Position numbers and translations under genes: made by a program
Part shown: piece by piece, positions 1 to 64,000 of the stretch
Layout: every line of letters begins with the position of its first letter
Position numbering within the stretch: position 1 is the first letter of the stretch
The notes under the pieces: generated by a model
The model's input: only the letters and a program-made list of their open reading frames with translations
Told to the model about the DNA's origin: nothing
Databases searched by the model: none
Virus record (IMG/VR): IMGVR_UViG_3300020154_000003
Location: 62,001-126,000 of that record
DNA: 64,000 bases
Direction: 5' to 3' (one strand)

Positions 1-937
1 TCGTCAATTCCTTCTGCGTTGCACCAACTTCACCACTGTAAAAACCTCTAATTCCACCGATTGCCATTTTACATTTAGCAATAAATAAATCTCTAATCTG
101 AACTTTGGCAACACTGTTTAATTTTTCCCATTTAATGATGTCGATGGGAGCATCGCTAGGAAGTTTCACAACATCATTATTGGCTTCCAAGCACTTATCT
201 CTTCCGATATTGTTGGTATTGTAGTAAAAATACCAGACTTTGGTTCCTTCCATCGATTTACTGAAACCGTTGCTGATTTCATTTCTTTCTCCCGGAACAG
301 GATACAAATACAACAGTTTGGTTCCATTAGGGCCACCTGTTACACGGTATGTTAATTCAGACTGAAGAATACGTCTTTTTGTGCCCCTATCCTGCGCTGA
401 AAGCAACAATGAGTATGTGGGCTGTGCGTATTGGGCTGGTCTACCTAAATAACTCCATCCGAAGCTATTGGCGTTCCAATTCGACAATGCGAAAGGATCG
501 ACCAAACCACTGTCTATTTGAGGCGGGGTAGTCCAGAGCACTTCGTTGATCTCTCTATTGGCTGGAATTATGTAAACTTGGGTGTTTGCTGAGATCGTGA
601 CATAATCCCTATGGAGAACCCAAGAATCGCCAGATGGAGCGTTCATTCCAAGGCCAACCTGCTTAGAGTAGGCGTAGGTGAAACTCTCCATAAAGTCCGT
701 AGATTTCGTTGTATAGGCTTCAAAGAAATTGGAGCCATCGACCTGTAAACCTTGCAGGGATACCCACTGCTGCTCTATGAGCCAGTTGTTTACGATCATG
801 CTGTAGTCCTCAACCACCATTTCAAGATAGGAGTCAAGTTGTTCAGTTTTAAGTTCAAAGGGGCGCAATGGATACCCCAATTCGTGTTTAACTTGTTTGT
901 ATAATTTTTCTTTATCTACCTTTGAAATCAGTGACAT
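1..937 (-). CDS. T4 gp13-like neck/head-completion protein (runs off window edge)
   Basis: Not in ORF track; manual translation from ATG 937: MSLISKVDKEKLYKQVKHELGYPLRPFELKTEQLDSYLEMVVEDYS, resembling the gp13 N-terminus (LG.P..veL..eQl). Confidence 0.7.
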   Translation of the reverse strand, partial: MSLISKVDKEKLYKQVKHELGYPLRPFELKTEQLDSYLEMVVEDYSMIVNNWLIEQQWVSLQGLQVDGSNFFEAYTTKSTDFMESFTYAYSKQVGLGMNAPSGDSWVLHRDYVTISANTQVYIIPANREINEVLWTTPPQIDSGLVDPFALSNWNANSFGWSYLGRPAQYAQPTYSLLLSAQDRGTKRRILQSELTYRVTGGPNGTKLLYLYPVPGERNEISNGFSKSMEGTKVWYFYYNTNNIGRDKCLEANNDVVKLPSDAPIDIIKWEKLNSVAKVQIRDLFIAKCKMAIGGIRGFYSGEVGATQKELT

Positions 938-969
938 AATTCGTTATTTTACATAAATACTAAAAAAGT

Positions 970-1446
970 ATGTTTTCATTTGAATATAATATAACTACTA
1001 ATGAGCACGGAAGGCCGATAATTGACATTTCCGATAAAACTTTAAAGGAACTCGATTCTATCGAACATAAATTCATGGCATTAGAGATGAGTCGAACTAT
1101 TATAGAAACTTCTGTTATTGCCAATCAGAAAAAACCAGTACTCAGTGAGGAAGAGTTTAATGAGTTAAAATCAGTATTGTTTGGATTACGTAAGATTTCT
1201 GATATATTTGCGCTCACGATAAAAAATCAAAACGCACTCCTAAACACCGTTTGGGACAACTTCGATGTAGAAGTTAAGACAATGGATGATCTTTATAAGT
1301 TAAATTATAATGGGTTCTTCTATAAAGATAGAATCTTCTCCCGGAAGATAGGTCTGAGAGTCAGAGTTATTGAAAACGGAAACGTGTATGAATTGAAGGA
1401 TGGTATTGATAACCAACATTGGGTAGATGTCACAAAAAAAGAATAA
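970..1446 (+). CDS. hypothetical protein
   Basis: 158 aa ORF, co-oriented with helicase. Confidence 0.7.
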   Translation: MFSFEYNITTNEHGRPIIDISDKTLKELDSIEHKFMALEMSRTIIETSVIANQKKPVLSEEEFNELKSVLFGLRKISDIFALTIKNQNALLNTVWDNFDVEVKTMDDLYKLNYNGFFYKDRIFSRKIGLRVRVIENGNVYELKDGIDNQHWVDVTKKE

Positions 1447-1452
1447 TCTTAA

Positions 1453-2991
1453 ATGAGCGAAGAATTAGCACAACCACAAATAACACATGATTACGATCCT
1501 AGATCAACGGAGGAACAAGTAACAATATACAATTGGGTAGAATATGGTGAAGGTAATTTAGTAATCAGAGCACGGGCTGGTGCTGGTAAAACAACAACAT
1601 TGGTTGAAATCGCAAAGCTATTACCTGCTGATGCTTCAACCACATTTTTAGCATTCAACGTTCACATTAAGGATGAACTTAAGACCAAGCTTCCAAAAAA
1701 CGTATTTTGCTACACCACACACGGCTTAGGATACTCCGCTATCAAGCGAAAATATAAGGATGCTGAGGTTGATAATTTTAAGGCTGATAAGGTCATTGGT
1801 AAGCAAGCTAAAAAGTGGAATCTCGATGGAATCGACAATAAGCTTGATTACATGACCAACATGAAAAAATTGGTCAGCTTAATTCGATTGTCATTAACTC
1901 ATGATAAAAAGTATGTCCCGGACATTTGTGAACGCCATGATATAAAATTTGATGGTGAAGACATTAATCGTGCATTTCAAGTACTGGAAGAAATGTATAA
2001 CGATAAGAAAACCATTGACTATGTTGATATGGTTTACATGCCTTGTGTCGATCCTAAGATATGGTTATTCCCGCAAGATTATGTACTGGTTGATGAAGCA
2101 CAAGATTTATCTCGTGCTCAACATGAACTAATCAAGAAGTGCGTAAAGAAAAATAAGGCAGGTCAGTTTATCGGTAGAATGATTTATGTGGGTGATGACA
2201 TGCAAGCTATCTACGGATTTGCTGGTGCTGATTCTTACTCATTCAACAGTCTAACCAAGATACCTAACACAATAGTACTTCCTCTCACAACTAGTTTTAG
2301 GTGTGCTAAGAACGTTATTCTGGAAGCCAATAAATTGGTTGCAGACATTAAAGCTTTACCTGATGCACCCGATGGTATTGTACGTAAGGGTAGCGTACTT
2401 ATGGAAGTTAAGGATGGTGATTTTGTCTTGTCAAGAAAGACATTTCCGTTGGTAAAATTATTCTTTGAACTTCTCGTTGAAGATCGAAAGGCGTATATTA
2501 AAGGAAGTGATATTGGAGCATCATTAATCGAGTTTACTGAAAACCACAACACGCCCTCACAGTTGGATGCTTCGCTAACGAATAAATTGGCTGAATACCG
2601 AGAAAATTTAAGAGCACATGGAGTCCTTAATTATCAAGAAGATACTCGATACGTTGCTTTAAACGATAAAGTAAAAATATTGAGATTCCTAATGGGTATG
2701 GTCGATAATGTCGCGGCCTTAAAACAAAGAATCAACTATATCTTCAAAGAAACCAGTAATGAGGGTATTGTTCTGAGTACTGTCCATAAAGCAAAGGGTC
2801 TTGAGGCAGATAAAGTGTTTATTATCATGCCTAAAGATTTACCTTTAAGAACTGGAATACCTCAACAGTACGTACAGGAATTAAATTTGAAGTACATCGC
2901 AATTACACGGGCCAAGTATGAACTTGTCTTTGATGAAGATTGGACAGTTGATGACGGTACGTTTGAAGAATTTACATTAGATCACGAATAA
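1453..2991 (+). CDS. UvrD/Rep-like SF1 helicase
   Basis: ARAGAGKTT Walker A, VDEAQD, VGDDMQAIYGFAGA, STVHKAKGLE, YIAITRAK motifs. Confidence 0.92.
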   Translation: MSEELAQPQITHDYDPRSTEEQVTIYNWVEYGEGNLVIRARAGAGKTTTLVEIAKLLPADASTTFLAFNVHIKDELKTKLPKNVFCYTTHGLGYSAIKRKYKDAEVDNFKADKVIGKQAKKWNLDGIDNKLDYMTNMKKLVSLIRLSLTHDKKYVPDICERHDIKFDGEDINRAFQVLEEMYNDKKTIDYVDMVYMPCVDPKIWLFPQDYVLVDEAQDLSRAQHELIKKCVKKNKAGQFIGRMIYVGDDMQAIYGFAGADSYSFNSLTKIPNTIVLPLTTSFRCAKNVILEANKLVADIKALPDAPDGIVRKGSVLMEVKDGDFVLSRKTFPLVKLFFELLVEDRKAYIKGSDIGASLIEFTENHNTPSQLDASLTNKLAEYRENLRAHGVLNYQEDTRYVALNDKVKILRFLMGMVDNVAALKQRINYIFKETSNEGIVLSTVHKAKGLEADKVFIIMPKDLPLRTGIPQQYVQELNLKYIAITRAKYELVFDEDWTVDDGTFEEFTLDHE

Positions 2992-3277
2992 TTCTATTCA
3001 AAGAATCTCGTTTCGCAGCACACTTATTCATTTCATTTTTATAATGAACAATAATACTATCCTGTGCCTTAATTGTTTCATTACTCACAATTAATGAATT
3101 CGTTAAGGCATCGTTTAGTTTTTTTACTTCTCTATACTGCTCGTCATTAGATTTTAAACTAACCTCAAGATTCGAACTATTGTTGAAAAACACTAACGAA
3201 CCGACACTCACAAGAAATACAATGATCGTTATGAACCCAATTATTCCAATATTATTGATTTTCCACTTCAACATCAC
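2972..3277 (-). CDS. small membrane-anchored coiled-coil protein (possibly lysis-related)
   Basis: N-terminal TM helix followed by coiled coil. Confidence 0.5.
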   Translation of the reverse strand: MMLKWKINNIGIIGFITIIVFLVSVGSLVFFNNSSNLEVSLKSNDEQYREVKKLNDALTNSLIVSNETIKAQDSIIVHYKNEMNKCAAKRDSLNRIIRDLM

Positions 3278-3561
3278 TTCGATATATTTAATTTAGTATA
3301 AATTTCTTGGATTTCAATTCTTAATTGCTCTTCAGATTTGATTCTTTCCTTAATGTCTTCGATTCTTTCCTTCTTCATTTGATTGATTTTAATCCATAAT
3401 TTAACAATGACTGCTGCCATAATTAAAATCACTAAGCAAAGAATCCCAAGTATTGCATTATTTTGTTTTAAACTATTAATAGCATGGTCAGTATTTACTG
3501 GATTTGCTTGAGTCAAGACGTAAGTGTAAAGAAATACTGAACTTAAGTATAATAGTTTCAT
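3274..3561 (-). CDS. small membrane protein (holin-like candidate)
   Basis: TM segment plus charged C-terminus; late motif at 3578-3586. Confidence 0.45.
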   Translation of the reverse strand: MKLLYLSSVFLYTYVLTQANPVNTDHAINSLKQNNAILGILCLVILIMAAVIVKLWIKINQMKKERIEDIKERIKSEEQLRIEIQEIYTKLNISK

Positions 3562-3616
3562 GGTTTATCGTTTCACCTATAAATACTTTTTTGCAGTTTG
3601 AAAAATTTTATCGAAC

Positions 3617-3648
3617 AAAAAAAAGGGTAAGATTTCTCTTACCCTTTT
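3617..3648 (-). terminator. intrinsic terminator after major capsid gene
   Basis: AAAAGGGTAAGA/TCTTACCCTTTT hairpin with A/T tracts. Confidence 0.8.
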
Positions 3649-3669
3649 GTATTTTTTCTTACTCAATTA

Positions 3670-5340
3670 TTAGTTAAGTAAACCGATTCCGAATGTTTCC
3701 AAGCCATCGCACAACACTTTACCGAAGTAACGGTTGATGATGAACTTCTTAGCGTAACGGGTCATGATACCACGGATAGGCTTGAAGTCGAATGGATTAT
3801 ACATCACAGGAGTCAATTGCATAGGCACGTAAGGTGCGTAGATGTAACCAGACTCAAGGATTGATGAACCTTTGTGACCAACCAACAAAGTGTTAGCAGG
3901 AGCGTAAGGATCACGGAATACTTGGTATCTTCCTTGGAGTGAACCAATTTTCTCGATACCCATGTTATACTTATCCTGTTCAGGAGCAGCGTTAGATACG
4001 TGGAAGTACTCCAAGTTATCAAATACGGCACTGATTTCAGGAGATACTACAACCCAAGTTGCGCCACCTCTAAGAGTTGACTTATGGATTTGTGCAGAAA
4101 TCTGGTTGATCTTAGTGATCAAAGTTTGGTTCCAGTCTTTCTGAGTACCATGATAGGTGTTAGATTGCTTTCTCAAGCCATTGTAATCCCATCTTGTAAC
4201 CCAAGCTGCACCTCTTCTAAGGTCTCTAAGGATTTCACGGTCAACTTCAGCAGCCATCTGTTCTGACAACAATGCTGTCAATTCAGCTTCTGCATCAATG
4301 TTATGGAATGCACTTACGTCTTGCGCAAGTTCAGGAGTCCACTGTGCTCTCATCTTACGAGTCTCAACTGATACAGTTACTTCATCAAGACCGAAAGTTA
4401 CTTCAGCCATTTCTGAATCTTCTTCAAGATCAGAGTAAACTCTGTAAGAGTATACGAATCTAGTTGCACCACCAGTTGCAGCAGTAAGTGCTTGGTAACC
4501 GTTAGTACCTGCGTAAGTTAAGTCGATGATAACAACCAAGTTTCCAGAAGAATCAACGATTTGCTGACCATATTTCTGAACCTTTACGTTGAAAGGAATT
4601 GCAGCACCAGCAGCCAATGAAGCGTCTGAGTAACCTGCACCAGCGTTAAACGCCTTGTTTGAAGTGATTTGCAATGAAGCCAAGAAGCTTTCAGTGTCCA
4701 TAGGAACACCTTGAGGGCCAACAAGCTTACCTGCAGAAGTAGTTGAGAAACCACCGATTGTTGCAGTTACGTAAGTAGCACCAGTTGCATAAGCAGGAGA
4801 TACTGATGTGTTACCAGTTACGGTTACATATCTACCTTTGCTTCTATCGAACAATGATGAACCTTCGTTACCATATTCAGTTGCATAGAATGCATCGTAC
4901 AATGAAGTTGTTTCAAACTGAGTACCAGAGAAACCAGTAGCTGCAGCGTTTGAGTAAGCACCATCAGGTGAAGTGTGCTTCTGGTTAGGGCCAGCAGTTT
5001 GTCTAGTTGAAATCTTAGGGTTCATGTAGTACAACTTACCGATAGGCAAGTTCAATGCTTGAACTGATACGATTTCGTTAGCCAAAAGCTTTGCGAAAAC
5101 TCTTCTAATTACAGGGAATGCAACTGTTTCGAATGCACCGCTAGATGCTGAATCAGTAGATTCGTTGATCATATAAGACAACTGGTTCTCAAACAATTGA
5201 GCGCAGTTTTCTCTAATGTTACCTTCAAGACCTTTCAACAAACCGATTTTGTCCCATCTGTTTGTGATAAGTTCTCTTTGTTCACGAAGTTGTTTCAAAC
5301 CAATGTTACCAACTTCTTTACTTTCTGTTAAAAATCCCAT
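3670..5340 (-). CDS. major capsid protein, T4 gp23 family
   Basis: TRKMRAQWTPELAQDVSAFHNIDAEAELTALLSEQMAAEVDREI and GYIYAPYVP...GIMTRYA gp23 motifs. Confidence 0.97.
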   Translation of the reverse strand: MGFLTESKEVGNIGLKQLREQRELITNRWDKIGLLKGLEGNIRENCAQLFENQLSYMINESTDSASSGAFETVAFPVIRRVFAKLLANEIVSVQALNLPIGKLYYMNPKISTRQTAGPNQKHTSPDGAYSNAAATGFSGTQFETTSLYDAFYATEYGNEGSSLFDRSKGRYVTVTGNTSVSPAYATGATYVTATIGGFSTTSAGKLVGPQGVPMDTESFLASLQITSNKAFNAGAGYSDASLAAGAAIPFNVKVQKYGQQIVDSSGNLVVIIDLTYAGTNGYQALTAATGGATRFVYSYRVYSDLEEDSEMAEVTFGLDEVTVSVETRKMRAQWTPELAQDVSAFHNIDAEAELTALLSEQMAAEVDREILRDLRRGAAWVTRWDYNGLRKQSNTYHGTQKDWNQTLITKINQISAQIHKSTLRGGATWVVVSPEISAVFDNLEYFHVSNAAPEQDKYNMGIEKIGSLQGRYQVFRDPYAPANTLLVGHKGSSILESGYIYAPYVPMQLTPVMYNPFDFKPIRGIMTRYAKKFIINRYFGKVLCDGLETFGIGLLN

Positions 5341-5409
5341 GATTTTTTAAATATTTACTTTGTTTTTTATTTTATTTTATTCTTCCTAATTCAGTAATCT
5401 TTCTCTCGA

Positions 5410-6903
5410 TTACATGAGTGATTTTTTTTGTGTTATACCAGACAATCTCAATATCTTGTTTACTTGCTCATCTCCACCGCCCATTGATTCCTCAATCACG
5501 TTTTTAGAAGATGATTCAACAATAGTTGAAGCTATCTTGTTTTCGAGTGATTCAGTAAGAGTTTCTTTCTTCGTTTCTGCGTACTCCTTAAGAGTCTCTT
5601 TGTAAACTTTTTCAGATTCGTTGATTGAACCTACTTTCTTAAACTTCTCGATGATGTTTTTCTTATCGTCTTGTGAAAGTGCGAAACTCTCATTAACCAA
5701 CAAGTTATTTACATATGAAATGTTTGTGTTCAATACCGCCATTTCTTTCAATTGGTCTCTGTATTTTTCAAGAGCACCTTTGTAGTTTTCGTTCAAAGAA
5801 GTTACAGCATTTGCTTTCTTAGTTGCTTCAGTCAAAGAAGATTTAGCTTCCGCTAATTCAGCCTTAGCTGTATTCAACTGTTTCATCAAATTCATATTTT
5901 CCTTAAGCATGGCAGACATCTTTTTTTCGATAGACTCTTTTTGGAGAGCCAATCTTACTTTGTTTTCTGCATAACCTTTTCCATTGTCAAGGCTAGGTTG
6001 TGATTCTTGTCCAACAAGTTTATTGTGAGACAATGACACTCCGTGTCCTTCGTCAACTGGCTTTTCAGCAGCTTCAGCAGCAGGTGCTACTTCTTCTTGT
6101 ACCGGAGCCGCAGCAGGCTTTGAAGCACCACCTTTGGTTTTCTTGTACATGTCGAAAAGTTCGTTTACTTTAGATTCCTCCATTTGAGCCTTATATGTTT
6201 CACCATACATCTCAGACATTTTAGAATGGAATTCTTCCATCAATTGTTGATTTTCGTTCATTTCATCAATTTCTTTAAGATATTTACCCATTTCTTCATG
6301 TATTTGCTTAAATCTGTCAATGGGGTTATTGCTTGGTTGTTGTACTACAGCCTGTTGTTGAGGCTGTGCAGCAGCTTGTTGTGCTTGCATTTGTTCAGCT
6401 TGGTTGATTTCCTTCATCATTTCATCAATTTCACCTTCAATTGAAGTGAGATCAAAATTGTCCTCACCACCACTTGCAGGTAATTGCTGTTGATCTGCAG
6501 CACCGAGAACGGGAGCCTGCTGACTAGCATCGTCTCTCACTACTTGAAACTCATCTTCTGGTTGTGCGCTGTCGAACGCTGCCTCTACTTCAGCCAATGA
6601 AGCTTCCTTCATGTTGATCGTATTTGGTGCGCTAACCCCCACTACCTCTTGCGTTTCGCCAATTGGTTTTTGTACCATTGTTGACTCTTTAATATTGTCT
6701 TTTTTAGACTCTTTACCTTCTGCCATTACTGGCTCACTTGTATTAACGTTTTCTTGTAAAAATTTCTGGATCAAACTGTCAAGTTCAGCCTTGTTGTTTT
6801 CAACAAGTTTGCTCTTAGCAGCCTTTAGTACTTGCTCATATTCTAAAAGGGCTTCTTTTAAAACTGATTCATTTTTGAAATTTTCTTTGTTATTATCTTT
6901 CAT
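5410..6903 (-). CDS. prohead core/scaffold protein (gp22-like)
   Basis: Acidic coiled-coil, between protease and capsid genes, many [ILV]xE sites. Confidence 0.7.
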   Translation of the reverse strand: MKDNNKENFKNESVLKEALLEYEQVLKAAKSKLVENNKAELDSLIQKFLQENVNTSEPVMAEGKESKKDNIKESTMVQKPIGETQEVVGVSAPNTINMKEASLAEVEAAFDSAQPEDEFQVVRDDASQQAPVLGAADQQQLPASGGEDNFDLTSIEGEIDEMMKEINQAEQMQAQQAAAQPQQQAVVQQPSNNPIDRFKQIHEEMGKYLKEIDEMNENQQLMEEFHSKMSEMYGETYKAQMEESKVNELFDMYKKTKGGASKPAAAPVQEEVAPAAEAAEKPVDEGHGVSLSHNKLVGQESQPSLDNGKGYAENKVRLALQKESIEKKMSAMLKENMNLMKQLNTAKAELAEAKSSLTEATKKANAVTSLNENYKGALEKYRDQLKEMAVLNTNISYVNNLLVNESFALSQDDKKNIIEKFKKVGSINESEKVYKETLKEYAETKKETLTESLENKIASTIVESSSKNVIEESMGGGDEQVNKILRLSGITQKKSLM

Positions 6904-6994
6904 ACTAAAGAATGTCTTCTAAATAATTTTATTAATAAATACAGATGTTTTTACGAAAAGTGTTGCTTTTTATACTTTTTTGTAAAAAAATCCT

Positions 6995-7729
6995 TTATAA
7001 CAAGAATTTATTGATGCTTGTTATGATTTTTTTATGTTTATCGTTTTCATTGATGACATTTTCCCCTTTTACAGTGCCTTCAGTGAAACTCTTAGAAATC
7101 TCAGGAAATAGGTACGCTCCCGGAGTACTAGGTGAATGAACTAAGTCAAAACAGATAAGTTCAAAATCATCCTGTACGATGTTTTGGCCTCTAACTTCTT
7201 TTAGACTACCAACACCTCGACTTGAAATACCTAATCTAATCCCTCTCTTTAAATACTCAACAATTTTATCTCCGATCATACAAACAAACCCATCTCTCAT
7301 ATAAGCAGGAGATGTGATTATTTCTAGTGTGCCATAAAGAATGTGTTTATCTTCACCTTCTCCCCACCACATTTTAGTAATTCTGTGAGATACGTTTAAC
7401 AATGAAACTACTGAAGATTCAGGGTGATCAGCTTCACTTATAGCAGAATTCATATTTACTTGTTCCATGTACCTTTGTACTTCAGGAACTAAAACTTCTG
7501 CTGGATAAATTCTACCGTTCTTATTTTTTACACCCCATTTCTGAAGAATGCAATTTATAAGTACTGGTTGATTAGGTTTAATTTGAAAGTTCTCATTCAC
7601 CATTCTGTCAAACAAGTCCTTATTCATCATCTTGTCTACATACCCTGCATCCTCTTCAATGAGTAAACCAAAACCAGTTTCATTTGGCGATAATATTTTA
7701 CTTTCTCTAATTCTCAGTGAGTTCTTCAT
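6995..7729 (-). CDS. prohead protease, T4 gp21 family
   Basis: NKNGRIYP, EADHP, GISSRGVGS, FDLVHSPSTPGA motifs. Confidence 0.95.
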   Translation of the reverse strand: MKNSLRIRESKILSPNETGFGLLIEEDAGYVDKMMNKDLFDRMVNENFQIKPNQPVLINCILQKWGVKNKNGRIYPAEVLVPEVQRYMEQVNMNSAISEADHPESSVVSLLNVSHRITKMWWGEGEDKHILYGTLEIITSPAYMRDGFVCMIGDKIVEYLKRGIRLGISSRGVGSLKEVRGQNIVQDDFELICFDLVHSPSTPGAYLFPEISKSFTEGTVKGENVINENDKHKKIITSINKFLL

Positions 7730-7820
7730 TATTGTTAGAAACTTTTTGTTATAAATACTTGAGTTCTATGAATAAATAGTTTAAAAACCCTAGATTTACT
7801 ATTTATTGGAAAGAATAATC

Positions 7821-10800
7821 ATGGCAGCATCGGATAACATTATAGACCCAAATGAAATTATAACCTCTGACTCGTTTAATAAATTGGGGCTTAACGGTAT
7901 GCCAGATCATTCCAAAATGTATTTGTTCGTAGAATTAACCGCAAAAAGAAGAGGTGGCAGTATTTTAGTGACTGATGGAGTGGGATCATCTTCAAAAAGA
8001 ATATTGAAAGATGAAAATGATGCAATAAGTATCAATATGATGGGGTTCGATCAGAACACTAAAAATTACACTACAAGATGGAGCAAGAATTCTGATAATA
8101 ATGAAACAAATTTTGAAGGTTTTGGGATCACGGAAATAAATATCAACACAACCAGTAGTTATGTTCCAGTGGTTGATATTGAATTCGTTGACATTAGAGG
8201 TTCATCTTTATTTACTTTCGGTTCAAAATCCCCGTATTCAGTACTATTCAGCTTTCCACCGCCAGTATTTACCTTAACTGTTAAGGGTTATTACGGTAAG
8301 GCTTTAACCTATAATTTACATCTGGTACGCCAATCAAGTAGATTCGATGCTGCGTCAGGAAATTATTACATATCAGCCAATTTTGTTGCTCAAAAGTTTG
8401 CACCATTAACGGATGTCCTTTTCAAGTATATTGACGTTGTGCCTTTGATTAATGACACTTCTGGAGGTTCTGGTTTAAATGGCGTTGATTTTGATTTTAG
8501 CCAACCACCCAAAAATACTAGAGAACTTATCGTAAGAGCACAAAAACTATATGACGATCTTGAGAAGTTTAAAGCCAATTCTCAATTGGCAAATGATGCA
8601 GATAAATTCAGATCGGATTTTAACACCTCCCAATCACTTCTCTCGACCATAAACAATTTCAAAGCAAAGCTTGATCTTAACCTTCAAAATTTGAGTGATC
8701 TATATGTCATGGAAGTACCTAAGGATAATCCAAATGATGGTGGTGGTAATTTAAATAATGTTATCACTGAAAGATTTACTCCAATCACTTTACAGGAGTA
8801 TAATAATTTAATTAGGGTAGAGTCCCCTAATTTTCAGTCATCAAATATCAGTAGTAGATTATATATTTCTACAAAATTTGCAAATGCAGATACAACAACT
8901 GTGACTGGAACTACTGCATCGATCACAAAAAGAATAAAAAGTAACTTGCTCCAGTTGAAATTAACTATGTTAGGTGAGGCAAGTAGAGTTAACGCGAACA
9001 TTAAACCTAAAAGTAACGACATCAGAGACCCAAAAGAATTTATGGGGTCTGACGATAGATATTTTGGTATTGATATTACTGATTACTACATCAAAATCTT
9101 TCAAGATATTGAAACTAAAAGAAATCAGTTTCAAGCAAAACAAACTGAATTTAAAGATAAGGTTAATGATATTTCAGTAAGTGCATTAGGTAAAACTCCG
9201 ACAATTAAATTTATATTCGACATCCTATGTAATGATGTTGATAAGTTTTTTAATAAGCTTAAGGACGTAGATTACCTTTCCGAAATACATCACCAAAAAT
9301 ACTTTAGTCAAATCGTAACAAATAACGAATCCAAGAAAAATAAAATATCGCCTTTTCCATTAATTAAAAAGAAAACTGTTATCTCGAATTTGAATGATAG
9401 TACAACAGGTAGCATTGAGCGTGAAGAACGTGCTTATCCTCAAGAAGTGTTTAAGGATATTGAAACATTCCCTGAAGTACAGTTTGTTGAAAGCTTTATC
9501 ACTACGTTTTTGGATATTATTAAAAGCGATGAAATTCTTGACCTTAAAGAAGGAACTGACGAACAAGGTAATAATAAGTGGATACCTATCAACCCATTGG
9601 ACTCAGTTGTTAATGGTCGAATTAGTGCAATAACCCCGTATTTCGGTAAACTAAATCCAATACCTGAATTAATTACTGAGTTATTAACTAGATATTATGT
9701 GGTGACGCAATTTAGTTATGGTGAATTATTTTATCATAAGGATGGAAATATTATTACTGAATTTTTCGGTGTTGAAAGCAAACAAAATGATCTCATCTCA
9801 TTTTTAGCTAAAGCTGAGGCTGCTAATATCATAAATTCTATTGTTGATAGTAATCTTCTCAATGGACTTTCTGCACAAGCGACTCAGTGGAAATCAAATA
9901 TTCAAACTTTCTACGATTCTCTTTCTAATAACGTATCAACCTATAATACGATTCCAACTCATGGAACTGCGGGAGTTACATATTTAGAATTGAATGGCCA
10001 ACCAATTGTAAAGGATCGAACAAATTTTCTATATAAAGGATTTGAATTGTTGACTGGCGGTAAGCCAGACTTAAGGAATCCTTCTGACGATGGTAGTAAT
10101 ACAGGTGAGTTGAATGTTGTGGATAAATTTTTGGACAGATTCGCGAATAGTAGAGTTAGAAACTTTTTATTTGAAAATTTTGAATTTGAAGACTTCACTA
10201 AACAAAACATCATTTATGTTAAGGATGAGGCAAGCAGCGATAGTGGCGGGAATGATAGTGATTTTATAAAAAATGGTACAGTTCTCGACTCTGATTTATT
10301 CAGTTTCAATAGAAACGTAGATAAAACTATTTCAAACATTTATGCAGCAACATTAAGTAAAGCTGATAGCACCTTATTAACTATATTGAACGATCCTGAT
10401 ATTACAAACACAGTCAAAACTATGGTGTTTGTGTCAATGTTCGGTAGAACTCTCTCTTATTTTGATAAGGCAGTAAATAAGAAATTTGCATTCCCATCAG
10501 TAATCGAGGCTCCGAAATTTGCACATTTATACATGGGAGGTTTGGCATATTTCTACAAAGACCCAACAACCTTAATTAATGATGAAATTGACACATACAA
10601 TAATAAGTATGCAAGTTTCTTGCGTTTTGATAAGAATCTTGAAAGTGCAATACAAGTACAAAACATATCATCAATCGATGCTGAGGAATTGAAAACATAC
10701 TTCGAATCTTTTGCATCAGACACCACCTCAACTGGCTACATAACATTTGAAAACAGTGTAATTGCGTTGATCGAGGAAGTTCAAGCCCTTGGAATTAGCG

Positions 10801-12122
10801 ATACTGACGATAAATTTGATGAATATTTTAGAAGATTGACGGATGATGAACTTGATTCAGATAAAAATGAAAACGACTATAGCTTTCTTATAAATAAATT
10901 GAATGAGCAGTTATATGTTTTGAATTATACTCAAACAACATTTTATCCAGACACTACCGTTGATCCAGAATTCACAGCCTTGTCTTTATTGAACTTAAAC
11001 GCATCGTTTAAGTCTACCAATGACAAATATTTCAAAGAATTCTTCACTGAAGTAATTAAACTCATTGAAGAAAGAAATAAAAAATTGAAGGAAATTGAAC
11101 AAAGATTCCAACAAAGTATTGAAGATAAAGATATTAAAACCCAATGCTACTATTCATTTAAATCAATATCAGATAAGTGGGTTTTAGGATATGGTAAGGA
11201 AGGTATTATGGGTAATACAACACCTCTCATTGATGATTTTATTTTTGTTGATAGAGCCTTCAATGATATTGGTGATAAAGTTGTTATAGATTTTAGGCCA
11301 ATCATCGAGATGTCAAAAGATTTCGATGTGAGCGTTTTTACTGTAATGTCAAGATTATTATCGCTAAATGGTTTTGAATTTTTTCCAGTACAGAATTTTA
11401 TGAATTTCAAACAAGGGCAGAATCAGTGGGAAGATGCATTTAAAATTTCCGACTCTGCAAAAGTCGATGTCAGCACCAGTCCTAAATTCATATGTATGTA
11501 CGTTGGTGGCGCATCATCCCAATTGGATGATCCTTATGGTGATTTCGATGATGATGGAGTACAGAATTTGTCTGAGTTACCGGACTTCAAAGAAGGAAAC
11601 GTCTTTGGATTTAAAGTTGCATTTGCTAAACAAAATCAATCGTTGTTCACTAATATTGAACTAAACACTAATGAACATAAAGAGACGAATGAAAGCTTGG
11701 CAATACTGTCTGAAATCGCACAAGATCAAAGCGCATCCTCACCAGTACCTAAGGGTCAGAACTTGTTTTCAACTTTTGAACAAAGAAGTTATACGTGTAA
11801 AGTCGAGATGTTGGGCGATATAATGATTCAACCAACTCAGTATTTTTTATTAGAAAACGTACCGATGTTCAAAGGAGCGTATTTAATCCTACAAGTACAG
11901 CACAACATTGTCCCTAATTTTATGAAGACTAGTTTTGAGGGAGTAAGAATTAGAAAGGTTCCTCAACCATTTGTTCAGGAATTTGCAACTGCGGTGGGGG
12001 TTAAAGGAGGTGCTTCCGATTCTACGTTGGTTGGTGAGAATGACGTAAACAATAACCTTAACAACATACCAACTATAAATCCTATTACAACTGATCAAAC
12101 ATCCAGATTGATCAGTCCTTAA
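7821..12122 (+). CDS. large virion protein, baseplate hub-like C-terminus
   Basis: C-terminal VEMLGDIMIQPTQYF...GAYLILQVQHNI...TSFEGVR resembles hub/late-control-D ends; start placed at ATG 7821. Confidence 0.55.
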   Translation: MAASDNIIDPNEIITSDSFNKLGLNGMPDHSKMYLFVELTAKRRGGSILVTDGVGSSSKRILKDENDAISINMMGFDQNTKNYTTRWSKNSDNNETNFEGFGITEININTTSSYVPVVDIEFVDIRGSSLFTFGSKSPYSVLFSFPPPVFTLTVKGYYGKALTYNLHLVRQSSRFDAASGNYYISANFVAQKFAPLTDVLFKYIDVVPLINDTSGGSGLNGVDFDFSQPPKNTRELIVRAQKLYDDLEKFKANSQLANDADKFRSDFNTSQSLLSTINNFKAKLDLNLQNLSDLYVMEVPKDNPNDGGGNLNNVITERFTPITLQEYNNLIRVESPNFQSSNISSRLYISTKFANADTTTVTGTTASITKRIKSNLLQLKLTMLGEASRVNANIKPKSNDIRDPKEFMGSDDRYFGIDITDYYIKIFQDIETKRNQFQAKQTEFKDKVNDISVSALGKTPTIKFIFDILCNDVDKFFNKLKDVDYLSEIHHQKYFSQIVTNNESKKNKISPFPLIKKKTVISNLNDSTTGSIEREERAYPQEVFKDIETFPEVQFVESFITTFLDIIKSDEILDLKEGTDEQGNNKWIPINPLDSVVNGRISAITPYFGKLNPIPELITELLTRYYVVTQFSYGELFYHKDGNIITEFFGVESKQNDLISFLAKAEAANIINSIVDSNLLNGLSAQATQWKSNIQTFYDSLSNNVSTYNTIPTHGTAGVTYLELNGQPIVKDRTNFLYKGFELLTGGKPDLRNPSDDGSNTGELNVVDKFLDRFANSRVRNFLFENFEFEDFTKQNIIYVKDEASSDSGGNDSDFIKNGTVLDSDLFSFNRNVDKTISNIYAATLSKADSTLLTILNDPDITNTVKTMVFVSMFGRTLSYFDKAVNKKFAFPSVIEAPKFAHLYMGGLAYFYKDPTTLINDEIDTYNNKYASFLRFDKNLESAIQVQNISSIDAEELKTYFESFASDTTSTGYITFENSVIALIEEVQALGISDTDDKFDEYFRRLTDDELDSDKNENDYSFLINKLNEQLYVLNYTQTTFYPDTTVDPEFTALSLLNLNASFKSTNDKYFKEFFTEVIKLIEERNKKLKEIEQRFQQSIEDKDIKTQCYYSFKSISDKWVLGYGKEGIMGNTTPLIDDFIFVDRAFNDIGDKVVIDFRPIIEMSKDFDVSVFTVMSRLLSLNGFEFFPVQNFMNFKQGQNQWEDAFKISDSAKVDVSTSPKFICMYVGGASSQLDDPYGDFDDDGVQNLSELPDFKEGNVFGFKVAFAKQNQSLFTNIELNTNEHKETNESLAILSEIAQDQSASSPVPKGQNLFSTFEQRSYTCKVEMLGDIMIQPTQYFLLENVPMFKGAYLILQVQHNIVPNFMKTSFEGVRIRKVPQPFVQEFATAVGVKGGASDSTLVGENDVNNNLNNIPTINPITTDQTSRLISP

Positions 12123-12135
12123 AGTATTTATTAAC

Positions 12136-13578
12136 ATGGCATATAAACCGCTCACCAATAAAGGTAAAGAATTCATTAGAACTAGATGTACGTCTGCAGG
12201 CGATAGATTATCTGGAAAGCAGAACTATGCATTAGGCAGAAGTAATGTTCCTGCTGGAACCGTATTCACCTCAAACGCCTACAATGATGGTGACCCAAAA
12301 ACAACTGTCGATGATCGTGAAAAAATCACAACGAATGAGCAGTTAGCTGAAAACTTGATCACATGGTTCAATTATTATGCTGAAGAATATCTGCTTGATG
12401 CTAATATTATGGCTGCTCAATGTTATGTGGAAAGCAACTATAATTTATGGGCTTTTTCCTATGGTGGTAAAAGAGGGAGTAGTGCGATGGGTATAACTCA
12501 ATTTATTGATGTTTCCATCTACGACATAATATTCAAGAATTCATATTCGTTTGAACCTGAAATTGTACTTTTAGGACACAACTTAACTGGTGACACATCA
12601 GACATAAGAACGATAGTTCCATATTATAATAATCAAGCTGCTTCAATTATAAGCACTCCCACAACAAATGCTAGAGCGATTGCCAATAGGAAACAGTTGT
12701 TTCAAAATATTGTGGATAATCCTAAAGCAATGATTAAGGCTCAGTGTCATTTAATGCATAAGATTGGGGAGAGAAACAATAATTTAGCTGCATCTTCATT
12801 ATTTGCTTACAATAGAGCAGCTAGTTTGAGGTCTAAAACCTATAATGAAGCTATTGATAAGGCGGTTAAAAAGAAGATACGAATAGAGGAAGGTACTTCT
12901 TATGTTGATAAAATATTCAAACTTTTGAATGGGACATATGGAACCAGAACAGAGAGTAGCTTTGGTAATGGAATATATCAAGGCGAAGGATTTGGGTATG
13001 GTTTTCCGAATGAAATTGATGCGGTAGCTAATAGAAATTTATCCAACACTTTATTAGTTTCAGGAAATTTTGGATTAAATACAGTTCAGGAAAAGTTCAT
13101 ACAGTCATTGCATCCAGTAGCACAAGATAAATTTAGATTGTTTTTATCTACAATAGAAAAACAGACTCCATTCACGGTTTCTTTACAAAGTGCATATAGA
13201 TCATACGCACATCAGCAAAGATTAAAAAAAGAATATGCTGTAACCAAGCCATCTGTACCTGTTTCCTCTCCGGGAAATAGTTATCATAATTTTGGATTGG
13301 CACTGGATATTGTACTGGTTAATGGATACGTTACATACGGGCATGGTCAAACTAAAAAAGAATGGATTGCAACTGGAGTTCCTAAAATAGCTTCAGACCT
13401 TGGACTAGTATGGGGTGGAGATTTTAGTAATTATGATCCTGTACACTTCGATTTGAGCAACACTTACGCTTTGAATTCATTAAAGTCTGCAGCAACGGCA
13501 CAGTTTGGTACTGATCCTAACAAGGTTAACGGAAATCAAATAGCTAATTTACAACCATCTGAAGGAGGTTATTCTTAA
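12136..13578 (+). CDS. virion-associated lysin: SLT-like transglycosylase + M15 peptidase
   Basis: VESNYN, AMGITQF, AYN (SLT); SYHNFGLALD, WGGDF, DPVHF (M15). Confidence 0.85.
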   Translation: MAYKPLTNKGKEFIRTRCTSAGDRLSGKQNYALGRSNVPAGTVFTSNAYNDGDPKTTVDDREKITTNEQLAENLITWFNYYAEEYLLDANIMAAQCYVESNYNLWAFSYGGKRGSSAMGITQFIDVSIYDIIFKNSYSFEPEIVLLGHNLTGDTSDIRTIVPYYNNQAASIISTPTTNARAIANRKQLFQNIVDNPKAMIKAQCHLMHKIGERNNNLAASSLFAYNRAASLRSKTYNEAIDKAVKKKIRIEEGTSYVDKIFKLLNGTYGTRTESSFGNGIYQGEGFGYGFPNEIDAVANRNLSNTLLVSGNFGLNTVQEKFIQSLHPVAQDKFRLFLSTIEKQTPFTVSLQSAYRSYAHQQRLKKEYAVTKPSVPVSSPGNSYHNFGLALDIVLVNGYVTYGHGQTKKEWIATGVPKIASDLGLVWGGDFSNYDPVHFDLSNTYALNSLKSAATAQFGTDPNKVNGNQIANLQPSEGGYS

Positions 13579-14363
13579 GACAAACTTTCCTTAAGTTCGT
13601 GAAGCGAAAGAATATCGTTAGCGTATGTTTCATCATTGAAACTCATTGAGTTTATTTTCTCAACGGATTCGTTAATTCTTTCGTCAACTTCGGTAGATTC
13701 CCCTAATAATGATGAAAGAGTGTGAATTGTTTCACTTTTTAATGAATTAAAGAACCCTAATTTTTCTGATCTGCTTTCAGAAATAATACTTTTGAACAGT
13801 TTCTTCTCGCTTTCATTTAATGCGTTATACTTGTCATTAAATTTGTCGATAGCCTTCTTAATGAAGAATTCTTTGGGTATTGAACTGAATTCTGAGAAAT
13901 CTTCACTTTCAACTAGCTTAGGCTTATTATTTTTAATGTGCTCTAGGACGTAAGTAAATGATTCGTGAAGTTTATCAACGTCAGTTAATGACTTTCCTTT
14001 AAGCGATTCATAGATGAGCGTATGGATGTGATTGTAAAGAGATTCTTTATTGTTGGATACTCTAATCGATAGACCCTCAACCAGAGGGAATAATTTGGCA
14101 TTTTCAGCGATCAACGATTCTCTAGTAAATCCGTTGTCTGAAAACAATTTAAGATTTTCATCTATGTATTTTATGGCAAGATTTTCGTTAGGTAGATACT
14201 TATCCTCCAAACTCTTATAAACTTTGAATTCAGTCTGAAGTAGTGCTGATTCTTTAATCAATTTCATGAAATCTTTGAACATATCTTTGGCAAAAATGTT
14301 CTCTGACTCATTAAGATAATAAGTAAACGTAGCTTTGATTACCCCAAAGTTAAATTTTGTCAT
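13575..14363 (-). CDS. hypothetical head-module protein
   Basis: 262 aa, follows portal, late motif upstream. Confidence 0.7.
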   Translation of the reverse strand: MTKFNFGVIKATFTYYLNESENIFAKDMFKDFMKLIKESALLQTEFKVYKSLEDKYLPNENLAIKYIDENLKLFSDNGFTRESLIAENAKLFPLVEGLSIRVSNNKESLYNHIHTLIYESLKGKSLTDVDKLHESFTYVLEHIKNNKPKLVESEDFSEFSSIPKEFFIKKAIDKFNDKYNALNESEKKLFKSIISESRSEKLGFFNSLKSETIHTLSSLLGESTEVDERINESVEKINSMSFNDETYANDILSLHELKESLS

Positions 14364-14403
14364 AAAGTTTAATAATAAATACTCTTTTTTTGAATAAAAG
14401 TTA

Positions 14404-16425
14404 TTAGCTGGACATTGAATTTATAATATCATCGTCTATATCCTTCAATTTTTCGTCCTCCAATTCGTTAGACTTAACCACATTTTCTACCTTATTTTCC
14501 TTATAAGCGAAGTTTTCTGGATTTGTCGCCTCATTGTTAAATGTACCATTACTGTATAATAGCTTATCAATTTCGGTGATCATAGTCCTTGCGGTCTTAT
14601 TTAACTGATCGTTTTTCTTGGCAAATTCATCCTCACTTTGCTTTGCAGCCGTGACGTTTTGTTTGCCCATCAAATCTTCTAATAATTCATCAAATGTTTT
14701 CTTTTCAGTAATAATGTTCTTTTGTGAACTTACTGATTCTTGAGTATTTCCCCCTGCTGGTGCGGCTTGACTTGCACTGCCTTGTGGCTCAGGTAAGGCA
14801 GCAGGAGTTTGCGGAGCGTTAGTTGCTCCACCTTCTGGTGGTGGATTGCTTTCAGGCTGTCCTTCACCTCCCTGTGGAGGTGGGCCACCTTGAGTCAATG
14901 CAGCATCAGGGTTTCCGTATTTCTGGTCAATGTCATCAAATACACCAGTCTTAGGGATAATAACGGCAGTATCTTGAAGTTCTTGACTAATCGCTCTTTC
15001 CATTCTCTGGTTTTTCAAATCTTCAACAATTTCTTTATCAGACCAGCCAAGGATATTTCTCTTAGCCCATGTATGTGAAGATGCTGCGATTCCTGATCCT
15101 TCGTTGCGAGTAATTTCAGTGTACAACTGAATTTTAGCAGTTAATGTTTCTGTCTTAAGCTTATCTGCTTGTGTTGAAGGATTGGTTAATGAAAGACTGA
15201 ATTCGTGTAAATCATTTTCATATCCCTTGAGGAACAAATGAATGATTGCCATTTTATTCAATTCTTGCAATAATGCTTGTTGTATTTTGTTGATTTTTTT
15301 AGCAAATCTAACATCCATCTGTGCAAGGTTTTTACCTTCACCTGCACTACCTGAGAAACCAAGGAAAGGTTTAGGGATTCCAAGACCACTAAATAAATTG
15401 TCACGCAAGTAAGCGATGTCAGCAATAGCGTCCAAGTTGGTTGCTCCGGGTAATGTTTCAATCACTGTGCTTTTGCCATCACGTACTGGTACAAATATAT
15501 CTTCGTCATTCCCTAAGATATTAAATCTGTAGTCGATTTGACCGTTGTTTTTATAAACTTGTTGTTGTTTCTTGAATTTAGTAGCAACTTTATATACGTA
15601 TGCTTCAATGTCTTTATCGTCAATGTTACCTACTTCTATTTTGAAAACTCTTTTTTCACCTGCTCTCAAAATACGATAAGTTAACATTGCATCTTCAGCC
15701 ATAACTAATTGTCTGAATACTCTTCTTATTTTATTAAGTACAGAAGAACCATACGGTAAGTGCTTGTCATCACCAAGTAGTCTGAAGTGAGCAATTTCAA
15801 ACATGTTGAATTCGTCACCAGTTACTTTATTTTTGAAAACAGTACGTGCTTTTCTGTCTTTAACTTCGTCTTTTCTTTCCATGTCGAAGTTAACTAGCTG
15901 ACGTACATAACGTATACCCTTTCCTTTTTCTCCTAGCGTGTACACAAAATTATCACCGTATTTGGCAAGATTTCTAGCCCAAAAAGGTAAATTAACATTT
16001 ACGTTTACAACACCGTAGAAAAAGTCTTCAAGAATAGTTTTAATTCTTTCCTTCTTTGAAAATATATTAAGCATTTTACCATTATCACCAATGGTAGTTG
16101 CTTCTTCTGAAATTAAATCGAGGGCTGATGCGATAAGTGGATAGTACTCCATACCTTCGTAGTCGACGTATGCAGGTATTCTATGACCTTCATACTGCAT
16201 GGCTTTTTGAAAACCGTGCTGTTGTACTTGGTAAAATTTATCAAAGATAAGTTCTCTCTGCTGAAGTTCTAATGCTGCTCGTTGAATATCTTCAGGAGTT
16301 TCAGCCTTAAGAATAATTTTCTTTTCTGGTTGTTGGTTCTGATTAGTTTGACCGCCAAACCCGAAACCATCCAAATTAAGAAATGAATTTATATCCTGAT
16401 ATATCGTTTTTTTGTTCTCAGCCAT
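14404..16425 (-). CDS. portal protein, T4 gp20 family
   Basis: QLVMAEDAMLTYRILRAGEKRVFKIEVGN, ETLPGATNL..IADI.YLR motifs. Confidence 0.95.
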   Translation of the reverse strand: MAENKKTIYQDINSFLNLDGFGFGGQTNQNQQPEKKIILKAETPEDIQRAALELQQRELIFDKFYQVQQHGFQKAMQYEGHRIPAYVDYEGMEYYPLIASALDLISEEATTIGDNGKMLNIFSKKERIKTILEDFFYGVVNVNVNLPFWARNLAKYGDNFVYTLGEKGKGIRYVRQLVNFDMERKDEVKDRKARTVFKNKVTGDEFNMFEIAHFRLLGDDKHLPYGSSVLNKIRRVFRQLVMAEDAMLTYRILRAGEKRVFKIEVGNIDDKDIEAYVYKVATKFKKQQQVYKNNGQIDYRFNILGNDEDIFVPVRDGKSTVIETLPGATNLDAIADIAYLRDNLFSGLGIPKPFLGFSGSAGEGKNLAQMDVRFAKKINKIQQALLQELNKMAIIHLFLKGYENDLHEFSLSLTNPSTQADKLKTETLTAKIQLYTEITRNEGSGIAASSHTWAKRNILGWSDKEIVEDLKNQRMERAISQELQDTAVIIPKTGVFDDIDQKYGNPDAALTQGGPPPQGGEGQPESNPPPEGGATNAPQTPAALPEPQGSASQAAPAGGNTQESVSSQKNIITEKKTFDELLEDLMGKQNVTAAKQSEDEFAKKNDQLNKTARTMITEIDKLLYSNGTFNNEATNPENFAYKENKVENVVKSNELEDEKLKDIDDDIINSMSS

Positions 16426-16494
16426 TTTATAGTTTTTTATACTTTTTTATATAAATACTGATTTGTTTAAGCAAAATCCTCTATTAACGTTAAA

Positions 16495-18546
16495 TTATCG
16501 GTATTTATTTCCGAAGACCCATGCGTTTGAGCCATAGGGGTTATTTCTATGAACTACATAATCATGTGAGTCTGGCATTTTAGTTTCTGCCTCTCTAATA
16601 TGCTCATTATCATTTACAACCAGTATTGCATTTAACATACTTTTAACTCTTTCTACATTATCATTGACTTTATGTAGTTCGCAGTTAATTACATATAGTG
16701 CAATCGCCAATCCCATAATCAAATCATCATGGAATGTTCGTTTATGGTCAGCAAGACGATTCTTATTTTCAACAATTACGAAGGTTTTGAATTCGTTGGT
16801 CAACCTAACCGAACGAATAACAACATCCTCCATCCTGACACATCTCTCCATTTCTTGAAGTACCAAAGGGCGATTACTACCAATCATAAATCCCGGAATT
16901 AAGTCAACCTTTTTAGTTTGACCATTACCAGCATCGCGTTCAACAGTCTTCACATAAACGTTAAGTCTGTCTCTTGATGGCTTGTGCTGGACATCGGAAT
17001 AGTGTACGTTATTATATCCGAACATTTTCAATGATTCCATTGCAGACACACCGTAACCACCACTCACGTCAATTACACAATATGCATTATTGTACTTTTG
17101 TCCATAGTAATAGGCCATTTCAGCTAATTGCTGTGGTGTTACTTTACCACAGTATTCAGCAACTTCTTCTGAAATAGTTCTTTTTCTCTTTCTCGTTTTT
17201 TTGATTCCGTTATGTAGGTATTCTTGATCGACTAATGTTTCAGTAGTTTTCAGAATCACGATAGTTGAAAAGTCTTCTCCATAACCACTGGCAACGTCAA
17301 GAGCCATAACGTATTTTGCTTCAGGAATTGGGTCTTCGAAAATGTACATGAATTTATCTGTGTACTCAGTACGAAGAGGCTGTCTTTGTTCGTTATCTTC
17401 AATACGCTTTACAAATTCCTCATTGATGAAGTTATCACCAGAACCTAAAAACGAACAAAGAATCTCTTGAGCAAGTCTTCGCATGTCACCGTTGTAACCT
17501 GCCTTTGCATTTTCAAACCAACTACTGGTTGCAGAAAATCTTTTCTTAATTAACTCATCACGAACTTCTTTTGTAAAATTGTCGTCCTTAATTCGTATTT
17601 CAGTATCTTTTCCTTCGTCCTTAACCCACTCAAGATCAATCTCACCAGTTTCTTTATTGCGTATGTATCTAGGATCGTTATACCACCACAATTCAATAGC
17701 ATTAACGTATGGTTTTTTACCTTCCGATCTAGCTACAACGGATGAGTTGAAGGTTTTATAAAAAATAGGGTCTAAACCATTTGGAGTCGAAACAAAAATT
17801 ACGCGACCGCCAGTGTTTCGTACTGCAGGGCCAGCAGATTCCCAAAACTTTTCTCCCTTCTCCGTCCACGCAGTTTCATCCCAAAATACTAGCGTAGGTG
17901 TCGGCCCTCTAAGTTTGGTCGCAGCAAAAGCTTTTACTTGACTACCATTCGAATATTTTTTGTGACCCATAGAATCTTTACCACCGACTTTAGCAAGGCT
18001 AGGTCGCACGTATGATGGACAGTTCTCAATGAAATCAATGATGTCACTCATCAACTCATCACGAGCGGTTTCAAGTTTATCCGCAATAACTGCTACGTAT
18101 CTATTTTTATTGAAAGTAATATACCACGCGATATATGCACAAGTTGTTGTTGACACACCAGCCTGTCTGTATTTGTTAGCTACATTCTCTTTGTTAGACA
18201 TGTAAGCTTTGATGAGTTCCTTTTGGAATGGGAAAAGTTTGAAAGGCACGATTGAACCACCATCTCCGACTGTTTGGTCAAATACGGTTAGATAAGTCTC
18301 AATGTAATAAACTGGATCGATACCACATCTGTAGATTTCATATGCCTGTTCATCAACATTGAGAAGATTCGCTGGTTTAGCTTCCCCACTTTTTGTGATT
18401 ACAATGGGTTGGTTAACGTGTCGTTTTCTTAACTCACTAACTAATTTTTTGAGTTCTATCTTCCTGAGTTCATCAGTAGTAAGTGGACGATCATTATTAT
18501 CCGGTATAAAGTCTAAATCATCATCATCAGTTTTTTTCTTACTCAT
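16495..18546 (-). CDS. terminase large subunit, T4 gp17 family
   Basis: KYRQAGVST, WDETAW, STPNG, ALDVASG, HDDLIM motifs. Confidence 0.95.
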   Translation of the reverse strand: MSKKKTDDDDLDFIPDNNDRPLTTDELRKIELKKLVSELRKRHVNQPIVITKSGEAKPANLLNVDEQAYEIYRCGIDPVYYIETYLTVFDQTVGDGGSIVPFKLFPFQKELIKAYMSNKENVANKYRQAGVSTTTCAYIAWYITFNKNRYVAVIADKLETARDELMSDIIDFIENCPSYVRPSLAKVGGKDSMGHKKYSNGSQVKAFAATKLRGPTPTLVFWDETAWTEKGEKFWESAGPAVRNTGGRVIFVSTPNGLDPIFYKTFNSSVVARSEGKKPYVNAIELWWYNDPRYIRNKETGEIDLEWVKDEGKDTEIRIKDDNFTKEVRDELIKKRFSATSSWFENAKAGYNGDMRRLAQEILCSFLGSGDNFINEEFVKRIEDNEQRQPLRTEYTDKFMYIFEDPIPEAKYVMALDVASGYGEDFSTIVILKTTETLVDQEYLHNGIKKTRKRKRTISEEVAEYCGKVTPQQLAEMAYYYGQKYNNAYCVIDVSGGYGVSAMESLKMFGYNNVHYSDVQHKPSRDRLNVYVKTVERDAGNGQTKKVDLIPGFMIGSNRPLVLQEMERCVRMEDVVIRSVRLTNEFKTFVIVENKNRLADHKRTFHDDLIMGLAIALYVINCELHKVNDNVERVKSMLNAILVVNDNEHIREAETKMPDSHDYVVHRNNPYGSNAWVFGNKYR

Positions 18547-18663
18547 GCTTTTACACTTTTTTATAAATACTCGGTTATATAAAACCGCAAAACCCGAAAC
18601 ATATCAAGATGTCCGGGTTTCGAATCTCCTTCCTCCGAGTATGGCAGGATGAGCAAATCTTAA

Positions 18664-19155
18664 TTAATCCTCTTCTTCGTATTCAGGTTCCTCTTCATCT
18701 TCTGAGTTTGCACTGTTTACGGTTTCAGATTTACTTATTTCAACTTCCTTGAGCATAATATCTCTCGACATGAACAATTCTTTAACTTCACCAGCCTTCA
18801 TCCCATAATGAAATACTAGTAGCGGTGTTTCATCAAATAGAATATCGTTATTACTACTCTCAATATTCTCGTATGCTAGGCAGTGGATGGTATAATACCC
18901 ATCAATGTATGCTCTATCATCAAGTTCGTGTAAACATTTGAAATCAATTTTATTTGATTTTAGCGATAATATCATGTCGACATCGCCTTCTTCAGGTGGG
19001 TTCGCATTATTGCTTGCTGGTGCATCATCCCATCCTAATGATGCTGTGTCAATTGCAGATGCATCTTTAACGAATATGAATTCGTATAATCCTTCTTGTT
19101 TGCTGTTGTATCCTATCTTAAGGATATACACTAATTTTAAATCATCTTTATTCAT
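18664..19155 (-). CDS. hypothetical protein
   Basis: 163 aa acidic ORF upstream of terminase. Confidence 0.7.
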   Translation of the reverse strand: MNKDDLKLVYILKIGYNSKQEGLYEFIFVKDASAIDTASLGWDDAPASNNANPPEEGDVDMILSLKSNKIDFKCLHELDDRAYIDGYYTIHCLAYENIESSNNDILFDETPLLVFHYGMKAGEVKELFMSRDIMLKEVEISKSETVNSANSEDEEEPEYEEED

Positions 19156-19215
19156 GAAAATAAAAGCCCTAACACATTACGTTTTAGGGCTTTTTGTTTA
19201 ATTGAAAACTGATTA

Positions 19216-21378
19216 TTACTTTATATTAAATTTTTTCAAGAAATCTTTGTTGTTCTTAATCTCTTCGTTGATCATTGCATCAATTCTCTTTGAAAGATTT
19301 GATTTTGAACTTTCACTCAACGAAGGCTTTCTCAAACCTAAACGCTCTTGAATTTTTGTCTTAATGATCGACTTCAATTTGTTAACACTTTCAGAAACTT
19401 CTTCTTTTTTTTCTTCCTTTTTGTCTTCTTTCTTATCTTCTTTCTTTATAAGTGAATCACCAGCAGGAGCGAATTTAATTTCGTTCTTTTTAGGTTCTTC
19501 AACTACTTCTTCAGCGACAACTTTAGGTTCTTTTGAAGCGTATTTCTTGGGTTTAACTGAGAAAGTGTCAACACTTTCAGCCAAAGTTCCAAAACCACAT
19601 TCAACAACACCTTCTTTAACTTCTGGTGACCAGAATTCAGCGATTGCTTTAACGTCAGCTTGTGACAAGTCACCGCATTCATTTGCATATCCGCTAACCA
19701 ATGAAACCATTTCCATAATAGAAACTTCATTAACATTTTCAGCATCGTAACCTCTTTCTGCCATGTAACCTTTAAAAGGTTTCACTTCAGTTTCGCCACC
19801 TTCTTCGCCATTCACCATGTCTGAAAGATGTGCGTTGATAGCTTCTTCAATTTCCTTGTCATCAGGTTCGCCTTCAGCACCAGCTTCTTCACTACCTTCA
19901 GCACCACTGAAATCAGGAGCACTTGAAGCTTCTGGTTCAGCACCACCATCAACAGGTTCAGCAGATTCAGGAGAACCGTTAGATTCTTCACCTTCAGCGT
20001 CAGCTTTCAATATGATATTTGCAAGTTCTTTTCTGAAATCAGAATCGAGTTCAGGAATTTTTGCATCGAATGATTTCAACAATGCTTTCAAGAAACCGCC
20101 AGCCATTTCAGGAGTCAACTCAGTAGTTCTTACTTTTTGACCTGTCTTACCAACTAATTTCTCAACATCTTTTACTGCAGCGTCATCGCCAATTGCAGCA
20201 TTTGCAGTTCCGCTTGCAGGAGCATCATCGATAGGAGCAGCTTCTGCGCCAGCATCTGCAACAGGTGCTTCAGCACCGCCTTGAGCAGCACCATCAACAT
20301 CTGAAGAAGTGATGTCCAAGTTATCCAAAGCTTGAGCAGCAGCGTCTAAGCTTGCATCTTCATCACCAGCAGCAGGTACTGCATCAGATGCAGCAGGGGT
20401 TGGAGCCTGAGTTTCAGGTGCGCTTTGTGCAGGAGCAGCATCAGCCACAGGAAGTTCTTCTTCTTGTCCGAAAGCTTCCGCAATCTGAACAGTTTTAACG
20501 CTTGCGTTAATTTGAGAATCTGCAGTAGCTAAAGGCGATGGTTGGCTATGACCAGCATCAGCTTTAGATTTTGCGTTAGTATCGTTTATAGGAGCCGTAG
20601 CTTTTTCTTTTCCAGTAGTTTTGTTAGCCACTACATCAGAATCCTTAATTTCAGAATCTTCAGTTGAAGGAGCAGCAGGAGTTTTCAAACCTGCGTCAGC
20701 CTTTGTCTTTGCAGTAGCATCATTAACAGGTGCCTGAGGTTTTTCTTTACCGCCTTGTTTGTTAGCAACCATGTCACCGTCAGCAATTTCAGAATCGGCA
20801 GTTGCCAATGCTTCACTTTCAGCGATTTTCTTTGTAGGGGTAGATACTGATCTCTCAGAATCTGCAGTTGCTAATGGAGAAGGTTGGCTAGTTCCTTTGT
20901 CTGCTTTTGATTTTGCGTTGCCATCGTTGACTGGTGCTTGAGGGGCACCTTTGCCTCCTGTTTTGTCTGATACGATGTCAGAATCTTTTATTTCAGAATC
21001 AGCAGTTGCAAGTGCTGCTTGTTCGTTCAACGTTTTTGCGGGGTTGAATTTTCTATCTAAACTTTCGTTAATGTTTTGAATGTAGAAGTTTCTAGTTTTA
21101 ACCGCTTCAGACAAACTTGCATATTTGTACTTAAGCTTGTTTTCCAATCCACCAATATATGTGAAATTTTCAACACCAATGTTATCACCTTTAACGTTTG
21201 ATGACTTTATGTAAAAGCTATCATTCTCTTTTATGATACCTAATGCTGACCCATCGTTTGCTCTTGCGTATTCGATAAGAGTTGCATTTTCCAAAGAACC
21301 TGATTTTGAAGGAGATTCGACATTACCTAGTTCTCTTAGTCTCTTATAAAAATTTTCTTGATTTGAAAATTGTCTCAT
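19216..21378 (-). CDS. acidic low-complexity repeat protein, probable prohead/internal protein
   Basis: Three ~45 aa repeats with LATADSEI / AP[VI]ND..AK.KAD; late motif at 21430. Confidence 0.65.
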   Translation of the reverse strand: MRQFSNQENFYKRLRELGNVESPSKSGSLENATLIEYARANDGSALGIIKENDSFYIKSSNVKGDNIGVENFTYIGGLENKLKYKYASLSEAVKTRNFYIQNINESLDRKFNPAKTLNEQAALATADSEIKDSDIVSDKTGGKGAPQAPVNDGNAKSKADKGTSQPSPLATADSERSVSTPTKKIAESEALATADSEIADGDMVANKQGGKEKPQAPVNDATAKTKADAGLKTPAAPSTEDSEIKDSDVVANKTTGKEKATAPINDTNAKSKADAGHSQPSPLATADSQINASVKTVQIAEAFGQEEELPVADAAPAQSAPETQAPTPAASDAVPAAGDEDASLDAAAQALDNLDITSSDVDGAAQGGAEAPVADAGAEAAPIDDAPASGTANAAIGDDAAVKDVEKLVGKTGQKVRTTELTPEMAGGFLKALLKSFDAKIPELDSDFRKELANIILKADAEGEESNGSPESAEPVDGGAEPEASSAPDFSGAEGSEEAGAEGEPDDKEIEEAINAHLSDMVNGEEGGETEVKPFKGYMAERGYDAENVNEVSIMEMVSLVSGYANECGDLSQADVKAIAEFWSPEVKEGVVECGFGTLAESVDTFSVKPKKYASKEPKVVAEEVVEEPKKNEIKFAPAGDSLIKKEDKKEDKKEEKKEEVSESVNKLKSIIKTKIQERLGLRKPSLSESSKSNLSKRIDAMINEEIKNNKDFLKKFNIK

Positions 21379-21518
21379 TGTATAGTGTGTTAATTTAATT
21401 ATTCGTATAAGTTTATTTAAACTTTTTTTATAAATACTCTTTTTAGGTTGAAAAATACACTTTCTTACAAATTTTTATAACATTTCCGCAGATTTTACGT
21501 ATATTTTAAAAAAAGTTT

Positions 21519-21866
21519 ATGAAAACACTGTTTATAGTAGTCATATCCATGTTCATGGCGATAGCGTCATTTGGCCAGACTGCATCCTATTATGTCGCCT
21601 ACGTAAAAGATACCAACTGTGGGACTACTATAATCTTGGAAAATGCCAAGCGAGTTCGTACCCAAAAAGTCGCAAATTTCCTTGAAAAGTACCCTGTGCT
21701 GACCTTAATTAAGGATTTTGACAAAGCCAAGAAATACTCCTTGATTAATTCGCACTTGGTAAAAGGACTTCCAGAAGAAAAAGGGAACAACATCATTTTT
21801 TATCTTATCAACGGCCAAAAATACGTTGTGAAAGGTAAAAAAAGAGTGACTTTTAGTTCACTTTAA
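21519..21866 (+). CDS. secreted hypothetical protein
   Basis: Signal-peptide-like N-terminus; AAC-N16-CGTA promoter at 21479-21501. Confidence 0.65.
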   Translation: MKTLFIVVISMFMAIASFGQTASYYVAYVKDTNCGTTIILENAKRVRTQKVANFLEKYPVLTLIKDFDKAKKYSLINSHLVKGLPEEKGNNIIFYLINGQKYVVKGKKRVTFSSL

Positions 21867-23076
21867 ACTGTACTGGACATTTGCTGACATCAGCAGGTTT
21901 GTTGCTGCCTTTCTCAACGTTCAACTTGATACCCATATCCTTTACTTTAAGAAAAATGTATCGGTAAGAAGGAACATCTTCAGTTTCGGTCTCAACAATT
22001 CTACCCTTAATTACAACATTCACATACTGGTACTGATCATATTCCTCTAAGTTTTCCAGAGGGGCTTCCTGAGCGTTAGATTTCCACAAGGAGGCATCAA
22101 TACCTCTTTGTTGGTAACTAGCTACTGCTTGCGGATCGACTTCATACGGGCTTTTAGGGCCAGAAGTTCCATCACCGTTTTGGCCTGCCACATTTATCTT
22201 AATCTTTTCAGCCGTAATCGCTCCCTTTTTATTTACTCCCTGACCACCAAGGTCTTGTTCCATACCGTTAATTAAGCTTACGATGGTCTCTGCTCTTTTT
22301 TGAGAAGATTGCTGCCATGTCATACCTTCAAATTCCCCTCTGTTTCTTAGGGTTGATGAAGATGCTTCAATGATTACACTATCCACTTCGGTGAACATAT
22401 TCATCATTTCTTGAACTTGTGCTTTAACTTGTTCAGGGCTTTCTAATTGTGCCGAGTTAGGCTTAAATGTACGCTTCAATGGAACTGACATTGTACTGAT
22501 CACAGTATCTACTCTGATCACTTGCTGTGAATTCTGATCGAATTGTATAGCGTTAGGATTGTTATCTTGATTCTTCTGCCATCCACCGATACTTGCATAG
22601 TTGAATTTATCAACATCCTCAAGACTCTTTATTTTACTTTTAATACCATTAAGTATATTCTGTTTCTGTTCTGGCGATAGCTTGTTATAAGCATTTAAAC
22701 TACCTTCAAGCCCGTTCTTTTTCATTACTCGAATAAGTCTGTTCTCAATTTTTGCCAATGGAATGTCACCATCAGTTTGTTGTCCAGATACTTGTTCAAT
22801 TTTTTCTTTAGGAACACCAGCAGCCATAAGTTGCTGCGCATTTACGTTGTTCGCCAGAAGGGTAGAGATCACTGCAGCAGTTAATAAACCTTTGGTCGCA
22901 TAACTTTTAATCGTATCAACAATACCTTCCTCAATAAGAGCAGCTTCGTTTAGCGAACTTCTCTTTTTTCTGATTTCCTCCATTATTTGGGTACAAACAA
23001 GCTTTTCCTTTTTCTTGGATTCGACTAACGCTTTGAATTGACTTTCAGTAATGTAATAGGTTCTATTTGTACTCAT
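21853..23076 (-). CDS. hypothetical virion protein
   Basis: 407 aa; N-terminal ITESQFKALVE resembles a protease-cleaved propeptide. Confidence 0.65.
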   Translation of the reverse strand: MSTNRTYYITESQFKALVESKKKEKLVCTQIMEEIRKKRSSLNEAALIEEGIVDTIKSYATKGLLTAAVISTLLANNVNAQQLMAAGVPKEKIEQVSGQQTDGDIPLAKIENRLIRVMKKNGLEGSLNAYNKLSPEQKQNILNGIKSKIKSLEDVDKFNYASIGGWQKNQDNNPNAIQFDQNSQQVIRVDTVISTMSVPLKRTFKPNSAQLESPEQVKAQVQEMMNMFTEVDSVIIEASSSTLRNRGEFEGMTWQQSSQKRAETIVSLINGMEQDLGGQGVNKKGAITAEKIKINVAGQNGDGTSGPKSPYEVDPQAVASYQQRGIDASLWKSNAQEAPLENLEEYDQYQYVNVVIKGRIVETETEDVPSYRYIFLKVKDMGIKLNVEKGSNKPADVSKCPVQFKVN

Positions 23077-23931
23077 TTATTTTTCTGTTTTAATTTCATC
23101 TGATGATACTGTACGATCAAAACTATCATTCTTAAGATTTGATAACTTATCTAAGTACCCTGTATTTCTTAATATTTTAAATGCTAAATTTTCTGGAGAA
23201 AACTCACCTTCTTTATATAGGCCAGCTTGTCTCATTTTTTTTATCTTCTCTTTGATCATTGTTGCCTTGTTTGCAACATCTTCACCCTTGTTAAACTCGT
23301 CAACCAAAGTGTCGATTCTATTCATAATATCTGCGGCTTTTAGTTGAACTGCAGATTCATCAATATTTATGAACTTCTTTATTGGCTTTCTAACCCAATC
23401 GTTATTCATTAATGAGTAAATACCTAATGATGCGTTCGGTTCTTCAGTACTTTGAACGTAGCATTCAACAGTATGGTCATCGATTGAAATGTCGTGCTGT
23501 ATTCCCCACAACTCTTTCTTTGCTTTAAAAAACTCACCAATGATTTCAGGTTCAGCCTTGATTTGTGAAAAATTCAATACAATGTGTAGGTCTATGTCTG
23601 AATAGGGTGAATAATTATAATTTGCGTTACTGCCAAGAACGACTATATCACTAAACTTTTTATCTTCAACTTTACAAAATTTAATAAATTCAACTGCGAT
23701 CTTCAGTAGCTTCTGCCTGATGTCCTCTTTTAATTTGTCGTTTTTATCCCAAAGCACTGGATTTAGGTCATCATTCAACTTTATTGAAGACATATCAATC
23801 TCTTCAGGTTCAATAACTTCTTGCAAAACTTGCTTTATTGAAGCATTGTTCCAGTACTTACCACACCAATTTCTCGGATTTTTGATACTAGTTTTATCCT
23901 TTTTATCAATGTTTTCAGCCTTTTTTGCCAT
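23077..23931 (-). CDS. Pol-beta-superfamily nucleotidyltransferase
   Basis: LGSNANYNYSPYSDIDLH (GS...DxD) motif. Confidence 0.8.
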   Translation of the reverse strand: MAKKAENIDKKDKTSIKNPRNWCGKYWNNASIKQVLQEVIEPEEIDMSSIKLNDDLNPVLWDKNDKLKEDIRQKLLKIAVEFIKFCKVEDKKFSDIVVLGSNANYNYSPYSDIDLHIVLNFSQIKAEPEIIGEFFKAKKELWGIQHDISIDDHTVECYVQSTEEPNASLGIYSLMNNDWVRKPIKKFINIDESAVQLKAADIMNRIDTLVDEFNKGEDVANKATMIKEKIKKMRQAGLYKEGEFSPENLAFKILRNTGYLDKLSNLKNDSFDRTVSSDEIKTEK

Positions 23932-24017
23932 GAGTGATCAATAAATATAGTTTTTTATAAATACAGAAATTTCCAATAAATACCATTTCAATTTAGTATT
24001 TATGAAAAAAAGAAGAA

Positions 24018-25904
24018 ATGATGGATTTAAATTGTCTTAACACAATTATTACTGATAACTTGGCTGTTCACATCGATTTAACCAGCTTAAAATCATGGAA
24101 TTTGAATACTGGTTACACATCGGTTAGCTTAAATAAATGGGCAGGTGCTGTTTCAGACAATATATTTCTATACGATTTCGGGTTAACAGCATTCGACAAC
24201 GGAAGAGTTGATCACATGCATGATACCTTAACCATTACTCCTAGTGATAATAAAGTAACATTATACCGTATCGGGTATAATAACAGTACTGGCGGTACTT
24301 TCTATACCCCATCGGGTATAACTGCAGTGACTGCGCTCACGGCAACAACGGTCGGTAACTACTTCCAACTTAATGGGGATTACTTACAAGGCTTCTTTAA
24401 ATTGAAAGACTATAACTACGAATTGATTCCAGCACGTTATGGTAAAGGTATTACCATTGAAACTCTTATCAATATTAGTGAGGATTCCTTCAATGACGGA
24501 TATTTCTATTTGATGGGTGCAAGAGCAGAAAGTAAGTACATTCCACCTTTCTCAGGAGAATCATCAGTGTTTAGTAGTGGTTATACCGAAGCTAACGGTA
24601 AACATGTAATTGAGAAGGCAAAGATTGTTTTCAGTGGCGTGACAACTAGCGAAGGTCATTACTTAAATAATTATGTCGAGACTGAAGTACTAAAAACAAG
24701 TATCAATAGCGAAAAATACTTCGACACTCTTTGGGTAGAAAATGACGACAACGGTATCAACAATAACGTAATTGGATTTTTCATCTCATCCGATCAAAGA
24801 ATTGGATTCACACGAATCAACAATCAAGGATTGATTGAAACTCAATCATCTGACAATTTGCTTTCGACTGGATGGACACTCATAACTATTGTCTTCAAAC
24901 CATATGAAATTATTACTGATACTGAAGTTCTAAAATGTACTCCAAGCAGAAAGGGTGATTTCACAATTTATGTGAACGGTAGAAGATTTTGGAAGATAGA
25001 AGATTTTGATGAATACTATTTCAAAGGTTTCAAAACACAAAAAGAAAAACAATTAGGTGTTCCATATAATATTAGTTGGGGTGGTGGTAGTTTCGGATTG
25101 AGACATTCACATCATTATGATCTCAACACAAGAACTATATTCAATGGAAATAGTGAATTAAGCGTTGGAACTGGCTTCACATTTATCAATAACCCGAATC
25201 CTATTGATAGCTGCGAATTACCTAATGTAAGTGGATTCACACAGTACGTAGTGGTAACTGGCGACAACACAACCTTCACTGTTGCTGACGAGTGTGGTAC
25301 TGGTACGACTGGTCAGACTGTTTTGAAAATTCACAATACGGGCACTACAACTGGATTGACAACTAACGAATACTATCTCCAATTCAATGAAGAATATGAG
25401 TTACTGAGTAATCGCGACTATATCTTTACAGTTCAAGTTTATGATGCTGGTATATTCACAAATAACGATGGTGTGATTGGACTGTTCTTCTCAGGCAGCA
25501 CAGGAATAACCGTTGTTGAAGCAATTAACTACAATCAAATTGGTTATGCTGTGAATACATGGAACCAACTTCGATATAAAATAAGAACTACTGAAAATAC
25601 TGGTCTATCAACAGTTAAGGTTGGTCTATATATGAAATCAGCATATGAATTGAGTGATAATTTCCTTCTTTATTTTAATGAATTCAGTTTTGTTGGCCCT
25701 GACAAACTTACCCACGATATAATTAAGGATGATCAGACAATTGAAAATACGTATTCACAATCATTTGTCGGTAGCATCCAGAAGTTAAGAATATACGACA
25801 CCGCATTCAATTCACAGATGGTATTGCACAATGCTTCAATAGAAAGTAGAACTGCAGGTTATAATATGGTTGTTAATAGAGGTGGTAGAATAATTAATGG
25901 ATGA
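24018..25904 (+). CDS. LamG/ConA-like beta-sandwich virion protein
   Basis: WTLITIV, IYVNG, FVGSIQKLRIYD motifs. Confidence 0.65.
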   Translation: MMDLNCLNTIITDNLAVHIDLTSLKSWNLNTGYTSVSLNKWAGAVSDNIFLYDFGLTAFDNGRVDHMHDTLTITPSDNKVTLYRIGYNNSTGGTFYTPSGITAVTALTATTVGNYFQLNGDYLQGFFKLKDYNYELIPARYGKGITIETLINISEDSFNDGYFYLMGARAESKYIPPFSGESSVFSSGYTEANGKHVIEKAKIVFSGVTTSEGHYLNNYVETEVLKTSINSEKYFDTLWVENDDNGINNNVIGFFISSDQRIGFTRINNQGLIETQSSDNLLSTGWTLITIVFKPYEIITDTEVLKCTPSRKGDFTIYVNGRRFWKIEDFDEYYFKGFKTQKEKQLGVPYNISWGGGSFGLRHSHHYDLNTRTIFNGNSELSVGTGFTFINNPNPIDSCELPNVSGFTQYVVVTGDNTTFTVADECGTGTTGQTVLKIHNTGTTTGLTTNEYYLQFNEEYELLSNRDYIFTVQVYDAGIFTNNDGVIGLFFSGSTGITVVEAINYNQIGYAVNTWNQLRYKIRTTENTGLSTVKVGLYMKSAYELSDNFLLYFNEFSFVGPDKLTHDIIKDDQTIENTYSQSFVGSIQKLRIYDTAFNSQMVLHNASIESRTAGYNMVVNRGGRIING

Positions 25905-26103
25905 GTTTAATGAAATTGTGAATGGGTGGAAGAATTACATATTCAAAACCCCTGAAACAGAAGAGTTAGCTAAGAAAAGATTGCGAAGCTGTCTTATGTG
26001 TAGACACTATATGAATGCATCAAAGCGATGTAGATTATGTGGTTGCCCTGTCGCAGCAGCAGTTAGATCAATTCCTAAAAAATGTCCCGTAGGTAAGTGG
26101 TGA
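25897..26103 (+). CDS. small Cys-rich Zn-binding protein
   Basis: CxxC...CxxCGC...CP.GKW. Confidence 0.75.
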   Translation: MDEFNEIVNGWKNYIFKTPETEELAKKRLRSCLMCRHYMNASKRCRLCGCPVAAAVRSIPKKCPVGKW

Positions 26104-26763
26104 TTAGTCTCTAAATCCAAGTATATTCAATAAAAATTTCTTTCTAAAAACTGGAATGTTTGTTTCCTTAAGTGGATACATTTCTTTGAATATTACGTCA
26201 AATACATTTTTCTTAAATCTAGCATCATAGTAGTCAGTTAAATCAGCCTTATAGGTTTTTAAAACGAAGTGCGGATGTGGATGTATTTTTCTAATCACCT
26301 CATAATACAAAATCTTTTCCTTGTTGTTGTCATACTTTAAAATTATGAAACCAGTATATGGATTAAAAATTTCGACCTTACATCCTGAGATAATAATGTT
26401 ATTATTGACTTCTTCTAGTAAGCCACTGAATTTCATATATAGATCAACTAGAATTTCCTTCGAGAATTGTGCGATTGCTTTGATTTCATTAAGGGATTTA
26501 TCGTCAACCAGAGACTGCGTTACAGCTTGCATATTTTTTAGATCGAAACCAACAACGCTAGTTTTTGATTCTTCCATCTTCTTAGTGTTACTCAAAAATT
26601 CATTAACGATTTTTATTTTATCGATAATGTCAGTCAAGTAAGGATAAATTTTTTTCTGATCTAAGTAATTGGTGCTTGCCTGATCATATGCTAAAAGCAA
26701 GTATTTTTTATATTCAAAATCTATGGGGTCACTGGTCAGCCAATTATTGTCAAGTTTCTGCAT
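26104..26763 (-). CDS. hypothetical protein
   Basis: 219 aa ORF, late motif at 26768. Confidence 0.7.
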   Translation of the reverse strand: MQKLDNNWLTSDPIDFEYKKYLLLAYDQASTNYLDQKKIYPYLTDIIDKIKIVNEFLSNTKKMEESKTSVVGFDLKNMQAVTQSLVDDKSLNEIKAIAQFSKEILVDLYMKFSGLLEEVNNNIIISGCKVEIFNPYTGFIILKYDNNKEKILYYEVIRKIHPHPHFVLKTYKADLTDYYDARFKKNVFDVIFKEMYPLKETNIPVFRKKFLLNILGFRD

Positions 26764-26848
26764 GTATATAAATACTTACATAAAAATGACAATAATTTAA
26801 CTTATTCACAAATAATGCGTATAATTGTAATATATACAAAATGCTCTT

Positions 26849-27109
26849 ATGGAAGTTGAAGTGTTGAACGCATTTGTTACCAAATGGAATGATACCACGG
26901 TAATATGTTACATGGTTGAGGAAGAGTCACTTAGAGAGTTCAATAGGACACCATTATTTGCTGATTATAAGCTATTTAAAGGTAAGGAAGTAACGTTCGA
27001 AGTGAACATCCAGCCCGGAGAAATGAAAGTGCTATGTAAGGAGAAAGGAACTAAGAAAATAGTTCAAAAGAAACGGTACTGGCTTTGGAAGCTTAAAAAT
27101 ATGTTTTAG
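26849..27109 (+). CDS. hypothetical protein
   Basis: 86 aa; promoter 26799-26821. Confidence 0.6.
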   Translation: MEVEVLNAFVTKWNDTTVICYMVEEESLREFNRTPLFADYKLFKGKEVTFEVNIQPGEMKVLCKEKGTKKIVQKKRYWLWKLKNMF

Positions 27110-27181
27110 TAACCATGATTGGAATCGAACCAATATCCTTCGAGTCAGAGTCGAAAATAATAACCGTTATACTACATGGTA
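27110..27181 (-). tRNA. tRNA-Gln(CTG)
   Basis: Cloverleaf; anticodon arm TTCGA-CTCTGAC-TCGAA. Confidence 0.88.
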
Positions 27182-27182
27182 G

Positions 27183-27255
27183 TTTTCCTGTCAGGATTCG
27201 AACCTGAACTGAGTAATCCAAAGTTACTCGTGCTGAACCGTTACACTACAGGAAA
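27183..27255 (-). tRNA. tRNA-Gln(TTG)
   Basis: Cloverleaf; AGTAA-CTTTGGA-TTACT. Confidence 0.9.
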
Positions 27256-27258
27256 ATA

Positions 27259-27334
27259 TGGGGCGATGAGTAGGAGTCGAACCTACATCTGCCCGCCTCA
27301 ATGCAGGCCGTGTTACCACAACACTTCCCTCGCC
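27259..27334 (-). tRNA. atypical tRNA (His-type 8-bp acceptor, 8-nt loop CATTGAGG)
   Basis: D and T arms intact, encoded CCA, anticodon ambiguous. Confidence 0.6.
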
Positions 27335-27336
27335 AT

Positions 27337-27519
27337 TTAACTTACAAACTTGAATTTCTTCATGAAATCACTTTGAGTAAACCATTGTTTACAATTAATT
27401 CCTTCTTTAGTTCGGGCAGTACGAGTGACTTCAATTGAGTTACTTGTCTTACCAGTAATTTTTTCAATTACTTTTCCATCCAATACGGAATCACCAATTT
27501 TTATTTCTTCGAAACTCAT
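27337..27519 (-). CDS. hypothetical protein
   Basis: MSFEEIKIGDSV..., trimmed to avoid tRNA-Pro. Confidence 0.55.
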   Translation of the reverse strand: MSFEEIKIGDSVLDGKVIEKITGKTSNSIEVTRTARTKEGINCKQWFTQSDFMKKFKFVS

Positions 27520-27521
27520 AG

Positions 27522-27595
27522 TCGGGGCAGCAGGATTCGAACCTGCGATTTCTTGCTCCCAAAGCAAGCGCGATACCGGACTTCGCTATACCCCG
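27522..27595 (-). tRNA. tRNA-Pro(TGG)
   Basis: CGGGG acceptor; CTTGC-TTTGGGA-GCAAG. Confidence 0.93.
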
Positions 27596-27599
27596 TGTT

Positions 27600-27677
27600 T
27601 GGGTGATTGAGGGGACTCGAACCCCCGTTCTTCAGAGCCACAATCTGACGCTTTCGGCCAACTAAGCTACAACCACC
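27600..27677 (-). tRNA. tRNA-His(GTG)
   Basis: G-1:C73 acceptor; TCAGA-TTGTGGC-TCTGA. Confidence 0.93.
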
Positions 27678-27684
27678 ATGTATA

Positions 27685-28020
27685 TTAAAAATCAAAATTC
27701 TTTGTCAATCTTTTTAAAATATAATCTTTGACACAAGAAGCCAACACCTTACTTCTTTTATAACCTAAAACTTTTTTCGTGTAACTGCCAGTACCTTTGC
27801 AATCACTGCACTCAGGATCATAATTATTTCCGTAATCATAGTTCTCATTGCAGTAACACGTTTCATTTCTAGTTGTATCTTCTAAATTACCTCCACCACT
27901 ACTATTCTCACTAGAGAATGAAACCCAATCCACATAATCATCAGTACAATTGGTGACGATGCAGATGCTACCATAAGGGCTTTTAATTACGTTACCTGTT
28001 CTAAAGGGTGTCATGTTCAT
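27685..28020 (-). CDS. hypothetical protein with CxxCxGxG motif
   Basis: CSDCKGTG. Confidence 0.6.
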   Translation of the reverse strand: MNMTPFRTGNVIKSPYGSICIVTNCTDDYVDWVSFSSENSSGGGNLEDTTRNETCYCNENYDYGNNYDPECSDCKGTGSYTKKVLGYKRSKVLASCVKDYILKRLTKNFDF

Positions 28021-28064
28021 TTTTATTTAAAAACTGGACATACTATCATAATGTGTCCAGTTTG

Positions 28065-28143
28065 TCGCGTAGGCAGGATTCGAACCTGCGCAAATCTCCT
28101 GTGTCCAAGACAGGCGGGAACGGCCAGACTTCCCCACTACACG
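28065..28143 (-). tRNA. tRNA-Pro(TGG)
   Basis: CCTGT-CTTGGAC-ACAGG; T arm GCAGG-TTCGAAT-CCTGC. Confidence 0.88.
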
Positions 28144-28151
28144 ATATAAAC

Positions 28152-28182
28152 AAAAAAAACCCAAGCTTTTGGCTTGGGTTTT
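28152..28182 (-). terminator. attenuator terminator, tRNA operon 1
   Basis: AAAACCCAAGC-CAAAA-GCTTGGGTTTTTTTT. Confidence 0.9.
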
Positions 28183-28203
28183 CTGTATTGTCCTAATTAT
28201 ATT

Positions 28204-28302
28204 TTATCTATTTAGTGGACATAGAATACAAAATCCTCCCAAGCATGAGCATTGTGGCTGATGTTGGGGGTGTTGAAGTGCTATGTTTACTAATGTTTTC
28301 AT
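28204..28302 (-). CDS. leader peptide 1 (Gln/His/Pro sensor) MKTLVNIALQHPQHQPQCSCLGGFCILCPLNR
   Basis: 32 aa ORF between promoter and terminator; CAA CAC CCC CAA CAT CAG CCA CAA run. Confidence 0.85.
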   Translation of the reverse strand: MKTLVNIALQHPQHQPQCSCLGGFCILCPLNR

Positions 28303-28317
28303 TTCGTTATTGTGATG

Positions 28318-28356
28318 CAAATGTAATAGTAAATACGTAGATTCCAAAAAAAGGTT
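28318..28356 (-). promoter_or_regulatory. composite promoter of tRNA operon 1
   Basis: AAC-N16-CGTA, overlapping GTATTTA, then TACATTTG. Confidence 0.75.
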
Positions 28357-28375
28357 CAATTATTTTTTCACTTTT

Positions 28376-29422
28376 TTATTTAGGGCCAAAACTTCTATTT
28401 GGATTACCCCACAATTTAGCAGCAGAATCGGAGTGGGGAACATCAGGATGCAATGTCTCGCCAGTAAGTTCCTCAACCCATTTATACATCTCAGATGCAA
28501 TACCCATCCTTCTTTTATCGGGTCTCACATCAATACTTGCTTTCATTATTGAAGACTCATGCTGTTTACCGTAACTTACGTGACCTACCTCAGTACCATC
28601 TTCATTATCGAATGCGTATATATCGCCCCAAAGAAACCATTTCTCTTCAGGATATGGGTCTTTAATATGTATTAATGTAACCTTCGGAAGAACTTTCTTT
28701 TGATCGTAATTGGTGTAGTCCTTAAGTTTTTCTCTTTTATTTTTAACAAATTCAACACCAACATCATCATATGCCTCTTGAATCATTTCACCAACAAAAG
28801 CTGGTACTGGTCGCTTCGATCTATTCAATGAAAGTTCTAAACCCTTCTTCCAGTTAGGAGGCAAATTTGTAACGACATCGTTTATGTCTGTTTTTGTTTT
28901 TTCAAAATAATCTAAGATTTGGTCTTCCTGATGATCTTGAATATCTGGTGACACTAAAAATATAGTCCTGTTTGGAAACTCTATAAAGTAGTTCGTACTA
29001 ACTCTTTTAAGGCTGTCCCACACTCTGGTTGCATCGACTGTTCTATCAGTGTCAGTTGTTTTGTCTTTGTCTGATGACGATACAAACCCTAATTGATCGG
29101 AAAGCTTCTCATATATTTTCTTACCTAAACCGAGATTTCTAAAAGTATTTGGGATAGGCTCAACCGTCAAAATGTAATTAAAATTGGTAGGATCAATCAT
29201 GATTGATGGATTCCCAATTTCAGAATCAGCTTTAAACTGTGCATTAATTTCAGGGTCTCTGAAACCAATTTCATACCTACGATTATTGGCTTTTGGGATC
29301 AAAAGAATATCGTCTTTGGAAAGATTTTTGACTTTTTGCTGAATAGGGCTAACAGCATTGTCTGGTACGAGTTCAGAAATGTAGTTTTCCAGTTCTTCCT
29401 TAATTAAGTATTTTAAATCCAT
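28376..29422 (-). CDS. tandem GNAT acetyltransferase-like protein
   Basis: Two acetyl-CoA motif A copies: FRNLGLGKKIY and RRMGIASEMY; late motif at 29436. Confidence 0.65.
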   Translation of the reverse strand: MDLKYLIKEELENYISELVPDNAVSPIQQKVKNLSKDDILLIPKANNRRYEIGFRDPEINAQFKADSEIGNPSIMIDPTNFNYILTVEPIPNTFRNLGLGKKIYEKLSDQLGFVSSSDKDKTTDTDRTVDATRVWDSLKRVSTNYFIEFPNRTIFLVSPDIQDHQEDQILDYFEKTKTDINDVVTNLPPNWKKGLELSLNRSKRPVPAFVGEMIQEAYDDVGVEFVKNKREKLKDYTNYDQKKVLPKVTLIHIKDPYPEEKWFLWGDIYAFDNEDGTEVGHVSYGKQHESSIMKASIDVRPDKRRMGIASEMYKWVEELTGETLHPDVPHSDSAAKLWGNPNRSFGPK

Positions 29423-29451
29423 TTAAGATTTTTTTATAAATACTTAACTTT

Positions 29452-29955
29452 ATGCTATATTTGTATTTTATGGGATTGGACATCAATACAAGTAAAGGTC
29501 AACTTTCACTCACTCAGGAACGAGAGGTTCAGGAGATTGTTAGTAGTAAATGGAAGGTTGACGTAATTGAAACAGGGAAGGACTCGATTGCTGCCTGTGA
29601 TGGCTTTCTAAGCCGAAATAACGTGATTATAGCCTGTTTTGAGACTAAATGCAGGTATGACATGACTTATGAGGAACTACTGGACAGGGGTAGCTGGTTG
29701 GTCACTTTCGATAAAATAAAGAAGTGTCAATTAGTGTCAAAATTGTTGCAAGTTCCCTTTATAGGGTTCCTTTATTTGCTACCTAAAAGCAACCCGGAAC
29801 AAAAATTGTTGGTCTATTGGAAGATTACGGATAAACAAGGGAACTTTGTTTTTGATTTTGAGGTAATGGATCAGGCAACGCAAAGGACGATTAACGGTGG
29901 AGAGACGGTCAGGCGAAATGCTTATCTTCCCGTAAATGAAATGGTTATTCTATAA
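29452..29955 (+). CDS. PD-(D/E)XK nuclease-like protein
   Basis: CDG...FETKCR motif; true start may be a few codons downstream. Confidence 0.6.
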   Translation: MLYLYFMGLDINTSKGQLSLTQEREVQEIVSSKWKVDVIETGKDSIAACDGFLSRNNVIIACFETKCRYDMTYEELLDRGSWLVTFDKIKKCQLVSKLLQVPFIGFLYLLPKSNPEQKLLVYWKITDKQGNFVFDFEVMDQATQRTINGGETVRRNAYLPVNEMVIL

Positions 29956-29963
29956 GTATTTAT

Positions 29964-30479
29964 ATGAAAAACAAAATGAAAAAGCCTACTAACGAATCGA
30001 TTACTAAAAATGCTGCTAATCTGGACGAGATCATCAACAATGTGGATGAGATGGAAATGATTCTACAGTCTAAAGAATTCCAAACCGCATTGGTTAATGA
30101 TTTAATCAGTGGGAAAAGGAATGTTGTAGAGTGGAAGTTGATTGACGGTAGTGGTAGTTTGGATGATGTTGAAAAGGGAACAATCAAAGACTATTTTGGT
30201 ATTGATTATAGCTTCGACTTCAAATACAGATACAATGGAAAGGTAATTCCTTTGACATTGTTCATTGGTGGTAGAGTGCATTTTAATGCGACACCAGTAC
30301 GTAGTGGAGATTGGATGACACCTCCCGAAGGTGGTGAAGTAACGGTAGATGAGAAGAACTTAGGGAGCGGTCTTGAATTAAGTTTGTTTGATCAAGAAGG
30401 TTCAGAAATTAGTGTGAAATGGCTAACACCTGATTTAGAGAAAAAATTAGCCAGAGAAATTATTAAGGATTACGTTTAA
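29964..30479 (+). CDS. hypothetical protein
   Basis: 171 aa, GTATTTAT at 29956. Confidence 0.65.
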   Translation: MKNKMKKPTNESITKNAANLDEIINNVDEMEMILQSKEFQTALVNDLISGKRNVVEWKLIDGSGSLDDVEKGTIKDYFGIDYSFDFKYRYNGKVIPLTLFIGGRVHFNATPVRSGDWMTPPEGGEVTVDEKNLGSGLELSLFDQEGSEISVKWLTPDLEKKLAREIIKDYV

Positions 30480-30887
30480 ATGAAAAAGTACAATCTCTAT
30501 TTGGATGATGTTAGAAAGCCAATTGATTCTTTGGATTATACCAAGAATAAGGCATATGTTACAGAAGAATGGGAGATCGTAAGATCATATGATGCTTTTG
30601 TGGCGCATATTACGAAGCATGGTTTGCCCGAACTTGTTTCGTTCGACCATGACTTGGCAGAGCCACATTATCATGAAAGCATGTATAAAGATGGGAAGGT
30701 TTATATGAAATATTTGGAAACCATTTCTGAAAAAACTGGCATGGATTGCGTTAAGTGGTTGGTGGAATACTGTCTCGATAACGGAAAAAAATTCCCAAAT
30801 TGGTACTTACACACCATGAATCCAGTTGGCCACGAGAACATGAAATCGTACATAATGTCGTTTTTGAAGCATTCAAGCACGATTTAG
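30480..30887 (+). CDS. cyclic-phosphate-processing receiver-like domain protein
   Basis: LYLDDVR, SFDHDL, TGMDC..WL, HTMNPVG motifs. Confidence 0.8.
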   Translation: MKKYNLYLDDVRKPIDSLDYTKNKAYVTEEWEIVRSYDAFVAHITKHGLPELVSFDHDLAEPHYHESMYKDGKVYMKYLETISEKTGMDCVKWLVEYCLDNGKKFPNWYLHTMNPVGHENMKSYIMSFLKHSSTI

Positions 30888-30951
30888 TATAGTTTACATT
30901 ATATTGGCATTAGGTTCGCATAAGGACTAATGTATTTAACCCCAAAGTGTA

Positions 30952-31266
30952 ATGAAACTGTTTGATAAGGTTAGTAATTTCCAAGAAGGCAAGGCAAATG
31001 TCCTTTATAATGAGATCGTTGATAAATTATCAGGTGATACTACCAATGAGAAAATCAGAACCGTTTGCCTTGACATTCTTGATAAGAAAATCAAGTTTGC
31101 TAACTCGCATAGAAAAAAAGGGAAAATAAATTTGATGGAAAATGAAATTTTCTTTGCAAATACGATAATTCATAATATCTTTGCGCCAGAGTATTCGATC
31201 ATCATCTCGAACGATGAGTTCGGACTCTCAGGAAGAAAAATCAAAAATAAATGGGAAAAACTGTAA
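30952..31266 (+). CDS. hypothetical protein
   Basis: 104 aa ORF. Confidence 0.55.
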   Translation: MKLFDKVSNFQEGKANVLYNEIVDKLSGDTTNEKIRTVCLDILDKKIKFANSHRKKGKINLMENEIFFANTIIHNIFAPEYSIIISNDEFGLSGRKIKNKWEKL

Positions 31267-31315
31267 CATTTTATAATTTTTTCCGTATTTACTAACAAAC
31301 CAGATAATACATTCG
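31265..31315 (+). promoter_or_regulatory. composite promoter of tRNA operon 2
   Basis: AAC-N16-CGTA overlapping GTATTTA; degenerate TACATTCG. Confidence 0.7.
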
Positions 31316-31318
31316 AAA

Positions 31319-31435
31319 ATGAAAACTTTAATATCATCAGTAACTTTAGAAGCATTAGCATTGAACGCTATGGCGGTTGCCTTAGTGGAGGATGATATGC
31401 GTCATGGGTTTTCTGATATTATAGTTGGATTCTAA
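31319..31435 (+). CDS. leader peptide 2 (Val/Leu-UUR/Glu/Ala/Met/Asp sensor) MKTLISSVTLEALALNAMAVALVEDDMRHGFSDIIVGF
   Basis: 38 aa ORF before terminator; 18 of 20 codons (8-27) are V/L/E/A/M/D; all Leu codons are TTA/TTG. Confidence 0.85.
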   Translation: MKTLISSVTLEALALNAMAVALVEDDMRHGFSDIIVGF

Positions 31436-31458
31436 AAAAATAACAACATCAAATCAGG

Positions 31459-31484
31459 AAACCCGACCGAAAGTCGGGTTTTTT
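31459..31484 (+). terminator. attenuator terminator, tRNA operon 2
   Basis: AAACCCGAC-CGAAA-GTCGGGTTTTTT. Confidence 0.9.
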
Positions 31485-31511
31485 GTTTTTAGGAGTTCTT
31501 TGAAAATAAAA

Positions 31512-31705
31512 AGTAATCGATGCGTGGTGGAATTGGTATACACTGCCTTTGAAACGCGATAAAACACATGAGCAACCAGTAAGCTGTTGTCATGATGCGC
31601 TGAGTAGTTGGACTGTCCGATGAAATCTAATCGGGCTGCGGGGGATAAACCGTGGGTTGTTTTCAACATCCAATACAGGTTCGAGTCCTGTCGCTGAAGA
31701 TTGCT
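31512..31705 (+). ncRNA. large tRNA-like RNA
   Basis: Leu-type D arm GTGGAATTGGTATACAC, T arm ACAGG-TTCGAGT-CCTGT, closing AGTAATC/GATTGCT, ~130 nt insert. Confidence 0.55.
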
Positions 31706-31717
31706 AGTAATTAAAAT

Positions 31718-31794
31718 GGTGCATTGGTGAAGTTGGTTATCATGCTTGCCTGTCACGCAAGAGTTCACGGGTTCGAGTCCCGTATGCACCGCCA
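31718..31794 (+). tRNA. tRNA-Asp(GTC)
   Basis: CTTGC-CTGTCAC-GCAAG; encoded CCA. Confidence 0.95.
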
Positions 31795-31797
31795 CTT

Positions 31798-31869
31798 AGT
31801 CAGTGGGTACGTAGGTATGTATGTCCGGCTGTCACCCGGAAGAAGCGGGTTCAATTCCCGTACTGACTG
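31798..31869 (+). tRNA. tRNA-Asp(GTC)
   Basis: TCCGG-CTGTCAC-CCGGA. Confidence 0.85.
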
Positions 31870-31895
31870 CGAAGGATGGTTGCAAACATCAGGGT

Positions 31896-31967
31896 TGTAT
31901 GTTCGTCTAGGGGTCTAGGACACTCCCTTCATCGGGGGAAACATTGGTTCGAATCCAATACATACTC
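31896..31967 (+). tRNA. atypical tRNA (Glu-type D arm, irregular anticodon loop TTCATC[G])
   Basis: Acceptor GTATGT/ACATAC, T arm ATTGG-TTCGAAT-CCAAT. Confidence 0.55.
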
Positions 31968-31972
31968 AAATT

Positions 31973-32080
31973 GGTTGTGTAGTTTATGCGACTGTAAAAT
32001 CGGTCGGGCGTGTGATGCGCAGCATGTTTGGTTAGAATACTCTGGAATGAGAGAAGCAGGTTCGAATCCTGACACAACCG
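31973..32080 (+). ncRNA. tRNA-like RNA with D-loop insertion
   Basis: Acceptor GGTTGTG/CACAACC, T loop TTCGAAT, non-canonical anticodon loop. Confidence 0.55.
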
Positions 32081-32210
32081 CAAAAAAAGAAGAAATGAAA
32101 ATTGAATTTATCACAATTGGGAACGTGCAGTTTTGGAGAGTCACAACATATGACTATTCATATAGCAGCAAAGATTTAGGTAAAGCTATTTTCAAATGCA
32201 TTGGCAGAAT

Positions 32211-32294
32211 GCCCCAATGATGGAACTGGTAGTCATGCCACACTCAAAATGTGGTGCTCGTAAGGGCGTGTAGGTTCGAATCCTACTTGGGGTA
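32211..32294 (+). tRNA. tRNA-Leu(CAA)
   Basis: CCACA-CTCAAAA-TGTGG, long variable arm. Confidence 0.93.
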
Positions 32295-32304
32295 CAATAA
32301 ATAT

Positions 32305-32376
32305 GGGGCCATCGTATAATGGCTATTACTCCTGACTTGCACTCAGGGAATTAGGGTTCGAATCCCTATGGCTCCA
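32305..32376 (+). tRNA. tRNA-Ala(TGC)
   Basis: G3:U70; CCTGA-CTTGCAC-TCAGG. Confidence 0.93.
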
Positions 32377-32377
32377 C

Positions 32378-32590
32378 ATGTATAAGAAATATAGTAAAGA
32401 AGAGTTTGGAAAAATATTTAACAAAGTTGTTGAAGAAGCTTTTTCAGAAGATGAAGTAGGTGAAACTGGTGTGTTGATTAAAGCGGGTGATATGGTGGTA
32501 TATACTAGTAGAGAGTTTTACGAAGAATTTAAAACTGATTTAATAAGACAATCACTCAAACCAGATGGAACCACTACGGAAGGAAATTAA
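32378..32590 (+). CDS. hypothetical protein
   Basis: 70 aa ORF between tRNAs. Confidence 0.55.
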   Translation: MYKKYSKEEFGKIFNKVVEEAFSEDEVGETGVLIKAGDMVVYTSREFYEEFKTDLIRQSLKPDGTTTEGN

Positions 32591-32765
32591 TACTAGATTC
32601 AAATTTGCTAAAGAGCAAGGTGAAATCTTTTTTAAACAGATAAAGAATGTTGAACGTGGAGGTGGAAATGTAGTCTCTTGTCTCGCAGCAAGAAAATATA
32701 GACAGGCTGGAAGAATTTACGATCATTATCAAAAGGAGTTTACTAAATATATAAACCAGAAATGA
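32565..32765 (+). CDS. hypothetical protein
   Basis: 66 aa ORF. Confidence 0.5.
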   Translation: MEPLRKEINTRFKFAKEQGEIFFKQIKNVERGGGNVVSCLAARKYRQAGRIYDHYQKEFTKYINQK

Positions 32766-32799
32766 AAAAGAAGGCACGATTATGTCGCCACGATAGCAA

Positions 32800-32884
32800 G
32801 GCTTCGTGGTGGAACGGCAGACACGCTAGACTTAAAATCTAGTGCTCAGTAATGGGCGTATGGGTTCAAGTCCCATCGAGGCTA
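32800..32884 (+). tRNA. tRNA-Leu(TAA)
   Basis: CTAGA-CTTAAAA-TCTAG, long variable arm. Confidence 0.93.
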
Positions 32885-33038
32885 CAATTTAAATGTAGTA
32901 AAGTTATGAATGAAAAAAGATTAGAGCAATTAAGAGAAACGTGGGTTAAGAACGTAATGAAAGTTCAGAACATCACAAGAGCAGAGGCTGAAGTTTTATA
33001 TAGTAAAATTCAACCTCACAATTTAGCCAAGTAAAAAT

Positions 33039-33111
33039 GGCGCATAGGACGATAGGCTAAGTCACAACCCTTTCAAGGTTGAAAAACAGGGTTCGAGTCC
33101 CTGATGCGCTA
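33039..33111 (+). tRNA. tRNA-Glu(TTC)
   Basis: CAACC-CTTTCAA-GGTTG. Confidence 0.9.
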
Positions 33112-33113
33112 CG

Positions 33114-33311
33114 ATGGAACAAAAGAAATTTAAGTTAGTCTTTGATGTTGAAAAACTTGTCAAAGAAGGTAAGGCAACCATAATACCTGAGCATGAAGTT
33201 CAAAATTCTTTTAGGAGAATTAATGCTGAAATGAAAAAAGCACATCGTGATTTTAGACGTAAATCAAAGATGTCAGAACTGAGGGCCAGTAAGATTATAT
33301 TGAATTCTTAA
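33114..33311 (+). CDS. hypothetical protein
   Basis: 65 aa basic ORF. Confidence 0.5.
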   Translation: MEQKKFKLVFDVEKLVKEGKATIIPEHEVQNSFRRINAEMKKAHRDFRRKSKMSELRASKIILNS

Positions 33312-33316
33312 TTAAG

Positions 33317-33388
33317 GCTCCCATCGAATAACGGTTAGTTCGCGTCACTTTCAATGACGAAATAGGGGTTCGATTCCCCTTGGGAGTA
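33317..33388 (+). tRNA. tRNA-Glu(TTC)
   Basis: CGTCA-CTTTCAA-TGACG. Confidence 0.92.
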
Positions 33389-33446
33389 CAAAAAAAGTTC
33401 TTTGAAATTTTGAATATTGTAACTTGTTTATTAAGTTTACATAAAT

Positions 33447-33519
33447 GGCGATATAGTATAACGGCTTATTACGTCCCTCTCATAAGGGGAAAAAGATGGT
33501 TCGATTCCATCTATCGCTA
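33447..33519 (+). tRNA. tRNA-Met(CAT), elongator-type
   Basis: TCCCT-CTCATAA-GGGGA. Confidence 0.85.
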
Positions 33520-33522
33520 CTT

Positions 33523-33599
33523 ACGACAGAATAATCACAAGTGGTGCTTGTGGCTTCCGTGCTTTGGAAGTGATCATGGTTCGATTCCATCTGTCGTTA
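33523..33599 (+). tRNA. atypical tRNA-like element (loop GTGCTTT)
   Basis: ACGACAG/CTGTCGT acceptor, 6-bp D stem, T loop TTCGATT. Confidence 0.5.
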
Positions 33600-33605
33600 C
33601 AACAT

Positions 33606-33693
33606 CGCGGGATAGAGTAGTGGCCTAACTCGTCAGTCTCATAAGCTGAACCGTCTCATAAGGATGGCGTTGGTTCGAATCCAACTCCCGCTA
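33606..33693 (+). tRNA. tRNA-fMet-like(CAT) with extra CAT-bearing arm
   Basis: CGCGGG acceptor with C1 mismatch; GTCTCATAAG occurs twice. Confidence 0.8.
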
Positions 33694-33830
33694 CAAAATT
33701 TGTTAAACTTAAAGGTATGTATTATGGATGTCCAAAATGTGGTTCAACTCAAGTAAGTGTTCTAACAGAAAATTATTATATCTGTTTGGGTTGTAACAAT
33801 ACATGGACTGAAAATATAAAAAATAAACAT

Positions 33831-33903
33831 CGCGGGGTGGAGAAGTCGGTATCTCGTTTGGCTCATAACCAAAAGGTCGCAGGTTCAAGTCCTGCTCCCG
33901 CTA
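33831..33903 (+). tRNA. tRNA-fMet(CAT)
   Basis: CGCGGGG acceptor with C1 mismatch; TTTGG-CTCATAA-CCAAA. Confidence 0.9.
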
Positions 33904-33912
33904 CAAAGTAAA

Positions 33913-34305
33913 ATGAGGAATAAGGAAAAACAAAAGCAGTATGCTAGGAAACATTATTTAAAGAATAAGGATAAAGTAAAAAAAAGTGCTGCATTTTATA
34001 AAAAAATTTCTAAAAAAAGAAATAAAGATTTTGTTATTGATTATTTATTAAAGCATCCATGTATTGATTGTTCAGAATCAGATATTGTTGTATTGGATTT
34101 TGATCATGTAAAAGATGATAAAATAATGAATATCGCTGATGCGATAAATAATGGTTGGTCAATAGAAAAACTAAAGACAGAAATTGAAAAATGTGTTATT
34201 CGATGTGCAAATTGTCATAGAAGAATAACACATCTAAGAAGACATAGCAGCTTGCGCATAGCTGGTAAACTTGTTAGATCGGATCATGCCCGAATCGGAC
34301 TTTAA
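33913..34305 (+). CDS. HNH endonuclease
   Basis: CIDC...LDFDHV...CVIRCANCHRRIT. Confidence 0.85.
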   Translation: MRNKEKQKQYARKHYLKNKDKVKKSAAFYKKISKKRNKDFVIDYLLKHPCIDCSESDIVVLDFDHVKDDKIMNIADAINNGWSIEKLKTEIEKCVIRCANCHRRITHLRRHSSLRIAGKLVRSDHARIGL

Positions 34306-34357
34306 TCTGCGGAGCAATAGCTTACATTGGGGTCTGAATCAAGTATGCTGCAATTAT

Positions 34358-34430
34358 GCTTTCGTAGCTTAGTGGCAAAAGCACCATCTCGACAAGGTGG
34401 GAACCGTGAGTTCGAGTCTCACCGAAAGTA
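34358..34430 (+). tRNA. tRNA-Val(GAC)
   Basis: CCATC-TCGACAA-GGTGG (C33). Confidence 0.85.
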
Positions 34431-34431
34431 C

Positions 34432-34620
34432 ATGAATGTTAAAACAGTTGACGAAAAAATTATTGGCCTCACAATAGATGAGGCTAAAAAATTATGGGAT
34501 GATATTCGTGTTATAGAAATTGATGGAAATCAAACAGTAATAACAAGGAATTACGTTCTAATGAGAATGAATGTAAAAGTAAGAGACGGTAAAATTGTTG
34601 AGTTCGTCAACTTCGGATAA
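34432..34620 (+). CDS. peptidase inhibitor I78/potato-I-like small protein
   Basis: IGLT..EA...IRVI..DG..TVITRNY...RMNV.V.DGKI. Confidence 0.55.
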   Translation: MNVKTVDEKIIGLTIDEAKKLWDDIRVIEIDGNQTVITRNYVLMRMNVKVRDGKIVEFVNFG

Positions 34621-34621
34621 C

Positions 34622-34694
34622 ACTTTCGTAGCTTAGTGGCAAAAGCATCTGCATTACAAGCAGACAACCGGGGGTTCGAGTCCCTCCGAAAGTA
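34622..34694 (+). tRNA. tRNA-Val(TAC)
   Basis: TCTGC-ATTACAA-GCAGA. Confidence 0.88.
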
Positions 34695-34700
34695 CAACAT

Positions 34701-34774
34701 GCCCACGTAACTCAGTGGTTCAGAGAGGTCGCCTTACAAGCGATCAGTCGGGAGTTCGATTCTCTCCGTGGGTA
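34701..34774 (+). tRNA. tRNA-Val(TAC)
   Basis: GTCGC-CTTACAA-GCGAT. Confidence 0.9.
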
Positions 34775-34775
34775 C

Positions 34776-35126
34776 TTATTTTTTAAGATTCTTGAAAAAA
34801 GGTATGACATATTTTATCCAAGCGTATGGCTTACGCTCGAATAAATAAGTCAGGTTGCTTTCATTATCATAAGCTTCATGCTCAAACGGATTTTGACGAT
34901 AAGCTTTGTAATGATCCTTGGTAGCCAATCTCTTAATTAAATAGAAGATACCATAAAGAATCCAATGAAATATAAAACCCATTTCAACTTGTTGGTGGAA
35001 ATGAACTAACTCATGATTGATAAGAACGTGATCATTCAATTTTGATTTATCTTTTAAGAAGATAAAAATGAAAATTGACATACCGTTAAAGTTTTTTAGG
35101 AGTTTAGGTGCTACAATTTTGAACAT
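34776..35126 (-). CDS. HExxH metallopeptidase-like membrane protein
   Basis: NHELVH..Q, NPFEHEAY. Confidence 0.7.
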   Translation of the reverse strand: MFKIVAPKLLKNFNGMSIFIFIFLKDKSKLNDHVLINHELVHFHQQVEMGFIFHWILYGIFYLIKRLATKDHYKAYRQNPFEHEAYDNESNLTYLFERKPYAWIKYVIPFFKNLKK

Positions 35127-35156
35127 AAGAAGGTTTATTAATAAATACTGAAAAAA

Positions 35157-35762
35157 GTGAAAATAGAATTAAAAAATAAGAGTTGGTTTTCTAGTGATTT
35201 TCACTTAGGTCACACAAATATTGCAGGGAAAAAAGTATCGAAATGGAATGGCGGCTATAGGGATTTCGATAGTGTTAGCCAGATGGATGAAACGATTATA
35301 AATACAATCAATCGCTATGTTGGAGTAGAGGACACGTTGTTTTTTTTAGGTGATTTTACATTCGCAAGAAAAGAAGCAGTGGCTAATTATCGTGATAGAA
35401 TTTATTGTCAAACAATTCATTTTGTAAAAGGTAATCATGATCCGCACGTTGACATGTATGCGGAAAAGTTTACTTCAGTAGGGACTGAACTTTTATTCGA
35501 ATACGAACCAAACAAACGATTGTACCTCCATCATTTCTCACACAGAGTATGGCACAGTTCGCACAGAGGTACAATTCATTTGTATGGCCATTCACATGGG
35601 ACAATTCCTGATCATGGTAAATCTATGGATGTTGGGGTTGATGTAGCCTACAGAATGTTCGGAGAATATAGACCATTCTCACTTGAAGAAATAATTGATA
35701 TAATGGCAAAAAAGGAGATACCAAATCTTGATCATCACAGAGCCAAGTTGGTAAGAGGATAA
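35157..35762 (+). CDS. calcineurin-like metallophosphoesterase
   Basis: SDFHLGH, LGDF, GNHD, GHSH. Confidence 0.9.
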   Translation: MKIELKNKSWFSSDFHLGHTNIAGKKVSKWNGGYRDFDSVSQMDETIINTINRYVGVEDTLFFLGDFTFARKEAVANYRDRIYCQTIHFVKGNHDPHVDMYAEKFTSVGTELLFEYEPNKRLYLHHFSHRVWHSSHRGTIHLYGHSHGTIPDHGKSMDVGVDVAYRMFGEYRPFSLEEIIDIMAKKEIPNLDHHRAKLVRG

Positions 35763-36475
35763 TGAAAGTAGTAGTAATTGGAGATATTCATGGTAGAGAC
35801 AATTGGAAAGCAATTATTCCTAAAGTAGACGAATACGATAAAATTGTCTTCGTGGGGGACTATACTGACAGTTATGAATTGCCAAATCCAGTAATTCTTC
35901 AAAACCTACAGGAGATCATTAAATTCAGAAGAGAATTTCCTGATAAAGTCGTGACATTGGTGGGGAACCATGATATTGCTTATATGTGGTATGGTGAAAC
36001 ATTATTCTTAAATAACGGTTTTAGACCTGAAGCAGCACACGATTTATCTACAATTTTTAGAGCACATCACGATATTTTTGATGTTGCATGGCAAAGCGGT
36101 AAAACTATCATCACCCATGCTGGTATTACAAATGGATGGATGAGATACAATGCTGAAACGATTCAACATGCTCGTGAAAGATATAAAACTGAAACGATTG
36201 CAGATACATTTAATATGATGTTACGTAATTATACGTATAATCGGTGTTTACATCAACTCAGTGGTAAAAGAGGTGGCCCGTATAACTACGGAGGAATTAC
36301 TTGGGCAGATAAACAAGAAACCGAAAAAGACGGTTTGAAAGGATACATACAGGTAGTAGGACACACACCTGTTGAAGACATCACAACAGTGAAGTTGGAA
36401 GATTATGATTTCCAAATTACGTATTGTGATGTATTATGGAAAAAGACATCATTTTATGAATTTATTATTGACTAA
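35762..36475 (+). CDS. calcineurin-like metallophosphoesterase
   Basis: GDIHG, GDYTD, GNHD, HAG, GHTP. Confidence 0.9.
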   Translation: MKVVVIGDIHGRDNWKAIIPKVDEYDKIVFVGDYTDSYELPNPVILQNLQEIIKFRREFPDKVVTLVGNHDIAYMWYGETLFLNNGFRPEAAHDLSTIFRAHHDIFDVAWQSGKTIITHAGITNGWMRYNAETIQHARERYKTETIADTFNMMLRNYTYNRCLHQLSGKRGGPYNYGGITWADKQETEKDGLKGYIQVVGHTPVEDITTVKLEDYDFQITYCDVLWKKTSFYEFIID

Positions 36476-36684
36476 TGGGAGAAATTGAATTAAATATATC
36501 AGTAAACAGAAGAACGAAAGAACTAATTGGATATTGGTCGCCTGACGGTGATCCGATAGGAATTATTGTTAAGGCATATGCTGTTGATGATCTCGAAAGA
36601 AAATTCGAGGAAGCAAAAAAACAATACATAAACTTGCATGGTGGTAGCCATGAGGTGTATGTGCAATTAAAAAAAGAGGACTAA
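36475..36684 (+). CDS. small protein, weak HicB-like pattern
   Basis: GIIVKAYAVDDLERKFEEA. Confidence 0.4.
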   Translation: MGEIELNISVNRRTKELIGYWSPDGDPIGIIVKAYAVDDLERKFEEAKKQYINLHGGSHEVYVQLKKED

Positions 36685-36699
36685 TAATCCTCTTTTTTC

Positions 36700-37449
36700 T
36701 TATGCTTTCTGACAATCTACATGCAAGCAGTTGTTTTCCCTTTCTGCAAGATACCCTCTCAATCCGGGGATTTTTTTATCTTTCATGGCCTTTAGAATAA
36801 TTGCAAGTTCGTCATTAATACCATTACCTCCACCGCCAATGTCAAGTGCTAAACCCGGAGCATGTGGTGATGAACCAATAACTTTACCTTTTCTATTCAC
36901 CGTACCACGGATGTAGTTCATCAATACTGTTGCAGGTAGTGGTGGATTAATAATTACATTTATGTTGAGTAGATTACTCCAAGCCATTTGCCAAACATAG
37001 TCACCGTTCGGTAACTTATCGTTCACATCACAACTCATCGCTTCAGGATATTTCTTATCCAAACCTTTTCTAACTAGATAACCTTTAATGATGCGAAGTT
37101 GATCTTTCGAATCTCTCAGACCAGATGTTACGTATGCTTTGTGATTTGCTTCTTCAAAATACTTATCTAAAGCCACGATTACTGGCTCAATAACAGGTGT
37201 TAAAACAACACTATCTTGTACGATCAGCCATTTGTTGTCTTCAGCAGATGGAACCCCTAAAGCATTCCATGATATTTTACCTACAACACCATCAGCCAAA
37301 AGACCTTTTTTCTGTTGAAATTCTTTTACTTTGGCTTCAGTACCGTTACCGAAATCACCATCAGCTATACAAGTAAACCCATGTTTTGTTAGCAGTTCTT
37401 GCAATTGAACGACTAAAACGCCATCATCACCCTTTTTTAATACAGTCAT
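36700..37449 (-). CDS. endolysin candidate: peptidoglycan-binding domain + M15-like peptidase
   Basis: LKKGD.G..V..LQ..L...DGDFG..TE..VK.FQ...GL.ADGVVG; SPH..GLALDI; HVD. Confidence 0.8.
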   Translation of the reverse strand: MTVLKKGDDGVLVVQLQELLTKHGFTCIADGDFGNGTEAKVKEFQQKKGLLADGVVGKISWNALGVPSAEDNKWLIVQDSVVLTPVIEPVIVALDKYFEEANHKAYVTSGLRDSKDQLRIIKGYLVRKGLDKKYPEAMSCDVNDKLPNGDYVWQMAWSNLLNINVIINPPLPATVLMNYIRGTVNRKGKVIGSSPHAPGLALDIGGGGNGINDELAIILKAMKDKKIPGLRGYLAERENNCLHVDCQKA

Positions 37450-37480
37450 ATTATTTATAATTTCTTATAAATAGTTGACT

Positions 37481-39244
37481 TTAGATTTTTACGACACCGT
37501 GTTTATATTTACCTTTAGATGTAACAAAAATCATTTCGTTGTTCATCACATACTGCTCAACAATAATTTCCTTTTCTGGTTCAGGTTCGTTTGGTATCGG
37601 TTCAGGTTCTGGCTCAGTTGTAGTAACAATACCCTTCACACCGAATCCTTTTGCCTTCCAGTAACAATCATCAGCTAAACGAAGATCATCAGGAGGGAAA
37701 AATGATTGAACAGTATTCGGATTATGTCCAGCTTTATCATTTCTGATACCATTTTCATCCCATGTCAATGTTAAAAATTGCTCACTTTCTTTTGGTCTAA
37801 TAACAGTTGCACCAGTTTTTGTTACGTGATCTTGGATACATTTACAAAAAACATATGTACCATCTTCTCTTGAATCAATCGCGATGTCATCGTATTTCCA
37901 GATTGTTGGAGTGTTATCAGGGCCATCAAAATACTTTCCATATGTTTGATGCCATACCTTAATTTTACTTACAGGAGTTTCACCGAAACCACTGTTAATA
38001 TATTTTGGTGCTGGTAAAGCTTTGTCGAGAATGACTTCACCAATTTCAGTTGCTAAGAAGTCTCTAGTATCTTCAAATACTCTTTCTTTAGAACCGTCAT
38101 GTATAATTCTTTCGTAATGTACGGGGTCAGTACCGTGTCTGTTGGAGATGATATAAGGAATTTTCTTTTCGCCAGTACCATCAGCATATGAATTATTGAA
38201 GCCACGGAAGTAAACGTTTTTGTATTTCCACGTAATACCCATCTTGGCACTGTTGTGAAGGTATTGACCTTGATTCCTTCCATCATTAAGGAGAACATTT
38301 TCAACTAATGAAACACCGTTAGGTGCATTTGTAGGGTCTTCACCCGAACCGTATACTGCCAATCCTTGAGATGCAAAACCGTCAAGAATAACGTTACTTA
38401 ATTTGTTAACACCTGACGACACAACCCACTGCATACCAGTATCTTGATAAGGCTGGAAGGCATGTAAATAATCCATATCTGATCCGTAGATAACAATGTC
38501 AGCTACATCTGCACCACCGATCATATGTTGTAACTGAAGCGATTCAGCAGCAGTTCTAGCCACAATACCATTCTTAATTTTGAGATTTCTCAATTTAGCT
38601 TTGGCTCCTGATTGTGTTGAGCCGATGTAGAATCCTTCGCCACCGCCAGTGTCATGTATATAGAAATTACTAATGTCGATGCTTTCGACAAATATATCGA
38701 CCGCACTGCTGTATAATCTAACTCCTGAGAAACCGAATTGAATTTCGAATCCGTCAAGTTTAATTGATCCACCATTTAAAGTTGAAAGTTCAATACCATG
38801 ACCACCAGTCATGTTTAGATTTTTAACGTGTATACCGAAGTTTCCTGTAAGGAATTTTCTTGAGTAAGGCCATTCGAGAAGACCTTTATATTTTTCACAC
38901 ACACCAGAAATGTGTAGGTTCACTAAGCCATGTGATGTTATTGCTCCACATACAACTTTTGTATTTGGAATATTTTTTATTGATGCTGACTTAATCAGCC
39001 ATCCTGTTTGTCCGTTTGAAGTATTCCTAAATTGATATTTATTAACGAAACCTAACTTCTCGCCATCAAGCCAGATCACTGCACCTTCCCTTAAAGTCGG
39101 CCATTCTTTAACCATGAAGTAGTAGCTTACTTCTTTTGAACCATCTTCAAATGTTCTGGTTGGTGAATCGATAATTAAATCTCCGGGTGTGATATAATTT
39201 CCGTATAAGGAAATGTCTTCTGCTTTTGCAATTCTATTTGCCAT
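37481..39244 (-). CDS. right-handed beta-helix protein (depolymerase-like)
   Basis: NFYIHDTGGGEGFYIGS and repeated beta-helix rungs; PEPE linker. Confidence 0.6.
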   Translation of the reverse strand: MANRIAKAEDISLYGNYITPGDLIIDSPTRTFEDGSKEVSYYFMVKEWPTLREGAVIWLDGEKLGFVNKYQFRNTSNGQTGWLIKSASIKNIPNTKVVCGAITSHGLVNLHISGVCEKYKGLLEWPYSRKFLTGNFGIHVKNLNMTGGHGIELSTLNGGSIKLDGFEIQFGFSGVRLYSSAVDIFVESIDISNFYIHDTGGGEGFYIGSTQSGAKAKLRNLKIKNGIVARTAAESLQLQHMIGGADVADIVIYGSDMDYLHAFQPYQDTGMQWVVSSGVNKLSNVILDGFASQGLAVYGSGEDPTNAPNGVSLVENVLLNDGRNQGQYLHNSAKMGITWKYKNVYFRGFNNSYADGTGEKKIPYIISNRHGTDPVHYERIIHDGSKERVFEDTRDFLATEIGEVILDKALPAPKYINSGFGETPVSKIKVWHQTYGKYFDGPDNTPTIWKYDDIAIDSREDGTYVFCKCIQDHVTKTGATVIRPKESEQFLTLTWDENGIRNDKAGHNPNTVQSFFPPDDLRLADDCYWKAKGFGVKGIVTTTEPEPEPIPNEPEPEKEIIVEQYVMNNEMIFVTSKGKYKHGVVKI

Positions 39245-39368
39245 AATTCTTTCGCCTCCACCGTTAAATAGTTTGGGATTTCCAAACGAAGCGGCTGTAT
39301 CGGCAGAATGTCGATAAAATAGTTTAAGTCGAAAAAAACATTTTCTTGACTTTTACGTAAAAGACTGT

Positions 39369-39779
39369 ATGGAACAAATATTCTTAGTTTTAGGGTTACT
39401 GTCTCCGGGAGATTTTAAGCCTTGCCAATGTGTTGTAAATCAGAACATGCAGGTAGTGGGCGAAACTGAAATCCTAGTCAAAGGTACTGGTGATGAGAAG
39501 TGTATGGTCGATTTGACGAATCTCATAATTGAGATCACCCCGGAAGACGATAATTACTTAAATAAGAAATATGAAGTTACCTTGGTTTCCTCCAAAAGGG
39601 GTGAAATTGAGGGTTATGTGCTTTCTGGTTTCACCAGTAGCATGAGGGGTTGGAAAACCCAAAATCTTATTATTCAACAGCGATTTGTGGCCAAAAAGAA
39701 TGAGAAAATCTGGTTTAAAGTCAAAACAGTGACCGAATCAGAGCCAAATTTCCTCTTTTCGATGAGCAAAATGTATTAA
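39369..39779 (+). CDS. hypothetical protein
   Basis: 136 aa; promoter 39337-39359. Confidence 0.6.
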   Translation: MEQIFLVLGLLSPGDFKPCQCVVNQNMQVVGETEILVKGTGDEKCMVDLTNLIIEITPEDDNYLNKKYEVTLVSSKRGEIEGYVLSGFTSSMRGWKTQNLIIQQRFVAKKNEKIWFKVKTVTESEPNFLFSMSKMY

Positions 39780-39804
39780 GCGATATTATTTACATCAATT
39801 TTGA

Positions 39805-39843
39805 AACTTTTTTTTGGAAATTACGTATTTATCTTTACCTTTG
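39805..39843 (+). promoter_or_regulatory. composite promoter of tRNA operon 3
   Basis: AAC-N16-CGTA, GTATTTAT, TACCTTTG. Confidence 0.75.
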
Positions 39844-39879
39844 TGCAACAATTGCGAAGGCAAAAAAGAAAAAGAAATC

Positions 39880-39948
39880 ATGAGAACTTCAAAGACATAT
39901 AAAACTTATAAGTATCAGCCACAAGCTGAGTCGAGTTTTATTGTCTAA
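39880..39948 (+). CDS. leader peptide 3 (Lys/Tyr sensor) MRTSKTYKTYKYQPQAESSFIV
   Basis: 22 aa ORF; AAG ACA TAT AAA ACT TAT AAG TAT run. Confidence 0.85.
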   Translation: MRTSKTYKTYKYQPQAESSFIV

Positions 39949-39971
39949 AAATATCTTGCAAGGAAGACACC

Positions 39972-40004
39972 AAAAACCCGATTCAGAAATGAGTCGGGTT
40001 TTTT
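39972..40004 (+). terminator. attenuator terminator, tRNA operon 3
   Basis: AAAAACCCGATTCA-GAAA-TGAGTCGGGTTTTTT. Confidence 0.92.
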
Positions 40005-40019
40005 GTTTTATAGAGATTT

Positions 40020-40277
40020 ATGCTAGACCTGAAAAAAATAAGTGGCGAGTTTGATGCTCTCTTGAAAACCAAGACCAAAGAGGATTTGGAGAAATGGTTG
40101 CGCATGGATAAAAAGCGAATGAAAAAAGAACGAATACCGAGGAAGGATAAAAAATCCTTGAAAAAAGAAGGTGAGCGTTTCAAAAAGGAATTGAAAAACA
40201 GTCCACTGCTAAAAGGTACTGGACGATCATTTAAAACGGCAGAAGAATTTAAAAGTTATGTCAACAAAAAAGGATAA
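40020..40277 (+). CDS. Lys-rich hypothetical protein
   Basis: 85 aa, very Lys-rich. Confidence 0.55.
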   Translation: MLDLKKISGEFDALLKTKTKEDLEKWLRMDKKRMKKERIPRKDKKSLKKEGERFKKELKNSPLLKGTGRSFKTAEEFKSYVNKKG

Positions 40278-40441
40278 ATGTGAGATTGGAATTTGCGTGT
40301 TGTCGATCATTCGTTCAACTACGAGTGCGACTACACCATGCGATCACACATGCCAATACTACGATAAAATGAAAAAGATGAAACGAAAACAATAAAACTA
40401 CACTACCAGTGAGTCATGTCACGGGTGTGTAGTTAAAAAAC

Positions 40442-40529
40442 GCATCCGTGGCAGAATGGAGAATGATGCCCCACACTTTTAATGTGGACTGTCGTAAGAC
40501 TAACGTAGGTTCGATCCCTACCGGATGCA
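40442..40529 (+). tRNA. tRNA-Lys(TTT) with long variable arm
   Basis: CCACA-CTTTTAA-TGTGG plus GTC-GTAA-GAC arm. Confidence 0.8.
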
Positions 40530-40591
40530 CAAACGTAGATTTATGCGGTGAATAGAGACGCTATTCATCGCAGAATATGCGGAGATTAGTC

Positions 40592-40663
40592 GCCTCCTTA
40601 ACTCAATGGTAGAGTACCATACTTTTAATATGGGAGTTATCAGTTCGAATCTGATAGGGGGTA
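40592..40663 (+). tRNA. tRNA-Lys(TTT)
   Basis: CCATA-CTTTTAA-TATGG. Confidence 0.9.
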
Positions 40664-40666
40664 CTA

Positions 40667-40888
40667 GGGCTTTGCAGATTGTTTCTCAATTGCATAGAAC
40701 ATGTGCCCATATCAAACAAGGGTTCATAGAAATTGAAATACGGGTTGACTTTCGGTGTGGAGAACCGAGCCGCCTATAGGGGCGGTGCCATTGTGCTAAG
40801 GTAAAATAATGTAGAATGCTGCTGAATAGAATAGATGCGCATAAAGATTCAGTAAGGTCTACAGTAGGTTCGAATCCCCTGCAGCCCA
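40667..40888 (+). ncRNA. large structured RNA with tRNA-like ends
   Basis: GGGCT/AGCCC-A ends, GGTTCGAATCC T loop, several internal helices. Confidence 0.55.
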
Positions 40889-40894
40889 CAATAT

Positions 40895-40967
40895 ACCTTC
40901 GTAGCTTAACTGGTAGAGTAGGTGACTCTTAATCATCGGGTTGTGGGTTCGAGTCCCACCGGAGGTA
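40895..40967 (+). tRNA. tRNA-Lys(CTT)
   Basis: GGTGA-CTCTTAA-TCATC. Confidence 0.92.
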
Positions 40968-41272
40968 CATGAATGAAATTAATACCATATGTATGGATTG
41001 TGGAAAAGAGTGTGAACGATGGCAAATCGTAAATACTGCCATGATCGGAAAAGTATGGGAAGTGTGGTGTTATTGTAAGGAATGTAACGTTGAAACTTTT
41101 CATCCTTTTGAGGGTGGAGAAGATGATTAAAAAAAACAATGTTATGAATATTGCGTATAAGTTATAAAGTTCGTAATATTGTCTTCCCAATCGCAGTTAA
41201 TTCTAAGGCGTAGAATGTCACGATAGGAATAAGGTTATATCAAAATGAGGGAGTAGCAATACTTCCTCACAT

Positions 41273-41357
41273 GGGTAGGTAGCAAAGTTCGGTTAAATGC
41301 GCCACGCTGTAAACGTGGTCTCTTCGGAGTTCGGTGGTTCAAATCCATCCCTGCCCA
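41273..41357 (+). tRNA. tRNA-Tyr(GTA)
   Basis: CCACG-CTGTAAA-CGTGG. Confidence 0.92.
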
Positions 41358-41358
41358 C

Positions 41359-41541
41359 AAGACACATCATGGTACTCTGACCGAGAACGATAGTGTGCTG
41401 GATGAAATATAGGTAAGGCCAGCAGAGCGGATAGGAGATTGAATAAGACTACAATCGTCAGTCACTTCCGAGTATAGTTGCACTTCAGAGAGTTTGAGCA
41501 TGTCGGTTATATCGCTTAGATGAAAGGTTCTTGATGTTCTT
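41359..41541 (+). ncRNA. candidate structured RNA
   Basis: Non-coding spacer closed by AAGACACATCA/TGATGTTCTT. Confidence 0.4.
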
Positions 41542-41545
41542 ACAT

Positions 41546-41630
41546 AGGTTGGTAGCAAAGTTCGGTCAAATGCGCTGCGCTGTAAACGCAGTCTCTTCGG
41601 AGTTCGGGGGTTCAAATCCCTCTCAACCTA
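41546..41630 (+). tRNA. tRNA-Tyr(GTA)
   Basis: CTGCG-CTGTAAA-CGCAG. Confidence 0.92.
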
Positions 41631-41796
41631 CAAAATGGACTTAATTAAAGAAACGTATATCGATAAGGAAACTGGCATGTATGTCTCTGTGATTAATAAA
41701 GAAGCATTGATTGATCGAGAGAGTAAAACACCTCAGGAAGCCTTAATAAGATCGTACAATCGATTCATGGATGCAATAAAGAAGCCATTGAAAAAT

Positions 41797-41879
<83 letters not shown>

Positions 41880-41888
41880 CTATTTATG

Positions 41889-41922
41889 ATGAGACCTATG
41901 TAAATGGGTCTCATTTTATTTT
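41889..41922 (+). terminator. end-of-operon terminator
   Basis: ATGAGACCTAT/ATGGGTCTCAT hairpin + T tract. Confidence 0.7.
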
Positions 41923-41953
41923 ATAATAATTTTATTTTTGAAAAGAGTGCAGT

Positions 41954-42223
41954 ATGTTTTACGTGGTGCAGAAAAAAGATTTGAAAGATGGGTATTACTA
42001 TTCAGGATTAATTACTCAGAACTGGTGTGCTGTTAGTAAGGAGCAGCCAATGATTATTGGGAAATGGGATAAGGAAGATGGATGTTTTTATTTTTGGGAA
42101 TTTGATGGAAACATAAAATCAAAATCAAAGCTGTACTATCTGCCTGATATAGATAATGAAATTGAACTTGGGTTTTTCCCTATTAAAGAAATCATTCCGA
42201 AAGATGAACATGTTATTGAGTAA
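41954..42223 (+). CDS. hypothetical protein
   Basis: 89 aa ORF. Confidence 0.6.
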   Translation: MFYVVQKKDLKDGYYYSGLITQNWCAVSKEQPMIIGKWDKEDGCFYFWEFDGNIKSKSKLYYLPDIDNEIELGFFPIKEIIPKDEHVIE

Positions 42224-42290
42224 TGTTTGAACATTACAAATAGTTTGTTATTTTTGGTTTTGATAATCTATTTATAGTAAATATACCTAT

Positions 42291-42554
42291 ATGTCTGAAA
42301 ACAAATTTTATTGCCTATACAGTGACAGTGATCAAACAAAATTCTTGAGTATGGCTTCTACTCTGGAAAAATTGAAAGAGGAAAGTGAATATTGGAGCGA
42401 GGGTGTATGGTTCGAATACACGCACAAAGATGGCAGCAATTTGCTTGAGAATGAAACAGAAATGGCTGGTATCGAATTTCCTAAAGACCCTAAAAAAAGA
42501 TCATTTAAAGAAATCGAAGGAACACCAAAAACCGCATTTAAGTGGGTATCTTAG
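42291..42554 (+). CDS. hypothetical protein
   Basis: 87 aa ORF. Confidence 0.6.
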   Translation: MSENKFYCLYSDSDQTKFLSMASTLEKLKEESEYWSEGVWFEYTHKDGSNLLENETEMAGIEFPKDPKKRSFKEIEGTPKTAFKWVS

Positions 42555-42739
42555 TCACATGGACTATAAGTATTTTACATACGGCAGTAAGGTCGTTGTA
42601 AAAAAATCCATTATTAAAAACGGTGTCGATTTGGAAAATAAAACTGGTTTTATTGTCAACAAAAACAGAAACCTTAAGGGTATTGTGAAGGTATTAATTA
42701 CGGAGTTGGAGTTAACTTATAACCTTCACTATACCGATC

Positions 42740-42991
42740 TCACAATAGTGAATTGAGGTATGTTAATATTTTTTGAACGTCCTCTTCAGCGTAAATGTCA
42801 ATCGGACTGAATTCGTAACCATCCCTGTCAATCAACTTCTGATCCTTGATCAGCACTATCGTAATTCTTCCTAACAGGTCTATACCGTCTCTCTCGGTGT
42901 GTAGTTCAAAAACAATATCTTGCTTAGGTATTGCAAGGGGATATTCAAGGTTATATATTTTTTCTTGGAGTAGTTCTTTAGATGGGGTCAT
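42740..42991 (-). CDS. hypothetical protein
   Basis: 83 aa ORF downstream of Pnk. Confidence 0.55.
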   Translation of the reverse strand: MTPSKELLQEKIYNLEYPLAIPKQDIVFELHTERDGIDLLGRITIVLIKDQKLIDRDGYEFSPIDIYAEEDVQKILTYLNSLL

Positions 42992-43389
42992 GATAATCTC
43001 TTTCTGAAAAATTTTATTTTTCTATCGTAATTTAGGTTTTTACTTTTGATGAATTTCTTTACATGGTATCGCATGAGACCATCGAATTCATTGTCAGTAT
43101 ATTTAAGTTCCTTTTTTAGTACGTACCAAATATCTTCTGAGGGTTCGGTAAGTTCATGGAAATGGAAATGACAGAATTTGCTGTTGTATGTAAAATACGT
43201 ACCGGCTAAATGTCCACGAATACTTCCATTGTTATATTTCCCGAACCTCATTTCATCAGTAAAAGATACTGCTGAGTTCATATGTTCGAAAATCGTAAAC
43301 ACAAAACTCTCAACCTCCTTTTTGTAAAGTTGCTTGATGGGTTTTTCCGTGAATTGGGAGATGTGTTGTAAATATTCGATGCGAGTCAT
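42988..43389 (-). CDS. hypothetical protein
   Basis: 133 aa ORF downstream of Pnk. Confidence 0.55.
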   Translation of the reverse strand: MTRIEYLQHISQFTEKPIKQLYKKEVESFVFTIFEHMNSAVSFTDEMRFGKYNNGSIRGHLAGTYFTYNSKFCHFHFHELTEPSEDIWYVLKKELKYTDNEFDGLMRYHVKKFIKSKNLNYDRKIKFFRKRLS

Positions 43390-43406
43390 AAAAAAGGGGT
43401 GAGTAA

Positions 43407-44315
43407 TTAATACTCACCCTTGCTTACTTGGAACACTTTAAGTCCGTTTTCTCTCCACATGTTGACAACTGGTTGACGATCCTCCAGTACTGCCCGGACA
43501 GAATATTTCCCCTTCACATTTTCCACCCACAATTCTCTCTTTACGACAATATCCTTACGGAAATCATCCATCTTACGCATCAACAGCAGGTCATACTCAA
43601 CACCATATGTTCTTAGCGACAGTTCGGTGCCCTCACGGGATTCCTCACTTCTACCAGTACAGATGATGATCGTGTAACCAGCAGCTTTGTAACAAAGATA
43701 GGTTTCGTATACAACCTGATCAAGATCATCCCGATCAACTTTATGCCAATCGAAATAACCACGCTTACCGTTCGCGTGAAACAATGTGCCATCCAGATCA
43801 ATCATAACGGCTTTAGGAAGCGCAGGATCGAATTCTGGTTCTTTGTACACGTAAGTCTTTTTAGACTGGTTTTGCAAAGCAAAGCTGTCCATTAAGATCA
43901 TGTAGTCTTCGTACATTTTCTTGATAACTTCCTCACCGACTGGTCTTTCACGAACACTGTCCCTCTCAACTGCCTTCTCGAATGAGATGTCAAATACCAT
44001 GAATTCAACGTCCGCACGATATTCCACGTACTTGATCATATCCTCAATGTATCTGGATTTGACGTGAGTAGCGTCAAGCAGGATGTTAAGTCTTCTATCC
44101 AAAGCCACATCGATGGCGTTCAAAACCAATTGAGTAATCATATCCTCAATCTTTGGTTCGCAAAATCCTTGATCCTTCAACATATAGCGGAAGTCATCCC
44201 GGTTAATTCTCACATAATCAGGGTTTTTGCGGACATATTCCTTTGACCACGTTGATTTACCTGCTGCAGGGATTCCGATAAGGATTTTGACGATTTGATT
44301 CTTTTTCTGTGCCAT
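43407..44315 (-). CDS. pseT: polynucleotide 5'-kinase/3'-phosphatase (T4 PseT/Pnk)
   Basis: GIPAAGKSTW...RINRDDFR kinase; DLDGTL, TGR, EDRQPVVNMWR HAD phosphatase. Confidence 0.93.
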   Translation of the reverse strand: MAQKKNQIVKILIGIPAAGKSTWSKEYVRKNPDYVRINRDDFRYMLKDQGFCEPKIEDMITQLVLNAIDVALDRRLNILLDATHVKSRYIEDMIKYVEYRADVEFMVFDISFEKAVERDSVRERPVGEEVIKKMYEDYMILMDSFALQNQSKKTYVYKEPEFDPALPKAVMIDLDGTLFHANGKRGYFDWHKVDRDDLDQVVYETYLCYKAAGYTIIICTGRSEESREGTELSLRTYGVEYDLLLMRKMDDFRKDIVVKRELWVENVKGKYSVRAVLEDRQPVVNMWRENGLKVFQVSKGEY

Positions 44316-44343
44316 AATGTAAAGTTACTATAATTATATGTTA

Positions 44344-44399
44344 TACGAAAACTTTGTATAAATGTTTCAAAACATATTAAATAATATTACGTATATTTG
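44344..44399. promoter_or_regulatory. back-to-back AAC-N16-CGTA promoters
   Basis: 44344-44366 (-) and 44371-44393 (+); TATATTTG at 44392. Confidence 0.7.
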
Positions 44400-44704
44400 T
44401 GAAAAGTACAAGGATGCCTGAATTTAGATATGAAGATTTGCCTAACGGGGAAAAAACTCGTGCAAAAGATGTGTATCGGCAGTTAGATGTATTCCGAAAG
44501 TTTCAAAATAAAGCGTCATTACCTCTCTTTACTTACCTTTTTAAGGAAAGGGGAGAACATCTGTTTGTTGAGGTATTTGTGAGAAAATCCAATAGAAATC
44601 TCCTTGATTTTTTTAACCGAGTAGATGCAGACGTTCATGAAATAATTATAATGAATGTTATGTTTAACGAATCGCTATACGCCCACGACTTTTTATATGA
44701 ATAA
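44399..44704 (+). CDS. hypothetical protein
   Basis: 101 aa ORF. Confidence 0.55.
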   Translation: MKSTRMPEFRYEDLPNGEKTRAKDVYRQLDVFRKFQNKASLPLFTYLFKERGEHLFVEVFVRKSNRNLLDFFNRVDADVHEIIIMNVMFNESLYAHDFLYE

Positions 44705-44993
44705 ATATCAACGCTTAATTAAGGATTTGGAAGAAACTGGTACTGGAAAGATGAAAGTTTTCGGTCAGTCCATGAAACCCTTAATTTACACAGGCTCCCT
44801 ACTCACCTTCACGAAAGTCTCTGAATACGAAGTCGGGGATATTGTCTTTTGCAAAGTAAAAGGCAGATTCATTGACGCACATCTCATAACCAAAAAAGAT
44901 CAAAACAAAGGCTTCATGATCTCCAATAATCATGGGTATGATAACGGATGGACTAAAACAATTTATGCTAAAGTAACTAATATCGAAGCATGA
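44697..44993 (+). CDS. S24/S26 peptidase-like protein
   Basis: VFGQSMKPLI..G...GDIVFCKV. Confidence 0.7.
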   Translation: MNKYQRLIKDLEETGTGKMKVFGQSMKPLIYTGSLLTFTKVSEYEVGDIVFCKVKGRFIDAHLITKKDQNKGFMISNNHGYDNGWTKTIYAKVTNIEA

Positions 44994-45331
44994 AATATTT
45001 ATTTGTCGGAGAGAAAAGAAGTGAATTGGCTAAAAAAATGAAAGTTACGTGGACTGACGGAAGGTTGGCTGCAAAACAATTATTTGATGCTTTCGTATAT
45101 TGTGGTATCGATCCTGAAAAACAGGAATTTTGCAACTGGTTTGAAGGGGGTAAAACTAAGGTACGATCTTACAACGGAACTATCGTAGCAATGGGTAAAA
45201 AGGTAAGTGATGCTCTTACTAAGGAAAAAATTAATCATATTTACATTGTTCATCCAGCAGCCAGAGGCAAAATCAGGAAAAAAGAATTATATTTCCAACA
45301 CGTAAAACAAGCACTAATAAAAACAAATTAA
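44990..45331 (+). CDS. uracil-DNA-glycosylase-fold-like protein
   Basis: LFVGE, IVAMGK, HPAAR. Confidence 0.5.
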   Translation: MKYLFVGEKRSELAKKMKVTWTDGRLAAKQLFDAFVYCGIDPEKQEFCNWFEGGKTKVRSYNGTIVAMGKKVSDALTKEKINHIYIVHPAARGKIRKKELYFQHVKQALIKTN

Positions 45332-45344
45332 ACTATAAACCAAA

Positions 45345-45893
45345 ATGAAAGGATTACTTATTGCCCTACTATTATTCGGTATTCTCGGTGTCACATTTTT
45401 CGTTATGTACATCTCTTACGACAACAAGTTTGTCACCACCAAGAATCTTTACGAAGCACAGGTCTCACAAGACCAGATCATCCACGATGAAATGTGGAAA
45501 GTTATTCAGCAGCAAGCTGGAGTTTCTGAAAAGTACAGCGAAGATTTCACTCGTAACTATAAAGAAATTATGAATGCCAGAAACTATGGTGGTGAATTGA
45601 TGAAATGGATTACTGAACAGAACCCTAATTTCAGTCCTGATTTATATTCCAAACTCATGAACACCATTGAAGTTCAAAGAAATAAATTTACTGTAGTACA
45701 ATCCAAGCTGATCTCCATTCATAATGAAATGAAAAATCAACTTACATTATTTCCGAGTAGATTGTTTTTGGTAAATATTGGTGGCCACGTATTGCCTGAC
45801 CTTAACATCGTAACTAGTTCACGTACTGATGAAGTATTCAGAACCGGGAAGGATGATGATGTCCAGCTTTTCAAGTCTGACACTGCAAAATAA
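45345..45893 (+). CDS. LemA-like membrane-anchored protein
   Basis: N-terminal TM, helical body, C-terminal FPS motif. Confidence 0.55.
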   Translation: MKGLLIALLLFGILGVTFFVMYISYDNKFVTTKNLYEAQVSQDQIIHDEMWKVIQQQAGVSEKYSEDFTRNYKEIMNARNYGGELMKWITEQNPNFSPDLYSKLMNTIEVQRNKFTVVQSKLISIHNEMKNQLTLFPSRLFLVNIGGHVLPDLNIVTSSRTDEVFRTGKDDDVQLFKSDTAK

Positions 45894-45944
45894 TTCATGG
45901 GGTGCTGCCACTGGTAGCACCCTTCACTTCTTAAACCAACTCCA

Positions 45945-47096
45945 ATGGTTCTCTATCTAGCTTTTGCTATTCCGGTCTTAGCTGCTTTAGTTCTATACAC
46001 ATTCTTCAAACACAAAACCAAGATATGGGAAGTAGCAATTCCGATGCTCTTCACAATCCTTTTGATTTTGGGTGCAAAAGCCATTTGTGTTAGTTCACTA
46101 ACTGGCGACACAGAATATTTGGGTGGGATGGTTTATGAAGTTAGATATTACGAAGAATGGGATGAATACATTCACCAGACTTGTAGTAGAGAATGTTGCT
46201 GCTCAAAAGATTCAGATGGACATGAATCATGTAGCACCGAATACTACGATTGTTCTTACGTGGATAACCATCCAGAATATTGGGAGGTAGTGACAACCCT
46301 AGGCTCATTCAATGTCTCTGAAAATTATTATAGGTATCTGGTAAAAAAATTCGAAGTTGCCCCGACCTTTAAAGACATGCATAGAGATTATCACAGCATC
46401 GATGGTGATATGTACTTTGCGAAATGGGATAACACAGACGAAAAGTTGGAACCTGTCACTATTACTCATTCGTATGAAAATCGACCTAAAGTATCAAGCA
46501 GCATTTATCGCTTCGAAGAAGTTGATACTTTTGATATAAGACAATATAAACCATACAACTATCCTGAAGTTAATGGACTGAAACAGCGTGTTATATTGGG
46601 TTATGACGATCCTAAAGCGGAACATGCACTACAAGTTCTTAATTCAAGGTTGGGTAAAGAGAAACAAGTAAGGGTTTATTTTTTGATTTTTAAAAATCAA
46701 CCATTAGATGCTGGTTCGATTCAGGAACGGTATTGGGAAGGTGGAAATAAAAATGAGTTGAATGTGTGCATCGGGATTGACGATAATAATAACGTCAAGT
46801 GGGCCTACGTTTTCTCGTGGACAGAACAAAGCGAAGTCAAAGTAAATATCAGAACGCATATTCAGGAATCAAAAAAGCTTGATCTTTATGAATATGTTAA
46901 CTATACGAAAGCAGAGGTTCTTGAGAATTGGGTTAGGAAGCAATTTAAAGATTTTGATTATCTGACAATCGAACCAACCATGAAGCAGATCATATGGATT
47001 TATATCTTGACGATCATCTTCAATGCAGGTATTTGTGTCTGGATAGTTAATAATGAATTTGATGATGAACCGAGAGGAAAATACTACTGGAAATGA
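45945..47096 (+). CDS. membrane protein with Cys-rich extracytoplasmic segment
   Basis: Two N-terminal TMs, one C-terminal TM; paired with LemA-like gene. Confidence 0.65.
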   Translation: MVLYLAFAIPVLAALVLYTFFKHKTKIWEVAIPMLFTILLILGAKAICVSSLTGDTEYLGGMVYEVRYYEEWDEYIHQTCSRECCCSKDSDGHESCSTEYYDCSYVDNHPEYWEVVTTLGSFNVSENYYRYLVKKFEVAPTFKDMHRDYHSIDGDMYFAKWDNTDEKLEPVTITHSYENRPKVSSSIYRFEEVDTFDIRQYKPYNYPEVNGLKQRVILGYDDPKAEHALQVLNSRLGKEKQVRVYFLIFKNQPLDAGSIQERYWEGGNKNELNVCIGIDDNNNVKWAYVFSWTEQSEVKVNIRTHIQESKKLDLYEYVNYTKAEVLENWVRKQFKDFDYLTIEPTMKQIIWIYILTIIFNAGICVWIVNNEFDDEPRGKYYWK

Positions 47097-47569
47097 AAGT
47101 GAAACCAAGAATACCAGAAACTTTATACAAGTCGAGAGTCATATTACATTCACAAAAAAGAGCAAAGGAACGATACGACATATATCTGATCACTGACGTT
47201 TATTCCATCAACAGGGTAATACGAAGTGAACTGGAAGCTAAGAACCCAAATCCAAACACACTATTACTGCTGTATCGGGAAAATAAAAAATCAAATAGAT
47301 TTCATTATTTGGTGTATTGGAGGAATAACTATTATTGGGTGGTTTGGAATGATACATTGAAAACAATTCACACATTTATGCCGACCGATGGGCTACAAAC
47401 CAGAATAAGTAGGTTTACGAATTCCGTAGCTGCATTTTTATCGTGCAGAGGATTGATTGATATGCAGCAATATAGAAGAATGAAAATTCTTAATATCTCG
47501 AAAAAGAAGCCTTCTGCTTTGGTGCATAGTGATCTTGGTAAACATCATCATTTAGACCATAATCAATAA
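47093..47569 (+). CDS. hypothetical protein
   Basis: 158 aa ORF. Confidence 0.5.
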   Translation: MKVKPRIPETLYKSRVILHSQKRAKERYDIYLITDVYSINRVIRSELEAKNPNPNTLLLLYRENKKSNRFHYLVYWRNNYYWVVWNDTLKTIHTFMPTDGLQTRISRFTNSVAAFLSCRGLIDMQQYRRMKILNISKKKPSALVHSDLGKHHHLDHNQ

Positions 47570-48173
47570 TCACGATTTCTGGCTGGCCATTTCTGTTGAC
47601 TTCTCCGTAGGAAGAGATTCTACTAAGATCGCCAGATGGCATGTCGTAATTCAGCATAAGATCAAGAATTGTGCTTGCGAATTCGTTATTCTCAACCATT
47701 TCCAGTTGTTCTGGTGTCATCTCTGACCCCATCTTCCCCCTGCCTTTGTTTTCAGCATGTTTTTTCCAGAGATATGTGCTGAGAGTTTTGATGTCAATAC
47801 CAGTTAATTCTCGGAATCTTGTGGGTGTCACTCTTTTAGCATGTTCAGCCTCAATCCATTCGTCTTTAGGGTGTGTTTTGAAGACTTGGGCCACCATGTC
47901 CCTGATATAATAATCGTTGCTTAAACTGGCCTCTAATTCATTCTGAGCGATGCCTTTGGCGTTCTTTGCAAGTTTCAGAACCGACTTATCGTCAATTTCG
48001 TATACAATCCGTGCGCTGCCAGCACCAATTTTTCTTAAATGTTGGGCGCAGTAACGTACTCTTTCAGCGAATGAGCGTAAATTGGCGAATTCCTCATGGT
48101 TGAATGACGCTGGATAGTCCTCTTTCATGAAATATCCTGCTAATTCTTCAAAAACCATGTCGCGAATGTTCAT
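47490..48173 (-). CDS. protein-kinase-like protein
   Basis: IGAGSARIVY Gly loop, VLKLA, QNELE, IIDYG; late motif at 48191. Confidence 0.7.
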   Translation of the reverse strand: MNIRDMVFEELAGYFMKEDYPASFNHEEFANLRSFAERVRYCAQHLRKIGAGSARIVYEIDDKSVLKLAKNAKGIAQNELEASLSNDYYIRDMVAQVFKTHPKDEWIEAEHAKRVTPTRFRELTGIDIKTLSTYLWKKHAENKGRGKMGSEMTPEQLEMVENNEFASTILDLMLNYDMPSGDLSRISSYGEVNRNGQPEIVIIDYGLNDDVYQDHYAPKQKASFSRY

Positions 48174-48248
48174 AATTTGCTAACTTTACTATAAATACAA
48201 CAAAAACCTGTATTTTACGTATTACCAAGTATCAAAAACACTCATTTT

Positions 48249-48485
48249 ATGAAAGTACGAGACTTAATTAAGCAATTGGCAAAGTTTGATCAGAATTCCA
48301 CTGTGATTGTGACTTCTAGCAATTTTGAATTGGATGGAAGTCAAGTGGCTGTCACTTCTGTTTACGGAACTGAAGAGGGTTCAAAAAAAGAACAGACTTT
48401 CAGAGATGCTTTCGATGGGGAATCATACAACAAAACCACATGGTCAACACAGGGAGGAAAACTCAAAGTGGTGAAAATATCTTAA
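48249..48485 (+). CDS. hypothetical protein
   Basis: MKVRDLIKQL start; promoter 48199-48221. Confidence 0.6.
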   Translation: MKVRDLIKQLAKFDQNSTVIVTSSNFELDGSQVAVTSVYGTEEGSKKEQTFRDAFDGESYNKTTWSTQGGKLKVVKIS

Positions 48486-48487
48486 CA

Positions 48488-48802
48488 ATGAATTATTTAG
48501 AAAAAGAAATAGCCCTTTTCAAAAGGAGAAAACAACTTTTGAACCAGCCAATATTGAAAGTTGTTGGGGAAGGTTGTCAAGCAATTAGCGAATTTCAATG
48601 GATTGGAAAAGTAATCGGTTTCGAAGAAGATAAGGAAAAGGGTTGGACTGTGGCAGTCATCAAAATTTTGAAACATAATCGTTCATACGGTGATGCCAGA
48701 GACGCTAAGGAGGATGAAATTTATACTTATCCAATAGCGAACAAGTATTACATGATCAATGACATTCAAAACGTTGATGGTGTATGGATACTTTACACAT
48801 AG
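48488..48802 (+). CDS. hypothetical protein
   Basis: MNYLEKEIALF... Confidence 0.55.
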   Translation: MNYLEKEIALFKRRKQLLNQPILKVVGEGCQAISEFQWIGKVIGFEEDKEKGWTVAVIKILKHNRSYGDARDAKEDEIYTYPIANKYYMINDIQNVDGVWILYT

Positions 48803-48812
48803 AAATGCGGAT

Positions 48813-49874
48813 ATGTTACTAACTAGAGATCAATTCAGGGAAGGTGTCTTTAAAAGAGATAAATACAGATGTGTCGTGTGCTTTAATCCTGCAGTTGATG
48901 CTCACCATATCATTGAAAGAAAATTATGGGATGACGGTGGATACTATTTGGATAACGGGGTTTCTCTTTGTGAACGTTGTCACATGAAAGCAGAACAAAC
49001 GATTATTTCTTGCGATGAGTTAAGAAATTCTGTTGGTATCACAACTAATCATTTACCAGCAATATTGTTTGATCGATTGATGGATGACAACAGAATCACG
49101 AATATAGGAAAGGTAAGTTTCGATAAATGGGGTAACCTAATACTGGCAGACGGTAGCCGTAGACCGGGGCCAATGTTTAATACGGAACAGGTTCAAAAAA
49201 TCATAAAGCAAGCCAATTTATTACATCTGTTTGTGGAAGATAAATATGTAAAATATCCAAGGACGTATCACTTACCATACAGCGAAAAAGCCTCTGCAGA
49301 CGATAAAAGATTATCCAGTACTGAGCAATTCGCAGGTAAGGAAGTGGTAGCAACCATCAAACTTGATGGGGAAAACACCACTTTGTATCAAGATCATATC
49401 CATGCAAGGTCTTTGGATTCAGCACATCATCCCTCTCGCGATTGGGTTAAAGGTTTGTGGGGAAGTTTCAAACATGAAATACCTGACGGTTGGAGAATTT
49501 GTGGTGAGAATGTTTACGCACTGCACACAATACCCTACAACAACTTAGAAACATACTTCTACGTTTTTTCCATATGGGATAATACGAATACCTGCCTTTC
49601 GTGGGATGAAACGGTTGCATACTGTGAAATGCTCGGACTAAAAACAGTACCCGTAATTTATCGTGGTGATTTTGATCAAGCGAAAATACAAGCTGCTTTT
49701 CCTGCAACACACAATGGTGATCCCACTGAAGGATATGTGGTTAGACTGACCGAACGTTTTCATTACGATGAGTTTGAAAATTCGTTAGCTAAATATGTGT
49801 CAAAGTCCTTCATTATCGAAGGCGCACAACATTGGATGCAGAATGCAATAATACCAAACAAGCTTTCTTCTTAA
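48813..49874 (+). CDS. HNH domain fused to ATP-dependent RNA ligase
   Basis: RDKYRCVVC..DAHHI..NGVSLCERCH; KYPRTYHL, KLDGEN, ICGEN, EGYVVR, AKYV. Confidence 0.88.
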   Translation: MLLTRDQFREGVFKRDKYRCVVCFNPAVDAHHIIERKLWDDGGYYLDNGVSLCERCHMKAEQTIISCDELRNSVGITTNHLPAILFDRLMDDNRITNIGKVSFDKWGNLILADGSRRPGPMFNTEQVQKIIKQANLLHLFVEDKYVKYPRTYHLPYSEKASADDKRLSSTEQFAGKEVVATIKLDGENTTLYQDHIHARSLDSAHHPSRDWVKGLWGSFKHEIPDGWRICGENVYALHTIPYNNLETYFYVFSIWDNTNTCLSWDETVAYCEMLGLKTVPVIYRGDFDQAKIQAAFPATHNGDPTEGYVVRLTERFHYDEFENSLAKYVSKSFIIEGAQHWMQNAIIPNKLSS

Positions 49875-50050
49875 TAGATGGACATTGAAACATATTTCTT
49901 TCAAGATAAAATTATTGTAGAGGTTTATAACGCCTATATTGATGGTTTATCTTCGCAGGATATTGCATTTAAAATGAATTTGTTTCACGATGTTAGTCTT
50001 GACGAAAATCAAATAAATAATATTATCGATCTCATAAACCAAATTTTATA

Positions 50051-50644
50051 ATGTTTAAAACATCTCGCTTCTTAGTCATTTTGTCTATATTTTTTTTATG
50101 TTCCTTCGTGTCGAATAAAGAAGTAATGGTGATTGGCGACAGCATAACAGCTAATGGCACTTTTGTGGATTACCTTAAAGTTGAAACTGGTATGAACTTT
50201 AAATCGTATGGGTTCACTGGTGAAGGAACTTCACATATATTGAAGAGGTTGAAAAACATCAATGTCACAAAATACAATTACATCATTATTGAAGCGGGTA
50301 TAAACAACATCGACAATGCTTCTCAAGTAATGAGTGATATGAAGGAAATGTTTCAATACGCAAAATCTGAAAACCCTGACATCAAGGTTATCGTGTTGAC
50401 AATCGTACCATTCAAAGGTTATCCAACATGGACACCGAAGAAACAAGAAAATCTTCTGAAAGTAAATTCATGGCTTTTAACAAAACCAGAAAATGTCGAT
50501 ATTGTTGTTGATATTTATGATGTCATGTCCGTTAATGGATTTCAACCACACTCGACTGATGGTCTTCATCCTTCCAGAAAGGGACATAGATTAATGGCTG
50601 ATTTGATAAAACCTCATTTACAAGATGGCATACGGAGTTATTGA
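50051..50644 (+). CDS. SGNH/GDSL hydrolase, secreted
   Basis: GDSIT, GINN, DGLHP. Confidence 0.88.
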   Translation: MFKTSRFLVILSIFFLCSFVSNKEVMVIGDSITANGTFVDYLKVETGMNFKSYGFTGEGTSHILKRLKNINVTKYNYIIIEAGINNIDNASQVMSDMKEMFQYAKSENPDIKVIVLTIVPFKGYPTWTPKKQENLLKVNSWLLTKPENVDIVVDIYDVMSVNGFQPHSTDGLHPSRKGHRLMADLIKPHLQDGIRSY

Positions 50645-51053
50645 ATACGATGATGATGGCAATCCCATTTGTGAGATTTGTAAAAAATCTTTCAAAAGAG
50701 TATTGAGTCATGTTCGCCAAAAGCATGACATGAATGAACGAGAGTATAAGCTTAAGTTCGGTTTTGATCTCACCAAGGGAATATGCAGTGAAGAAAGTTC
50801 GGAAGCATCAAGAATTATGGTGTACCAGAATTATGATCGCTGTATATCTAAGAATTTAATAAGAAAGGGTGTTAAAACCAGATACAAAAAAGGTGATCCC
50901 GGACGAACCAAAGATATGGTGCAAGAACAAACCAGAATTGCATTAATTGAACGGTTAAAAGAACCGAAGATGGTCAAAGCAATGAAAGCGTCTGGTAAGA
51001 AAGTAGGGAAAACAGGTTTAGGAAATTTAGCCCGATGGGGTAAAAAAAGTTAG
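50625..51053 (+). CDS. C2H2 Zn-finger protein
   Basis: CEICKKSF...HVRQKH..EYK. Confidence 0.65.
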   Translation: MAYGVIEYDDDGNPICEICKKSFKRVLSHVRQKHDMNEREYKLKFGFDLTKGICSEESSEASRIMVYQNYDRCISKNLIRKGVKTRYKKGDPGRTKDMVQEQTRIALIERLKEPKMVKAMKASGKKVGKTGLGNLARWGKKS

Positions 51054-51095
51054 TAAATGTTGAATAGTATTCATTTCTCTTCCTATATTTGAGAC

Positions 51096-51371
51096 ATGAA
51101 TTTGATCGGTGAGTTGGGGACTGCATTTACTAAATTAAGACTGTATTGGAAATATTTCGGTCTGCCTGCGGAAGATAAAAAGTTGTTAGTTGAGATTGAA
51201 ATGTTGGCAATGGAGCCTGATTCACCTCAAAAATGGGGACTTCTTGCTGAACGGTACTGGAAGCTAATTGAGTGTCATGATGGTTTAAGCAGGCACTCAA
51301 TTGAACATTACGCGAACCAATACACTGCTTGTAGAACTAAGTTTCTGAAGAAAAGTCTGCCTCTTAATTAA
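51096..51371 (+). CDS. hypothetical protein
   Basis: 91 aa; TATATTTG at 51084. Confidence 0.55.
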   Translation: MNLIGELGTAFTKLRLYWKYFGLPAEDKKLLVEIEMLAMEPDSPQKWGLLAERYWKLIECHDGLSRHSIEHYANQYTACRTKFLKKSLPLN

Positions 51372-51400
51372 TTTTTATAAAAAAATACATAAAAAATCGC

Positions 51401-51439
51401 AACTTTTAATTGCAAGTCTCGTATTTATGGTTACATTTG
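51401..51439 (+). promoter_or_regulatory. composite promoter of tRNA operon 4
   Basis: AAC-N16-CGTA, GTATTTAT, TACATTTG. Confidence 0.75.
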
Positions 51440-51454
51440 CAACGCATTAAAAAA

Positions 51455-51586
51455 ATGGAAAAACTAACGTCAAATATTAATCGATCAAACTGGTGTGGAA
51501 GTAATTCTATATCAGGGAATATTCTTGGCTCTACATTTAGAGGCACGAACGGGTTAATGTTTGATACAGATGGTGGAACACTGTAA
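51455..51586 (+). CDS. leader peptide 4 MEKLTSNINRSNWCGSNSISGNILGSTFRGTNGLMFDTDGGTL
   Basis: 43 aa; codons 4-33 use only L,T,S,N,I,R,W,C,G,F. Confidence 0.85.
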   Translation: MEKLTSNINRSNWCGSNSISGNILGSTFRGTNGLMFDTDGGTL

Positions 51587-51610
51587 ATAGAAGAAAAAAT
51601 ATCAAACACT

Positions 51611-51638
51611 AACCCGACCCAAAAAGTCGGGTTTTTTT
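51611..51638 (+). terminator. attenuator terminator, tRNA operon 4
   Basis: AACCCGAC-CCAAAAA-GTCGGGTTTTTTT. Confidence 0.9.
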
Positions 51639-51646
51639 ATGTCTAT

Positions 51647-51740
51647 ACATCGGCATTCATTGGTGAGATAAGCAGTCTCCAAAACTGTGCGAAAGGAGTA
51701 ATTACTGAGTAGCTTGTGGGTTCGAATCCCACCCTTTGTG
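51647..51740 (+). tRNA. atypical tRNA-Trp(CCA), long variable arm, weak acceptor
   Basis: GCAGT-CTCCAAA-ACTGT; GTGGG-TTCGAAT-CCCAC. Confidence 0.6.
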
Positions 51741-51754
51741 CGAAAATAGTAAAT

Positions 51755-51826
51755 GGATAGGTAGCTTAATGGTGAAGCTTTCGGCTGTTAACCGAATGAG
51801 TGTGGGTTCGAGTCCCACCCTGTCCT
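51755..51826 (+). tRNA. tRNA-Asn(GTT)
   Basis: TTCGG-CTGTTAA-CCGAA. Confidence 0.9.
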
Positions 51827-51835
51827 CAATAATAA

Positions 51836-51908
51836 GGGGTTCAAGCTAATCTGGTGAAAGCGTCTGCCTGAAGAGCAGAAGAGTTCGGTTCGAAACCGAA
51901 GTTCCCCA
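51836..51908 (+). tRNA. tRNA-Phe(GAA)
   Basis: TCTGC-CTGAAGA-GCAGA. Confidence 0.85.
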
Positions 51909-52059
51909 CCGTGATCTAAAGTATTTCGAGACCTAAATCGGGTACTGGTGATGACAACGATCATTGACATGCTGGAAAAAAATTTGATAAAATTAGGTTA
52001 ATTTTGGAAAAAGTTAACTATGTTTACAATTGTTGAACAAGTTAACTTTTTCTATATTT

Positions 52060-52143
52060 GCCGATGTCGCATAGTGGTTGATTGCACCTGACTTGTAATC
52101 AGGAAGATAATATCTCGCGGGGGTTCGAATCCCTCCATCGGCT
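52060..52143 (+). tRNA. tRNA-Thr(TGT) with long variable arm
   Basis: CCTGA-CTTGTAA-TCAGG. Confidence 0.85.
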
Positions 52144-52159
52144 CAAGAAATTTTAAAAC

Positions 52160-52504
52160 ATGATTATTGATCAATACTTAATAATATCTGAAGGAAAAAA
52201 GAAGTGGAATCCCAATGTTAAATTGGTGAAAACATTGAAAGGCAACATGCCTTCGAATGCTATCGCTCTTAAACTTAACATTGACATACCCGACAGTATT
52301 TTCAAGCGTCCTCAGCTTCAAGCTTCAATTAAGATTAATGAAGAAGACATTGCCAAACCAGTAATTAATGGACAGGTACTGGATAACATTAAAGAAGTGT
52401 TTAAGCAGCAGCTTGGAGTTGAAGTAACCTTACAACACATTCAACCTGATTTAGAACTTGCTAATTATAATATTGGTGTTAAGAATTTCCTAAAGGAAGA
52501 ATAA
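52160..52504 (+). CDS. hypothetical protein
   Basis: 114 aa ORF. Confidence 0.6.
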   Translation: MIIDQYLIISEGKKKWNPNVKLVKTLKGNMPSNAIALKLNIDIPDSIFKRPQLQASIKINEEDIAKPVINGQVLDNIKEVFKQQLGVEVTLQHIQPDLELANYNIGVKNFLKEE

Positions 52505-52510
52505 TAATTT

Positions 52511-52583
52511 GCCTTCGTAGTTCAACGGAAGAACATCACTCTTCTAAAGTGTATGGTTGGGGGTTCGAATCCCTCCGAAGGTA
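52511..52583 (+). tRNA. tRNA-Arg(TCT)
   Basis: CACT-CTTCTAA-AGTG. Confidence 0.88.
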
Positions 52584-52597
52584 CGATTTAATGAAAT

Positions 52598-52669
52598 GCC
52601 CTTGTAGTTCAATGGATAGAATAGTTGCCTTCTAAGCAATTGATATTGGTTCGATTCCAATCAGGGGTA
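52598..52669 (+). tRNA. tRNA-Arg(TCT)
   Basis: GTTGC-CTTCTAA-GCAAT. Confidence 0.92.
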
Positions 52670-52793
52670 CTAAATGGAAAAAAGAAGAGTAAGACCTTCT
52701 GCTTTAATGTGGTGGAGAATACAATTAATGATCGCAATATTAATGTATCTTTTTTCACATGAGATTGCTGAAGTTATAGTTATATTAGTACAA

Positions 52794-52866
52794 GCCCTTA
52801 TAGATTAACTGGAAAATCACTCCGCTACGAACGGAGAGACTGTAGGTTCGACTCCTACTAGGGGTA
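52794..52866 (+). tRNA. tRNA-Arg(ACG)
   Basis: CTCCG-CTACGAA-CGGAG. Confidence 0.92.
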
Positions 52867-52870
52867 CAAT

Positions 52871-53083
52871 ATGAAAAACAAAAGGGTTATTAAAATAAAG
52901 TTTTATGGGTTTGCCCAATTACTTACTGTCCTATTTATAGGATTGAAATTAACAGATCATATTGACTGGTCATGGTTATGGGTTCTATCCCCGTTATGGT
53001 TGCCTGCAGTAGTTGTGATTTCAATATTATTAATTATGTTTCTATTCATGTTAATTGTTGCAGCAGCTTCAAGTAGTAGATAA
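52871..53083 (+). CDS. small transmembrane protein
   Basis: LFIGLKLT..IDWSWLWVLSPLW. Confidence 0.7.
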   Translation: MKNKRVIKIKFYGFAQLLTVLFIGLKLTDHIDWSWLWVLSPLWLPAVVVISILLIMFLFMLIVAAASSSR

Positions 53084-53089
53084 ATAAAT

Positions 53090-53263
53090 TGTAGAGTGGC
53101 GAAATTGGCAGACGTTGCCCATCGGTCTCATGGGAGGGGAGCAAGAAATAAAGATGAAACAATGTTGTTTGTTGGTTGGAAATCAATAAACGGGTGGCGA
53201 AAGAAATTTTAACATTAAAGTAATCCTAATCTCCCCGTGTAGGTTCGACCCCTACCTCTACAG
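53090..53263 (+). ncRNA. tRNA-like RNA with ~95-nt variable-arm insertion
   Basis: TGTAGAG/CTCTACA acceptor, D arm, CCCAT-CGGTCTC-ATGGG, insert closed by GGGGAG/CTCCCC, T arm. Confidence 0.65.
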
Positions 53264-53277
53264 CAAAAAATACAAGT

Positions 53278-53511
53278 ATGGAAGGGCCAACGAAATTATT
53301 TTTCCCTGCAAGGGAAGAACTTCATTGTTCAGGATGTAAATATTATGATTATCATTTAGTGAAAAGTGGTCATCATCCTGTTTATGCGAAGCATTGTACT
53401 CACCCAACAGTTGAGCAATCAATGTGGTGTTTCGAAGGAAATTTACCTAAAGATGGTATCACTCCTGAATGGTGTCCATACTTGAAGAAAAATGAAAGAT
53501 CAACATATTAG
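53278..53511 (+). CDS. Cys-rich small protein
   Basis: CSGC...C...TPEWCP. Confidence 0.6.
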   Translation: MEGPTKLFFPAREELHCSGCKYYDYHLVKSGHHPVYAKHCTHPTVEQSMWCFEGNLPKDGITPEWCPYLKKNERSTY

Positions 53512-53713
53512 TAGAGCACGAGCACATTGCTCGTTATGTGATATAAATTTCGTTGCGTCTGCAACACATGAAATTTCGGTTGAAGCTGAATTGAAATCAA
53601 TTGATCAATTAAAAGAACAATTAGAAGAACATTTTATTACTTCAATGCATCAAAAAAATGTTGAAGCATTTAAGCAATACAATGAAGAAATAGTCGGGTA
53701 TATCAACGGTTAG
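53492..53713 (+). CDS. C2H2 Zn-finger small protein
   Basis: CSLC...H....H; 3' end overlaps tRNA-Ile. Confidence 0.55.
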   Translation: MKDQHISRARAHCSLCDINFVASATHEISVEAELKSIDQLKEQLEEHFITSMHQKNVEAFKQYNEEIVGYING

Positions 53714-53764
53714 ATTGTCATCCTGATAAGATGAAGGTAGTGGGTTCGACTCCCACCCTGACTA
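53692..53764 (+). tRNA. tRNA-Ile(GAT)
   Basis: TCATC-CTGATAA-GATGA. Confidence 0.9.
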
Positions 53765-53850
53765 CTGAGATATGTTATGAATTAATAACAGTGTTTTGAA
53801 ATTCTGTAGAACGTGTACAGAAACACGAGAGCAATCTCGTCTCAAAGAAT

Positions 53851-53922
53851 GGGCGGTTCATATAAGGGTAAATATGCGAAGCTGATAACTTCGACACAGC
53901 AGTTCGACTCTGCTACTGCCTA
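53851..53922 (+). tRNA. tRNA-Ile(GAT)
   Basis: CGAAG-CTGATAA-CTTCG. Confidence 0.88.
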
Positions 53923-54025
53923 CTTGCATCGAAGGATGGTGTAGTTTCATCTTAGGCCAATGTAACCTGAGCCTTAATCACTGAACGTGGGAGCAGAAAG
54001 AGAGATGATTAGCATATCGATATAT

Positions 54026-54100
54026 TGGCCCTTAGCTTAGTCCGGTGAAAGCGACACACTCATAATGTGAAGATCGGGGGTTCGAATCCCTCAGGGCCAA
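54026..54100 (+). tRNA. tRNA(CAT), probably Ile2 (lysidine type)
   Basis: CACA-CTCATAA-TGTG; GGCCC acceptor; follows two Ile tRNAs. Confidence 0.8.
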
Positions 54101-54109
54101 CTTAAAATT

Positions 54110-54388
54110 ATGGAAGAAAGAATATACACAATTGATCGAGTTCGTTTCGAAGGGAAATGGGTCGAGTACTGGTTCGTTGAAAAACCGCTTGAAGGAAGAA
54201 TGAGTTTTGATGCTTGCTCTAAAGGCTACATGCTTTGGAATGCAATAGATAAAGCGGGTATTTATGATGAAGTCGTTTCAAACGGACTTAAAGGAAGAAA
54301 AATGAAATGGGTTAAGAATGAAAATTCATATGTTTTCGAACCAAAAGAATTTGTGATGGACGTTTCTTGTTTCTGTAATCAAGATTAA
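54110..54388 (+). CDS. hypothetical protein
   Basis: 92 aa ORF. Confidence 0.55.
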   Translation: MEERIYTIDRVRFEGKWVEYWFVEKPLEGRMSFDACSKGYMLWNAIDKAGIYDEVVSNGLKGRKMKWVKNENSYVFEPKEFVMDVSCFCNQD

Positions 54389-54392
54389 AAAT

Positions 54393-54482
54393 AGAGAGTT
54401 ACCCAAGCTGGTGAAGGGGCCGATTTGCTAAATCGGTAGGTCATGTTAAAGTGGCGCGAGGGTTCGAACCCCTCACTCTCTG
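54393..54482 (+). tRNA. tRNA-Ser(GCT)
   Basis: CCGAT-TTGCTAA-ATCGG, long arm, G73. Confidence 0.93.
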
Positions 54483-54546
54483 CGAGAATGAATACATGCC
54501 AAGTTGAAAGGGAACTCACAGTGGGAGCACTGCCCCTTGGCTCCAT

Positions 54547-54617
54547 GCAGATGTGGTATAGTGGTATTACGTTAGCTTGCCAAGCTAAGGACGAGGGTTC
54601 GATTCCCTTCATCTGCT
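54547..54617 (+). tRNA. tRNA-Gly(GCC)
   Basis: TTAGC-TTGCCAA-GCTAA, U73. Confidence 0.93.
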
Positions 54618-54620
54618 CAT

Positions 54621-54977
54621 ATGTTTTACGAAAATTATCCAATTGAAGAAATTCCTAATGATATTAGGGAAATCTATGAACGTGATGTTAAACCATACAT
54701 CGGTCAATTAGTATTAAATGGCCATGAGGTTGTAAGGTTAGCAGGAATGACATTAGCTGGCGATGGAGAATGGTGTTATCGATACATGATTTTTCCTTCA
54801 TTTTATTATTGGAATCAAAATCGTAAACAAGAAATTTGTGAACCATCACTTTTGATTATGCATCCAATCCCGCTTAAAGGAGTTTTACCGGATGAGACTT
54901 ATGATGAGTTAGAAAGAGTATGGAAAATGAATGAAGAACGTTGTCCTTATTCTAAAGATTGGTTTAAGGAATTTTAA
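54621..54977 (+). CDS. hypothetical protein
   Basis: 118 aa ORF. Confidence 0.6.
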   Translation: MFYENYPIEEIPNDIREIYERDVKPYIGQLVLNGHEVVRLAGMTLAGDGEWCYRYMIFPSFYYWNQNRKQEICEPSLLIMHPIPLKGVLPDETYDELERVWKMNEERCPYSKDWFKEF

Positions 54978-54980
54978 AAT

Positions 54981-55052
54981 GCGAGTGTGGTGCTAGTGGT
55001 AACACAGTGGACTTCCAATTCACAGTCGCGGGTTCGATTCCCGCTACTCGCT
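54981..55052 (+). tRNA. tRNA-Gly(TCC)
   Basis: GTGGA-CTTCCAA-TTCAC. Confidence 0.92.
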
Positions 55053-55057
55053 CAATA

Positions 55058-55144
55058 GGAGAATTAGCATAATTGGTAATGCAGCACTCTCGAAAAGTGC
55101 CATGACTGTAAAAGGTCTTGTAGGTTCGAGTCCTACATTCTCCG
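55058..55144 (+). tRNA. tRNA-Ser(CGA)
   Basis: GCACT-CTCGAAA-AGTGC. Confidence 0.92.
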
Positions 55145-55161
55145 CAAAAATCAAATTTTAC

Positions 55162-55665
55162 ATGAAAGTAATCAATATATTCGGTGGCCCCGGAACGGGT
55201 AAATCAGTAACTGCAGCAAAGTTGTTTGCAGAATTAAAGATCAAAAAGTATAATTGTGAACTAATCACAGAATACGCAAAAGAACTAGTTTACGATGAAT
55301 CTTTTAAGTTGATGGAAAATCAGATTTGGATTTTTGCCAATCAGCACCACCGAATGCATCGCCTCAGGGACAAAGTGGACTACTTAATTACGGATTCACC
55401 GTTATTTAACTCTATTGTTTATTCGGGAAAAGGTGAAGAACACAAAACTTTTCATAGTTTTATCATGACAGAGTTTAACAAATACAACAATTTAAATGTA
55501 TATTTGGAACGTGAAACCGAATACCAAACTGTTGGTAGGTATCAGGATGAGGAAGGTGCGAAACAGGTTGATTTAGAGGTTCTTAGACTGTTTAAATACT
55601 TTGATGTTCCGTATGTGAAGATCGGTTTACATAATGTAACAAGTAATATAATGAATCTTTTATGA
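55162..55665 (+). CDS. P-loop nucleotide kinase/AAA (NadR-like)
   Basis: GGPGTGKS, EYAKE, ITDSP. Confidence 0.8.
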   Translation: MKVINIFGGPGTGKSVTAAKLFAELKIKKYNCELITEYAKELVYDESFKLMENQIWIFANQHHRMHRLRDKVDYLITDSPLFNSIVYSGKGEEHKTFHSFIMTEFNKYNNLNVYLERETEYQTVGRYQDEEGAKQVDLEVLRLFKYFDVPYVKIGLHNVTSNIMNLL

Positions 55666-55892
55666 TAACGGAGGAACAACTTGACTCACTCCTTGAATTC
55701 GGGAAAGAAGCTGATGGAAGTTATTGCGATAGATGGCAGTTTTCCATCAAAAAGAGATTCGGGAAATGGAATTTTTACCTGTTTTGTGAGGTAGATGGTA
55801 AATTAACACATATTAAAGTTTTAAAAGACTTTGAAGATTTGAAAAATGTGTATAAAGCCATCACCGATCAAGAATTAGAATATAAAAAATAG
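55662..55892 (+). CDS. hypothetical protein
   Basis: 76 aa ORF. Confidence 0.55.
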   Translation: MITEEQLDSLLEFGKEADGSYCDRWQFSIKKRFGKWNFYLFCEVDGKLTHIKVLKDFEDLKNVYKAITDQELEYKK

Positions 55893-55977
55893 AGAGTTGC
55901 CAGAGTGGTTTATCGGGGCGGTCTTGAAAACCGTTGAACTGTAACAGGTTCCGGGGGTTCGAATCCCTCACTCTCTG
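55891..55977 (+). tRNA. tRNA-Ser(TGA)
   Basis: GCGGT-CTTGAAA-ACCGT. Confidence 0.93.
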
Positions 55978-55978
55978 C

Positions 55979-56308
55979 GTGATATACGTAGTTAACAAAT
56001 ACAAGCACACCCCAACAGAATTTGATGTCAAAATATCAAGACCATCACCTTTGGGTAATCCCTTTACTTCGAAAGATGTTAAATCTACTAGAGCAAAATA
56101 TCAGTCGAGTTCAAGGGAAGAGTCAATCAAAAACTTTGAAAGTTACATAGTTGCTAAGATTGCACAACGCGACAAAGCAATATGTGATGAACTTAACAAG
56201 ATATATTTGATGGCCAAAAGGGGTGATGTGTATTTGGTGTGTTTTTGTAAACCGCAGGACTGTCACGGTGACATCATAAAGAAAATTGTTGAAAGTAAAT
56301 TAGCATGA
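55979..56308 (+). CDS. DUF4326-like protein
   Basis: RPSPLGNPF...L.CFCKP..CHGD; GTG start. Confidence 0.75.
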   Translation: MIYVVNKYKHTPTEFDVKISRPSPLGNPFTSKDVKSTRAKYQSSSREESIKNFESYIVAKIAQRDKAICDELNKIYLMAKRGDVYLVCFCKPQDCHGDIIKKIVESKLA

Positions 56309-56643
56309 CCAGAACATTAAAATTTGAAAAAGATACCTTATCACAGTGGTTTGCTGTGATTCCTGAATGGTCTGGTAGCAGAGATGATTTACAAATGGTA
56401 ATGGGTGCTGATACATTACTTGAGATCATTGCCCAAGGAGAAAATAACGTGGAGGTTTTATTTAGTACAGAACCTTTTGAAGGAAGCAATGTCCTCAATT
56501 GGAGTGAAGATGATCTAGTAATTGGCGGTGGTTATTACGAACTACCTACTTACATGAACATTGAATATAATCTAAACATATGGCTTTGTGATGTCACCAA
56601 ATTTGTGTTTGGAGATATGCCAAGACATATTTACTTTAAATAA
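56305..56643 (+). CDS. conserved hypothetical protein (DUF6717-like)
   Basis: LQMVMGADTLL...WLCDVTKFVFG..P..IYF. Confidence 0.6.
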   Translation: MTRTLKFEKDTLSQWFAVIPEWSGSRDDLQMVMGADTLLEIIAQGENNVEVLFSTEPFEGSNVLNWSEDDLVIGGGYYELPTYMNIEYNLNIWLCDVTKFVFGDMPRHIYFK

Positions 56644-57148
56644 CATGGCAAGCGAAATTTTAGCGGTTCCTGAAGAATATCTGGAGGAAGTAATTAAGGT
56701 CATCCGCACAGGGTTGAAACACACAAAAGTTTCAAAAAGCGTAAAATCCAATCTAACTAAATGGTGTAATGAAGAAGAGCAGTATTTATTGGAAATGGAT
56801 GATGACGAATGAAACCATACGGAAGAAGAGAAAAAGGCGTTCAATTCCACTCAAAAACCGATCATAACATCAGGTTCAAAAATCGAAAGATCGGAAATTG
56901 GTGGGAAGATATAGGTTCTTCTAGTAAGAAAACGGAACGTCAAAAAGCTAAAAAATATTGTAATGAAGAAATGGTGGTATACAATAAGACCGAACCAAAG
57001 TGAGACTGTTCGTAAATTAATTGCCTTAGGTAAGGGCAGAGATATTATGAACGCAATTCAAATAGAAATGAGATCAGGGAAAGGTCATGGCACTTACAAT
57101 GGGATTAGGGTTGAGCGGGTTGGAAGAATTATTATTGATTAAATAAAT

Positions 57149-57220
57149 ACGGGTATCGTACAGTGGCTAGTATAGCGATCTCCAAAATCGTTGACGTGGG
57201 TTCGAATCCTACTACCCGTG
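57149..57220 (+). tRNA. tRNA-Trp(CCA)
   Basis: GCGAT-CTCCAAA-ATCGT. Confidence 0.92.
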
Positions 57221-57236
57221 CAAGTTTTAATTTATT

Positions 57237-57479
57237 ATGGCGAAGAAAGTTAAAAAAGTAGAAGATATATTAGGTCAACCAGACATCATAGAATCGTTTA
57301 GTGTTTTTTATTATCAAGATCAAAAATCAAAAGGTTACTCAATATTCTCTGACGAGTTTCCATTCTTTGGGTCTCAAGGCGAAACAAAAGAATTGGCATT
57401 TGAAAACTTCATAAAAGATTTAGGTGCGATTCTCGCCATACAAAGACGAGACAAAGAAAAAAGAAAGAAGAAAAAATAA
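57237..57479 (+). CDS. HicB-like domain protein
   Basis: GYSIFSDEFP..GSQGETKELAFEN. Confidence 0.5.
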   Translation: MAKKVKKVEDILGQPDIIESFSVFYYQDQKSKGYSIFSDEFPFFGSQGETKELAFENFIKDLGAILAIQRRDKEKRKKKK

Positions 57480-57486
57480 AATATAT

Positions 57487-57576
57487 TCTTGGGTTGCTAT
57501 AGTGGCCGAATAGTCCAGACTGTTAATCTGGTGAACGCAAGTTCCATCGCAGGTTCGACTCCTGCCCCAAGAGCCA
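57487..57576 (+). tRNA. tRNA-Asn(GTT) with long variable arm
   Basis: CCAGA-CTGTTAA-TCTGG, GAAC-GCAA-GTTC arm, encoded CCA. Confidence 0.85.
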
Positions 57577-57593
57577 CACATTAAATAATTGAA

Positions 57594-58520
57594 ATGAACA
57601 AGGAATTACTAGACTTCGTAAGGGTTTTATCTGAAAACGATAAAAAGAATCTATGTCAAAAAGCATTGAAAACCTCTGAAGAAGTTGGTGAATTAGCGAA
57701 AGCAGTATTACCATTTGAAAATGCTGCAGGTACGCTGCATAGATTTTCTGACCGAAGAAAAATTCTTGAAAATGTTGCTGACGTTATTTTGAGTGCAATA
57801 TCAATAGCATATGATATGAAGTTCACGGATGAGGCGATTGAAGATATGATGCTTGAGAAGTCTAAAAAGTGGCAGGGAATACAGGCGAAGGAAGACAAAA
57901 CAAAATTTCCTTTACCATATGAAATTCATGTCACGGTTCAACGACCTGAGGATATTGAGGAATTTAAGAAAGTGTGCGGTGTGATTGGGGTTAAACCGAT
58001 CATCATTGAATTGGAAAAGAATCAGGAAGTGGTAATGCAGGATGTTATGACATCATCCGTTCATTTCGGGGATAATAGGTCTGCTTACGAAGAGGTTGAA
58101 AGAATCTCAAAAAGATTGGCATTACATTCGTTCAATGTTTTGAGAAGTAAAATTGAGACTGTGCCTTGGCATCCCGCAGCACCGACAAGGAATGGTGAAA
58201 GTAAAATGCCAATGGACTGTTATTTTGAGTCGCATTTAAGAATTGTAACTGACAAAACTAAATACGATAATTTGAGGGCGATTGCGGAATATCATGAAGC
58301 ACATTTATCAAGAAACTACTTTAAGAAATTAAGCGAAACGGAATACATCATCATGATGACGTTAAGATCGTATGATGATAATGCAGAAAATTTCAAAAGT
58401 AGAGTGGAAGCATTAAAGAACGAATTGCGTGATTTGAATTTTAATGTTGATAAGGTTGAAATTGAATTTGCGGTTTACGATACAAAAACATCTCACGACA
58501 TTGCGTGGATAGGGAAATAA
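57594..58520 (+). CDS. MazG-like NTP pyrophosphatase fused to an uncharacterised domain
   Basis: KTSEEVGELAKA...ENVADV. Confidence 0.75.
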   Translation: MNKELLDFVRVLSENDKKNLCQKALKTSEEVGELAKAVLPFENAAGTLHRFSDRRKILENVADVILSAISIAYDMKFTDEAIEDMMLEKSKKWQGIQAKEDKTKFPLPYEIHVTVQRPEDIEEFKKVCGVIGVKPIIIELEKNQEVVMQDVMTSSVHFGDNRSAYEEVERISKRLALHSFNVLRSKIETVPWHPAAPTRNGESKMPMDCYFESHLRIVTDKTKYDNLRAIAEYHEAHLSRNYFKKLSETEYIIMMTLRSYDDNAENFKSRVEALKNELRDLNFNVDKVEIEFAVYDTKTSHDIAWIGK

Positions 58521-58523
58521 AAA

Positions 58524-58874
58524 ATGGACTACAATACGTTTCTTGAAGAATACAAGAAGAATGAAAAAGATGGTGTCTATTGGATAATGACAACACTTAA
58601 GGATATGGGGAATAATAAGGAATATGATGATTTCCAAACTATCCTTGATAATGCGGAACCAGAAATTTTTAAAGACGGATCAGTAACAATTGCCTTAGTT
58701 GCATGGTGGTTTGGAGATCATCTTGATCGCTCGAATTACGTAAAGAAGGCCATCCAATATTACGATGAATTAAAGGGCGATGGCTACGGTGAAAAATTGT
58801 TTGGTCGATTTGGTAATGGTTCATGGAAACCTTCATTCGGATTTGAAAGACGAATGTTTGATATTAAAGAATAG
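58524..58874 (+). CDS. hypothetical protein
   Basis: 116 aa ORF. Confidence 0.55.
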   Translation: MDYNTFLEEYKKNEKDGVYWIMTTLKDMGNNKEYDDFQTILDNAEPEIFKDGSVTIALVAWWFGDHLDRSNYVKKAIQYYDELKGDGYGEKLFGRFGNGSWKPSFGFERRMFDIKE

Positions 58875-58961
58875 AGAGATGACCGAGTGGCTGATGGTGC
58901 CTGCTTGGAAAGCAGGTTTACGTGTAAAAGCGTAACAAGGGTTCGAATCCCTTTCTCTCTG
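58873..58961 (+). tRNA. tRNA-Ser(GGA)
   Basis: CCTGC-TTGGAAA-GCAGG. Confidence 0.93.
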
Positions 58962-58967
58962 CAACAT

Positions 58968-59040
58968 GCGAAGGTAGTTTAACTGGATAAAGCAGCCCCC
59001 TCCGAAGGGGTAGATGTAGGTTCGACTCCTGCCCTTCGCA
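58968..59040 (+). tRNA. tRNA-Arg(CCG)
   Basis: GCCCC-CTCCGAA-GGGGT. Confidence 0.9.
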
Positions 59041-59042
59041 CA

Positions 59043-59187
59043 AAGTAAGCGAAAGGTTGTGGGTTGGATTCCCATCATCCGCATCGAAATAGAGATAAAC
59101 CGAATCTGAAAATTCGGTCGTCAGCTATCAGGTAGTCAGGAAGTACAACTGTAGGATGTAACTCAATGTCAGAGTAGTCGCTTATTT
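59043..59187 (+). ncRNA. candidate structured RNA
   Basis: Closed by AAGTAAGCGA/TCGCTTATTT; internal ACCGAAT/ATTCGGT hairpin. Confidence 0.4.
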
Positions 59188-59191
59188 ATTT

Positions 59192-59266
59192 GCCTTAGTG
59201 GTGTCTCAACGGCTAACACACGCCCTTGGTAAGGGCGAGATTCGAGTTCGATTCTCGACTAAGGCT
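59192..59266 (+). tRNA. tRNA-Thr(GGT)
   Basis: CGCCC-TTGGTAA-GGGCG. Confidence 0.9.
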
Positions 59267-59431
59267 CACAATGAAAAGATTGAAAAAGACACAATATTGT
59301 ATTTATTGTAAGGAACAAAAAATACACCCCGCATTTAAAGAGGAACTTTTGTGTGGTACTTGTGCTAGTGATTGCTTTGAAGACTATCGAGATAGAATTT
59401 CAACGTATCATAAAAATAAAATTTCTATAAT

Positions 59432-59514
59432 GCCCTCATGATGTAACGGTAGCCATGCTGGTCTAAGAAGCCAGTGCTGTAAAAGGCGTGTCAGTTCGAA
59501 TCTGACTGAGGGTA
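59432..59514 (+). tRNA. tRNA-Leu(AAG)
   Basis: CTGGT-CTAAGAA-GCCAG, long arm, A73. Confidence 0.88.
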
Positions 59515-59691
59515 CAAAAACTTAAAATTTAATATGGCAGTTTATAGACCAGTATGTATTTGTCCTGATTGTGGAAAACCGTTTGAAGAAGTACACAAAC
59601 AGTATGATCCTTCTGTAGTGTTTGTTGGAGATACTTTTATGTATTATGATTTCGATGGACATGTCTGCGAAAGGAAGGAAGAAGAAGTTGA

Positions 59692-59901
59692 ATGAAAGAA
59701 TATGAACCATACCATGTTTGGATGTATAGAAAAGCACCCGAACTTCCTGTTGATTACATATTGAGCAATAAGGAGTGTATGGATTATTTGATGAAGGATG
59801 ATAATTTATTTGATTGGTTGGAAGTTTTAGTTGCTCTTAAAGAGCATAACATGATGGTTGAAATTGCGGATAAGAACCTCGATGAAATCCTATCTACTTA
59901 A
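59692..59901 (+). CDS. hypothetical protein
   Basis: 69 aa ORF. Confidence 0.5.
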   Translation: MKEYEPYHVWMYRKAPELPVDYILSNKECMDYLMKDDNLFDWLEVLVALKEHNMMVEIADKNLDEILST

Positions 59902-59905
59902 GAAA

Positions 59906-60148
59906 ATGGAAGACTTGTTTTTTGATAGTTATTACGATGAACTAATCTCTGAAAGAGAGAATGAGATAACTAGGAAAGCATTATTAAGTAATAGAATTTT
60001 AAAAGGATCAATGTATATGGATGTAGGATATGTTTATGCACCATACATACCTATAACTACAACACCATTGACCGTTAACCCAAATATTGTGGGTCGATAT
60101 AAAAAGAAGTGCGTTATGGGAAAATATTATGGAAGACTCGTTCTTTGA
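59906..60148 (+). CDS. small protein carrying a copy of the major-capsid C-terminal motif
   Basis: KGSMYMDVGYVYAPYIP...RYKKK...YYG vs capsid KGSSILESGYIYAPYVP...RYAKK...YFG. Confidence 0.7.
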   Translation: MEDLFFDSYYDELISERENEITRKALLSNRILKGSMYMDVGYVYAPYIPITTTPLTVNPNIVGRYKKKCVMGKYYGRLVL

Positions 60149-60344
60149 TGAGTATGAAGAATTAATACGTAAAAGAGAAAAACAGGTAACTGATCACGCC
60201 TTTGCAATGAACAAGTTAGATCGTTCAATGGGCGACATACAACAAAAACTAGTATTATTAGGTACATCAATAAATAATTTTGGTGAGGTACTTACTACAC
60301 ACAATCTGAAATTAGAAGAAGTTCTAAAAAAGATGAAAAAATAA
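60129..60344 (+). CDS. hypothetical protein, N-terminus paralogous to 59906 ORF
   Basis: MEDSFFDEYEELIRKREKQVT vs MEDLFFDSYYDELISERENEIT. Confidence 0.6.
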   Translation: MEDSFFDEYEELIRKREKQVTDHAFAMNKLDRSMGDIQQKLVLLGTSINNFGEVLTTHNLKLEEVLKKMKK

Positions 60345-60347
60345 TTA

Positions 60348-60430
60348 GCCCCCGTGGTGGAACGGCAGACACAGCAGACTTAGAATCTGCCGCCTTCAGT
60401 GGCATGAGAGTTCGAATCTCTCCGGGGGCA
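60348..60430 (+). tRNA. tRNA-Leu(TAG)
   Basis: GCAGA-CTTAGAA-TCTGC. Confidence 0.93.
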
Positions 60431-60557
60431 CTATGAAAGAATTTAAATTTAAAATCAGATTTTATTACTGGTACTGGTTTACATTCTCTAACTGGAAATA
60501 TTTCTTGAGATTCATACTCCTATTTCCAATCATGTACTGGTTAACACAATTTATATT

Positions 60558-60779
60558 ATGAAAAATTGGGGAAATATTTTTAATATTGAATCTAAAGATG
60601 GAACATGGGAAATCACTCATCATGAGGAAGATAATATCCTGTCATTTCAATTTTGGAATTATGAGAATCAAGGAACAGAGGGAGAGAAACTAAAAAATAA
60701 GAAATATATGTTTCTTACCTATGAACAAGCTAACTCATTGATCGATTTTATTGAGGAAGTAAAAAAGAGGGTAGAATAA
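60558..60779 (+). CDS. hypothetical protein
   Basis: 73 aa ORF. Confidence 0.5.
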   Translation: MKNWGNIFNIESKDGTWEITHHEEDNILSFQFWNYENQGTEGEKLKNKKYMFLTYEQANSLIDFIEEVKKRVE

Positions 60780-60786
60780 AATAAAT

Positions 60787-60861
60787 GCACGTATGGCTGA
60801 GTGGTCAAAAGCATCTGCCTGCAAAGCAAAAAAATCGTTGGTTCGAATCCAACTACGTGCT
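60787..60861 (+). tRNA. tRNA-Cys(GCA)
   Basis: Loop CTGCAAA, U73. Confidence 0.85.
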
Positions 60862-60862
60862 C

Positions 60863-61258
60863 TTACAATTCGTATAATTTTTTCAGATTTTTTTCCTGTA
60901 CATACATTTTGATGAAGTTACCAGCCTTCACATTGGCTTCGTCTTCAGCAAACCCGCCAATCGCGGTATAGTTGTCACCGATCTGGCCCTTATCTTCCTG
61001 CTTCTTATGCACCATCTCGTGAGCGATGGTTTTGAGAATGTCAACCAAGGCTCTGCCTTCAGCGACAGCCCAAATAGTATCATCATTTCTTTGGTAAAGG
61101 CCAGTACTGCATCCTTCCTTTTCTCCCCTTTTGACGAGAAATATATTAATGTCGTTCTGGAAGGGTAGTTTGGTGGTTACGAATTTGGCAAAATCCAGCA
61201 TGAAATCCAGATATTCATCTGAAAGTTGTAAGGACGGTTTTTTATGGATTTTTATCAT
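60863..61258 (-). CDS. HExxH zinc metallopeptidase-like protein
   Basis: TIAHEMVH.KQ...EDEAN. Confidence 0.7.
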   Translation of the reverse strand: MIKIHKKPSLQLSDEYLDFMLDFAKFVTTKLPFQNDINIFLVKRGEKEGCSTGLYQRNDDTIWAVAEGRALVDILKTIAHEMVHKKQEDKGQIGDNYTAIGGFAEDEANVKAGNFIKMYVQEKNLKKLYEL

Positions 61259-61428
61259 TTCTTCAAATGCATTAAGCGGATCAAAGCACCTACTTTATTC
61301 CATTTATACCCGTGATTATAGAGATTTATTAAATTCTGCTTTTTATCTCCCGTGGGTTTTGGTGGTGTTTTTGCCATTATATTGATAAATACTGCAACAA
61401 AAATCAAAATAAGTCGTATAATTGCACA

Positions 61429-61536
61429 TAGTCTTTCATCCAACCGGAATCCTAAATGTTCAAACCGACTATTGGGCTATGACACAGGGAAGGTCGGCAC
61501 TCCTGTGTATTCAAGGTGGAACCTTGTGGAGGATTA
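61429..61536 (+). ncRNA. candidate pseudoknotted RNA
   Basis: Closing TAGTCTTTCA/TGGAGGATTA; ACACAGG/CCTGTGT hairpin with loop GGTCGG complementary to upstream CCGAC; promoter 61396-61418. Confidence 0.45.
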
Positions 61537-61539
61537 TAC

Positions 61540-61612
61540 GTCTTAGTAGCACAATTGGCGGTGCAACGATCTCTAAAATCGGAGGATGCGGGTTCGATCC
61601 CCGCCTAAGGCA
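61540..61612 (+). tRNA. amber suppressor tRNA (CTA)
   Basis: GTCTTAG/CTAAGGC acceptor; CGAT-CTCTAAA-ATCG. Confidence 0.85.
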
Positions 61613-61613
61613 C

Positions 61614-61797
61614 AAATAATTCTCCTGCTTGAAAGCCATACAACCACGAATATGACCTATTCGCTTGACAAAGACCAGTTCTGTTCCAGCAGTTAATGGT
61701 GGCCTAGGGATAAGATGAATCCATTAGGATGGAACCTCGTAAGAGTGATAAGAATTACGTCTTATTCCAATCTGGAAGTTGGACAGGAGAATTATTT
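61614..61797 (+). ncRNA. 184-nt RNA candidate (6S-sized)
   Basis: Perfect 14-bp closing stem AAATAATTCTCCTG/CAGGAGAATTATTT. Confidence 0.5.
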
Positions 61798-61894
61798 AAA
61801 TTGTATTGTTTTTTTGAAATGTAGTATTTACTTTTACTAAAATTCAGACCCTTAAGGTCTGGTTTTGAAATAATATTACATTTTCAAGAAGATA

Positions 61895-62674
61895 ATGAAA
61901 GCAAAAAAAACTAAGAAAACTGCTAAAACCAGCACAAAAAGACCCGCCAAGAAGAAGCCTACCGCAAAAGCAAAAGCCTCATCAAAGACCAAAGCGAAAG
62001 CTAAGGTTAAATCCAAATTGGATTATACACACATAATCGCAGTACTGGACAAATCCAGTTCTATGCATTCAGTAGCGAATGCTGCCATGAAAGGTTTTAA
62101 TGAATTCCTGACATCACAAAAAGCCTTAAAAGGGAAAGCCACTATGGACGTGTTATTGTTCAGTAGTGCTGATAAAATCGACTATATCTCGCAGGGTGTT
62201 GACATCAGTGAGGTTGCTGAATTAACCTCTGAGACTTATCGTCCTCAGGGCACTACAGCATTATTCGATGCAATCGTGAAAGCCACTTCAACTTACAAAC
62301 TGAAGTATGATGAATTGAAGCCTTCAAAGAGACCCGATAAGATTTTGGTAATTGCTATTACTGATGGAGAAGAAAATAGCAGCACAGAATTTCCTATAAG
62401 TAAAGTTGGTGATGTCAAAGCATTGATCACAAAACGTAAGTCGGAAAACTGGCAGTTTATGTTCTTGTGCTCGACTGAAGATGCCGTGTTAACTGGCGAA
62501 TCTCTTGGAGTTTCAAGAGGTAACACAATGCAGTTTACCAATAGCGATCTTGGTAATCAAGCCATGTACTCTGCTGTGGCATCTGCTGCGACCATGTACA
62601 GATCGACTTCACTGAGAAGTAAGAGTTTTAGCAAGGTCAGCGATAATTTGCTGGCTGAGGATGATATTTCCTAA
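61895..62674 (+). CDS. vWA domain protein with Lys/Ala-rich N-tail
   Basis: MIDAS LDKSSSM, GTTALFDAI, ITDGEENSS. Confidence 0.88.
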   Translation: MKAKKTKKTAKTSTKRPAKKKPTAKAKASSKTKAKAKVKSKLDYTHIIAVLDKSSSMHSVANAAMKGFNEFLTSQKALKGKATMDVLLFSSADKIDYISQGVDISEVAELTSETYRPQGTTALFDAIVKATSTYKLKYDELKPSKRPDKILVIAITDGEENSSTEFPISKVGDVKALITKRKSENWQFMFLCSTEDAVLTGESLGVSRGNTMQFTNSDLGNQAMYSAVASAATMYRSTSLRSKSFSKVSDNLLAEDDIS

Positions 62675-62683
62675 ATTTAATTA

Positions 62684-62977
62684 ATGGGTGGTATGAATAA
62701 TACCATCCATTTTTTTATGAAACGAAAGAAAGAACCAGTACCAATATTTCGAGATTACGTAGTGTTCTATGAGGTTAAGAATGATAAAAACTCTACCAAA
62801 TGGGACATGTTATGGCGAGAAACAGGCGAAAAGGCAGGTGATGTAGAATTTTTTAAAGATAAATTCGACACTTATGTTTATAATGTTTTCCCACAATTTA
62901 AGCGTTTAAGCGGGGTTTGGGTTGATCTCAGGAAACTTATAAAAGAAAAATCTGGTCACGACATTGCAAAATTCTAA
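62684..62977 (+). CDS. hypothetical protein
   Basis: ORF; true start probably at a downstream Met. Confidence 0.5.
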   Translation: MGGMNNTIHFFMKRKKEPVPIFRDYVVFYEVKNDKNSTKWDMLWRETGEKAGDVEFFKDKFDTYVYNVFPQFKRLSGVWVDLRKLIKEKSGHDIAKF

Positions 62978-63000
62978 AACATTTTTTAGATTTGCACGTA
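62978..63000 (+). promoter_or_regulatory. AAC-N16-CGTA promoter of amber-island operon
   Basis: AAC ATTTTTTAGATTTGCA CGTA. Confidence 0.7.
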
Positions 63001-63022
63001 TATATAGAAAACACCAAAAATC

Positions 63023-63403
63023 ATGAAAAAAGAACTGTAGATTTCCAATCCTAGCGATCTTAAACTGGTAACCATTACCAGACAAGACCTACCAATGGGC
63101 GCAATCATTGCCCAAACAGTACATTCAACAGCATCATTTGCCATCCAGTACCCTGACAAATTTCGTCATTGGGAACAAACATCAAACTACGTAGCGTGTC
63201 TAGCTGCAAAGGATGAGCAAGAACTACTCAAGTATTACGACCGATTAATAAAGGCAGGAGCCGATGTGGTATTATTCCGTGAACCCGACATGGATAACCA
63301 AGCAACATCCCTATGCTTTTACGGCACTCCTGAGTTTCGGAAAATTACAAGCAGTTTACCATTAATGTTCAAGCAGAAGAAGGAGGTGGCTATGGCAGCA
63401 TAA
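63023..63403 (+). CDS. peptidyl-tRNA hydrolase Pth2-like, with in-frame TAG at codon 6
   Basis: MKKEL*ISNPSDLKLVTITRQDLPMGAIIAQTVHS...FREPDMDNQATSL. Confidence 0.8.
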
Positions 63404-63411
63404 TTTCACAT

Positions 63412-63486
63412 CCTTTGGTAGCTTAAGCTGGTTAAAGCCCATGACTGATCCTCATGGAGATGGTTGTTCGAATCGGCCCCAAAGGA
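63412..63486 (+). tRNA. atypical tRNA (GAT anticodon, loop CTGATCC)
   Basis: CCTTTGG/CCAAAGG acceptor; CATGA/TCATG stem; C37. Confidence 0.7.
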
Positions 63487-63493
63487 CTTAAAA

Positions 63494-63573
63494 CCTCGTG
63501 TAGCTTAGTGGTCTAAAGCAGCATACTTATAATATGCCTATCGTCTTAAACGGTTCGAATCCTACCACGAGGA
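63494..63573 (+). tRNA. tRNA-Ile(TAT)-like
   Basis: GCATA-CTTATAA-TATGC; poorly paired T stem. Confidence 0.65.
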
Positions 63574-63585
63574 CTTTAAAAAAAT

Positions 63586-63658
63586 GAGAGTATGGCTCAG
63601 TGGTTAGAGCAAGGACTTCTAAACTCCTAGGTCGTGGGTTCGAATCCCACTACTCTCT
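63586..63658 (+). tRNA. amber suppressor tRNA (CTA)
   Basis: GAGAGTA/TACTCTC acceptor; AGGAC-TTCTAAA-CTCCT (C31:C39 mismatch). Confidence 0.75.
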
Positions 63659-63677
63659 CTCAATAAAATAAAAAGTT

Positions 63678-64000
63678 ATGAAAACAATTAGAGAAACAAG
63701 TCAACCAGTAATCGATGCTCTTTTGAAGCATGTCGATCTTTGTGATGATCATTAGATACTTGAACCTTCAGCAGGCTTCGGTAATCTTGCGGATGGAATC
63801 GTAAGAGCGTGTCCTGACATAAAAGTTGATTGTGTCGAATTGAATGAACGCAACGTACAAATTCTCAAGGAGAAAGGGCATAACGTAGTTGGTCGTGACT
63901 TCTTTCACTTCAAAACAGAAAAGAAGTACTGGTACATCATCGCAGCACCAAACTTCAAAGACAATATTGATGTCGAACACATCATGAAGATGTACACACA
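63678..64000 (+). CDS. SAM-dependent methyltransferase with in-frame TAG at codon 26 (runs off window)
   Basis: MKTIRETSQPVIDALLKHVDLCDDH*ILEPSAGFGNLA...VDCVELN...GRDFF...IIAAPNF. Confidence 0.75.

What the first reader, a model, noticed from the sequence alone, without database searches (positions are those of the whole stretch)
59906..60148. Mini-protein copying the major capsid C-terminus inside a tRNA operon
The 80-aa ORF has KGSMYMDVGYVYAPYIPITTTPLTVNP-NIVGRYKKKCVMGKYYGRL, collinear with the capsid's KGSSILESGYIYAPYVPMQLTPVMYNP...GIMTRYAKKFIINRYFGKV. It is fused to an N-terminal helix shared with the next ORF. Established: capsid proteins trigger defences such as CapRel and Lit. Inference: a decoy for a capsid sensor or an assembly modulator.
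Basis: partly seen in the sequence, partly recalled or inferred. Interest (0 to 1): 0.65.

Follow-up and report, generated by a model that had tools for sequence, protein, structure and literature searches.

The report
Capsid-hairpin mimic mini-protein family
A huge soil phage carries a small, conserved gene whose product copies one beta-hairpin from the edge of its own capsid protein, and it belongs to a widespread, apparently undescribed family of such capsid-piece mini-proteins whose function is still unknown.

Summary
Window 59906-60148 (+) encodes an 80-aa protein, or 88 aa from a conserved ATG at 59882. Residues 33-79 match residues 490-543 of the phage's own Gp23-type major capsid protein (MCP) with 39% identity (E 2e-13). 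Residues 1-31 match the start of the next ORF. The gene sits between two tRNA-Leu genes in a 52-tRNA region.

It is not a decaying fragment. A relative at about 81% nucleotide identity keeps it, with dN/dS 0.12 (p 3e-7). Positional or sequence counterparts occur in 371-kb and 519-kb phages. About 200 similar small proteins of 44-140 aa were found, and the sampled genomes that are near-complete (four of five) also have a complete MCP.

The copied piece maps to the P-domain strand/P-loop/strand element. In T4 this element carries a gp31-bypass mutation and head-length mutations. The same phages also encode separate small ORFs with the MCP spine helix and the N-arm ("Gol") segment.

In one lineage the mini-gene lies in the portal operon. 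In another contig an MCP gene is split at the same boundary. I favour a role in head folding or assembly by self-mimicry (about 0.4) over an immune decoy (about 0.2). Nothing here shows expression or binding.

The parts
59906..60148 (+). Mini-protein gene (80 aa plus stop). An alternative ATG at 59882, conserved in the relative, would give 88 aa and overlap the upstream ORF by 20 nt.
   Evidence: Translation. The orthologue P0004 is 83% identical and 88 aa. dN/dS is 0.118, binomial p 2.6e-7. Soil-metagenome contigs cover the ORF with 27-57 substitutions and no gaps.
59906..60001 (+). N-terminal helix module (residues 1-32), shared with the next ORF and with a tandem array of paralogues in the 371-kb relative.
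   Evidence: 48% identity to P0003 residues 1-30. AF2 helix at 3-28, pLDDT about 70-76. An HMM of the motif finds five more members in L075/G001 at E 3e-13 to 6e-9. dN/dS is 0.09.
60002..60145 (+). MCP-like module (residues 33-80): a copy of the P-domain strand / P-loop / strand element, with the P-loop 7 residues shorter than in the MCP.
   Evidence: It keeps the MCP-family invariant residues G, Y, Y-A-P-Y, P and R-Y. dN/dS is 0.14. AF2 predicts coil when the protein is alone, pLDDT 56-65.
60129..60344 (+). Neighbouring 71-aa paralogue (P0003). It has the same N-terminal helix and an unrelated C-terminal part that gives only weak coiled-coil-type matches. Its start overlaps the mini-gene's end by 20 nt.
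   Evidence: It is conserved in L009 at 79% identity with dN/dS 0.097.
3670..5340 (-). Complete major capsid protein gene (556 aa, Gp23 family).
   Evidence: Pfam Gp23 1.4e-73. T4 gp23 structures match at E 5e-22. It is the only full-length Gp23 match in the genome.
3712..3873 (-). The MCP segment that is copied (residues 490-543): strands 499-507 and 526-533, plus the start of strand 539-545, with the P-loop between the first two.
   Evidence: Alignment. Secondary structure from the AF2 model of the MCP. Correspondence to T4 gp23 439-478.
59432..59515 (+). tRNA-Leu(aag), the upstream boundary of the small-ORF block.
   Evidence: The same tRNA flanks the orthologous block in L009 and L075.
60348..60431 (+). 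tRNA-Leu(tag), the downstream boundary of the block.
   Evidence: with the same boundary in relatives.
59534..59901 (+). Two co-oriented small ORFs upstream: 53 aa (59534-59695, zinc-ribbon-like) and 69 aa (59692-59901). They are tightly packed with the mini-gene.
   Evidence: Both are conserved in L009 at 80% and 65% identity.

Best explanation
This is a real, selected gene for a chimeric mini-protein. It has an N-terminal amphipathic helix, a module shared by a small local paralogue family. Joined to it is a copy of one structural element of the phage's HK97-fold capsid protein: the P-domain beta-strand, P-loop and returning strand.

It belongs to an old family of hairpin-only small proteins found in huge T4-like phages. 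These phages also carry a complete MCP, and they have separate small ORFs that copy the MCP spine helix/E-loop segment and the N-arm segment.

My preferred mechanism is inferred, not shown. The hairpin part is unstructured on its own. I propose that it docks by strand addition onto a surface that normally receives the MCP's own hairpin or P-loop. Candidate surfaces are the P-domain of an unassembled or prohead-state MCP subunit at the capsomer edge, or a core or portal component that reads that edge. By this docking it would tune folding or capsomer-to-capsomer joining during head morphogenesis. The N-terminal helix would act as a common adaptor that brings different cargo peptides to the same place.
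For: Shown:
- Homology to MCP 490-543.
- Purifying selection on both halves.
- Counterparts in G001 at the same position between the two tRNA-Leu genes and in G002, whose MCP is only about 48% identical to ours.
- All four proteins end at the same alignment column and share P-x-T/Y-x-T in place of the MCPs' P-x-Q-L-T.
- 203 small proteins match the four-protein profile at E<=0.01. Among them is an 82-103-aa subfamily, found in 143-476-kb viral contigs. Four of the five searched have a complete MCP; the fifth is 84% complete and shows fragments only.
- Other MCP pieces occur as small ORFs in the same genomes. Three smaller T4-likes have none.
- In G002 and L128 the gene sits in the string terminase, portal, three small ORFs, mini. 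This is the position of the T4 prohead-core genes 67/68.
- In L126 and in the G001 array it lies next to a spine-helix mimic.
- Alone it is predicted to be coil.

From the literature: in T4 the matching residues include A455 (gp31-bypass), which lies in the P-domain sheet. They also include T457, R460 and G461 (head length) in the P-loop at the quasi-threefold contacts. Other gp31-bypass sites lie in the spine helix (PMC9546572; residue mapping).
Against: There is no evidence of transcription, translation, binding or presence in particles. In this window and in G001 the gene is not in the head module. It sits in the tRNA region, about 55 kb from the MCP, and has no copy of the AGTATTTATA motif that precedes the head genes. 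That would fit early rather than late expression. The portal-operon argument is guilt by association in only one lineage. Neighbours in L125, L126 and L129 are uninformative. The 82-103-aa subfamily shows weaker constraint, with median dN/dS 0.43. The tree of the 56 usable columns cannot tell one origin from several.
Confidence: 0.4

Rival explanations
1. Immune decoy or antagonist. The mini-proteins display the most conserved linear motifs of Gp23-type capsid proteins. They would occupy host sensors that recognise newly made capsid protein without activating them, or titrate them before late genes are expressed.
For: Capsid proteins are established triggers. CapRel binds the MCP directly (PMC9712102). 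Lit is activated by the Gol peptide of T4 gp23 bound to EF-Tu, and Gol is described as the most conserved region of gp23 (PMC3014915). Some Avs proteins sense the MCP (bioRxiv 10.64898/2026.01.04.697583). The pieces copied in these phages are the conserved ones, including a Gol-equivalent segment at G000 139539-140150. The location of this copy among tRNA and accessory genes, without the late-type motif, is compatible with early expression.
Against: No defence-related context or anti-defence family match was seen in Pfam or PHROGs. PADLOC was not run. Known sensors read folded capsid surfaces or, for Gol, are activated by the free peptide, so a free copy would more likely trigger than block. 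Detectable fragments will be the conserved motifs whatever their function, so that argument is partly circular. The portal-operon position in G002/L128 does not fit an early decoy. No literature precedent for a capsid-fragment decoy turned up.
Confidence: 0.2
2. Folding surrogate. The trans-encoded hairpin, and the separate spine-helix mimic, transiently complete the P-domain of nascent MCP chains. The MCP's own hairpin is made last. The mimic would lower aggregation or dependence on chaperonin, and would be displaced when the real C-terminus arrives.
For: In T4 the gp31-bypass mutations fall in the two elements that are mimicked: A455V in the hairpin sheet and G292S/V306I/V307I in the spine helix (PMC9546572). 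The hairpin lies at residues 490-543 of 556 in a protein with large insertions. The mimic is predicted to be disordered when alone.
Against: This is entirely inferential. No co-chaperonin or chaperonin analysis was done for this genome. An intramolecular hairpin should out-compete a trans copy without any need for help. This is really a sub-variant of the morphogenesis idea, not an independent line of evidence.
Confidence: 0.12
3. Weapon against related co-infecting phages. A dominant-negative capsid fragment poisons capsomer joining of competitors whose MCP carries the consensus hairpin, while the phage's own MCP tolerates it.
For: The mini's hairpin is closer to the MCPs of other phage clades (up to 53% identity) than to its own MCP (39%). 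It carries the family-consensus GYVYAPYIP, whereas its own MCP has GYIYAPYVP. The best tree did not place it in the starred clade (100/99) formed by its own MCP and that MCP's two close relatives.
Against: With about 48 aligned residues the identity differences are not significant. The AU test does not reject grouping the mini with its own MCP (p 0.18). In G002 the pattern is reversed: its own MCP has the consensus and the mini departs from it. There is no experimental precedent in phages that I could find.
Confidence: 0.1
4. Functionless debris. The ORF is a leftover of a partial MCP duplication, or of a 3' MCP segment cut off by a mobile element, and it drifts along with the accessory region.
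For: Such debris exists. T4 alt.-1/alt.-2 are annotated as an old partial duplication of alt. In contig L130 an MCP gene is split at profile position 312/313 by a 306-aa ORF, leaving a 73-aa piece that starts where the minis start. An HNH endonuclease gene sits right beside the pair in relative L009.
Against: dN/dS is 0.12 with 23.5 synonymous against 15.5 non-synonymous changes, p 2.6e-7. When one start codon was lost, an intact frame with a replacement start was kept. There are no indels in further metagenomic variants. The gene is retained across phages whose accessory genes are only 40-50% identical and whose MCPs are 48% identical. There are hundreds of intact family members. These scenarios may explain the origin of the gene, not its persistence.
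Confidence: 0.06
5. Essential second half of a split capsid gene. The mini-protein supplies a hairpin that the MCP lacks, as in contig L130.
For: L130 shows that this arrangement exists in nature at the same boundary.
Against: This phage's MCP is complete and carries its own hairpin, matching profile positions to 354 of 376. The same holds in G001, G002 and G008-G011.
Confidence: 0.02

Closest known systems
Gp23-family major capsid protein (Pfam PF07068), P-domain hairpin of T4 gp23 (about residues 439-478)
   Same: There is clear sequence homology over the strand/P-loop/strand element. The family-invariant residues are kept.
   Different: Only about 48 of more than 500 residues are present. 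There is no N-arm, E-loop, spine helix, A-domain or insertion domain, so the protein cannot be a shell subunit. It is fused to an unrelated helix and scores below the Pfam cut-off.
T4 gp67 / gp68 small prohead-core proteins
   Same: These are small proteins (80 and 141 aa) encoded directly after the portal gene. That is the position the mini-gene holds in G002 and L128. By my own comparison, T4 gp67 residues 2-48 weakly resemble gp23 residues 20-67 (35% identity, pairwise E 0.004). A small head protein echoing part of the MCP therefore has a possible precedent.
   Different: The mini shows no sequence similarity to gp67, gp68 or gp22 (all E>8). The gp67 echo concerns the cleaved propeptide, not the HK97 core. 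In this window the gene is not near the portal.
Split MCP genes interrupted by a mobile ORF (contig L130; MCP annotated as two features in Bacillus phage SP-15)
   Same: The boundary is the same, at Gp23 profile position about 312, just before the GY-x-YAPY motif. This is a plausible route of origin.
   Different: In L130 the upstream MCP is truncated and needs the piece. Here the MCP is complete and the mini is an extra, diverged copy carrying a foreign N-terminus.
T4 alt.-1 / alt.-2 (partial duplication of a virion-protein gene kept as small ORFs)
   Same: Small ORFs derived from part of a structural gene, as annotated in the T4 record.
   Different: They lie adjacent to the parent gene and have no known function. 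The family described here is dispersed, old and under selection.
T4 internal proteins with a shared N-terminal capsid-targeting sequence (IPI, IPII, IPIII, Alt)
   Same: A short conserved N-terminus joined to variable C-terminal cargo, encoded in variable tandem loci. This compares with the N-helix array in G001. The T4 background comes from PMC9026906.
   Different: There is no sequence similarity. An I-S-E motif that could fit the gp21 rule (L/I-x-E) is present in the mini but not in its neighbour. Packaging into heads is untested.
Capsid-sensing defences and their triggers (Gol/Lit, CapRel, MCP-sensing Avs)
   Same: They concern conserved capsid motifs acting as signals. The N-arm fragment ORF elsewhere in this genome corresponds to the Gol region.
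   Different: These are host systems. No phage-encoded capsid-fragment inhibitor of them is known to me or was found in the paper searches.
Satellite-encoded capsid-assembly redirectors, including the MCP homologue Ccm of SaPIbov5 (recalled from memory, not checked here)
   Same: A capsid-protein relative is used to alter assembly of another capsid protein.
   Different: Those are full-fold homologues or scaffolds encoded by parasites of the phage. Here it is a 48-residue element encoded by the phage itself.

Membership tests
Gp23 major capsid protein family (PF07068) | Match to the family profile above the curated cut-off over most of its length | tested here: not met
   18.3 bits against a cut-off of 24.4, covering profile positions 308-333 of 376 only. 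It is a homologous fragment, not a capsid subunit.
Gp23 major capsid protein family (PF07068) | Sequence homology of the segment to the phage's own and other Gp23 proteins | tested here: met
   E 2e-13 to its own MCP. tblastn hits fall only on MCP C-terminal regions in GenBank phages and in 79 of 80 IMG/VR loci.
Hairpin-only mini-protein family (defined here) | Small ORF (about 73-165 aa) holding only the strand/P-loop/strand element and ending a few residues after the Y-G motif, in a genome that has a complete MCP | tested here: met
   Alignments A4-A6. Complete MCPs are present in G000, G001, G002 and G008-G011.
Hairpin-only mini-protein family (defined here) | Single origin distinct from the MCP lineage | tested here: inconclusive
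   The tree on 56 columns is unresolved. AU p is 0.19 for all minis as one clade and 0.18 for the mini with its own MCP. The shared end point and motif changes suggest homology.
Split-MCP downstream piece (as in L130) | Upstream MCP ORF truncated at the same boundary | tested here: not met
   The MCP here has 556 aa with its own hairpin.
T4 gp67/gp68-type prohead core proteins | Sequence similarity to gp67 or gp68 | tested here: not met
   Best pairwise E is above 8. There are no PHROG hits.
T4 gp67/gp68-type prohead core proteins | Gene placed directly downstream of the portal gene | tested here: not met
   Not so in this window: the portal is at 14404-16425 and the mini at 59906. It is so for the family members in G002 and L128.
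T4 gp67/gp68-type prohead core proteins | Presence in proheads and cleavage by the prohead protease | not testable with these tools
   This needs proteomics of proheads from a cultured member.
Anti-defence decoy of capsid sensors | Binds and blocks a host capsid-sensing protein | not testable with these tools
   No host is known. Pfam and PHROGs gave no anti-defence family match. PADLOC was not run.
Capsid-targeting-sequence internal proteins | Conserved N-terminal peptide ending in an L/I-x-E protease site, shared by variable cargo proteins | tested here: inconclusive
   The shared N-terminal module is confirmed. An I-S-E motif at residues 14-16 is in the mini but not in P0003. The sequences are acid-rich, so a chance occurrence is likely.

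The most novel reading that the evidence does not exclude
Huge T4-like phages carry a dedicated set of trans-encoded self-mimics of their capsid protein's peripheral domain: an N-arm piece, an E-loop/spine-helix piece and the P-loop hairpin. These act together, either by co-assembling into a split P-domain-like unit or by capping capsomer edges. In this way they would control the folding and joining of capsomers in very large heads. That would be a class of morphogenetic factor with no described counterpart. In the G000/G001 lineage a common N-terminal helix would deliver the hairpin and spine-helix mimics.
Probability: 0.15. Interest if true: 0.85.

Novelty: new variant of a known kind. Interest (0 to 1): 0.62.

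Why it matters
If these mini-proteins act on head assembly or folding, they would show a simple and general trick. The phage regulates a self-assembling shell with free copies of its own contact elements. The idea could be tested directly in T4, where the matching residues already have length and chaperonin-bypass phenotypes. If instead they blunt capsid-sensing immunity, they would be the first phage-encoded capsid-fragment antagonists. Either way, several hundred small "hypothetical" ORFs in large uncultured phages gain a defined origin and a testable hypothesis. Annotators also gain a warning that short Gp23 hits are not always broken capsid genes.

Tried and rejected
- **Complex prediction.** The MCP (26-row alignment) plus the mini returned "no answer", score 0.00. 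This is no evidence for or against binding.
- **Solved structures.** The mini gave no hits at E<=10.
- **PHROGs.** Nothing for the mini. Its relatives hit only "major head protein" families.
- **ESM Atlas.** The top feature hits were Molydop_binding fragments (score 0.94). No sequence evidence supports this, and Pfam shows no PF01568 match at E<=1, so I rejected the lead as spurious. The Atlas's own model has pLDDT 0.37.
- **RNA evidence.** No listed run is on record as RNA. Runs labelled metatranscriptomic are flagged as probably DNA and are kept only as contigs, so expression is undetermined.
- **First word search with MCP C-termini in the query.** It was swamped by truncated MCP calls on short contigs. 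I repeated it with the four minis only.
- **Whole-record searches.** Contigs fetched by the look-up of encoding contigs could not be searched as whole records. IMG/VR members were used instead.
- **Rfam.** No intron was found in the L130 split.
- **N-helix HMM.** It does not detect the small ORFs after the G002 portal, so I make no claim of homology there.
- **Phylogeny of the hairpin.** It has too few columns to decide one origin versus several.
- **Ideas rejected.** A silent cassette for gene conversion of the MCP is unlikely, because 39% protein identity is too diverged for homologous exchange and the frame is under protein-level selection. A second vertex-protein (gp24-like) gene is ruled out, because only one full-length Gp23 match exists in the genome.
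- **Paper searches.** No description of capsid-fragment mini-proteins was found.

Full report
**What is there**

The window is bases 62001-126000 of a 366-kb IMG/VR virus record, with 36.7% G+C. It holds a Gp23-type head module:
- terminase at 16495-18546
- portal at 14404-16425
- prohead protease at 6995-7729
- MCP at 3670-5340, all on the minus strand

It also holds 52 tRNA genes. The nearest GenBank phages share only about 30% MCP identity: an uncultured 484-kb phage and Microcystis phage Mel-JY01. Sequencing runs that hold the locus are soil metagenomes.

Residues 33-79 align with MCP 490-543 at 39% identity and 65% positives, with one 7-residue gap, E 2e-13. Across the whole genome the MCP is the only strong non-self match. 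Residues 1-31 are 48% identical to the start of the next ORF, 60129-60344, whose start overlaps the mini-gene's end by 20 nt. The block lies between tRNA-Leu(aag) and tRNA-Leu(tag).

**Is it a live gene?**

A Logan contig, L009, is syntenic at about 81% nucleotide identity. It carries an 88-aa orthologue that is 83% identical. The ATG at the MED position is lost there, and the frame starts 8 codons upstream. The window also has an ATG at that position, 59882.

Nei-Gojobori dN/dS is 0.118, from 23.5 synonymous and 15.5 non-synonymous differences, with dS 0.73. This is similar to the neighbouring genes, which range from 0.03 to 0.18. Both halves are constrained: 0.09 for the helix and 0.14 for the MCP-like part. 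The binomial p for the whole gene is 2.6e-7. Contigs from two further soil studies cover the ORF with 27-57 substitutions and no gaps.

The "decaying fragment" reading is therefore rejected on conservation. Expression is untested: no RNA holder was found.

**A family, not a one-off**

A scan of IMG/VR with the mini returned 80 loci. Seventy-nine are ordinary MCP C-termini. The exception is L075 in a 371-kb phage, G001, whose MCP is 85% identical to ours. At the same position between the two tRNA-Leu genes it has a 98-110-aa ORF with the same MCP-like module. Five more small ORFs follow, all sharing the N-terminal helix motif, with HMM E-values from 3e-13 to 6e-9. One of these copies the MCP spine helix instead: 56% identity over 36 residues to G001 MCP 348-383, E 1.4e-6.

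A 519-kb phage, G002, has an MCP about 48% identical to ours. It carries a 77-aa version.

All four proteins stop at the same alignment column, 3-5 residues after the Y-G motif. The MCPs continue for a further 3-17 residues. The four also share P-x-(T/Y)-x-T where the MCPs mostly have P-x-Q-L-T.

A length-restricted search with the four-protein profile found 203 small proteins at E<=0.01. Among them is a tight 82-103-aa subfamily with a basic insertion of about 25 residues in the loop. Members occur in viral contigs of 143-476 kb. Four of the five searched have a complete MCP. The fifth is 84% complete and shows only fragments. None occurs in GenBank phages. Constraint in that subfamily is weaker, with median dN/dS 0.43.

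**Other capsid pieces**

A profile search of this genome found further Gp23 fragments outside the window. A 204-aa ORF at genome 139539-140150 holds MCP 70-104 at 57% identity. A frame at 146732-146968 holds MCP 314-372. G001 and G002 have the same kinds of fragment, and G007-G011 have many. Three smaller T4-like records of 174-232 kb have only the MCP. A fourth, of 152 kb, has two full paralogues.

The sample is small. It suggests that the fragments travel as a set in large-genome members of this group.

**What the copied element is**

The MCP aligns with solved T4 gp23 structures at E 5e-22. Mini residues 33-51 map to gp23 439-457. An AlphaFold2 model of the MCP has mean pLDDT 64.7, so it is of moderate quality. 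It places strands at 499-507, 526-533 and 539-545, with a loop between the first two and the spine helix at 336-377.

The T4 capsid structure paper gives the following placements (PMC9546572):
- A455 (gp31-bypass) is in the P-domain sheet.
- T457, R460 and G461 (head-length mutations) are in the P-loop at the quasi-threefold contacts between capsomers.
- G292, V306 and V307 (gp31-bypass) are in the spine helix.

The mini-protein therefore copies the capsomer-edge hairpin. On its own it is predicted as a helix (residues 3-28) followed by low-confidence coil, and the ESM Atlas model has pLDDT 0.37. That is what one would expect of a peptide that becomes ordered only on a partner.

**Context in other lineages**

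In G002 and in contig L128 the gene order is terminase, portal, three small ORFs, mini, two more ORFs, then sigma factors. The genes are tightly packed. T4 places its small prohead-core genes 67 and 68 right after the portal. I found no sequence similarity between the mini and those proteins.

In L126 a 63-aa spine-helix mimic lies two ORFs upstream of the hairpin mimic. In L130 an MCP gene stops at profile position 313. It is followed by a 306-aa ORF with a weak endonuclease-like match, and then by a 73-aa piece covering positions 312-354. This is a natural split at the boundary where the minis begin, and a plausible route of origin. An HNH endonuclease gene sits beside the pair in L009.

In this window the gene lies in the tRNA/accessory region. 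It lacks the AGTATTTATA motif that precedes the protease, portal, terminase and other genes.

**Interpretation**

The following are shown:
- a selected, chimeric gene
- homology to the P-domain hairpin
- membership of an old family
- coexistence with a complete MCP and with other MCP-piece ORFs

The following is inferred. The protein acts by mimicry on something that normally contacts that hairpin. The most likely setting is head folding or assembly, given the portal-operon position in one lineage, the pairing with spine-helix mimics, and the T4 genetics of the element. I put this at about 0.4.

Capsid proteins are real triggers (PMC9712102; PMC3014915). However, a free trigger peptide would be expected to activate rather than block, and no defence-related signal was found. 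The remaining alternatives are a folding surrogate (0.12), a weapon against related phages (0.10), debris (0.06) and an essential split-gene half (0.02, refuted for this genome).

**Limits**

There is no expression or binding evidence. The complex prediction gave no verdict. The phylogeny of 56 columns cannot decide between one origin and several. No cultured representative exists in the collections searched.

Noticed in passing
outside the window: G000:C1:139539-140150 (+); L006 holds it: A 204-aa ORF carries a copy of MCP residues 70-104 at 57% identity. This segment aligns with the T4 gp23 region that contains the Gol peptide, the activator of the Lit protease. Counterparts exist in G001 (85-aa frame) and G002 (144-aa frame, which also echoes the MCP propeptide).
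   Followed up: partly
outside the window: G000:C1:146393-146968 (+); also G007, G008, G010, G011: ORFs copying the MCP E-loop strand plus spine helix often show one or two in-frame TAA codons inside the profile match. In G000 the conserved part lies after the TAA and before the first ATG. This could mean a non-ATG start, two adjacent ORFs, or read-through. It is unresolved.
   Followed up: no
window 61540-61613 and 63586-63659 (+); also 27259-27333 (-) and 31896-31967 (+): There are two tRNAs with anticodon CTA (amber-reading, labelled Pyl by ARAGORN), and one also occurs in each relative locus searched. There are also two tRNA-like genes with irregular anticodon loops. ORFs in the window read normally under table 11, so no recoding is claimed.
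   Followed up: no
window 3578, 7750, 16450, 18562, 21429, 26767, 29435 (-) and 29955 (+): The exact motif AGTATTTATA lies about 10-35 nt upstream of start codons of the protease, portal, terminase and other genes. With one mismatch allowed there are 25 matches against 10 expected. It is a candidate late-promoter element, close to the reverse of the T4 TATAAATA box.
   Followed up: partly
L130:4404-7222 (NCBI assembly contig): An MCP gene is split into a 418-aa part and a 73-aa part by a 306-aa ORF with a weak Phage_endo_I match. No Rfam intron was detected. The split point coincides with the start of the mini-protein family.
   Followed up: partly
L119:4535-4768 (-), L120:4095-4526 (+), L121:3920-4315 (-) (all G002); L128:7001-7351: In the 519-kb phage all three MCP-fragment ORFs (N, middle, C) contain a shared motif T-R-(I/K)-V-(I/L)-(F/C)-E-K. 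In two of them it is encoded by about 30 nt that are roughly 80% identical (my reading of the sequences printed), and the motif is inserted at different places. It resembles the MCP strand just before the hairpin. It may be a common tag or a small inserted element.
   Followed up: partly
L009:10526-10969 versus window 60346-60557: The close relative has a 147-aa HNH homing-endonuclease gene between the 71-aa paralogue and tRNA-Leu(tag). The window lacks it and has a 42-aa ORF after the tRNA instead. This locus is therefore subject to mobile-element traffic.
   Followed up: partly
L075:6143-7338 (G001): A tandem array of five small ORFs shares the mini-protein's N-terminal helix motif but has different C-terminal parts. 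One part is the MCP spine helix. Another has weak, non-significant similarity to repeats in two proteins of about 2000 aa.
   Followed up: partly
L124 (phage T4, genes 67 and 23): By direct comparison, T4 gp67 residues 2-48 are 35% identical to gp23 residues 20-67 (pairwise E 0.004-0.03). gp22 also weakly resembles the gp23 propeptide. A small core protein echoing part of the MCP may be an old theme.
   Followed up: partly
window 57594-58520 (+) and 61895-62674 (+): A MazG-like pyrophosphatase fusion (308 aa, PHROG 1247) and a VWA-domain protein with a lysine-rich N-terminus (259 aa) sit among the tRNA genes. Both are highly conserved in the relative, with dN/dS 0.03 and 0.07.
   Followed up: no

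Follow-up and report, generated by a model that had tools for sequence, protein, structure and literature searches.

The region under study lies in a 64,000-nucleotide window (positions 62,001 to 126,000 of IMG/VR record IMGVR_UViG_3300020154_000003), part of a 366-kb T4-like soil phage (366,038-bp contig Ga0196965_1000004) that uses the standard genetic code. The tRNA genes, the two protein genes and the in-frame TAGs at 61540-64000 described here are on the plus strand. A first tRNA(CUA) gene is found at 61540-61612, with A73 and a 5-nt variable loop. A PTH2-like peptidyl-tRNA hydrolase gene occupies 63023-63403 and is followed by a cluster of tRNA-Ile(GAU) at 63412-63486, tRNA-Ile(UAU), which reads ATA, at 63494-63573, and a second tRNA(CUA), with U73, at 63586-63658. 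This Ile-Ile-CUA cluster is conserved in four related loci (L007, L008, L171 and L172; loci of relatives are numbered with the prefix L). Nineteen nucleotides downstream of the second tRNA(CUA) begins a gene for a small SAM-dependent methyltransferase of 175 codons, which starts at 63678 and runs past the window end at 64000 to window-equivalent position 64205. A 6-kb portion of the window gave no match to GenBank phages by megablast, and exact-match scans of IMG/VR with the 3' halves of both tRNA(CUA) genes found only the source contig. Reads from four soil runs showed that relatives at about 90% identity exist, though this comparison did not extend to the TAG positions discussed below.

Both tRNA(CUA) genes are real, as the first-pass annotation had observed. 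They were called by ARAGORN and by the Rfam model RF00005, at 57.6 and 67.1 bits respectively against a cut-off of 29, and both have CTA at positions 34-36 in a canonical 7-nt loop (CUCUAAA and UUCUAAA) with U33 and A37. Each has one mismatch in the anticodon stem, A27.G43 in the first and C31.C39 in the second. Across 69 distinct suppressors in related loci, U33 is present in 67 and a purine at position 37 in all. Aminoacylation and insertion of an amino acid at UAG were not assayed, and the evidence for them is only indirect, namely the conserved in-frame TAG in adjacent genes. ARAGORN labels these genes tRNA-Pyl, but that tRNA has a 3-nt variable loop, a very short D-loop and a single base between the acceptor and D stems, and requires the pylS and pylBCD genes. 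Both tRNAs here have two bases at positions 8-9, 8-nt D-loops and 5-nt variable loops, and no Pyl-related Pfam family appears in the gene lists for 91 kb of this genome. Similarity to typed tRNAs (about 70-77% identity to mixed isotypes) did not point to one isotype origin, the second suppressor being nearest to the tRNA-Gly(UCC) of the window; isotype-specific models were not applied. It had been foreseen that the case would be refuted if the tRNA at 63586 in fact decoded AGA through a 9-nt loop. This alternative has no support, as the orthologues keep CUA (the tRNA is identical in L007 and L008) and an in-frame TAG sits 95 nt downstream of it.

The long genes of the window are intact under code 11, including a gp23-like capsid gene (3670-5340), a gp20-like portal gene (14404-16425), a terminase gene (16495-18546) and ORFs of up to 1438 aa. 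A census of stop codons, one of the checks suggested in the first-pass annotation, was carried out with simple gene calls on the window plus 8.7 kb and gave 67 TAA, 13 TGA and 10 TAG. No gene of 200 aa or more ends in TAG (0 of 29), and all TAG-ended genes are 142 aa or shorter. As the first-pass annotation had listed, ORFs end in TAG at 27109, 30887, 42554, 51053, 55892 and 58874; three of these TAGs abut or overlap tRNA genes (27109, 55891, 58873). A search for release factor or aaRS genes had likewise been proposed, and none was found in the Pfam lists for 91 kb, nor was there a homologue of the release factor-like protein of L010.

The first-pass annotation overlooked the fact that the two genes flanking the second suppressor each carry exactly one in-frame TAG. 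In the PTH2-like gene the reading frame is ATG, 4 codons, TAG (63038-63040, codon 6, followed by ATT) and then 120 codons, whereas gene callers report only 63095-63403. No ATG, GTG or TTG lies between this TAG and the conserved domain. Position 1 of the Pfam PTH2 profile (PF01981; 31.4 bits against a cut-off of 23) aligns 12 residues upstream of the code-11 ATG, the only code-11 start codon, and in the structural model strand beta-1 is formed by residues 8-14 of the post-TAG piece. The top 15 fold hits of the model are all Pth2/Bit1 (TM 0.56-0.77), and the family profile matches solved Pth2 (2zv3) over its full length at 1.6e-10. The family has invariant Q, H, E-P-D and T; E-P-D aligns with the D-A-G motif and T is kept, but the Lys of the GK motif falls in a gap, so that the residues do not decide whether the catalytic site is retained, and activity was not measured. 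In the methyltransferase gene the TAG (63753-63755, codon 26, followed by ATA) immediately precedes SAM-binding motif I (ILEPSAGFG), and the next ATG lies beyond this motif. The 25 residues before the TAG are homologous to the N-termini of stop-free relatives. The gene matches Pfam N6_Mtase (PF02384, of the amino-methyltransferase group of class I SAM methyltransferases; 21.3 bits against a cut-off of 20.4), LEPSAGxG is invariant in the family, and the model (pLDDT 87) has the class I Rossmann fold, with hits including CamA, M.BseCI, KsgA and lmo1582. These hits are generic, and catalytic motif IV, (D/N)PP(Y/F), is absent, the family having A-P-N-F where distant relatives have N-P-P-F; the substrate is therefore unknown. 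Homology and fold show that coding sequence continues across both TAGs. These are the only genes with a credible in-frame TAG in the 91 kb of this genome that was read. A third candidate, a leader before gene 45945-47096 (ATG, 5 codons, TAG, then CAT), was judged to be due to chance, since it has no homology support and no purine after the stop.

In order to determine whether this arrangement is conserved, we examined the DNA of related loci. The same two genes each carry one TAG in L007/L008, L009, L010, L012 and L171-L173, and the two-gene state is kept in relatives down to about 30% protein identity and in several phage groups. Of 72 distinct PTH2-like loci, 61 have a leader consisting of ATG, 0-7 codons and then a stop, including those of the 735-kb phage, the cultured Tenacibaculum phage pT24 and cluster C mycobacteriophages. 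In 48 of these 61 a suppressor tRNA with the matching anticodon lies within 5 kb: TAG occurs with CUA in 46 and with UUA in 0, while TAA occurs with UUA in 2 (two lineages) and with CUA in 0. In L031 both genes carry TAA and the locus has a tRNA(UUA). The match is not complete, since 12 TAG-leader loci show no tRNA(CUA) within 4-5 kb and 6 loci with an ordinary start still have one nearby. The base after the leader stop is a purine in 61 of 61 cases, a context that favours nonsense suppression in E. coli, and the PTH2-like genes themselves end in TAA or TGA. In the methyltransferase tree, a clade of 28 holds 27 genes with one stop, which has moved between four sites, one of which is TAG in L023/L024 and TAA in L031; the outgroup of 10 has no stop and no suppressor nearby. 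These statistics are not corrected for shared ancestry, and for the methyltransferase the link with the tRNA amounts to essentially one phylogenetic contrast; a phylogenetically corrected co-occurrence test over all jumbo-phage genomes, including TGA with UCA, was not made. Clustering of all TAG-containing ORFs from 109 loci (944 kb) gave only these two recurrent families.

The closest database proteins have Q at the position of the TAG, which at first suggested that TAG is read as Gln. We rejected this inference when their contigs proved to have TAG, the apparent Q being a gene-caller artefact. DNA-verified stop-free relatives have R/K, K, variable residues, or E/Q at the four sites, an outcome that speaks neither clearly for nor clearly against decoding as glutamine, and the inserted amino acid was not identified.

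The explanation that we favour, and in which we are reasonably confident, is that the two tRNA(CUA) genes are working amber suppressors of a jumbo phage that otherwise uses the standard code, and that their evident, physically linked targets are the single UAG codons of the two genes beside the second suppressor. In this view a ribosome reaching either UAG would be released by host RF1, giving a useless peptide, or would read through with the phage tRNA, giving the full enzyme, so that synthesis of both enzymes would be conditional on, and scaled to, suppressor activity in the infected cell. Our analysis establishes that the tRNAs are real, that coding sequence continues across both TAGs, that one stop per gene is conserved and has moved between sites, that the stop type matches the suppressor anticodon, and that only these two gene families are affected. 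That read-through actually occurs is an inference, there being no direct evidence of read-through, tRNA charging or expression, and so are the suggestions that the inserted residue is unimportant, because the sites lie at tolerant positions, and that the purpose is control. Such control could act as a timer or, as we favour, as dose-matching, in which an enzyme that recycles peptidyl-tRNA is made in proportion to the read-through that causes stalled ribosomes; why these two enzymes should be gated is conjecture. The interpretation in the first-pass annotation is thus upheld in part. Conditional, local recoding is supported, but the targets are not the TAG terminators of the small accessory ORFs listed there, since read-through extensions after those terminators are no shorter than after other stops (no enrichment of backup stops, p=0.18) and no homology evidence attaches to them. 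Its other suggestion, an early stage of TAG reassignment, is not supported.

Other explanations were considered. It is possible, though unlikely, that the ATG-to-TAG leader is a mini upstream ORF, with termination at TAG and re-initiation at the adjacent ATT, GTN or ATA codon, and that the tRNA(CUA) has some other role. The leaders are very short and unconserved, the codon after the stop is ATT, GTT, GTA or GTG in most loci, and in mycobacteriophage Cane17 the annotated GTG start follows the TAG directly, so for the PTH2-like gene this cannot be excluded. However, ATT, GTA and GTT are poor start codons, re-initiation does not explain why the stop type follows the suppressor anticodon, and it cannot rescue the methyltransferase, in which the TAG lies at codon 10, 17, 26 or about 130, inside conserved sequence. 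General or incipient reassignment of TAG (code 15), with these two genes simply the first to acquire TAG, seems very unlikely. The suppressor tRNAs, the low GC content (36-38%) and the dominance of TAA as terminator would fit it, Borges et al. (bioRxiv 10.1101/2021.08.26.457843) propose suppressor acquisition as a precursor to recoding, and 275 kb of the genome was not read. Against this, capsid, portal, terminase and a cell-wall hydrolase have no in-frame TAG, TAG still terminates 10 of 90 called genes, and the identical two-gene state persists across deep divergence and several phage groups with no third family in 944 kb, suggesting a stable end state and not a transition.

Least likely of all is that the two genes are amber pseudogenes or leaky mutants kept alive by a suppressor that exists for another reason, and that the arrangement has no regulatory meaning. 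The TAG sites do lie at variable, tolerant positions and a suppressor would rescue any amber mutation, but exactly one stop is kept in 27 of 28 methyltransferases and 61 of 72 hydrolases, it has been relocated at least three times rather than lost, the sequence on both sides stays conserved, and no other gene family shows this. A further possibility, which we hold only tentatively and which extends our explanation rather than excluding it, is that the main job of the suppressors lies elsewhere, in reading through host or phage TAG terminators or interfering with host translation, and that the two gated genes are only compensators. The 6 loci with a tRNA(CUA) next to a PTH2-like gene with an ordinary start indicate that the linkage is older than the gating, a circuit whose only targets are its own helpers would be circular, and Xanthomonas phage XacN1 carries two CUA suppressors but neither gene. 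However, no extension after a TAG terminator shows homology or special features here, and the XacN1 authors found none either (PMC5852040).

In TAG-recoded crAss-like, Lak and other phages (Borges et al.; Peters et al., PMC9523058) a phage tRNA(CUA) in a standard-code host also reads in-frame TAG, and recoding is proposed as a switch that makes some genes depend on the suppressor. In those phages, however, tens of genes, mostly structural and lysis, carry many TAGs and coding density rises under code 15, while here exactly two tRNA-related genes carry one TAG each. XacN1 is a jumbo myovirus of about 385 kb with a near-complete tRNA set, Thg1 and two tRNA(CUA) genes in a standard-code genome, and its suppressors resemble the second suppressor of the window from the D-arm to the T-arm. 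Its authors found no targets by extending TAG-terminated genes, and we found no homologue of either gated gene and no clear TAG-bearing ORF beside its suppressors; it is therefore not a member of this module. A survey covering PTH2 of jumbo phages (Iyer et al. 2021, PMC7824862) does not mention suppressor tRNAs or stop codons, a search of its text finding neither term. Two further comparisons are analogies only, and the first was not tested. Release factor 2 (prfB) is autoregulated by an in-frame UGA at codon 26, an early stop in a translation-factor gene that lets the cell's own decoding activity set the gene's output, but prfB escapes by +1 frameshifting and senses RF2, while here escape would be by a suppressor tRNA and the quantity sensed would be suppressor against RF1. 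The bar minigenes of phage lambda are two- or three-codon ORFs prone to peptidyl-tRNA drop-off, which must be cleared by peptidyl-tRNA hydrolase. They are free-standing and toxic in Pth-deficient cells, while the mini-ORF here is in frame with the hydrolase gene itself.

A more speculative reading, possible but doubtful on present evidence, is that jumbo phages of several lineages carry a self-contained suppression-sensing circuit, made up of a suppressor tRNA and, beside it, a peptidyl-tRNA hydrolase gene, often with a methyltransferase gene, whose own translation must pass the cognate stop codon. The read-through capacity of the cell would then directly set the level of enzymes that act on the suppressor tRNA or on the stalled peptidyl-tRNAs it causes, a homeostat analogous to RF2 autoregulation but built from a tRNA.

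The finding also bears on annotation, since the hydrolase is called N-terminally truncated in the JGI calls for this contig and in the GenBank record of pT24, the methyltransferase is called as a 121-aa fragment, and other pipelines silently translate the TAG as Q. The question is open to direct test in cultured systems, namely Tenacibaculum phage pT24 and Bxz1-like mycobacteriophages on M. smegmatis. Suppressor tRNAs turn up in phages that plainly use the standard code, where they have been left unexplained, as in XacN1, or read as a first step towards recoding. The arrangement described here is conserved across dozens of giant phages, including cultured ones, and may explain some of these orphan suppressors by giving them concrete, conserved targets in a stable state in which, in our interpretation, a stop codon serves as a private gate for two tRNA-related genes. 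It would offer a natural example of single-codon, tRNA-dependent control of expression, and the ochre variant (TAA with tRNA-UUA) shows that the logic, not the codon, is what is conserved.

The window, positions 62001-126000 of the 366,038-bp JGI soil-metagenome contig Ga0196965_1000004 (IMGVR_UViG_3300020154_000003), encodes a gp23-like major capsid protein, a gp20-like portal, a T4-type large terminase and a UvrD helicase, and it carries 52 tRNA genes covering all 20 amino acids. Its GC content is 33-38%. Loci fetched from this contig are identical to the window over their overlap. Among the tRNA calls at 27259-27333, 31896-31967, 33606-33694, 40442-40530 and 57487-57576, two tRNA-like genes are called with a 2-base anticodon, while several tRNAs (Met, Lys, Asn) are 89-90 nt long, which is unusual for those isotypes and suggests inserts or introns.

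The first-pass annotation had reported two tRNAs with a CUA anticodon in a phage that otherwise uses the standard code, and this observation holds. ARAGORN and Rfam agree on tRNAs at 61540-61612 and 63586-63658, with discriminators A73 and U73, respectively, and each has one mismatch in the anticodon stem. An AGA-decoding 9-nt loop in the tRNA at 63586 had been put forward as a finding that would overturn the assignment; however, both tRNAs have CUA in an ordinary 7-nt anticodon loop. Neither has the architecture of tRNA-Pyl, and that ARAGORN label only reflects the anticodon. All long ORFs are intact under code 11. A count of stop codons, which had also been suggested as a genome-wide test, was made over the window plus 8.7 kb using a simple gene set of our own, and gave TAA 67, TGA 13 and TAG 10, with TAG used only on genes of 142 aa or fewer.

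What the first-pass annotation missed is that the DNA next to the second suppressor contains two genes with one in-frame TAG each. The first of these, at 63023-63403, reads MKKEL, TAG, and then 120 residues. The Pfam PTH2 profile starts at the seventh residue after the TAG, 12 residues before the only code-11 start codon, and a profile of the family matches solved Pth2 structures over their full length (2zv3, 1.6e-10). In the predicted structure of this protein the first beta strand lies in the part that the code-11 ORF would lack, and the top 15 fold matches are all Pth2/Bit1. The second gene starts at 63678, is 175 codons long and ends 205 nt beyond the window. It has a TAG at codon 26, directly before the SAM-binding motif ILEPSAGFG. 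The 25 residues before this TAG are homologous to the N-termini of stop-free relatives, and the next ATG lies beyond motif I. The encoded methyltransferase is a class I enzyme nearest in fold to N6-adenine methyltransferases, though it has APNF in place of NPPF in motif IV, so its substrate is unknown.

A scan of all frames found no other credible case in the window, and none appeared in 91.2 kb of this genome (25% of the total) after extension in both directions. In locus L181, about 8 kb upstream of the window start, a KTSC-domain gene (940-1698) ends in TAG and the next ORF lies in the same frame 12 codons later, such that read-through would fuse them. A second, TAG-free paralogue with the same FREPD motif as the PTH2-like protein, not recognized by Pfam, is found at window-equivalent positions 69253-69735 (17359-17841 of locus L001). 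The 97-aa ORF at 62684-62977, between the vWA gene and the hydrolase gene, is absent from relatives of about 90% identity in other soil runs, where it is replaced by about 60 nt, and a terminator-like hairpin at 62683-62711 overlaps its start.

Relatives keep the same two interrupted genes. Close relatives from other soil runs (loci L007/L008, L012, L171 and L172) show 77-88% methyltransferase identity, while more distant ones include L009 at 68%, L010, on a 286-kb contig, at 60%, and L173. All have one TAG in each gene and, where the flank suffices, a tRNA(CUA) beside them, and every other gene in these loci is TAG-free in frame. L009 also contains an IS605-type TnpA/TnpB pair in its tRNA region (6157-7825), and a TonB-dependent receptor gene lies on the L173 contig (5575-7500). 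The L010 relative encodes three further translation-related genes near the module, at 2293-2847, 12146-13276 and 15206-15832: a short release-factor-like protein with a GGQ motif (184 aa, PCRF+RF-1), a CCA-adding enzyme and a HisRS-like fragment. Release factor and aaRS genes had been named in advance as something to look for in the present genome; no counterpart of these three genes was found in the 72.7 kb searched by tblastn, nor in the Pfam lists for 91 kb.

The possibility that the TAG is read as glutamine was considered because the closest database proteins show Q at this position. However, these proteins do not translate from their own DNA, which has TAG. Public protein collections hold full-length versions of these genes (proteins P0001, P0002 and P0009; loci L171-L173) with Q at the stop because some pipelines chose code 15 for short contigs, and these residues say nothing about the residue inserted. 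DNA-verified stop-free relatives have R/K, K, variable residues, or E/Q at the four sites at which stops occur in the methyltransferase. We infer that the sites are tolerant and that the identity of the residue matters little.

The methyltransferase was examined across 160 loci. In a maximum-likelihood tree of 38 close homologues, one well-supported clade of 28 contains every stop-bearing gene. The stop occupies four sites: codon 26 (six genes), codon 10 (three), codon 17 (fifteen) and codon about 130 (three). At the last site, loci L023 and L024 have TAG and L031 has TAA. Only L015 in this clade has no stop, while the sister clade of 10 has no stop and no suppressor within 4 kb. A tRNA(CUA) lies within 4 kb in 20 of 24 TAG-bearing loci and in 0 of 12 stop-free ones, although this count is essentially a single evolutionary contrast because the stop-bearing genes form one clade. 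The stronger argument is that the stop has been relocated at least three times but almost never lost. A distant homologue inside a very large ORF (L061, 4001-4429) has an in-frame TAG at the same position, just before VLEPSAG, though no tRNA is found in this 4.4-kb locus.

The hydrolase is the more widespread partner. Of 72 distinct loci, 61 have a leader of ATG, 0-7 codons and then a stop directly before the conserved domain, 58 with TAG and 3 with TAA. These include the huge metagenomic phage genomes LR745206, LR756500, LR756501 (735 kb), LR756502 and LR756504. In LR756501 (locus L175) the PTH2-like gene (3995-4318) has a second in-frame TAG inside the domain, and two tandem tRNA(CUA) genes lie 2.4 kb downstream. 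Cultured phages are also represented. Tenacibaculum phage pT24 reads ATG AAA TAG ATA, its annotated CDS starts 81 nt downstream of where homology begins, and an annotated tRNA-Sup lies 2.5 kb upstream, while mycobacteriophage Cane17 reads ATG TAG GTG and has a tRNA(CUA) 250 nt downstream. The stop type follows the suppressor found in the locus: TAG with CUA in 46, TAG with UUA in 0, TAA with UUA in 2 (L031 and L230) and TAA with CUA in 0 (Fisher p about 9e-4, uncorrected for ancestry, as are the other counts). In L031 both the hydrolase and the methyltransferase carry TAA, and the locus has a tRNA(UUA). The base after the leader stop is a purine in all 61 cases. Eleven loci lack a recognizable ATG-to-stop leader, most of them having an ordinary start, and six of these still have a tRNA(CUA) within 0.7 kb, so the gene-tRNA linkage is older than the gating.

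In order to test whether other genes are affected, every TAG-containing ORF of 90 codons or more from 109 loci (944 kb) was pooled and clustered. Only these two families recur, with 84 and 34 members. A small third cluster consists of a hydrolase N-terminus fused to an endonuclease-like ORF; in L017 (669-1880) and five other loci this is a second copy of the hydrolase N-terminus, with its leader and TAG, which looks like an insertion into a duplicated gene.

The 69 distinct suppressors in these loci (66 CUA, 3 UUA) are type I tRNAs with U33 in 67 and purine-37 in all. Some tRNA calls in related loci rest on ARAGORN alone. Their acceptor stems and discriminators vary widely (A 38, G 17, U 11 and C 3), even between close relatives: at the syntenic position, the window, L007 and L172 have U73, L012 has A73 and L171 has G73. 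Comparisons aimed at their isotype origin gave no resolved assignment. A tRNA-Ile (GAU or UAU) is the commonest immediate upstream neighbour of the suppressor, being found in 15 of the 27 suppressors that have a neighbour within 200 nt, as in the window (63412-63658) and in loci L007, L171, L172, L018, L020, L030, L034, L041, L042, L079 and L179. The tRNA-Ile(GAU) next to the hydrolase gene in the window (63412-63486) has C at position 37 of its anticodon loop (CUGAUCC), where a purine is expected. The codon after the in-frame stop is usually Ile (ATT or ATA), and the UAG-AUU/AUA pair is thus read by two adjacent tRNA genes.

Recoded phages and their suppressors are well described, and PTH2 has been noted in jumbo phages, in a survey whose text contains neither "suppressor" nor "stop codon". 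We found no report of a stop-gated hydrolase or methyltransferase beside suppressor tRNAs, though this was a limited literature search and is not proof of novelty. The authors describing Xanthomonas jumbo phage XacN1 reported two CUA suppressors with no identifiable targets. XacN1 lacks both genes described here, and about 2.5 kb directly after its two suppressor tRNAs and ORF088 (36560-39053 of locus L180) has no annotated gene and no clear ORF in any forward frame.

The data fit programmed, suppressor-dependent translation of two specific genes, although there are no expression, charging or protein data. They do not fit a code-15 genome, because structural genes are unrecoded and TAG still terminates genes, although only 25% of this genome was read. 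Nor do they fit decaying pseudogenes, because one stop is kept, the stop moves between sites and the flanking sequence stays conserved. Termination followed by re-initiation remains possible for the hydrolase alone, but does not explain the methyltransferase or the match between stop and anticodon. The first-pass annotation had proposed either conditional, local recoding or an early stage of TAG reassignment, and it is supported only in part: the local recoding agrees with our results, whereas an early step towards reassignment does not, because the state is old and stable.

While the tRNAs, the interrupted genes and their conservation are observed directly in the sequences, the reason that these two genes are gated is not shown and can only be suggested. 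We favour dose-matching, in which read-through of terminators leads ribosomes to mRNA ends and produces peptidyl-tRNA, such that a hydrolase whose own synthesis needs read-through would be made in proportion. A timing role, as proposed for the late genes of recoded phages, is equally compatible.

Follow-up and report, generated by a model that had tools for sequence, protein, structure and literature searches.

Amber Stops Near the Starts of Two Jumbo-Phage Genes Beside a Suppressor tRNA Gene: A Likely Suppressor-Gated Module

Introduction

Recoding by suppressor tRNAs is established in crAss-like, Lak and other gut phages (Ivanova 2014; Borges et al. 2021/2022; Peters et al. 2022, PMC9523058), where numerous genes for structure and lysis are affected and the recoding shows up as an increase in coding density. 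The Borges preprint (bioRxiv 10.1101/2021.08.26.457843) described only TAG-to-Gln and TGA-to-Trp reassignments in phages whose code is unlike that of the host, and a 2026 jumbo-phage survey reported TAA recoding at the genome scale. The Xanthomonas phage XacN1 (PMC5852040) uses the standard code and possesses two tRNA(CUA) genes, for which its authors found no targets. The gene for a PTH2-type peptidyl-tRNA hydrolase was noted in a comparative jumbo-phage study, without mention of a stop or of a suppressor.

The locus described here resembles the code-15 gut phages in three respects: a phage-encoded tRNA(CUA), in-frame TAG codons that align with Gln, and a proposed translational switch in a standard-code host. 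It differs from them in extent. Tens to hundreds of genes are recoded in those phages, whereas here two genes in 83 kb are affected, both beside the tRNA; the structural and lysis genes are untouched, TAG remains a terminator, and an ochre version (TAA with a tRNA-UUA) exists in one relative. The likeness to XacN1 lies in the jumbo phage with a near-complete tRNA set, the two tRNA(CUA) genes and the peptidyl-tRNA hydrolase gene. The search for targets in XacN1 read through annotated 3' amber stops; the targets proposed here are situated near 5' ends and are invisible to such a test. No description of a stop-gated PTH2 or of this methyltransferase was found in the searchable literature.

Results

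The Window and Its Phage

The window, the whole stretch of DNA analysed, is 64,000 nucleotides long and corresponds to positions 62001–126000 of the IMG/VR record IMGVR_UViG_3300020154_000003 (Ga0196965_1000004, 366,038 bp), from a soil metagenome. Genes for a major head protein, a portal protein, the large terminase (TerL) and an endolysin-domain protein are all present within it, and it is therefore part of a jumbo phage. ARAGORN counted 52 tRNA genes in the window. No close cultured or deposited relative was found: a DNA search of the last 2.2 kb of the window against 50,697 phage records returned short tRNA matches only.

An Amber Codon Just Before Motif I of a Methyltransferase Gene

A gene for a SAM-dependent methyltransferase (MT) starts with the ATG at position 63678 of the plus strand. 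The window holds 107 of its 175 codons (63678–64000), and the TGA end lies 311 nt beyond the window in the source contig. Codon 26 is an in-frame TAG (63753–63755, plus strand) at the first residue of strand beta-1. It is followed by ATA (Ile) and then by LEPSAGFG, the Ile codon opening motif I, ILEPSAGFG, the SAM-binding loop (63756–63782, plus strand); its L, E, P, S, A, G and G did not vary among 36 aligned homologues. A first, sequence-only reading of the window had placed this TAG directly before motif I in a frame open to the window end, which held. It had also considered that further frameshifts or TAA/TGA stops in the gene would refute its interpretation; none was found in the full 175 codons, and the contig read past the window end showed no second interruption of the frame.

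The TAG at codon 26 is not an assembly artefact, since it recurs in a separately made Logan assembly (L003), in another contig from the same metagenome (L105) and in diverged relatives obtained from different runs (L004/L005, whose proteins are about 91% identical according to the tree). It was found again in L006, a 234 kb phage with no more than 69% identity to the query piece in its MT protein. Downstream of the stop the frame was intact in every relative, and in strain variants from four other soil runs the differences in this part of the gene fell almost only on third codon positions. With intact downstream frames and third-position differences, the TAG is conserved far beyond chance. Gene callers truncate the MT gene of the window. 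Many database entries of the MT family are likewise N-terminally truncated calls, beginning just after one of the stop positions, and where the DNA was retrieved the cause was an in-frame TAG.

A PTH2 Gene With a Stop in Its First Codons

The MT gene is preceded by a second interrupted gene of 126 codons (63023–63403, plus strand), ending 275 nt before the MT ATG. We assign it to the PTH2-type peptidyl-tRNA hydrolases by its match to Pfam PF01981 (E-value of 2.3e-7, 31.4 bits for a cut-off of 23, profile positions 1–81 of 115), which starts 7 residues past the TAG; its catalytic activity is inferred from sequence alone. The TAG is codon 6 (M-K-K-E-L-TAG-I; 63038–63040, plus strand) and is followed by ATT. 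No ATG, GTG or TTG exists between it and the conserved first strand of the protein.

In all 28 loci examined, the PTH2 gene had an in-frame stop at a distance of 1–8 codons from its ATG, and an Ile or Val codon came next. These include LR745206 and LR756504 (L135 and L136), two of the six matching huge-phage genomes (462–735 kb). In the cultured Tenacibaculum phage pT24 (L133, LC168164, about 194.1 kb), PTH2 starts with ATG AAA TAG ATA, a tRNA-Sup gene lies 2.6 kb upstream, and the annotated CDS starts too far downstream. In gp154 of mycobacteriophage Bxz1 (L134), the start is ATG TAG GTG and a tRNA(CUA) gene is located 300 nt downstream; this case is ambiguous, as the annotated PTH2 start is the GTG directly after the TAG. 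The Bxz1 tRNA(CUA) (L134 2181–2253) was 76–78% identical to suppressors of the jumbo-phage clade with the MT stop at codon 17 (L091 9239–9311; L118 117). This may hint at a joint spread of the tRNA and PTH2 between phage lineages that differ widely.

The lambda bar minigene reads AUG-AUA-stop, and the Pth of Escherichia coli is tied to minigenes and peptidyl-tRNA drop-off. The PTH2 start resembles such a minigene of one to eight codons ending in a stop, with a tRNA-Ile(UAU) gene adjacent. Unlike bar, this mini-ORF runs on in frame into the hydrolase itself and has a cognate suppressor alongside; a link with drop-off is conjecture.

tRNA Genes Around the Two Interrupted Genes

Three tRNA genes on the plus strand separate PTH2 from MT: a tRNA-Ile (GAU) at 63412–63487 (ARAGORN, Rfam), a tRNA-Ile (UAU), which reads AUA and has an atypical variable/T region, at 63494–63574 (ARAGORN; Rfam 45.6 bits), and a tRNA with the anticodon CUA at 63586–63659 (ARAGORN; Rfam tRNA 67.1 bits, the best of the four in the stretch). 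The last one ends 19 nt upstream of the MT ATG, on the same strand, and had not been mentioned in the sequence-only reading. Another suppressor-type tRNA(CUA), the first of the two in the window, is located at 61540–61613 (plus strand; ARAGORN; Rfam tRNA 57.6 bits, full length), with U33, A37 and A38. Both are canonical cloverleaves with GG in the D loop, TTCGA in the T loop, U33 and A37. A window tRNA(CUA) is 86% identical over 56 nt to a tRNA-Sup of XacN1.

The suppressor tRNAs of the different loci are diverse (57–99% mutually identical). The CUA copies of the window are closest to the phage's own tRNA-Gly and tRNA-Arg/Lys. The amino acid with which they are charged cannot be read from such diverse tRNA sequences.

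Decoding of UAG as pyrrolysine was considered separately. Neither tRNA(CUA) has the tRNA-Pyl architecture, with its atypical D and T loops and short variable loop, and the "Pyl" label given by ARAGORN reflects the anticodon only; this assessment covers the tRNAs and not a genome-wide search for pylS or pylBCD.

Some other features of the tRNA genes were recorded. In pT24 and L004, as in the window, genes for tRNA-Ile adjoin the suppressor; each of the two TAGs of the window precedes an Ile codon. ARAGORN reported two tRNA-like genes with a two-base "anticodon" and a short anticodon loop at 27259–27333 (minus strand) and 31896–31967 (plus strand), which may be pseudo-tRNAs or unusual decoders. 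The tRNA-Met, Lys, Thr and Asn genes at 33606–33694, 40442–40530, 52060–52144 and 57487–57576 are 85–90 nt long, overlong for their isotypes, and possibly contain introns or insertions.

Stops and Anticodons in Related Loci

Searches of IMG/VR and of JGI metagenomes with the C-terminal part of MT yielded about 40 loci. An earlier IMG/VR scan with the full-length MT alignment had been swamped by a more distant family with the NPPF motif, and the C-terminal alignment was used instead; the metagenome scan was based on a narrower MT alignment. The members of the distant NPPF family have an N-terminal extension, belong to phages of about 30–60 kb and are all uninterrupted.

Across the approximately 40 loci, the MT homologue showed one in-frame stop or none, never two, and one-stop genes were present in more than 20 distinct related jumbo-phage loci. 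The stop was at codon 10 in L007 and L106, at codon 17 in 15 distinct nucleotide sequences, at codon 26 in the group of the window and at codon 132 in L099 and L107/L108; in L098 it was a TAA at codon 130. Among the codon-17 sequences, the stretch of 16 codons preceding the TAG had 6, 3 and 9 variable sites at codon positions 1, 2 and 3, respectively, and all 48 sites of the 48 nt upstream of the ATG were variable. The TAG itself was invariant and the next codon varied (GTG, GTT, ATT, ATG). Such constraint before a fixed TAG indicates that both flanks of the stop are translated in one frame.

In a maximum-likelihood tree of 111 MT homologues, all of the stop-bearing genes fell into one clade of 49. 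Inside each subclade the stop alternated only with Gln (MQILEPSAG, FMQVADI, S(H/K)QVI and GDTQVQ), and the nearest uninterrupted relatives had Q at all four TAG columns. The homologue alignment that had been suggested at the outset for identifying the inserted residue thus aligned the TAG columns with Gln. This is indirect evidence on the residue, as these positions tolerate change and no mutation is easier than CAG to TAG; insertion of Gln is likely and remains an inference. The observation that an Ile codon follows both TAGs of the window held, the general rule being a purine at +4: the base after the stop was a purine in every case (Ile, Val, Met or Arg codons). A purine directly after the stop reportedly favours suppression (Bossi 1983).

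A tRNA(CUA) gene was located 16–900 nt upstream of MT, on the same strand, in nearly every TAG-bearing locus. The exceptions were L007, with the nearest copy about 3 kb upstream, L107/L108, with none detected, and the remaining ones, in which the contig is cut upstream. In six loci (L089, L090, L095, L097, L101 and L102), MT was uninterrupted and there was no suppressor within 10 kb. In L096, a suppressor was present, MT was uninterrupted and PTH2 had a TAG. The strongest single observation for a link between tRNA and stop came from L098 (IMGVR_UViG_3300022843_000009), where the neighbouring suppressor is a tRNA(UUA) and a TAA is present both in PTH2 (codon 9) and in MT (codon 130); the parts of this module lie at 8438–8755, 9854–10366 and 11739–11811. 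As a separate observation, TAG is an unusually common terminator in L098 (11 of 34 ORFs).

Fold and Possible Substrate of the Methyltransferase

The closest uninterrupted MT homologue, modelled with a 36-member alignment, gave a bare Rossmann methyltransferase with a pLDDT of 91. The pre-stop residues formed the N-terminal helix of the fold with a pLDDT above 95, and a product restarted after the TAG would therefore lack this helix. The best fold matches of this model were the catalytic domains of M.TaqI, CamA and a type I HsdM (TM 0.74–0.77 by query; 0.76 for M.TaqI). These were followed by tRNA m6A37, rRNA m2G and release-factor glutamine methyltransferases (TM 0.60–0.67), and the fold search does not separate DNA, tRNA, rRNA and release-factor methyltransferases. 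The Pfam N6_Mtase profile matched MT with an E-value of 1.9e-4, just above the cut-off, and the MT sequence had no match among PDB chains.

Of the features of the gamma-class N6-adenine methyltransferases, the Rossmann fold, motif I and the N-terminal motif X helix were met, and motif IV, (N/D)PP(Y/F/W), was not. At the position where amino-methyltransferases have (N/D)PP(F/Y), MT has AAPNF (residues 89–93; 63942–63956, plus strand). The family motif is (A/G/C)(A/C/S)P(N/T/P)(F/Y), never N/D-PP-F/Y, and the more distant relatives in smaller phages keep NPPF. MT shares with M.TaqI, CamA and HsdM (gamma class, Pfam N6_Mtase) an N-terminal helix before motif I and the same motif order. It differs from them by its 175 residues, by an AAPNF without N/D, by a near-constant pairing with a small cupin-fold protein and by the absence of a target-recognition domain, the protein ending after the catalytic domain. 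AAPNF had been singled out at the first inspection with the suggestion that the substrate may not be DNA adenine; the motif was confirmed, and the suggestion is reasonable given the family motif and the missing target-recognition domain, although it is inferred from sequence alone. The substrate is undecided; one may guess with some reason at a nucleic acid of the translation machinery, but only guess.

Gene Neighbourhood

A conserved 148-aa cupin-fold gene follows MT in nearly every locus, interrupted or not, often with overlapping stop and start. In the window's phage it lies just past the window end (L002 12301–12747), its start overlapped by MT. It was better conserved than MT in several clades. 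PTH2 adjoins MT in most loci, and a Thg1-like gene is present about 7 kb downstream in the window's phage.

Other genes were observed near the module. Thg1-like, PRPP synthetase-like, NAMPT (NAD salvage) and QueC-like genes lie downstream of it in L137 (8823–16494; record about 133–141 kb). Near the module of L007, a 285 kb phage, there are genes for a GGQ release-factor-like protein, a CCA-adding enzyme and a HisRS-like protein (2293–2847, 12146–13276, 15206–15832); the GGQ protein has 184 aa and is ArfB-like, its codon-recognition part being largely absent. An IS605-type pair (Y1 transposase and OrfB/TnpB, Cas12f-like; L006 6157–7825) is situated about 2 kb upstream of the module in the 234 kb phage.

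A strong terminator-like hairpin, with a 12 bp stem followed by a T run, was observed in the window at 62683–62711 (plus strand), directly after a gene for a 259-aa VWA-domain protein. It possibly marks the start of a PTH2-tRNA-MT transcription unit. No terminator-like hairpin was found between the tRNAs and the two interrupted genes. Matches to sigma-70 promoters were no commoner than in shuffled sequence.

Standard Code in the Rest of the Phage

Reading TAG as sense lengthened no long gene in the window. All eleven genes of more than 480 codons were intact under the standard code, those for the head, portal, terminase and endolysin-domain proteins among them. The 56 ORFs of at least 100 aa in the window ended with TAA (42), TGA (10) or TAG (4), and one of these TAGs lies immediately against a tRNA gene. 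Not one TAG occurred among the roughly 15,000 codons, 512 of them for Gln, that make up the other long ORFs, and no further supported in-frame TAG was found in the 62 kb upstream or the 21 kb downstream of MT. A screen for further ATG...TAG starts in the window and the next 21 kb gave one candidate, at position 45894, at chance level. An all-against-all screen of all the fetched loci for supported in-frame TAGs was filtered to at most 75% identity, the unfiltered version giving off-frame matches between near-identical loci; only MT and PTH2 stood out.

The sequence-only reading had taken the two genes for part of an island in which TAG is sense and had proposed to translate the following DNA accordingly. 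This part failed: neither the next 21 kb nor the structural and lysis genes showed an in-frame TAG. It is very likely that the recoding is not genome-wide, with two affected genes in the 83 kb seen; about 283 of the 366 kb were not covered.

Discussion

Proposed Mechanism

A single conserved stop under selection, located in a translated frame, with an adjacent cognate tRNA and a stop type that co-varies with the anticodon, is shown by the present data. We consider it likely that the TAGs of MT and PTH2 are programmed stops read by the suppressor tRNA, which gate the two genes within a conserved module made of the tRNA, PTH2 and the MT-cupin pair. Read-through, Gln insertion, co-transcription and a regulatory, dosage-coupling purpose are inferences, without evidence at the protein or ribosome level. 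Co-transcription of the tRNAs with both genes is inferred only from strand, spacing and the lack of an intervening terminator-like hairpin.

In this model, the phage tRNA(CUA), probably on the same transcript, would read the UAG at codon 26 of MT. Termination there by the host RF1 would release a useless peptide of 25 residues, and acceptance of the suppressor would give the complete enzyme. MT output would in this way depend on how much suppressor tRNA is present and how far it is charged. The downstream cupin gene would probably be gated too, via the overlapping stop and start, and PTH2, on the other side of the tRNA cluster, would be gated likewise at codon 6.

The purpose of such a gate can only be suggested. 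It may delay MT and PTH2 or scale them to the level of suppression, with for instance more peptidyl-tRNA hydrolase being made as read-through and stalling rise. It may also constitute a feedback loop, if MT acts on tRNA or on termination factors, or control downstream genes by polarity. A bolder reading, no more than possible, takes the tRNA together with PTH2 and the MT-cupin pair as a self-contained circuit for sensing translation, mobile between very different large and jumbo phages with hosts from Bacteroidota to Mycobacterium. The main or only targets of the tRNA would then be its neighbours, the mini-ORF-like start of PTH2 would measure the competition between release factor, drop-off and suppression, and MT would act on tRNA, release factor or ribosome, closing a feedback on stop decoding.

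Some observations stand against the gate. Some phage genes still end with TAG, and a strong suppressor would read through them. In addition, the toggling between Q and TAG and the case of L096 show that the MT gate is dispensable in some lineages, where it is perhaps tolerated and not selected.

Alternative Explanations

The alternative that survives best, which we nevertheless consider unlikely, is a sparse neutral recoding, in which the suppressor lets CAG drift to TAG in genes that are non-essential or needed late, without any regulatory role. In its favour, TAG alternates with Gln inside subclades, its position differs between clades, L096 has a suppressor and an uninterrupted MT, and the Gln columns could reflect only the easy CAG-to-TAG path at tolerant sites. 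Against it, a gene has one stop and never two, mostly within the first 26 codons; the TAG is invariant across the 15 distinct codon-17 sequences; and the other long ORFs have no TAG despite their 512 Gln codons. Drift is also hard to square with a PTH2 stop shared by all 28 loci, whose phages are very different, and with the joint switch of both genes to TAA in L098.

It is very unlikely that the locus is the edge of a genome-wide TAG-to-Gln (code 15) block in late genes, as in crAss-like and Lak phages. The phage tRNA(CUA) and the alignment of TAG with Gln in homologues would fit, and recoding in code-15 phages is itself limited to a part of their genes (Borges et al., bioRxiv 10.1101/2021.08.26.457843). 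Against this stand the absence of any other supported in-frame TAG over the 62 kb upstream and 21 kb downstream, the standard reading of the head, portal, TerL and endolysin-domain genes, and the continued use of TAG as a terminator.

Also very improbable is a leader peptide ending at the TAG, with translation restarting after it to give a shortened enzyme and the suppressor being irrelevant. The codon after the TAG is GTG or ATG in some relatives, and the annotated PTH2 start of Bxz1 is the GTG directly after ATG-TAG. In the window, however, ATA and ATT follow the TAGs, and MT offers no canonical start until 28 codons later, beyond motif I. Amino-acid constraint acts on the codons before the stop, and the stops at codons 130–132 (L098, L099, L107) cannot be bypassed by restarting.

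An ordinary pseudogene arising from a nonsense mutation, as a single premature stop near the 5' end and a gene truncated by the callers might suggest, is all but excluded by the lack of further lesions, the conservation of the stop down to 69% identity, the downstream variation at third codon positions and the matched suppressor next door. The initial argument that two neighbouring interrupted genes speak against pseudogenisation held, supported by the conserved stop, coding-type substitutions on both flanks, the adjacent tRNA(CUA) and the switch to TAA with tRNA(UUA). Our preferred reading remains that of suppressor-gated stops.

Significance

The locus flags a systematic mis-annotation of PTH2 and of the MT family in phage genomes, the callers silently truncating both. 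It is directly testable: the cultured phages pT24 and, ambiguously, Bxz1 show the stop after an upstream PTH2 ATG. The tRNAs could perhaps be useful as natural suppressor parts. Suppression would serve here to control particular genes locally and would leave the code unchanged, and a natural ochre version is included. Suppressor tRNAs with untraced targets are common in large standard-code phages, and the locus suggests where the answer may lie, in stops at the 5' ends of genes beside the tRNA. The module likely represents the first clear targets for these "orphan" suppressor tRNAs of standard-code phages.
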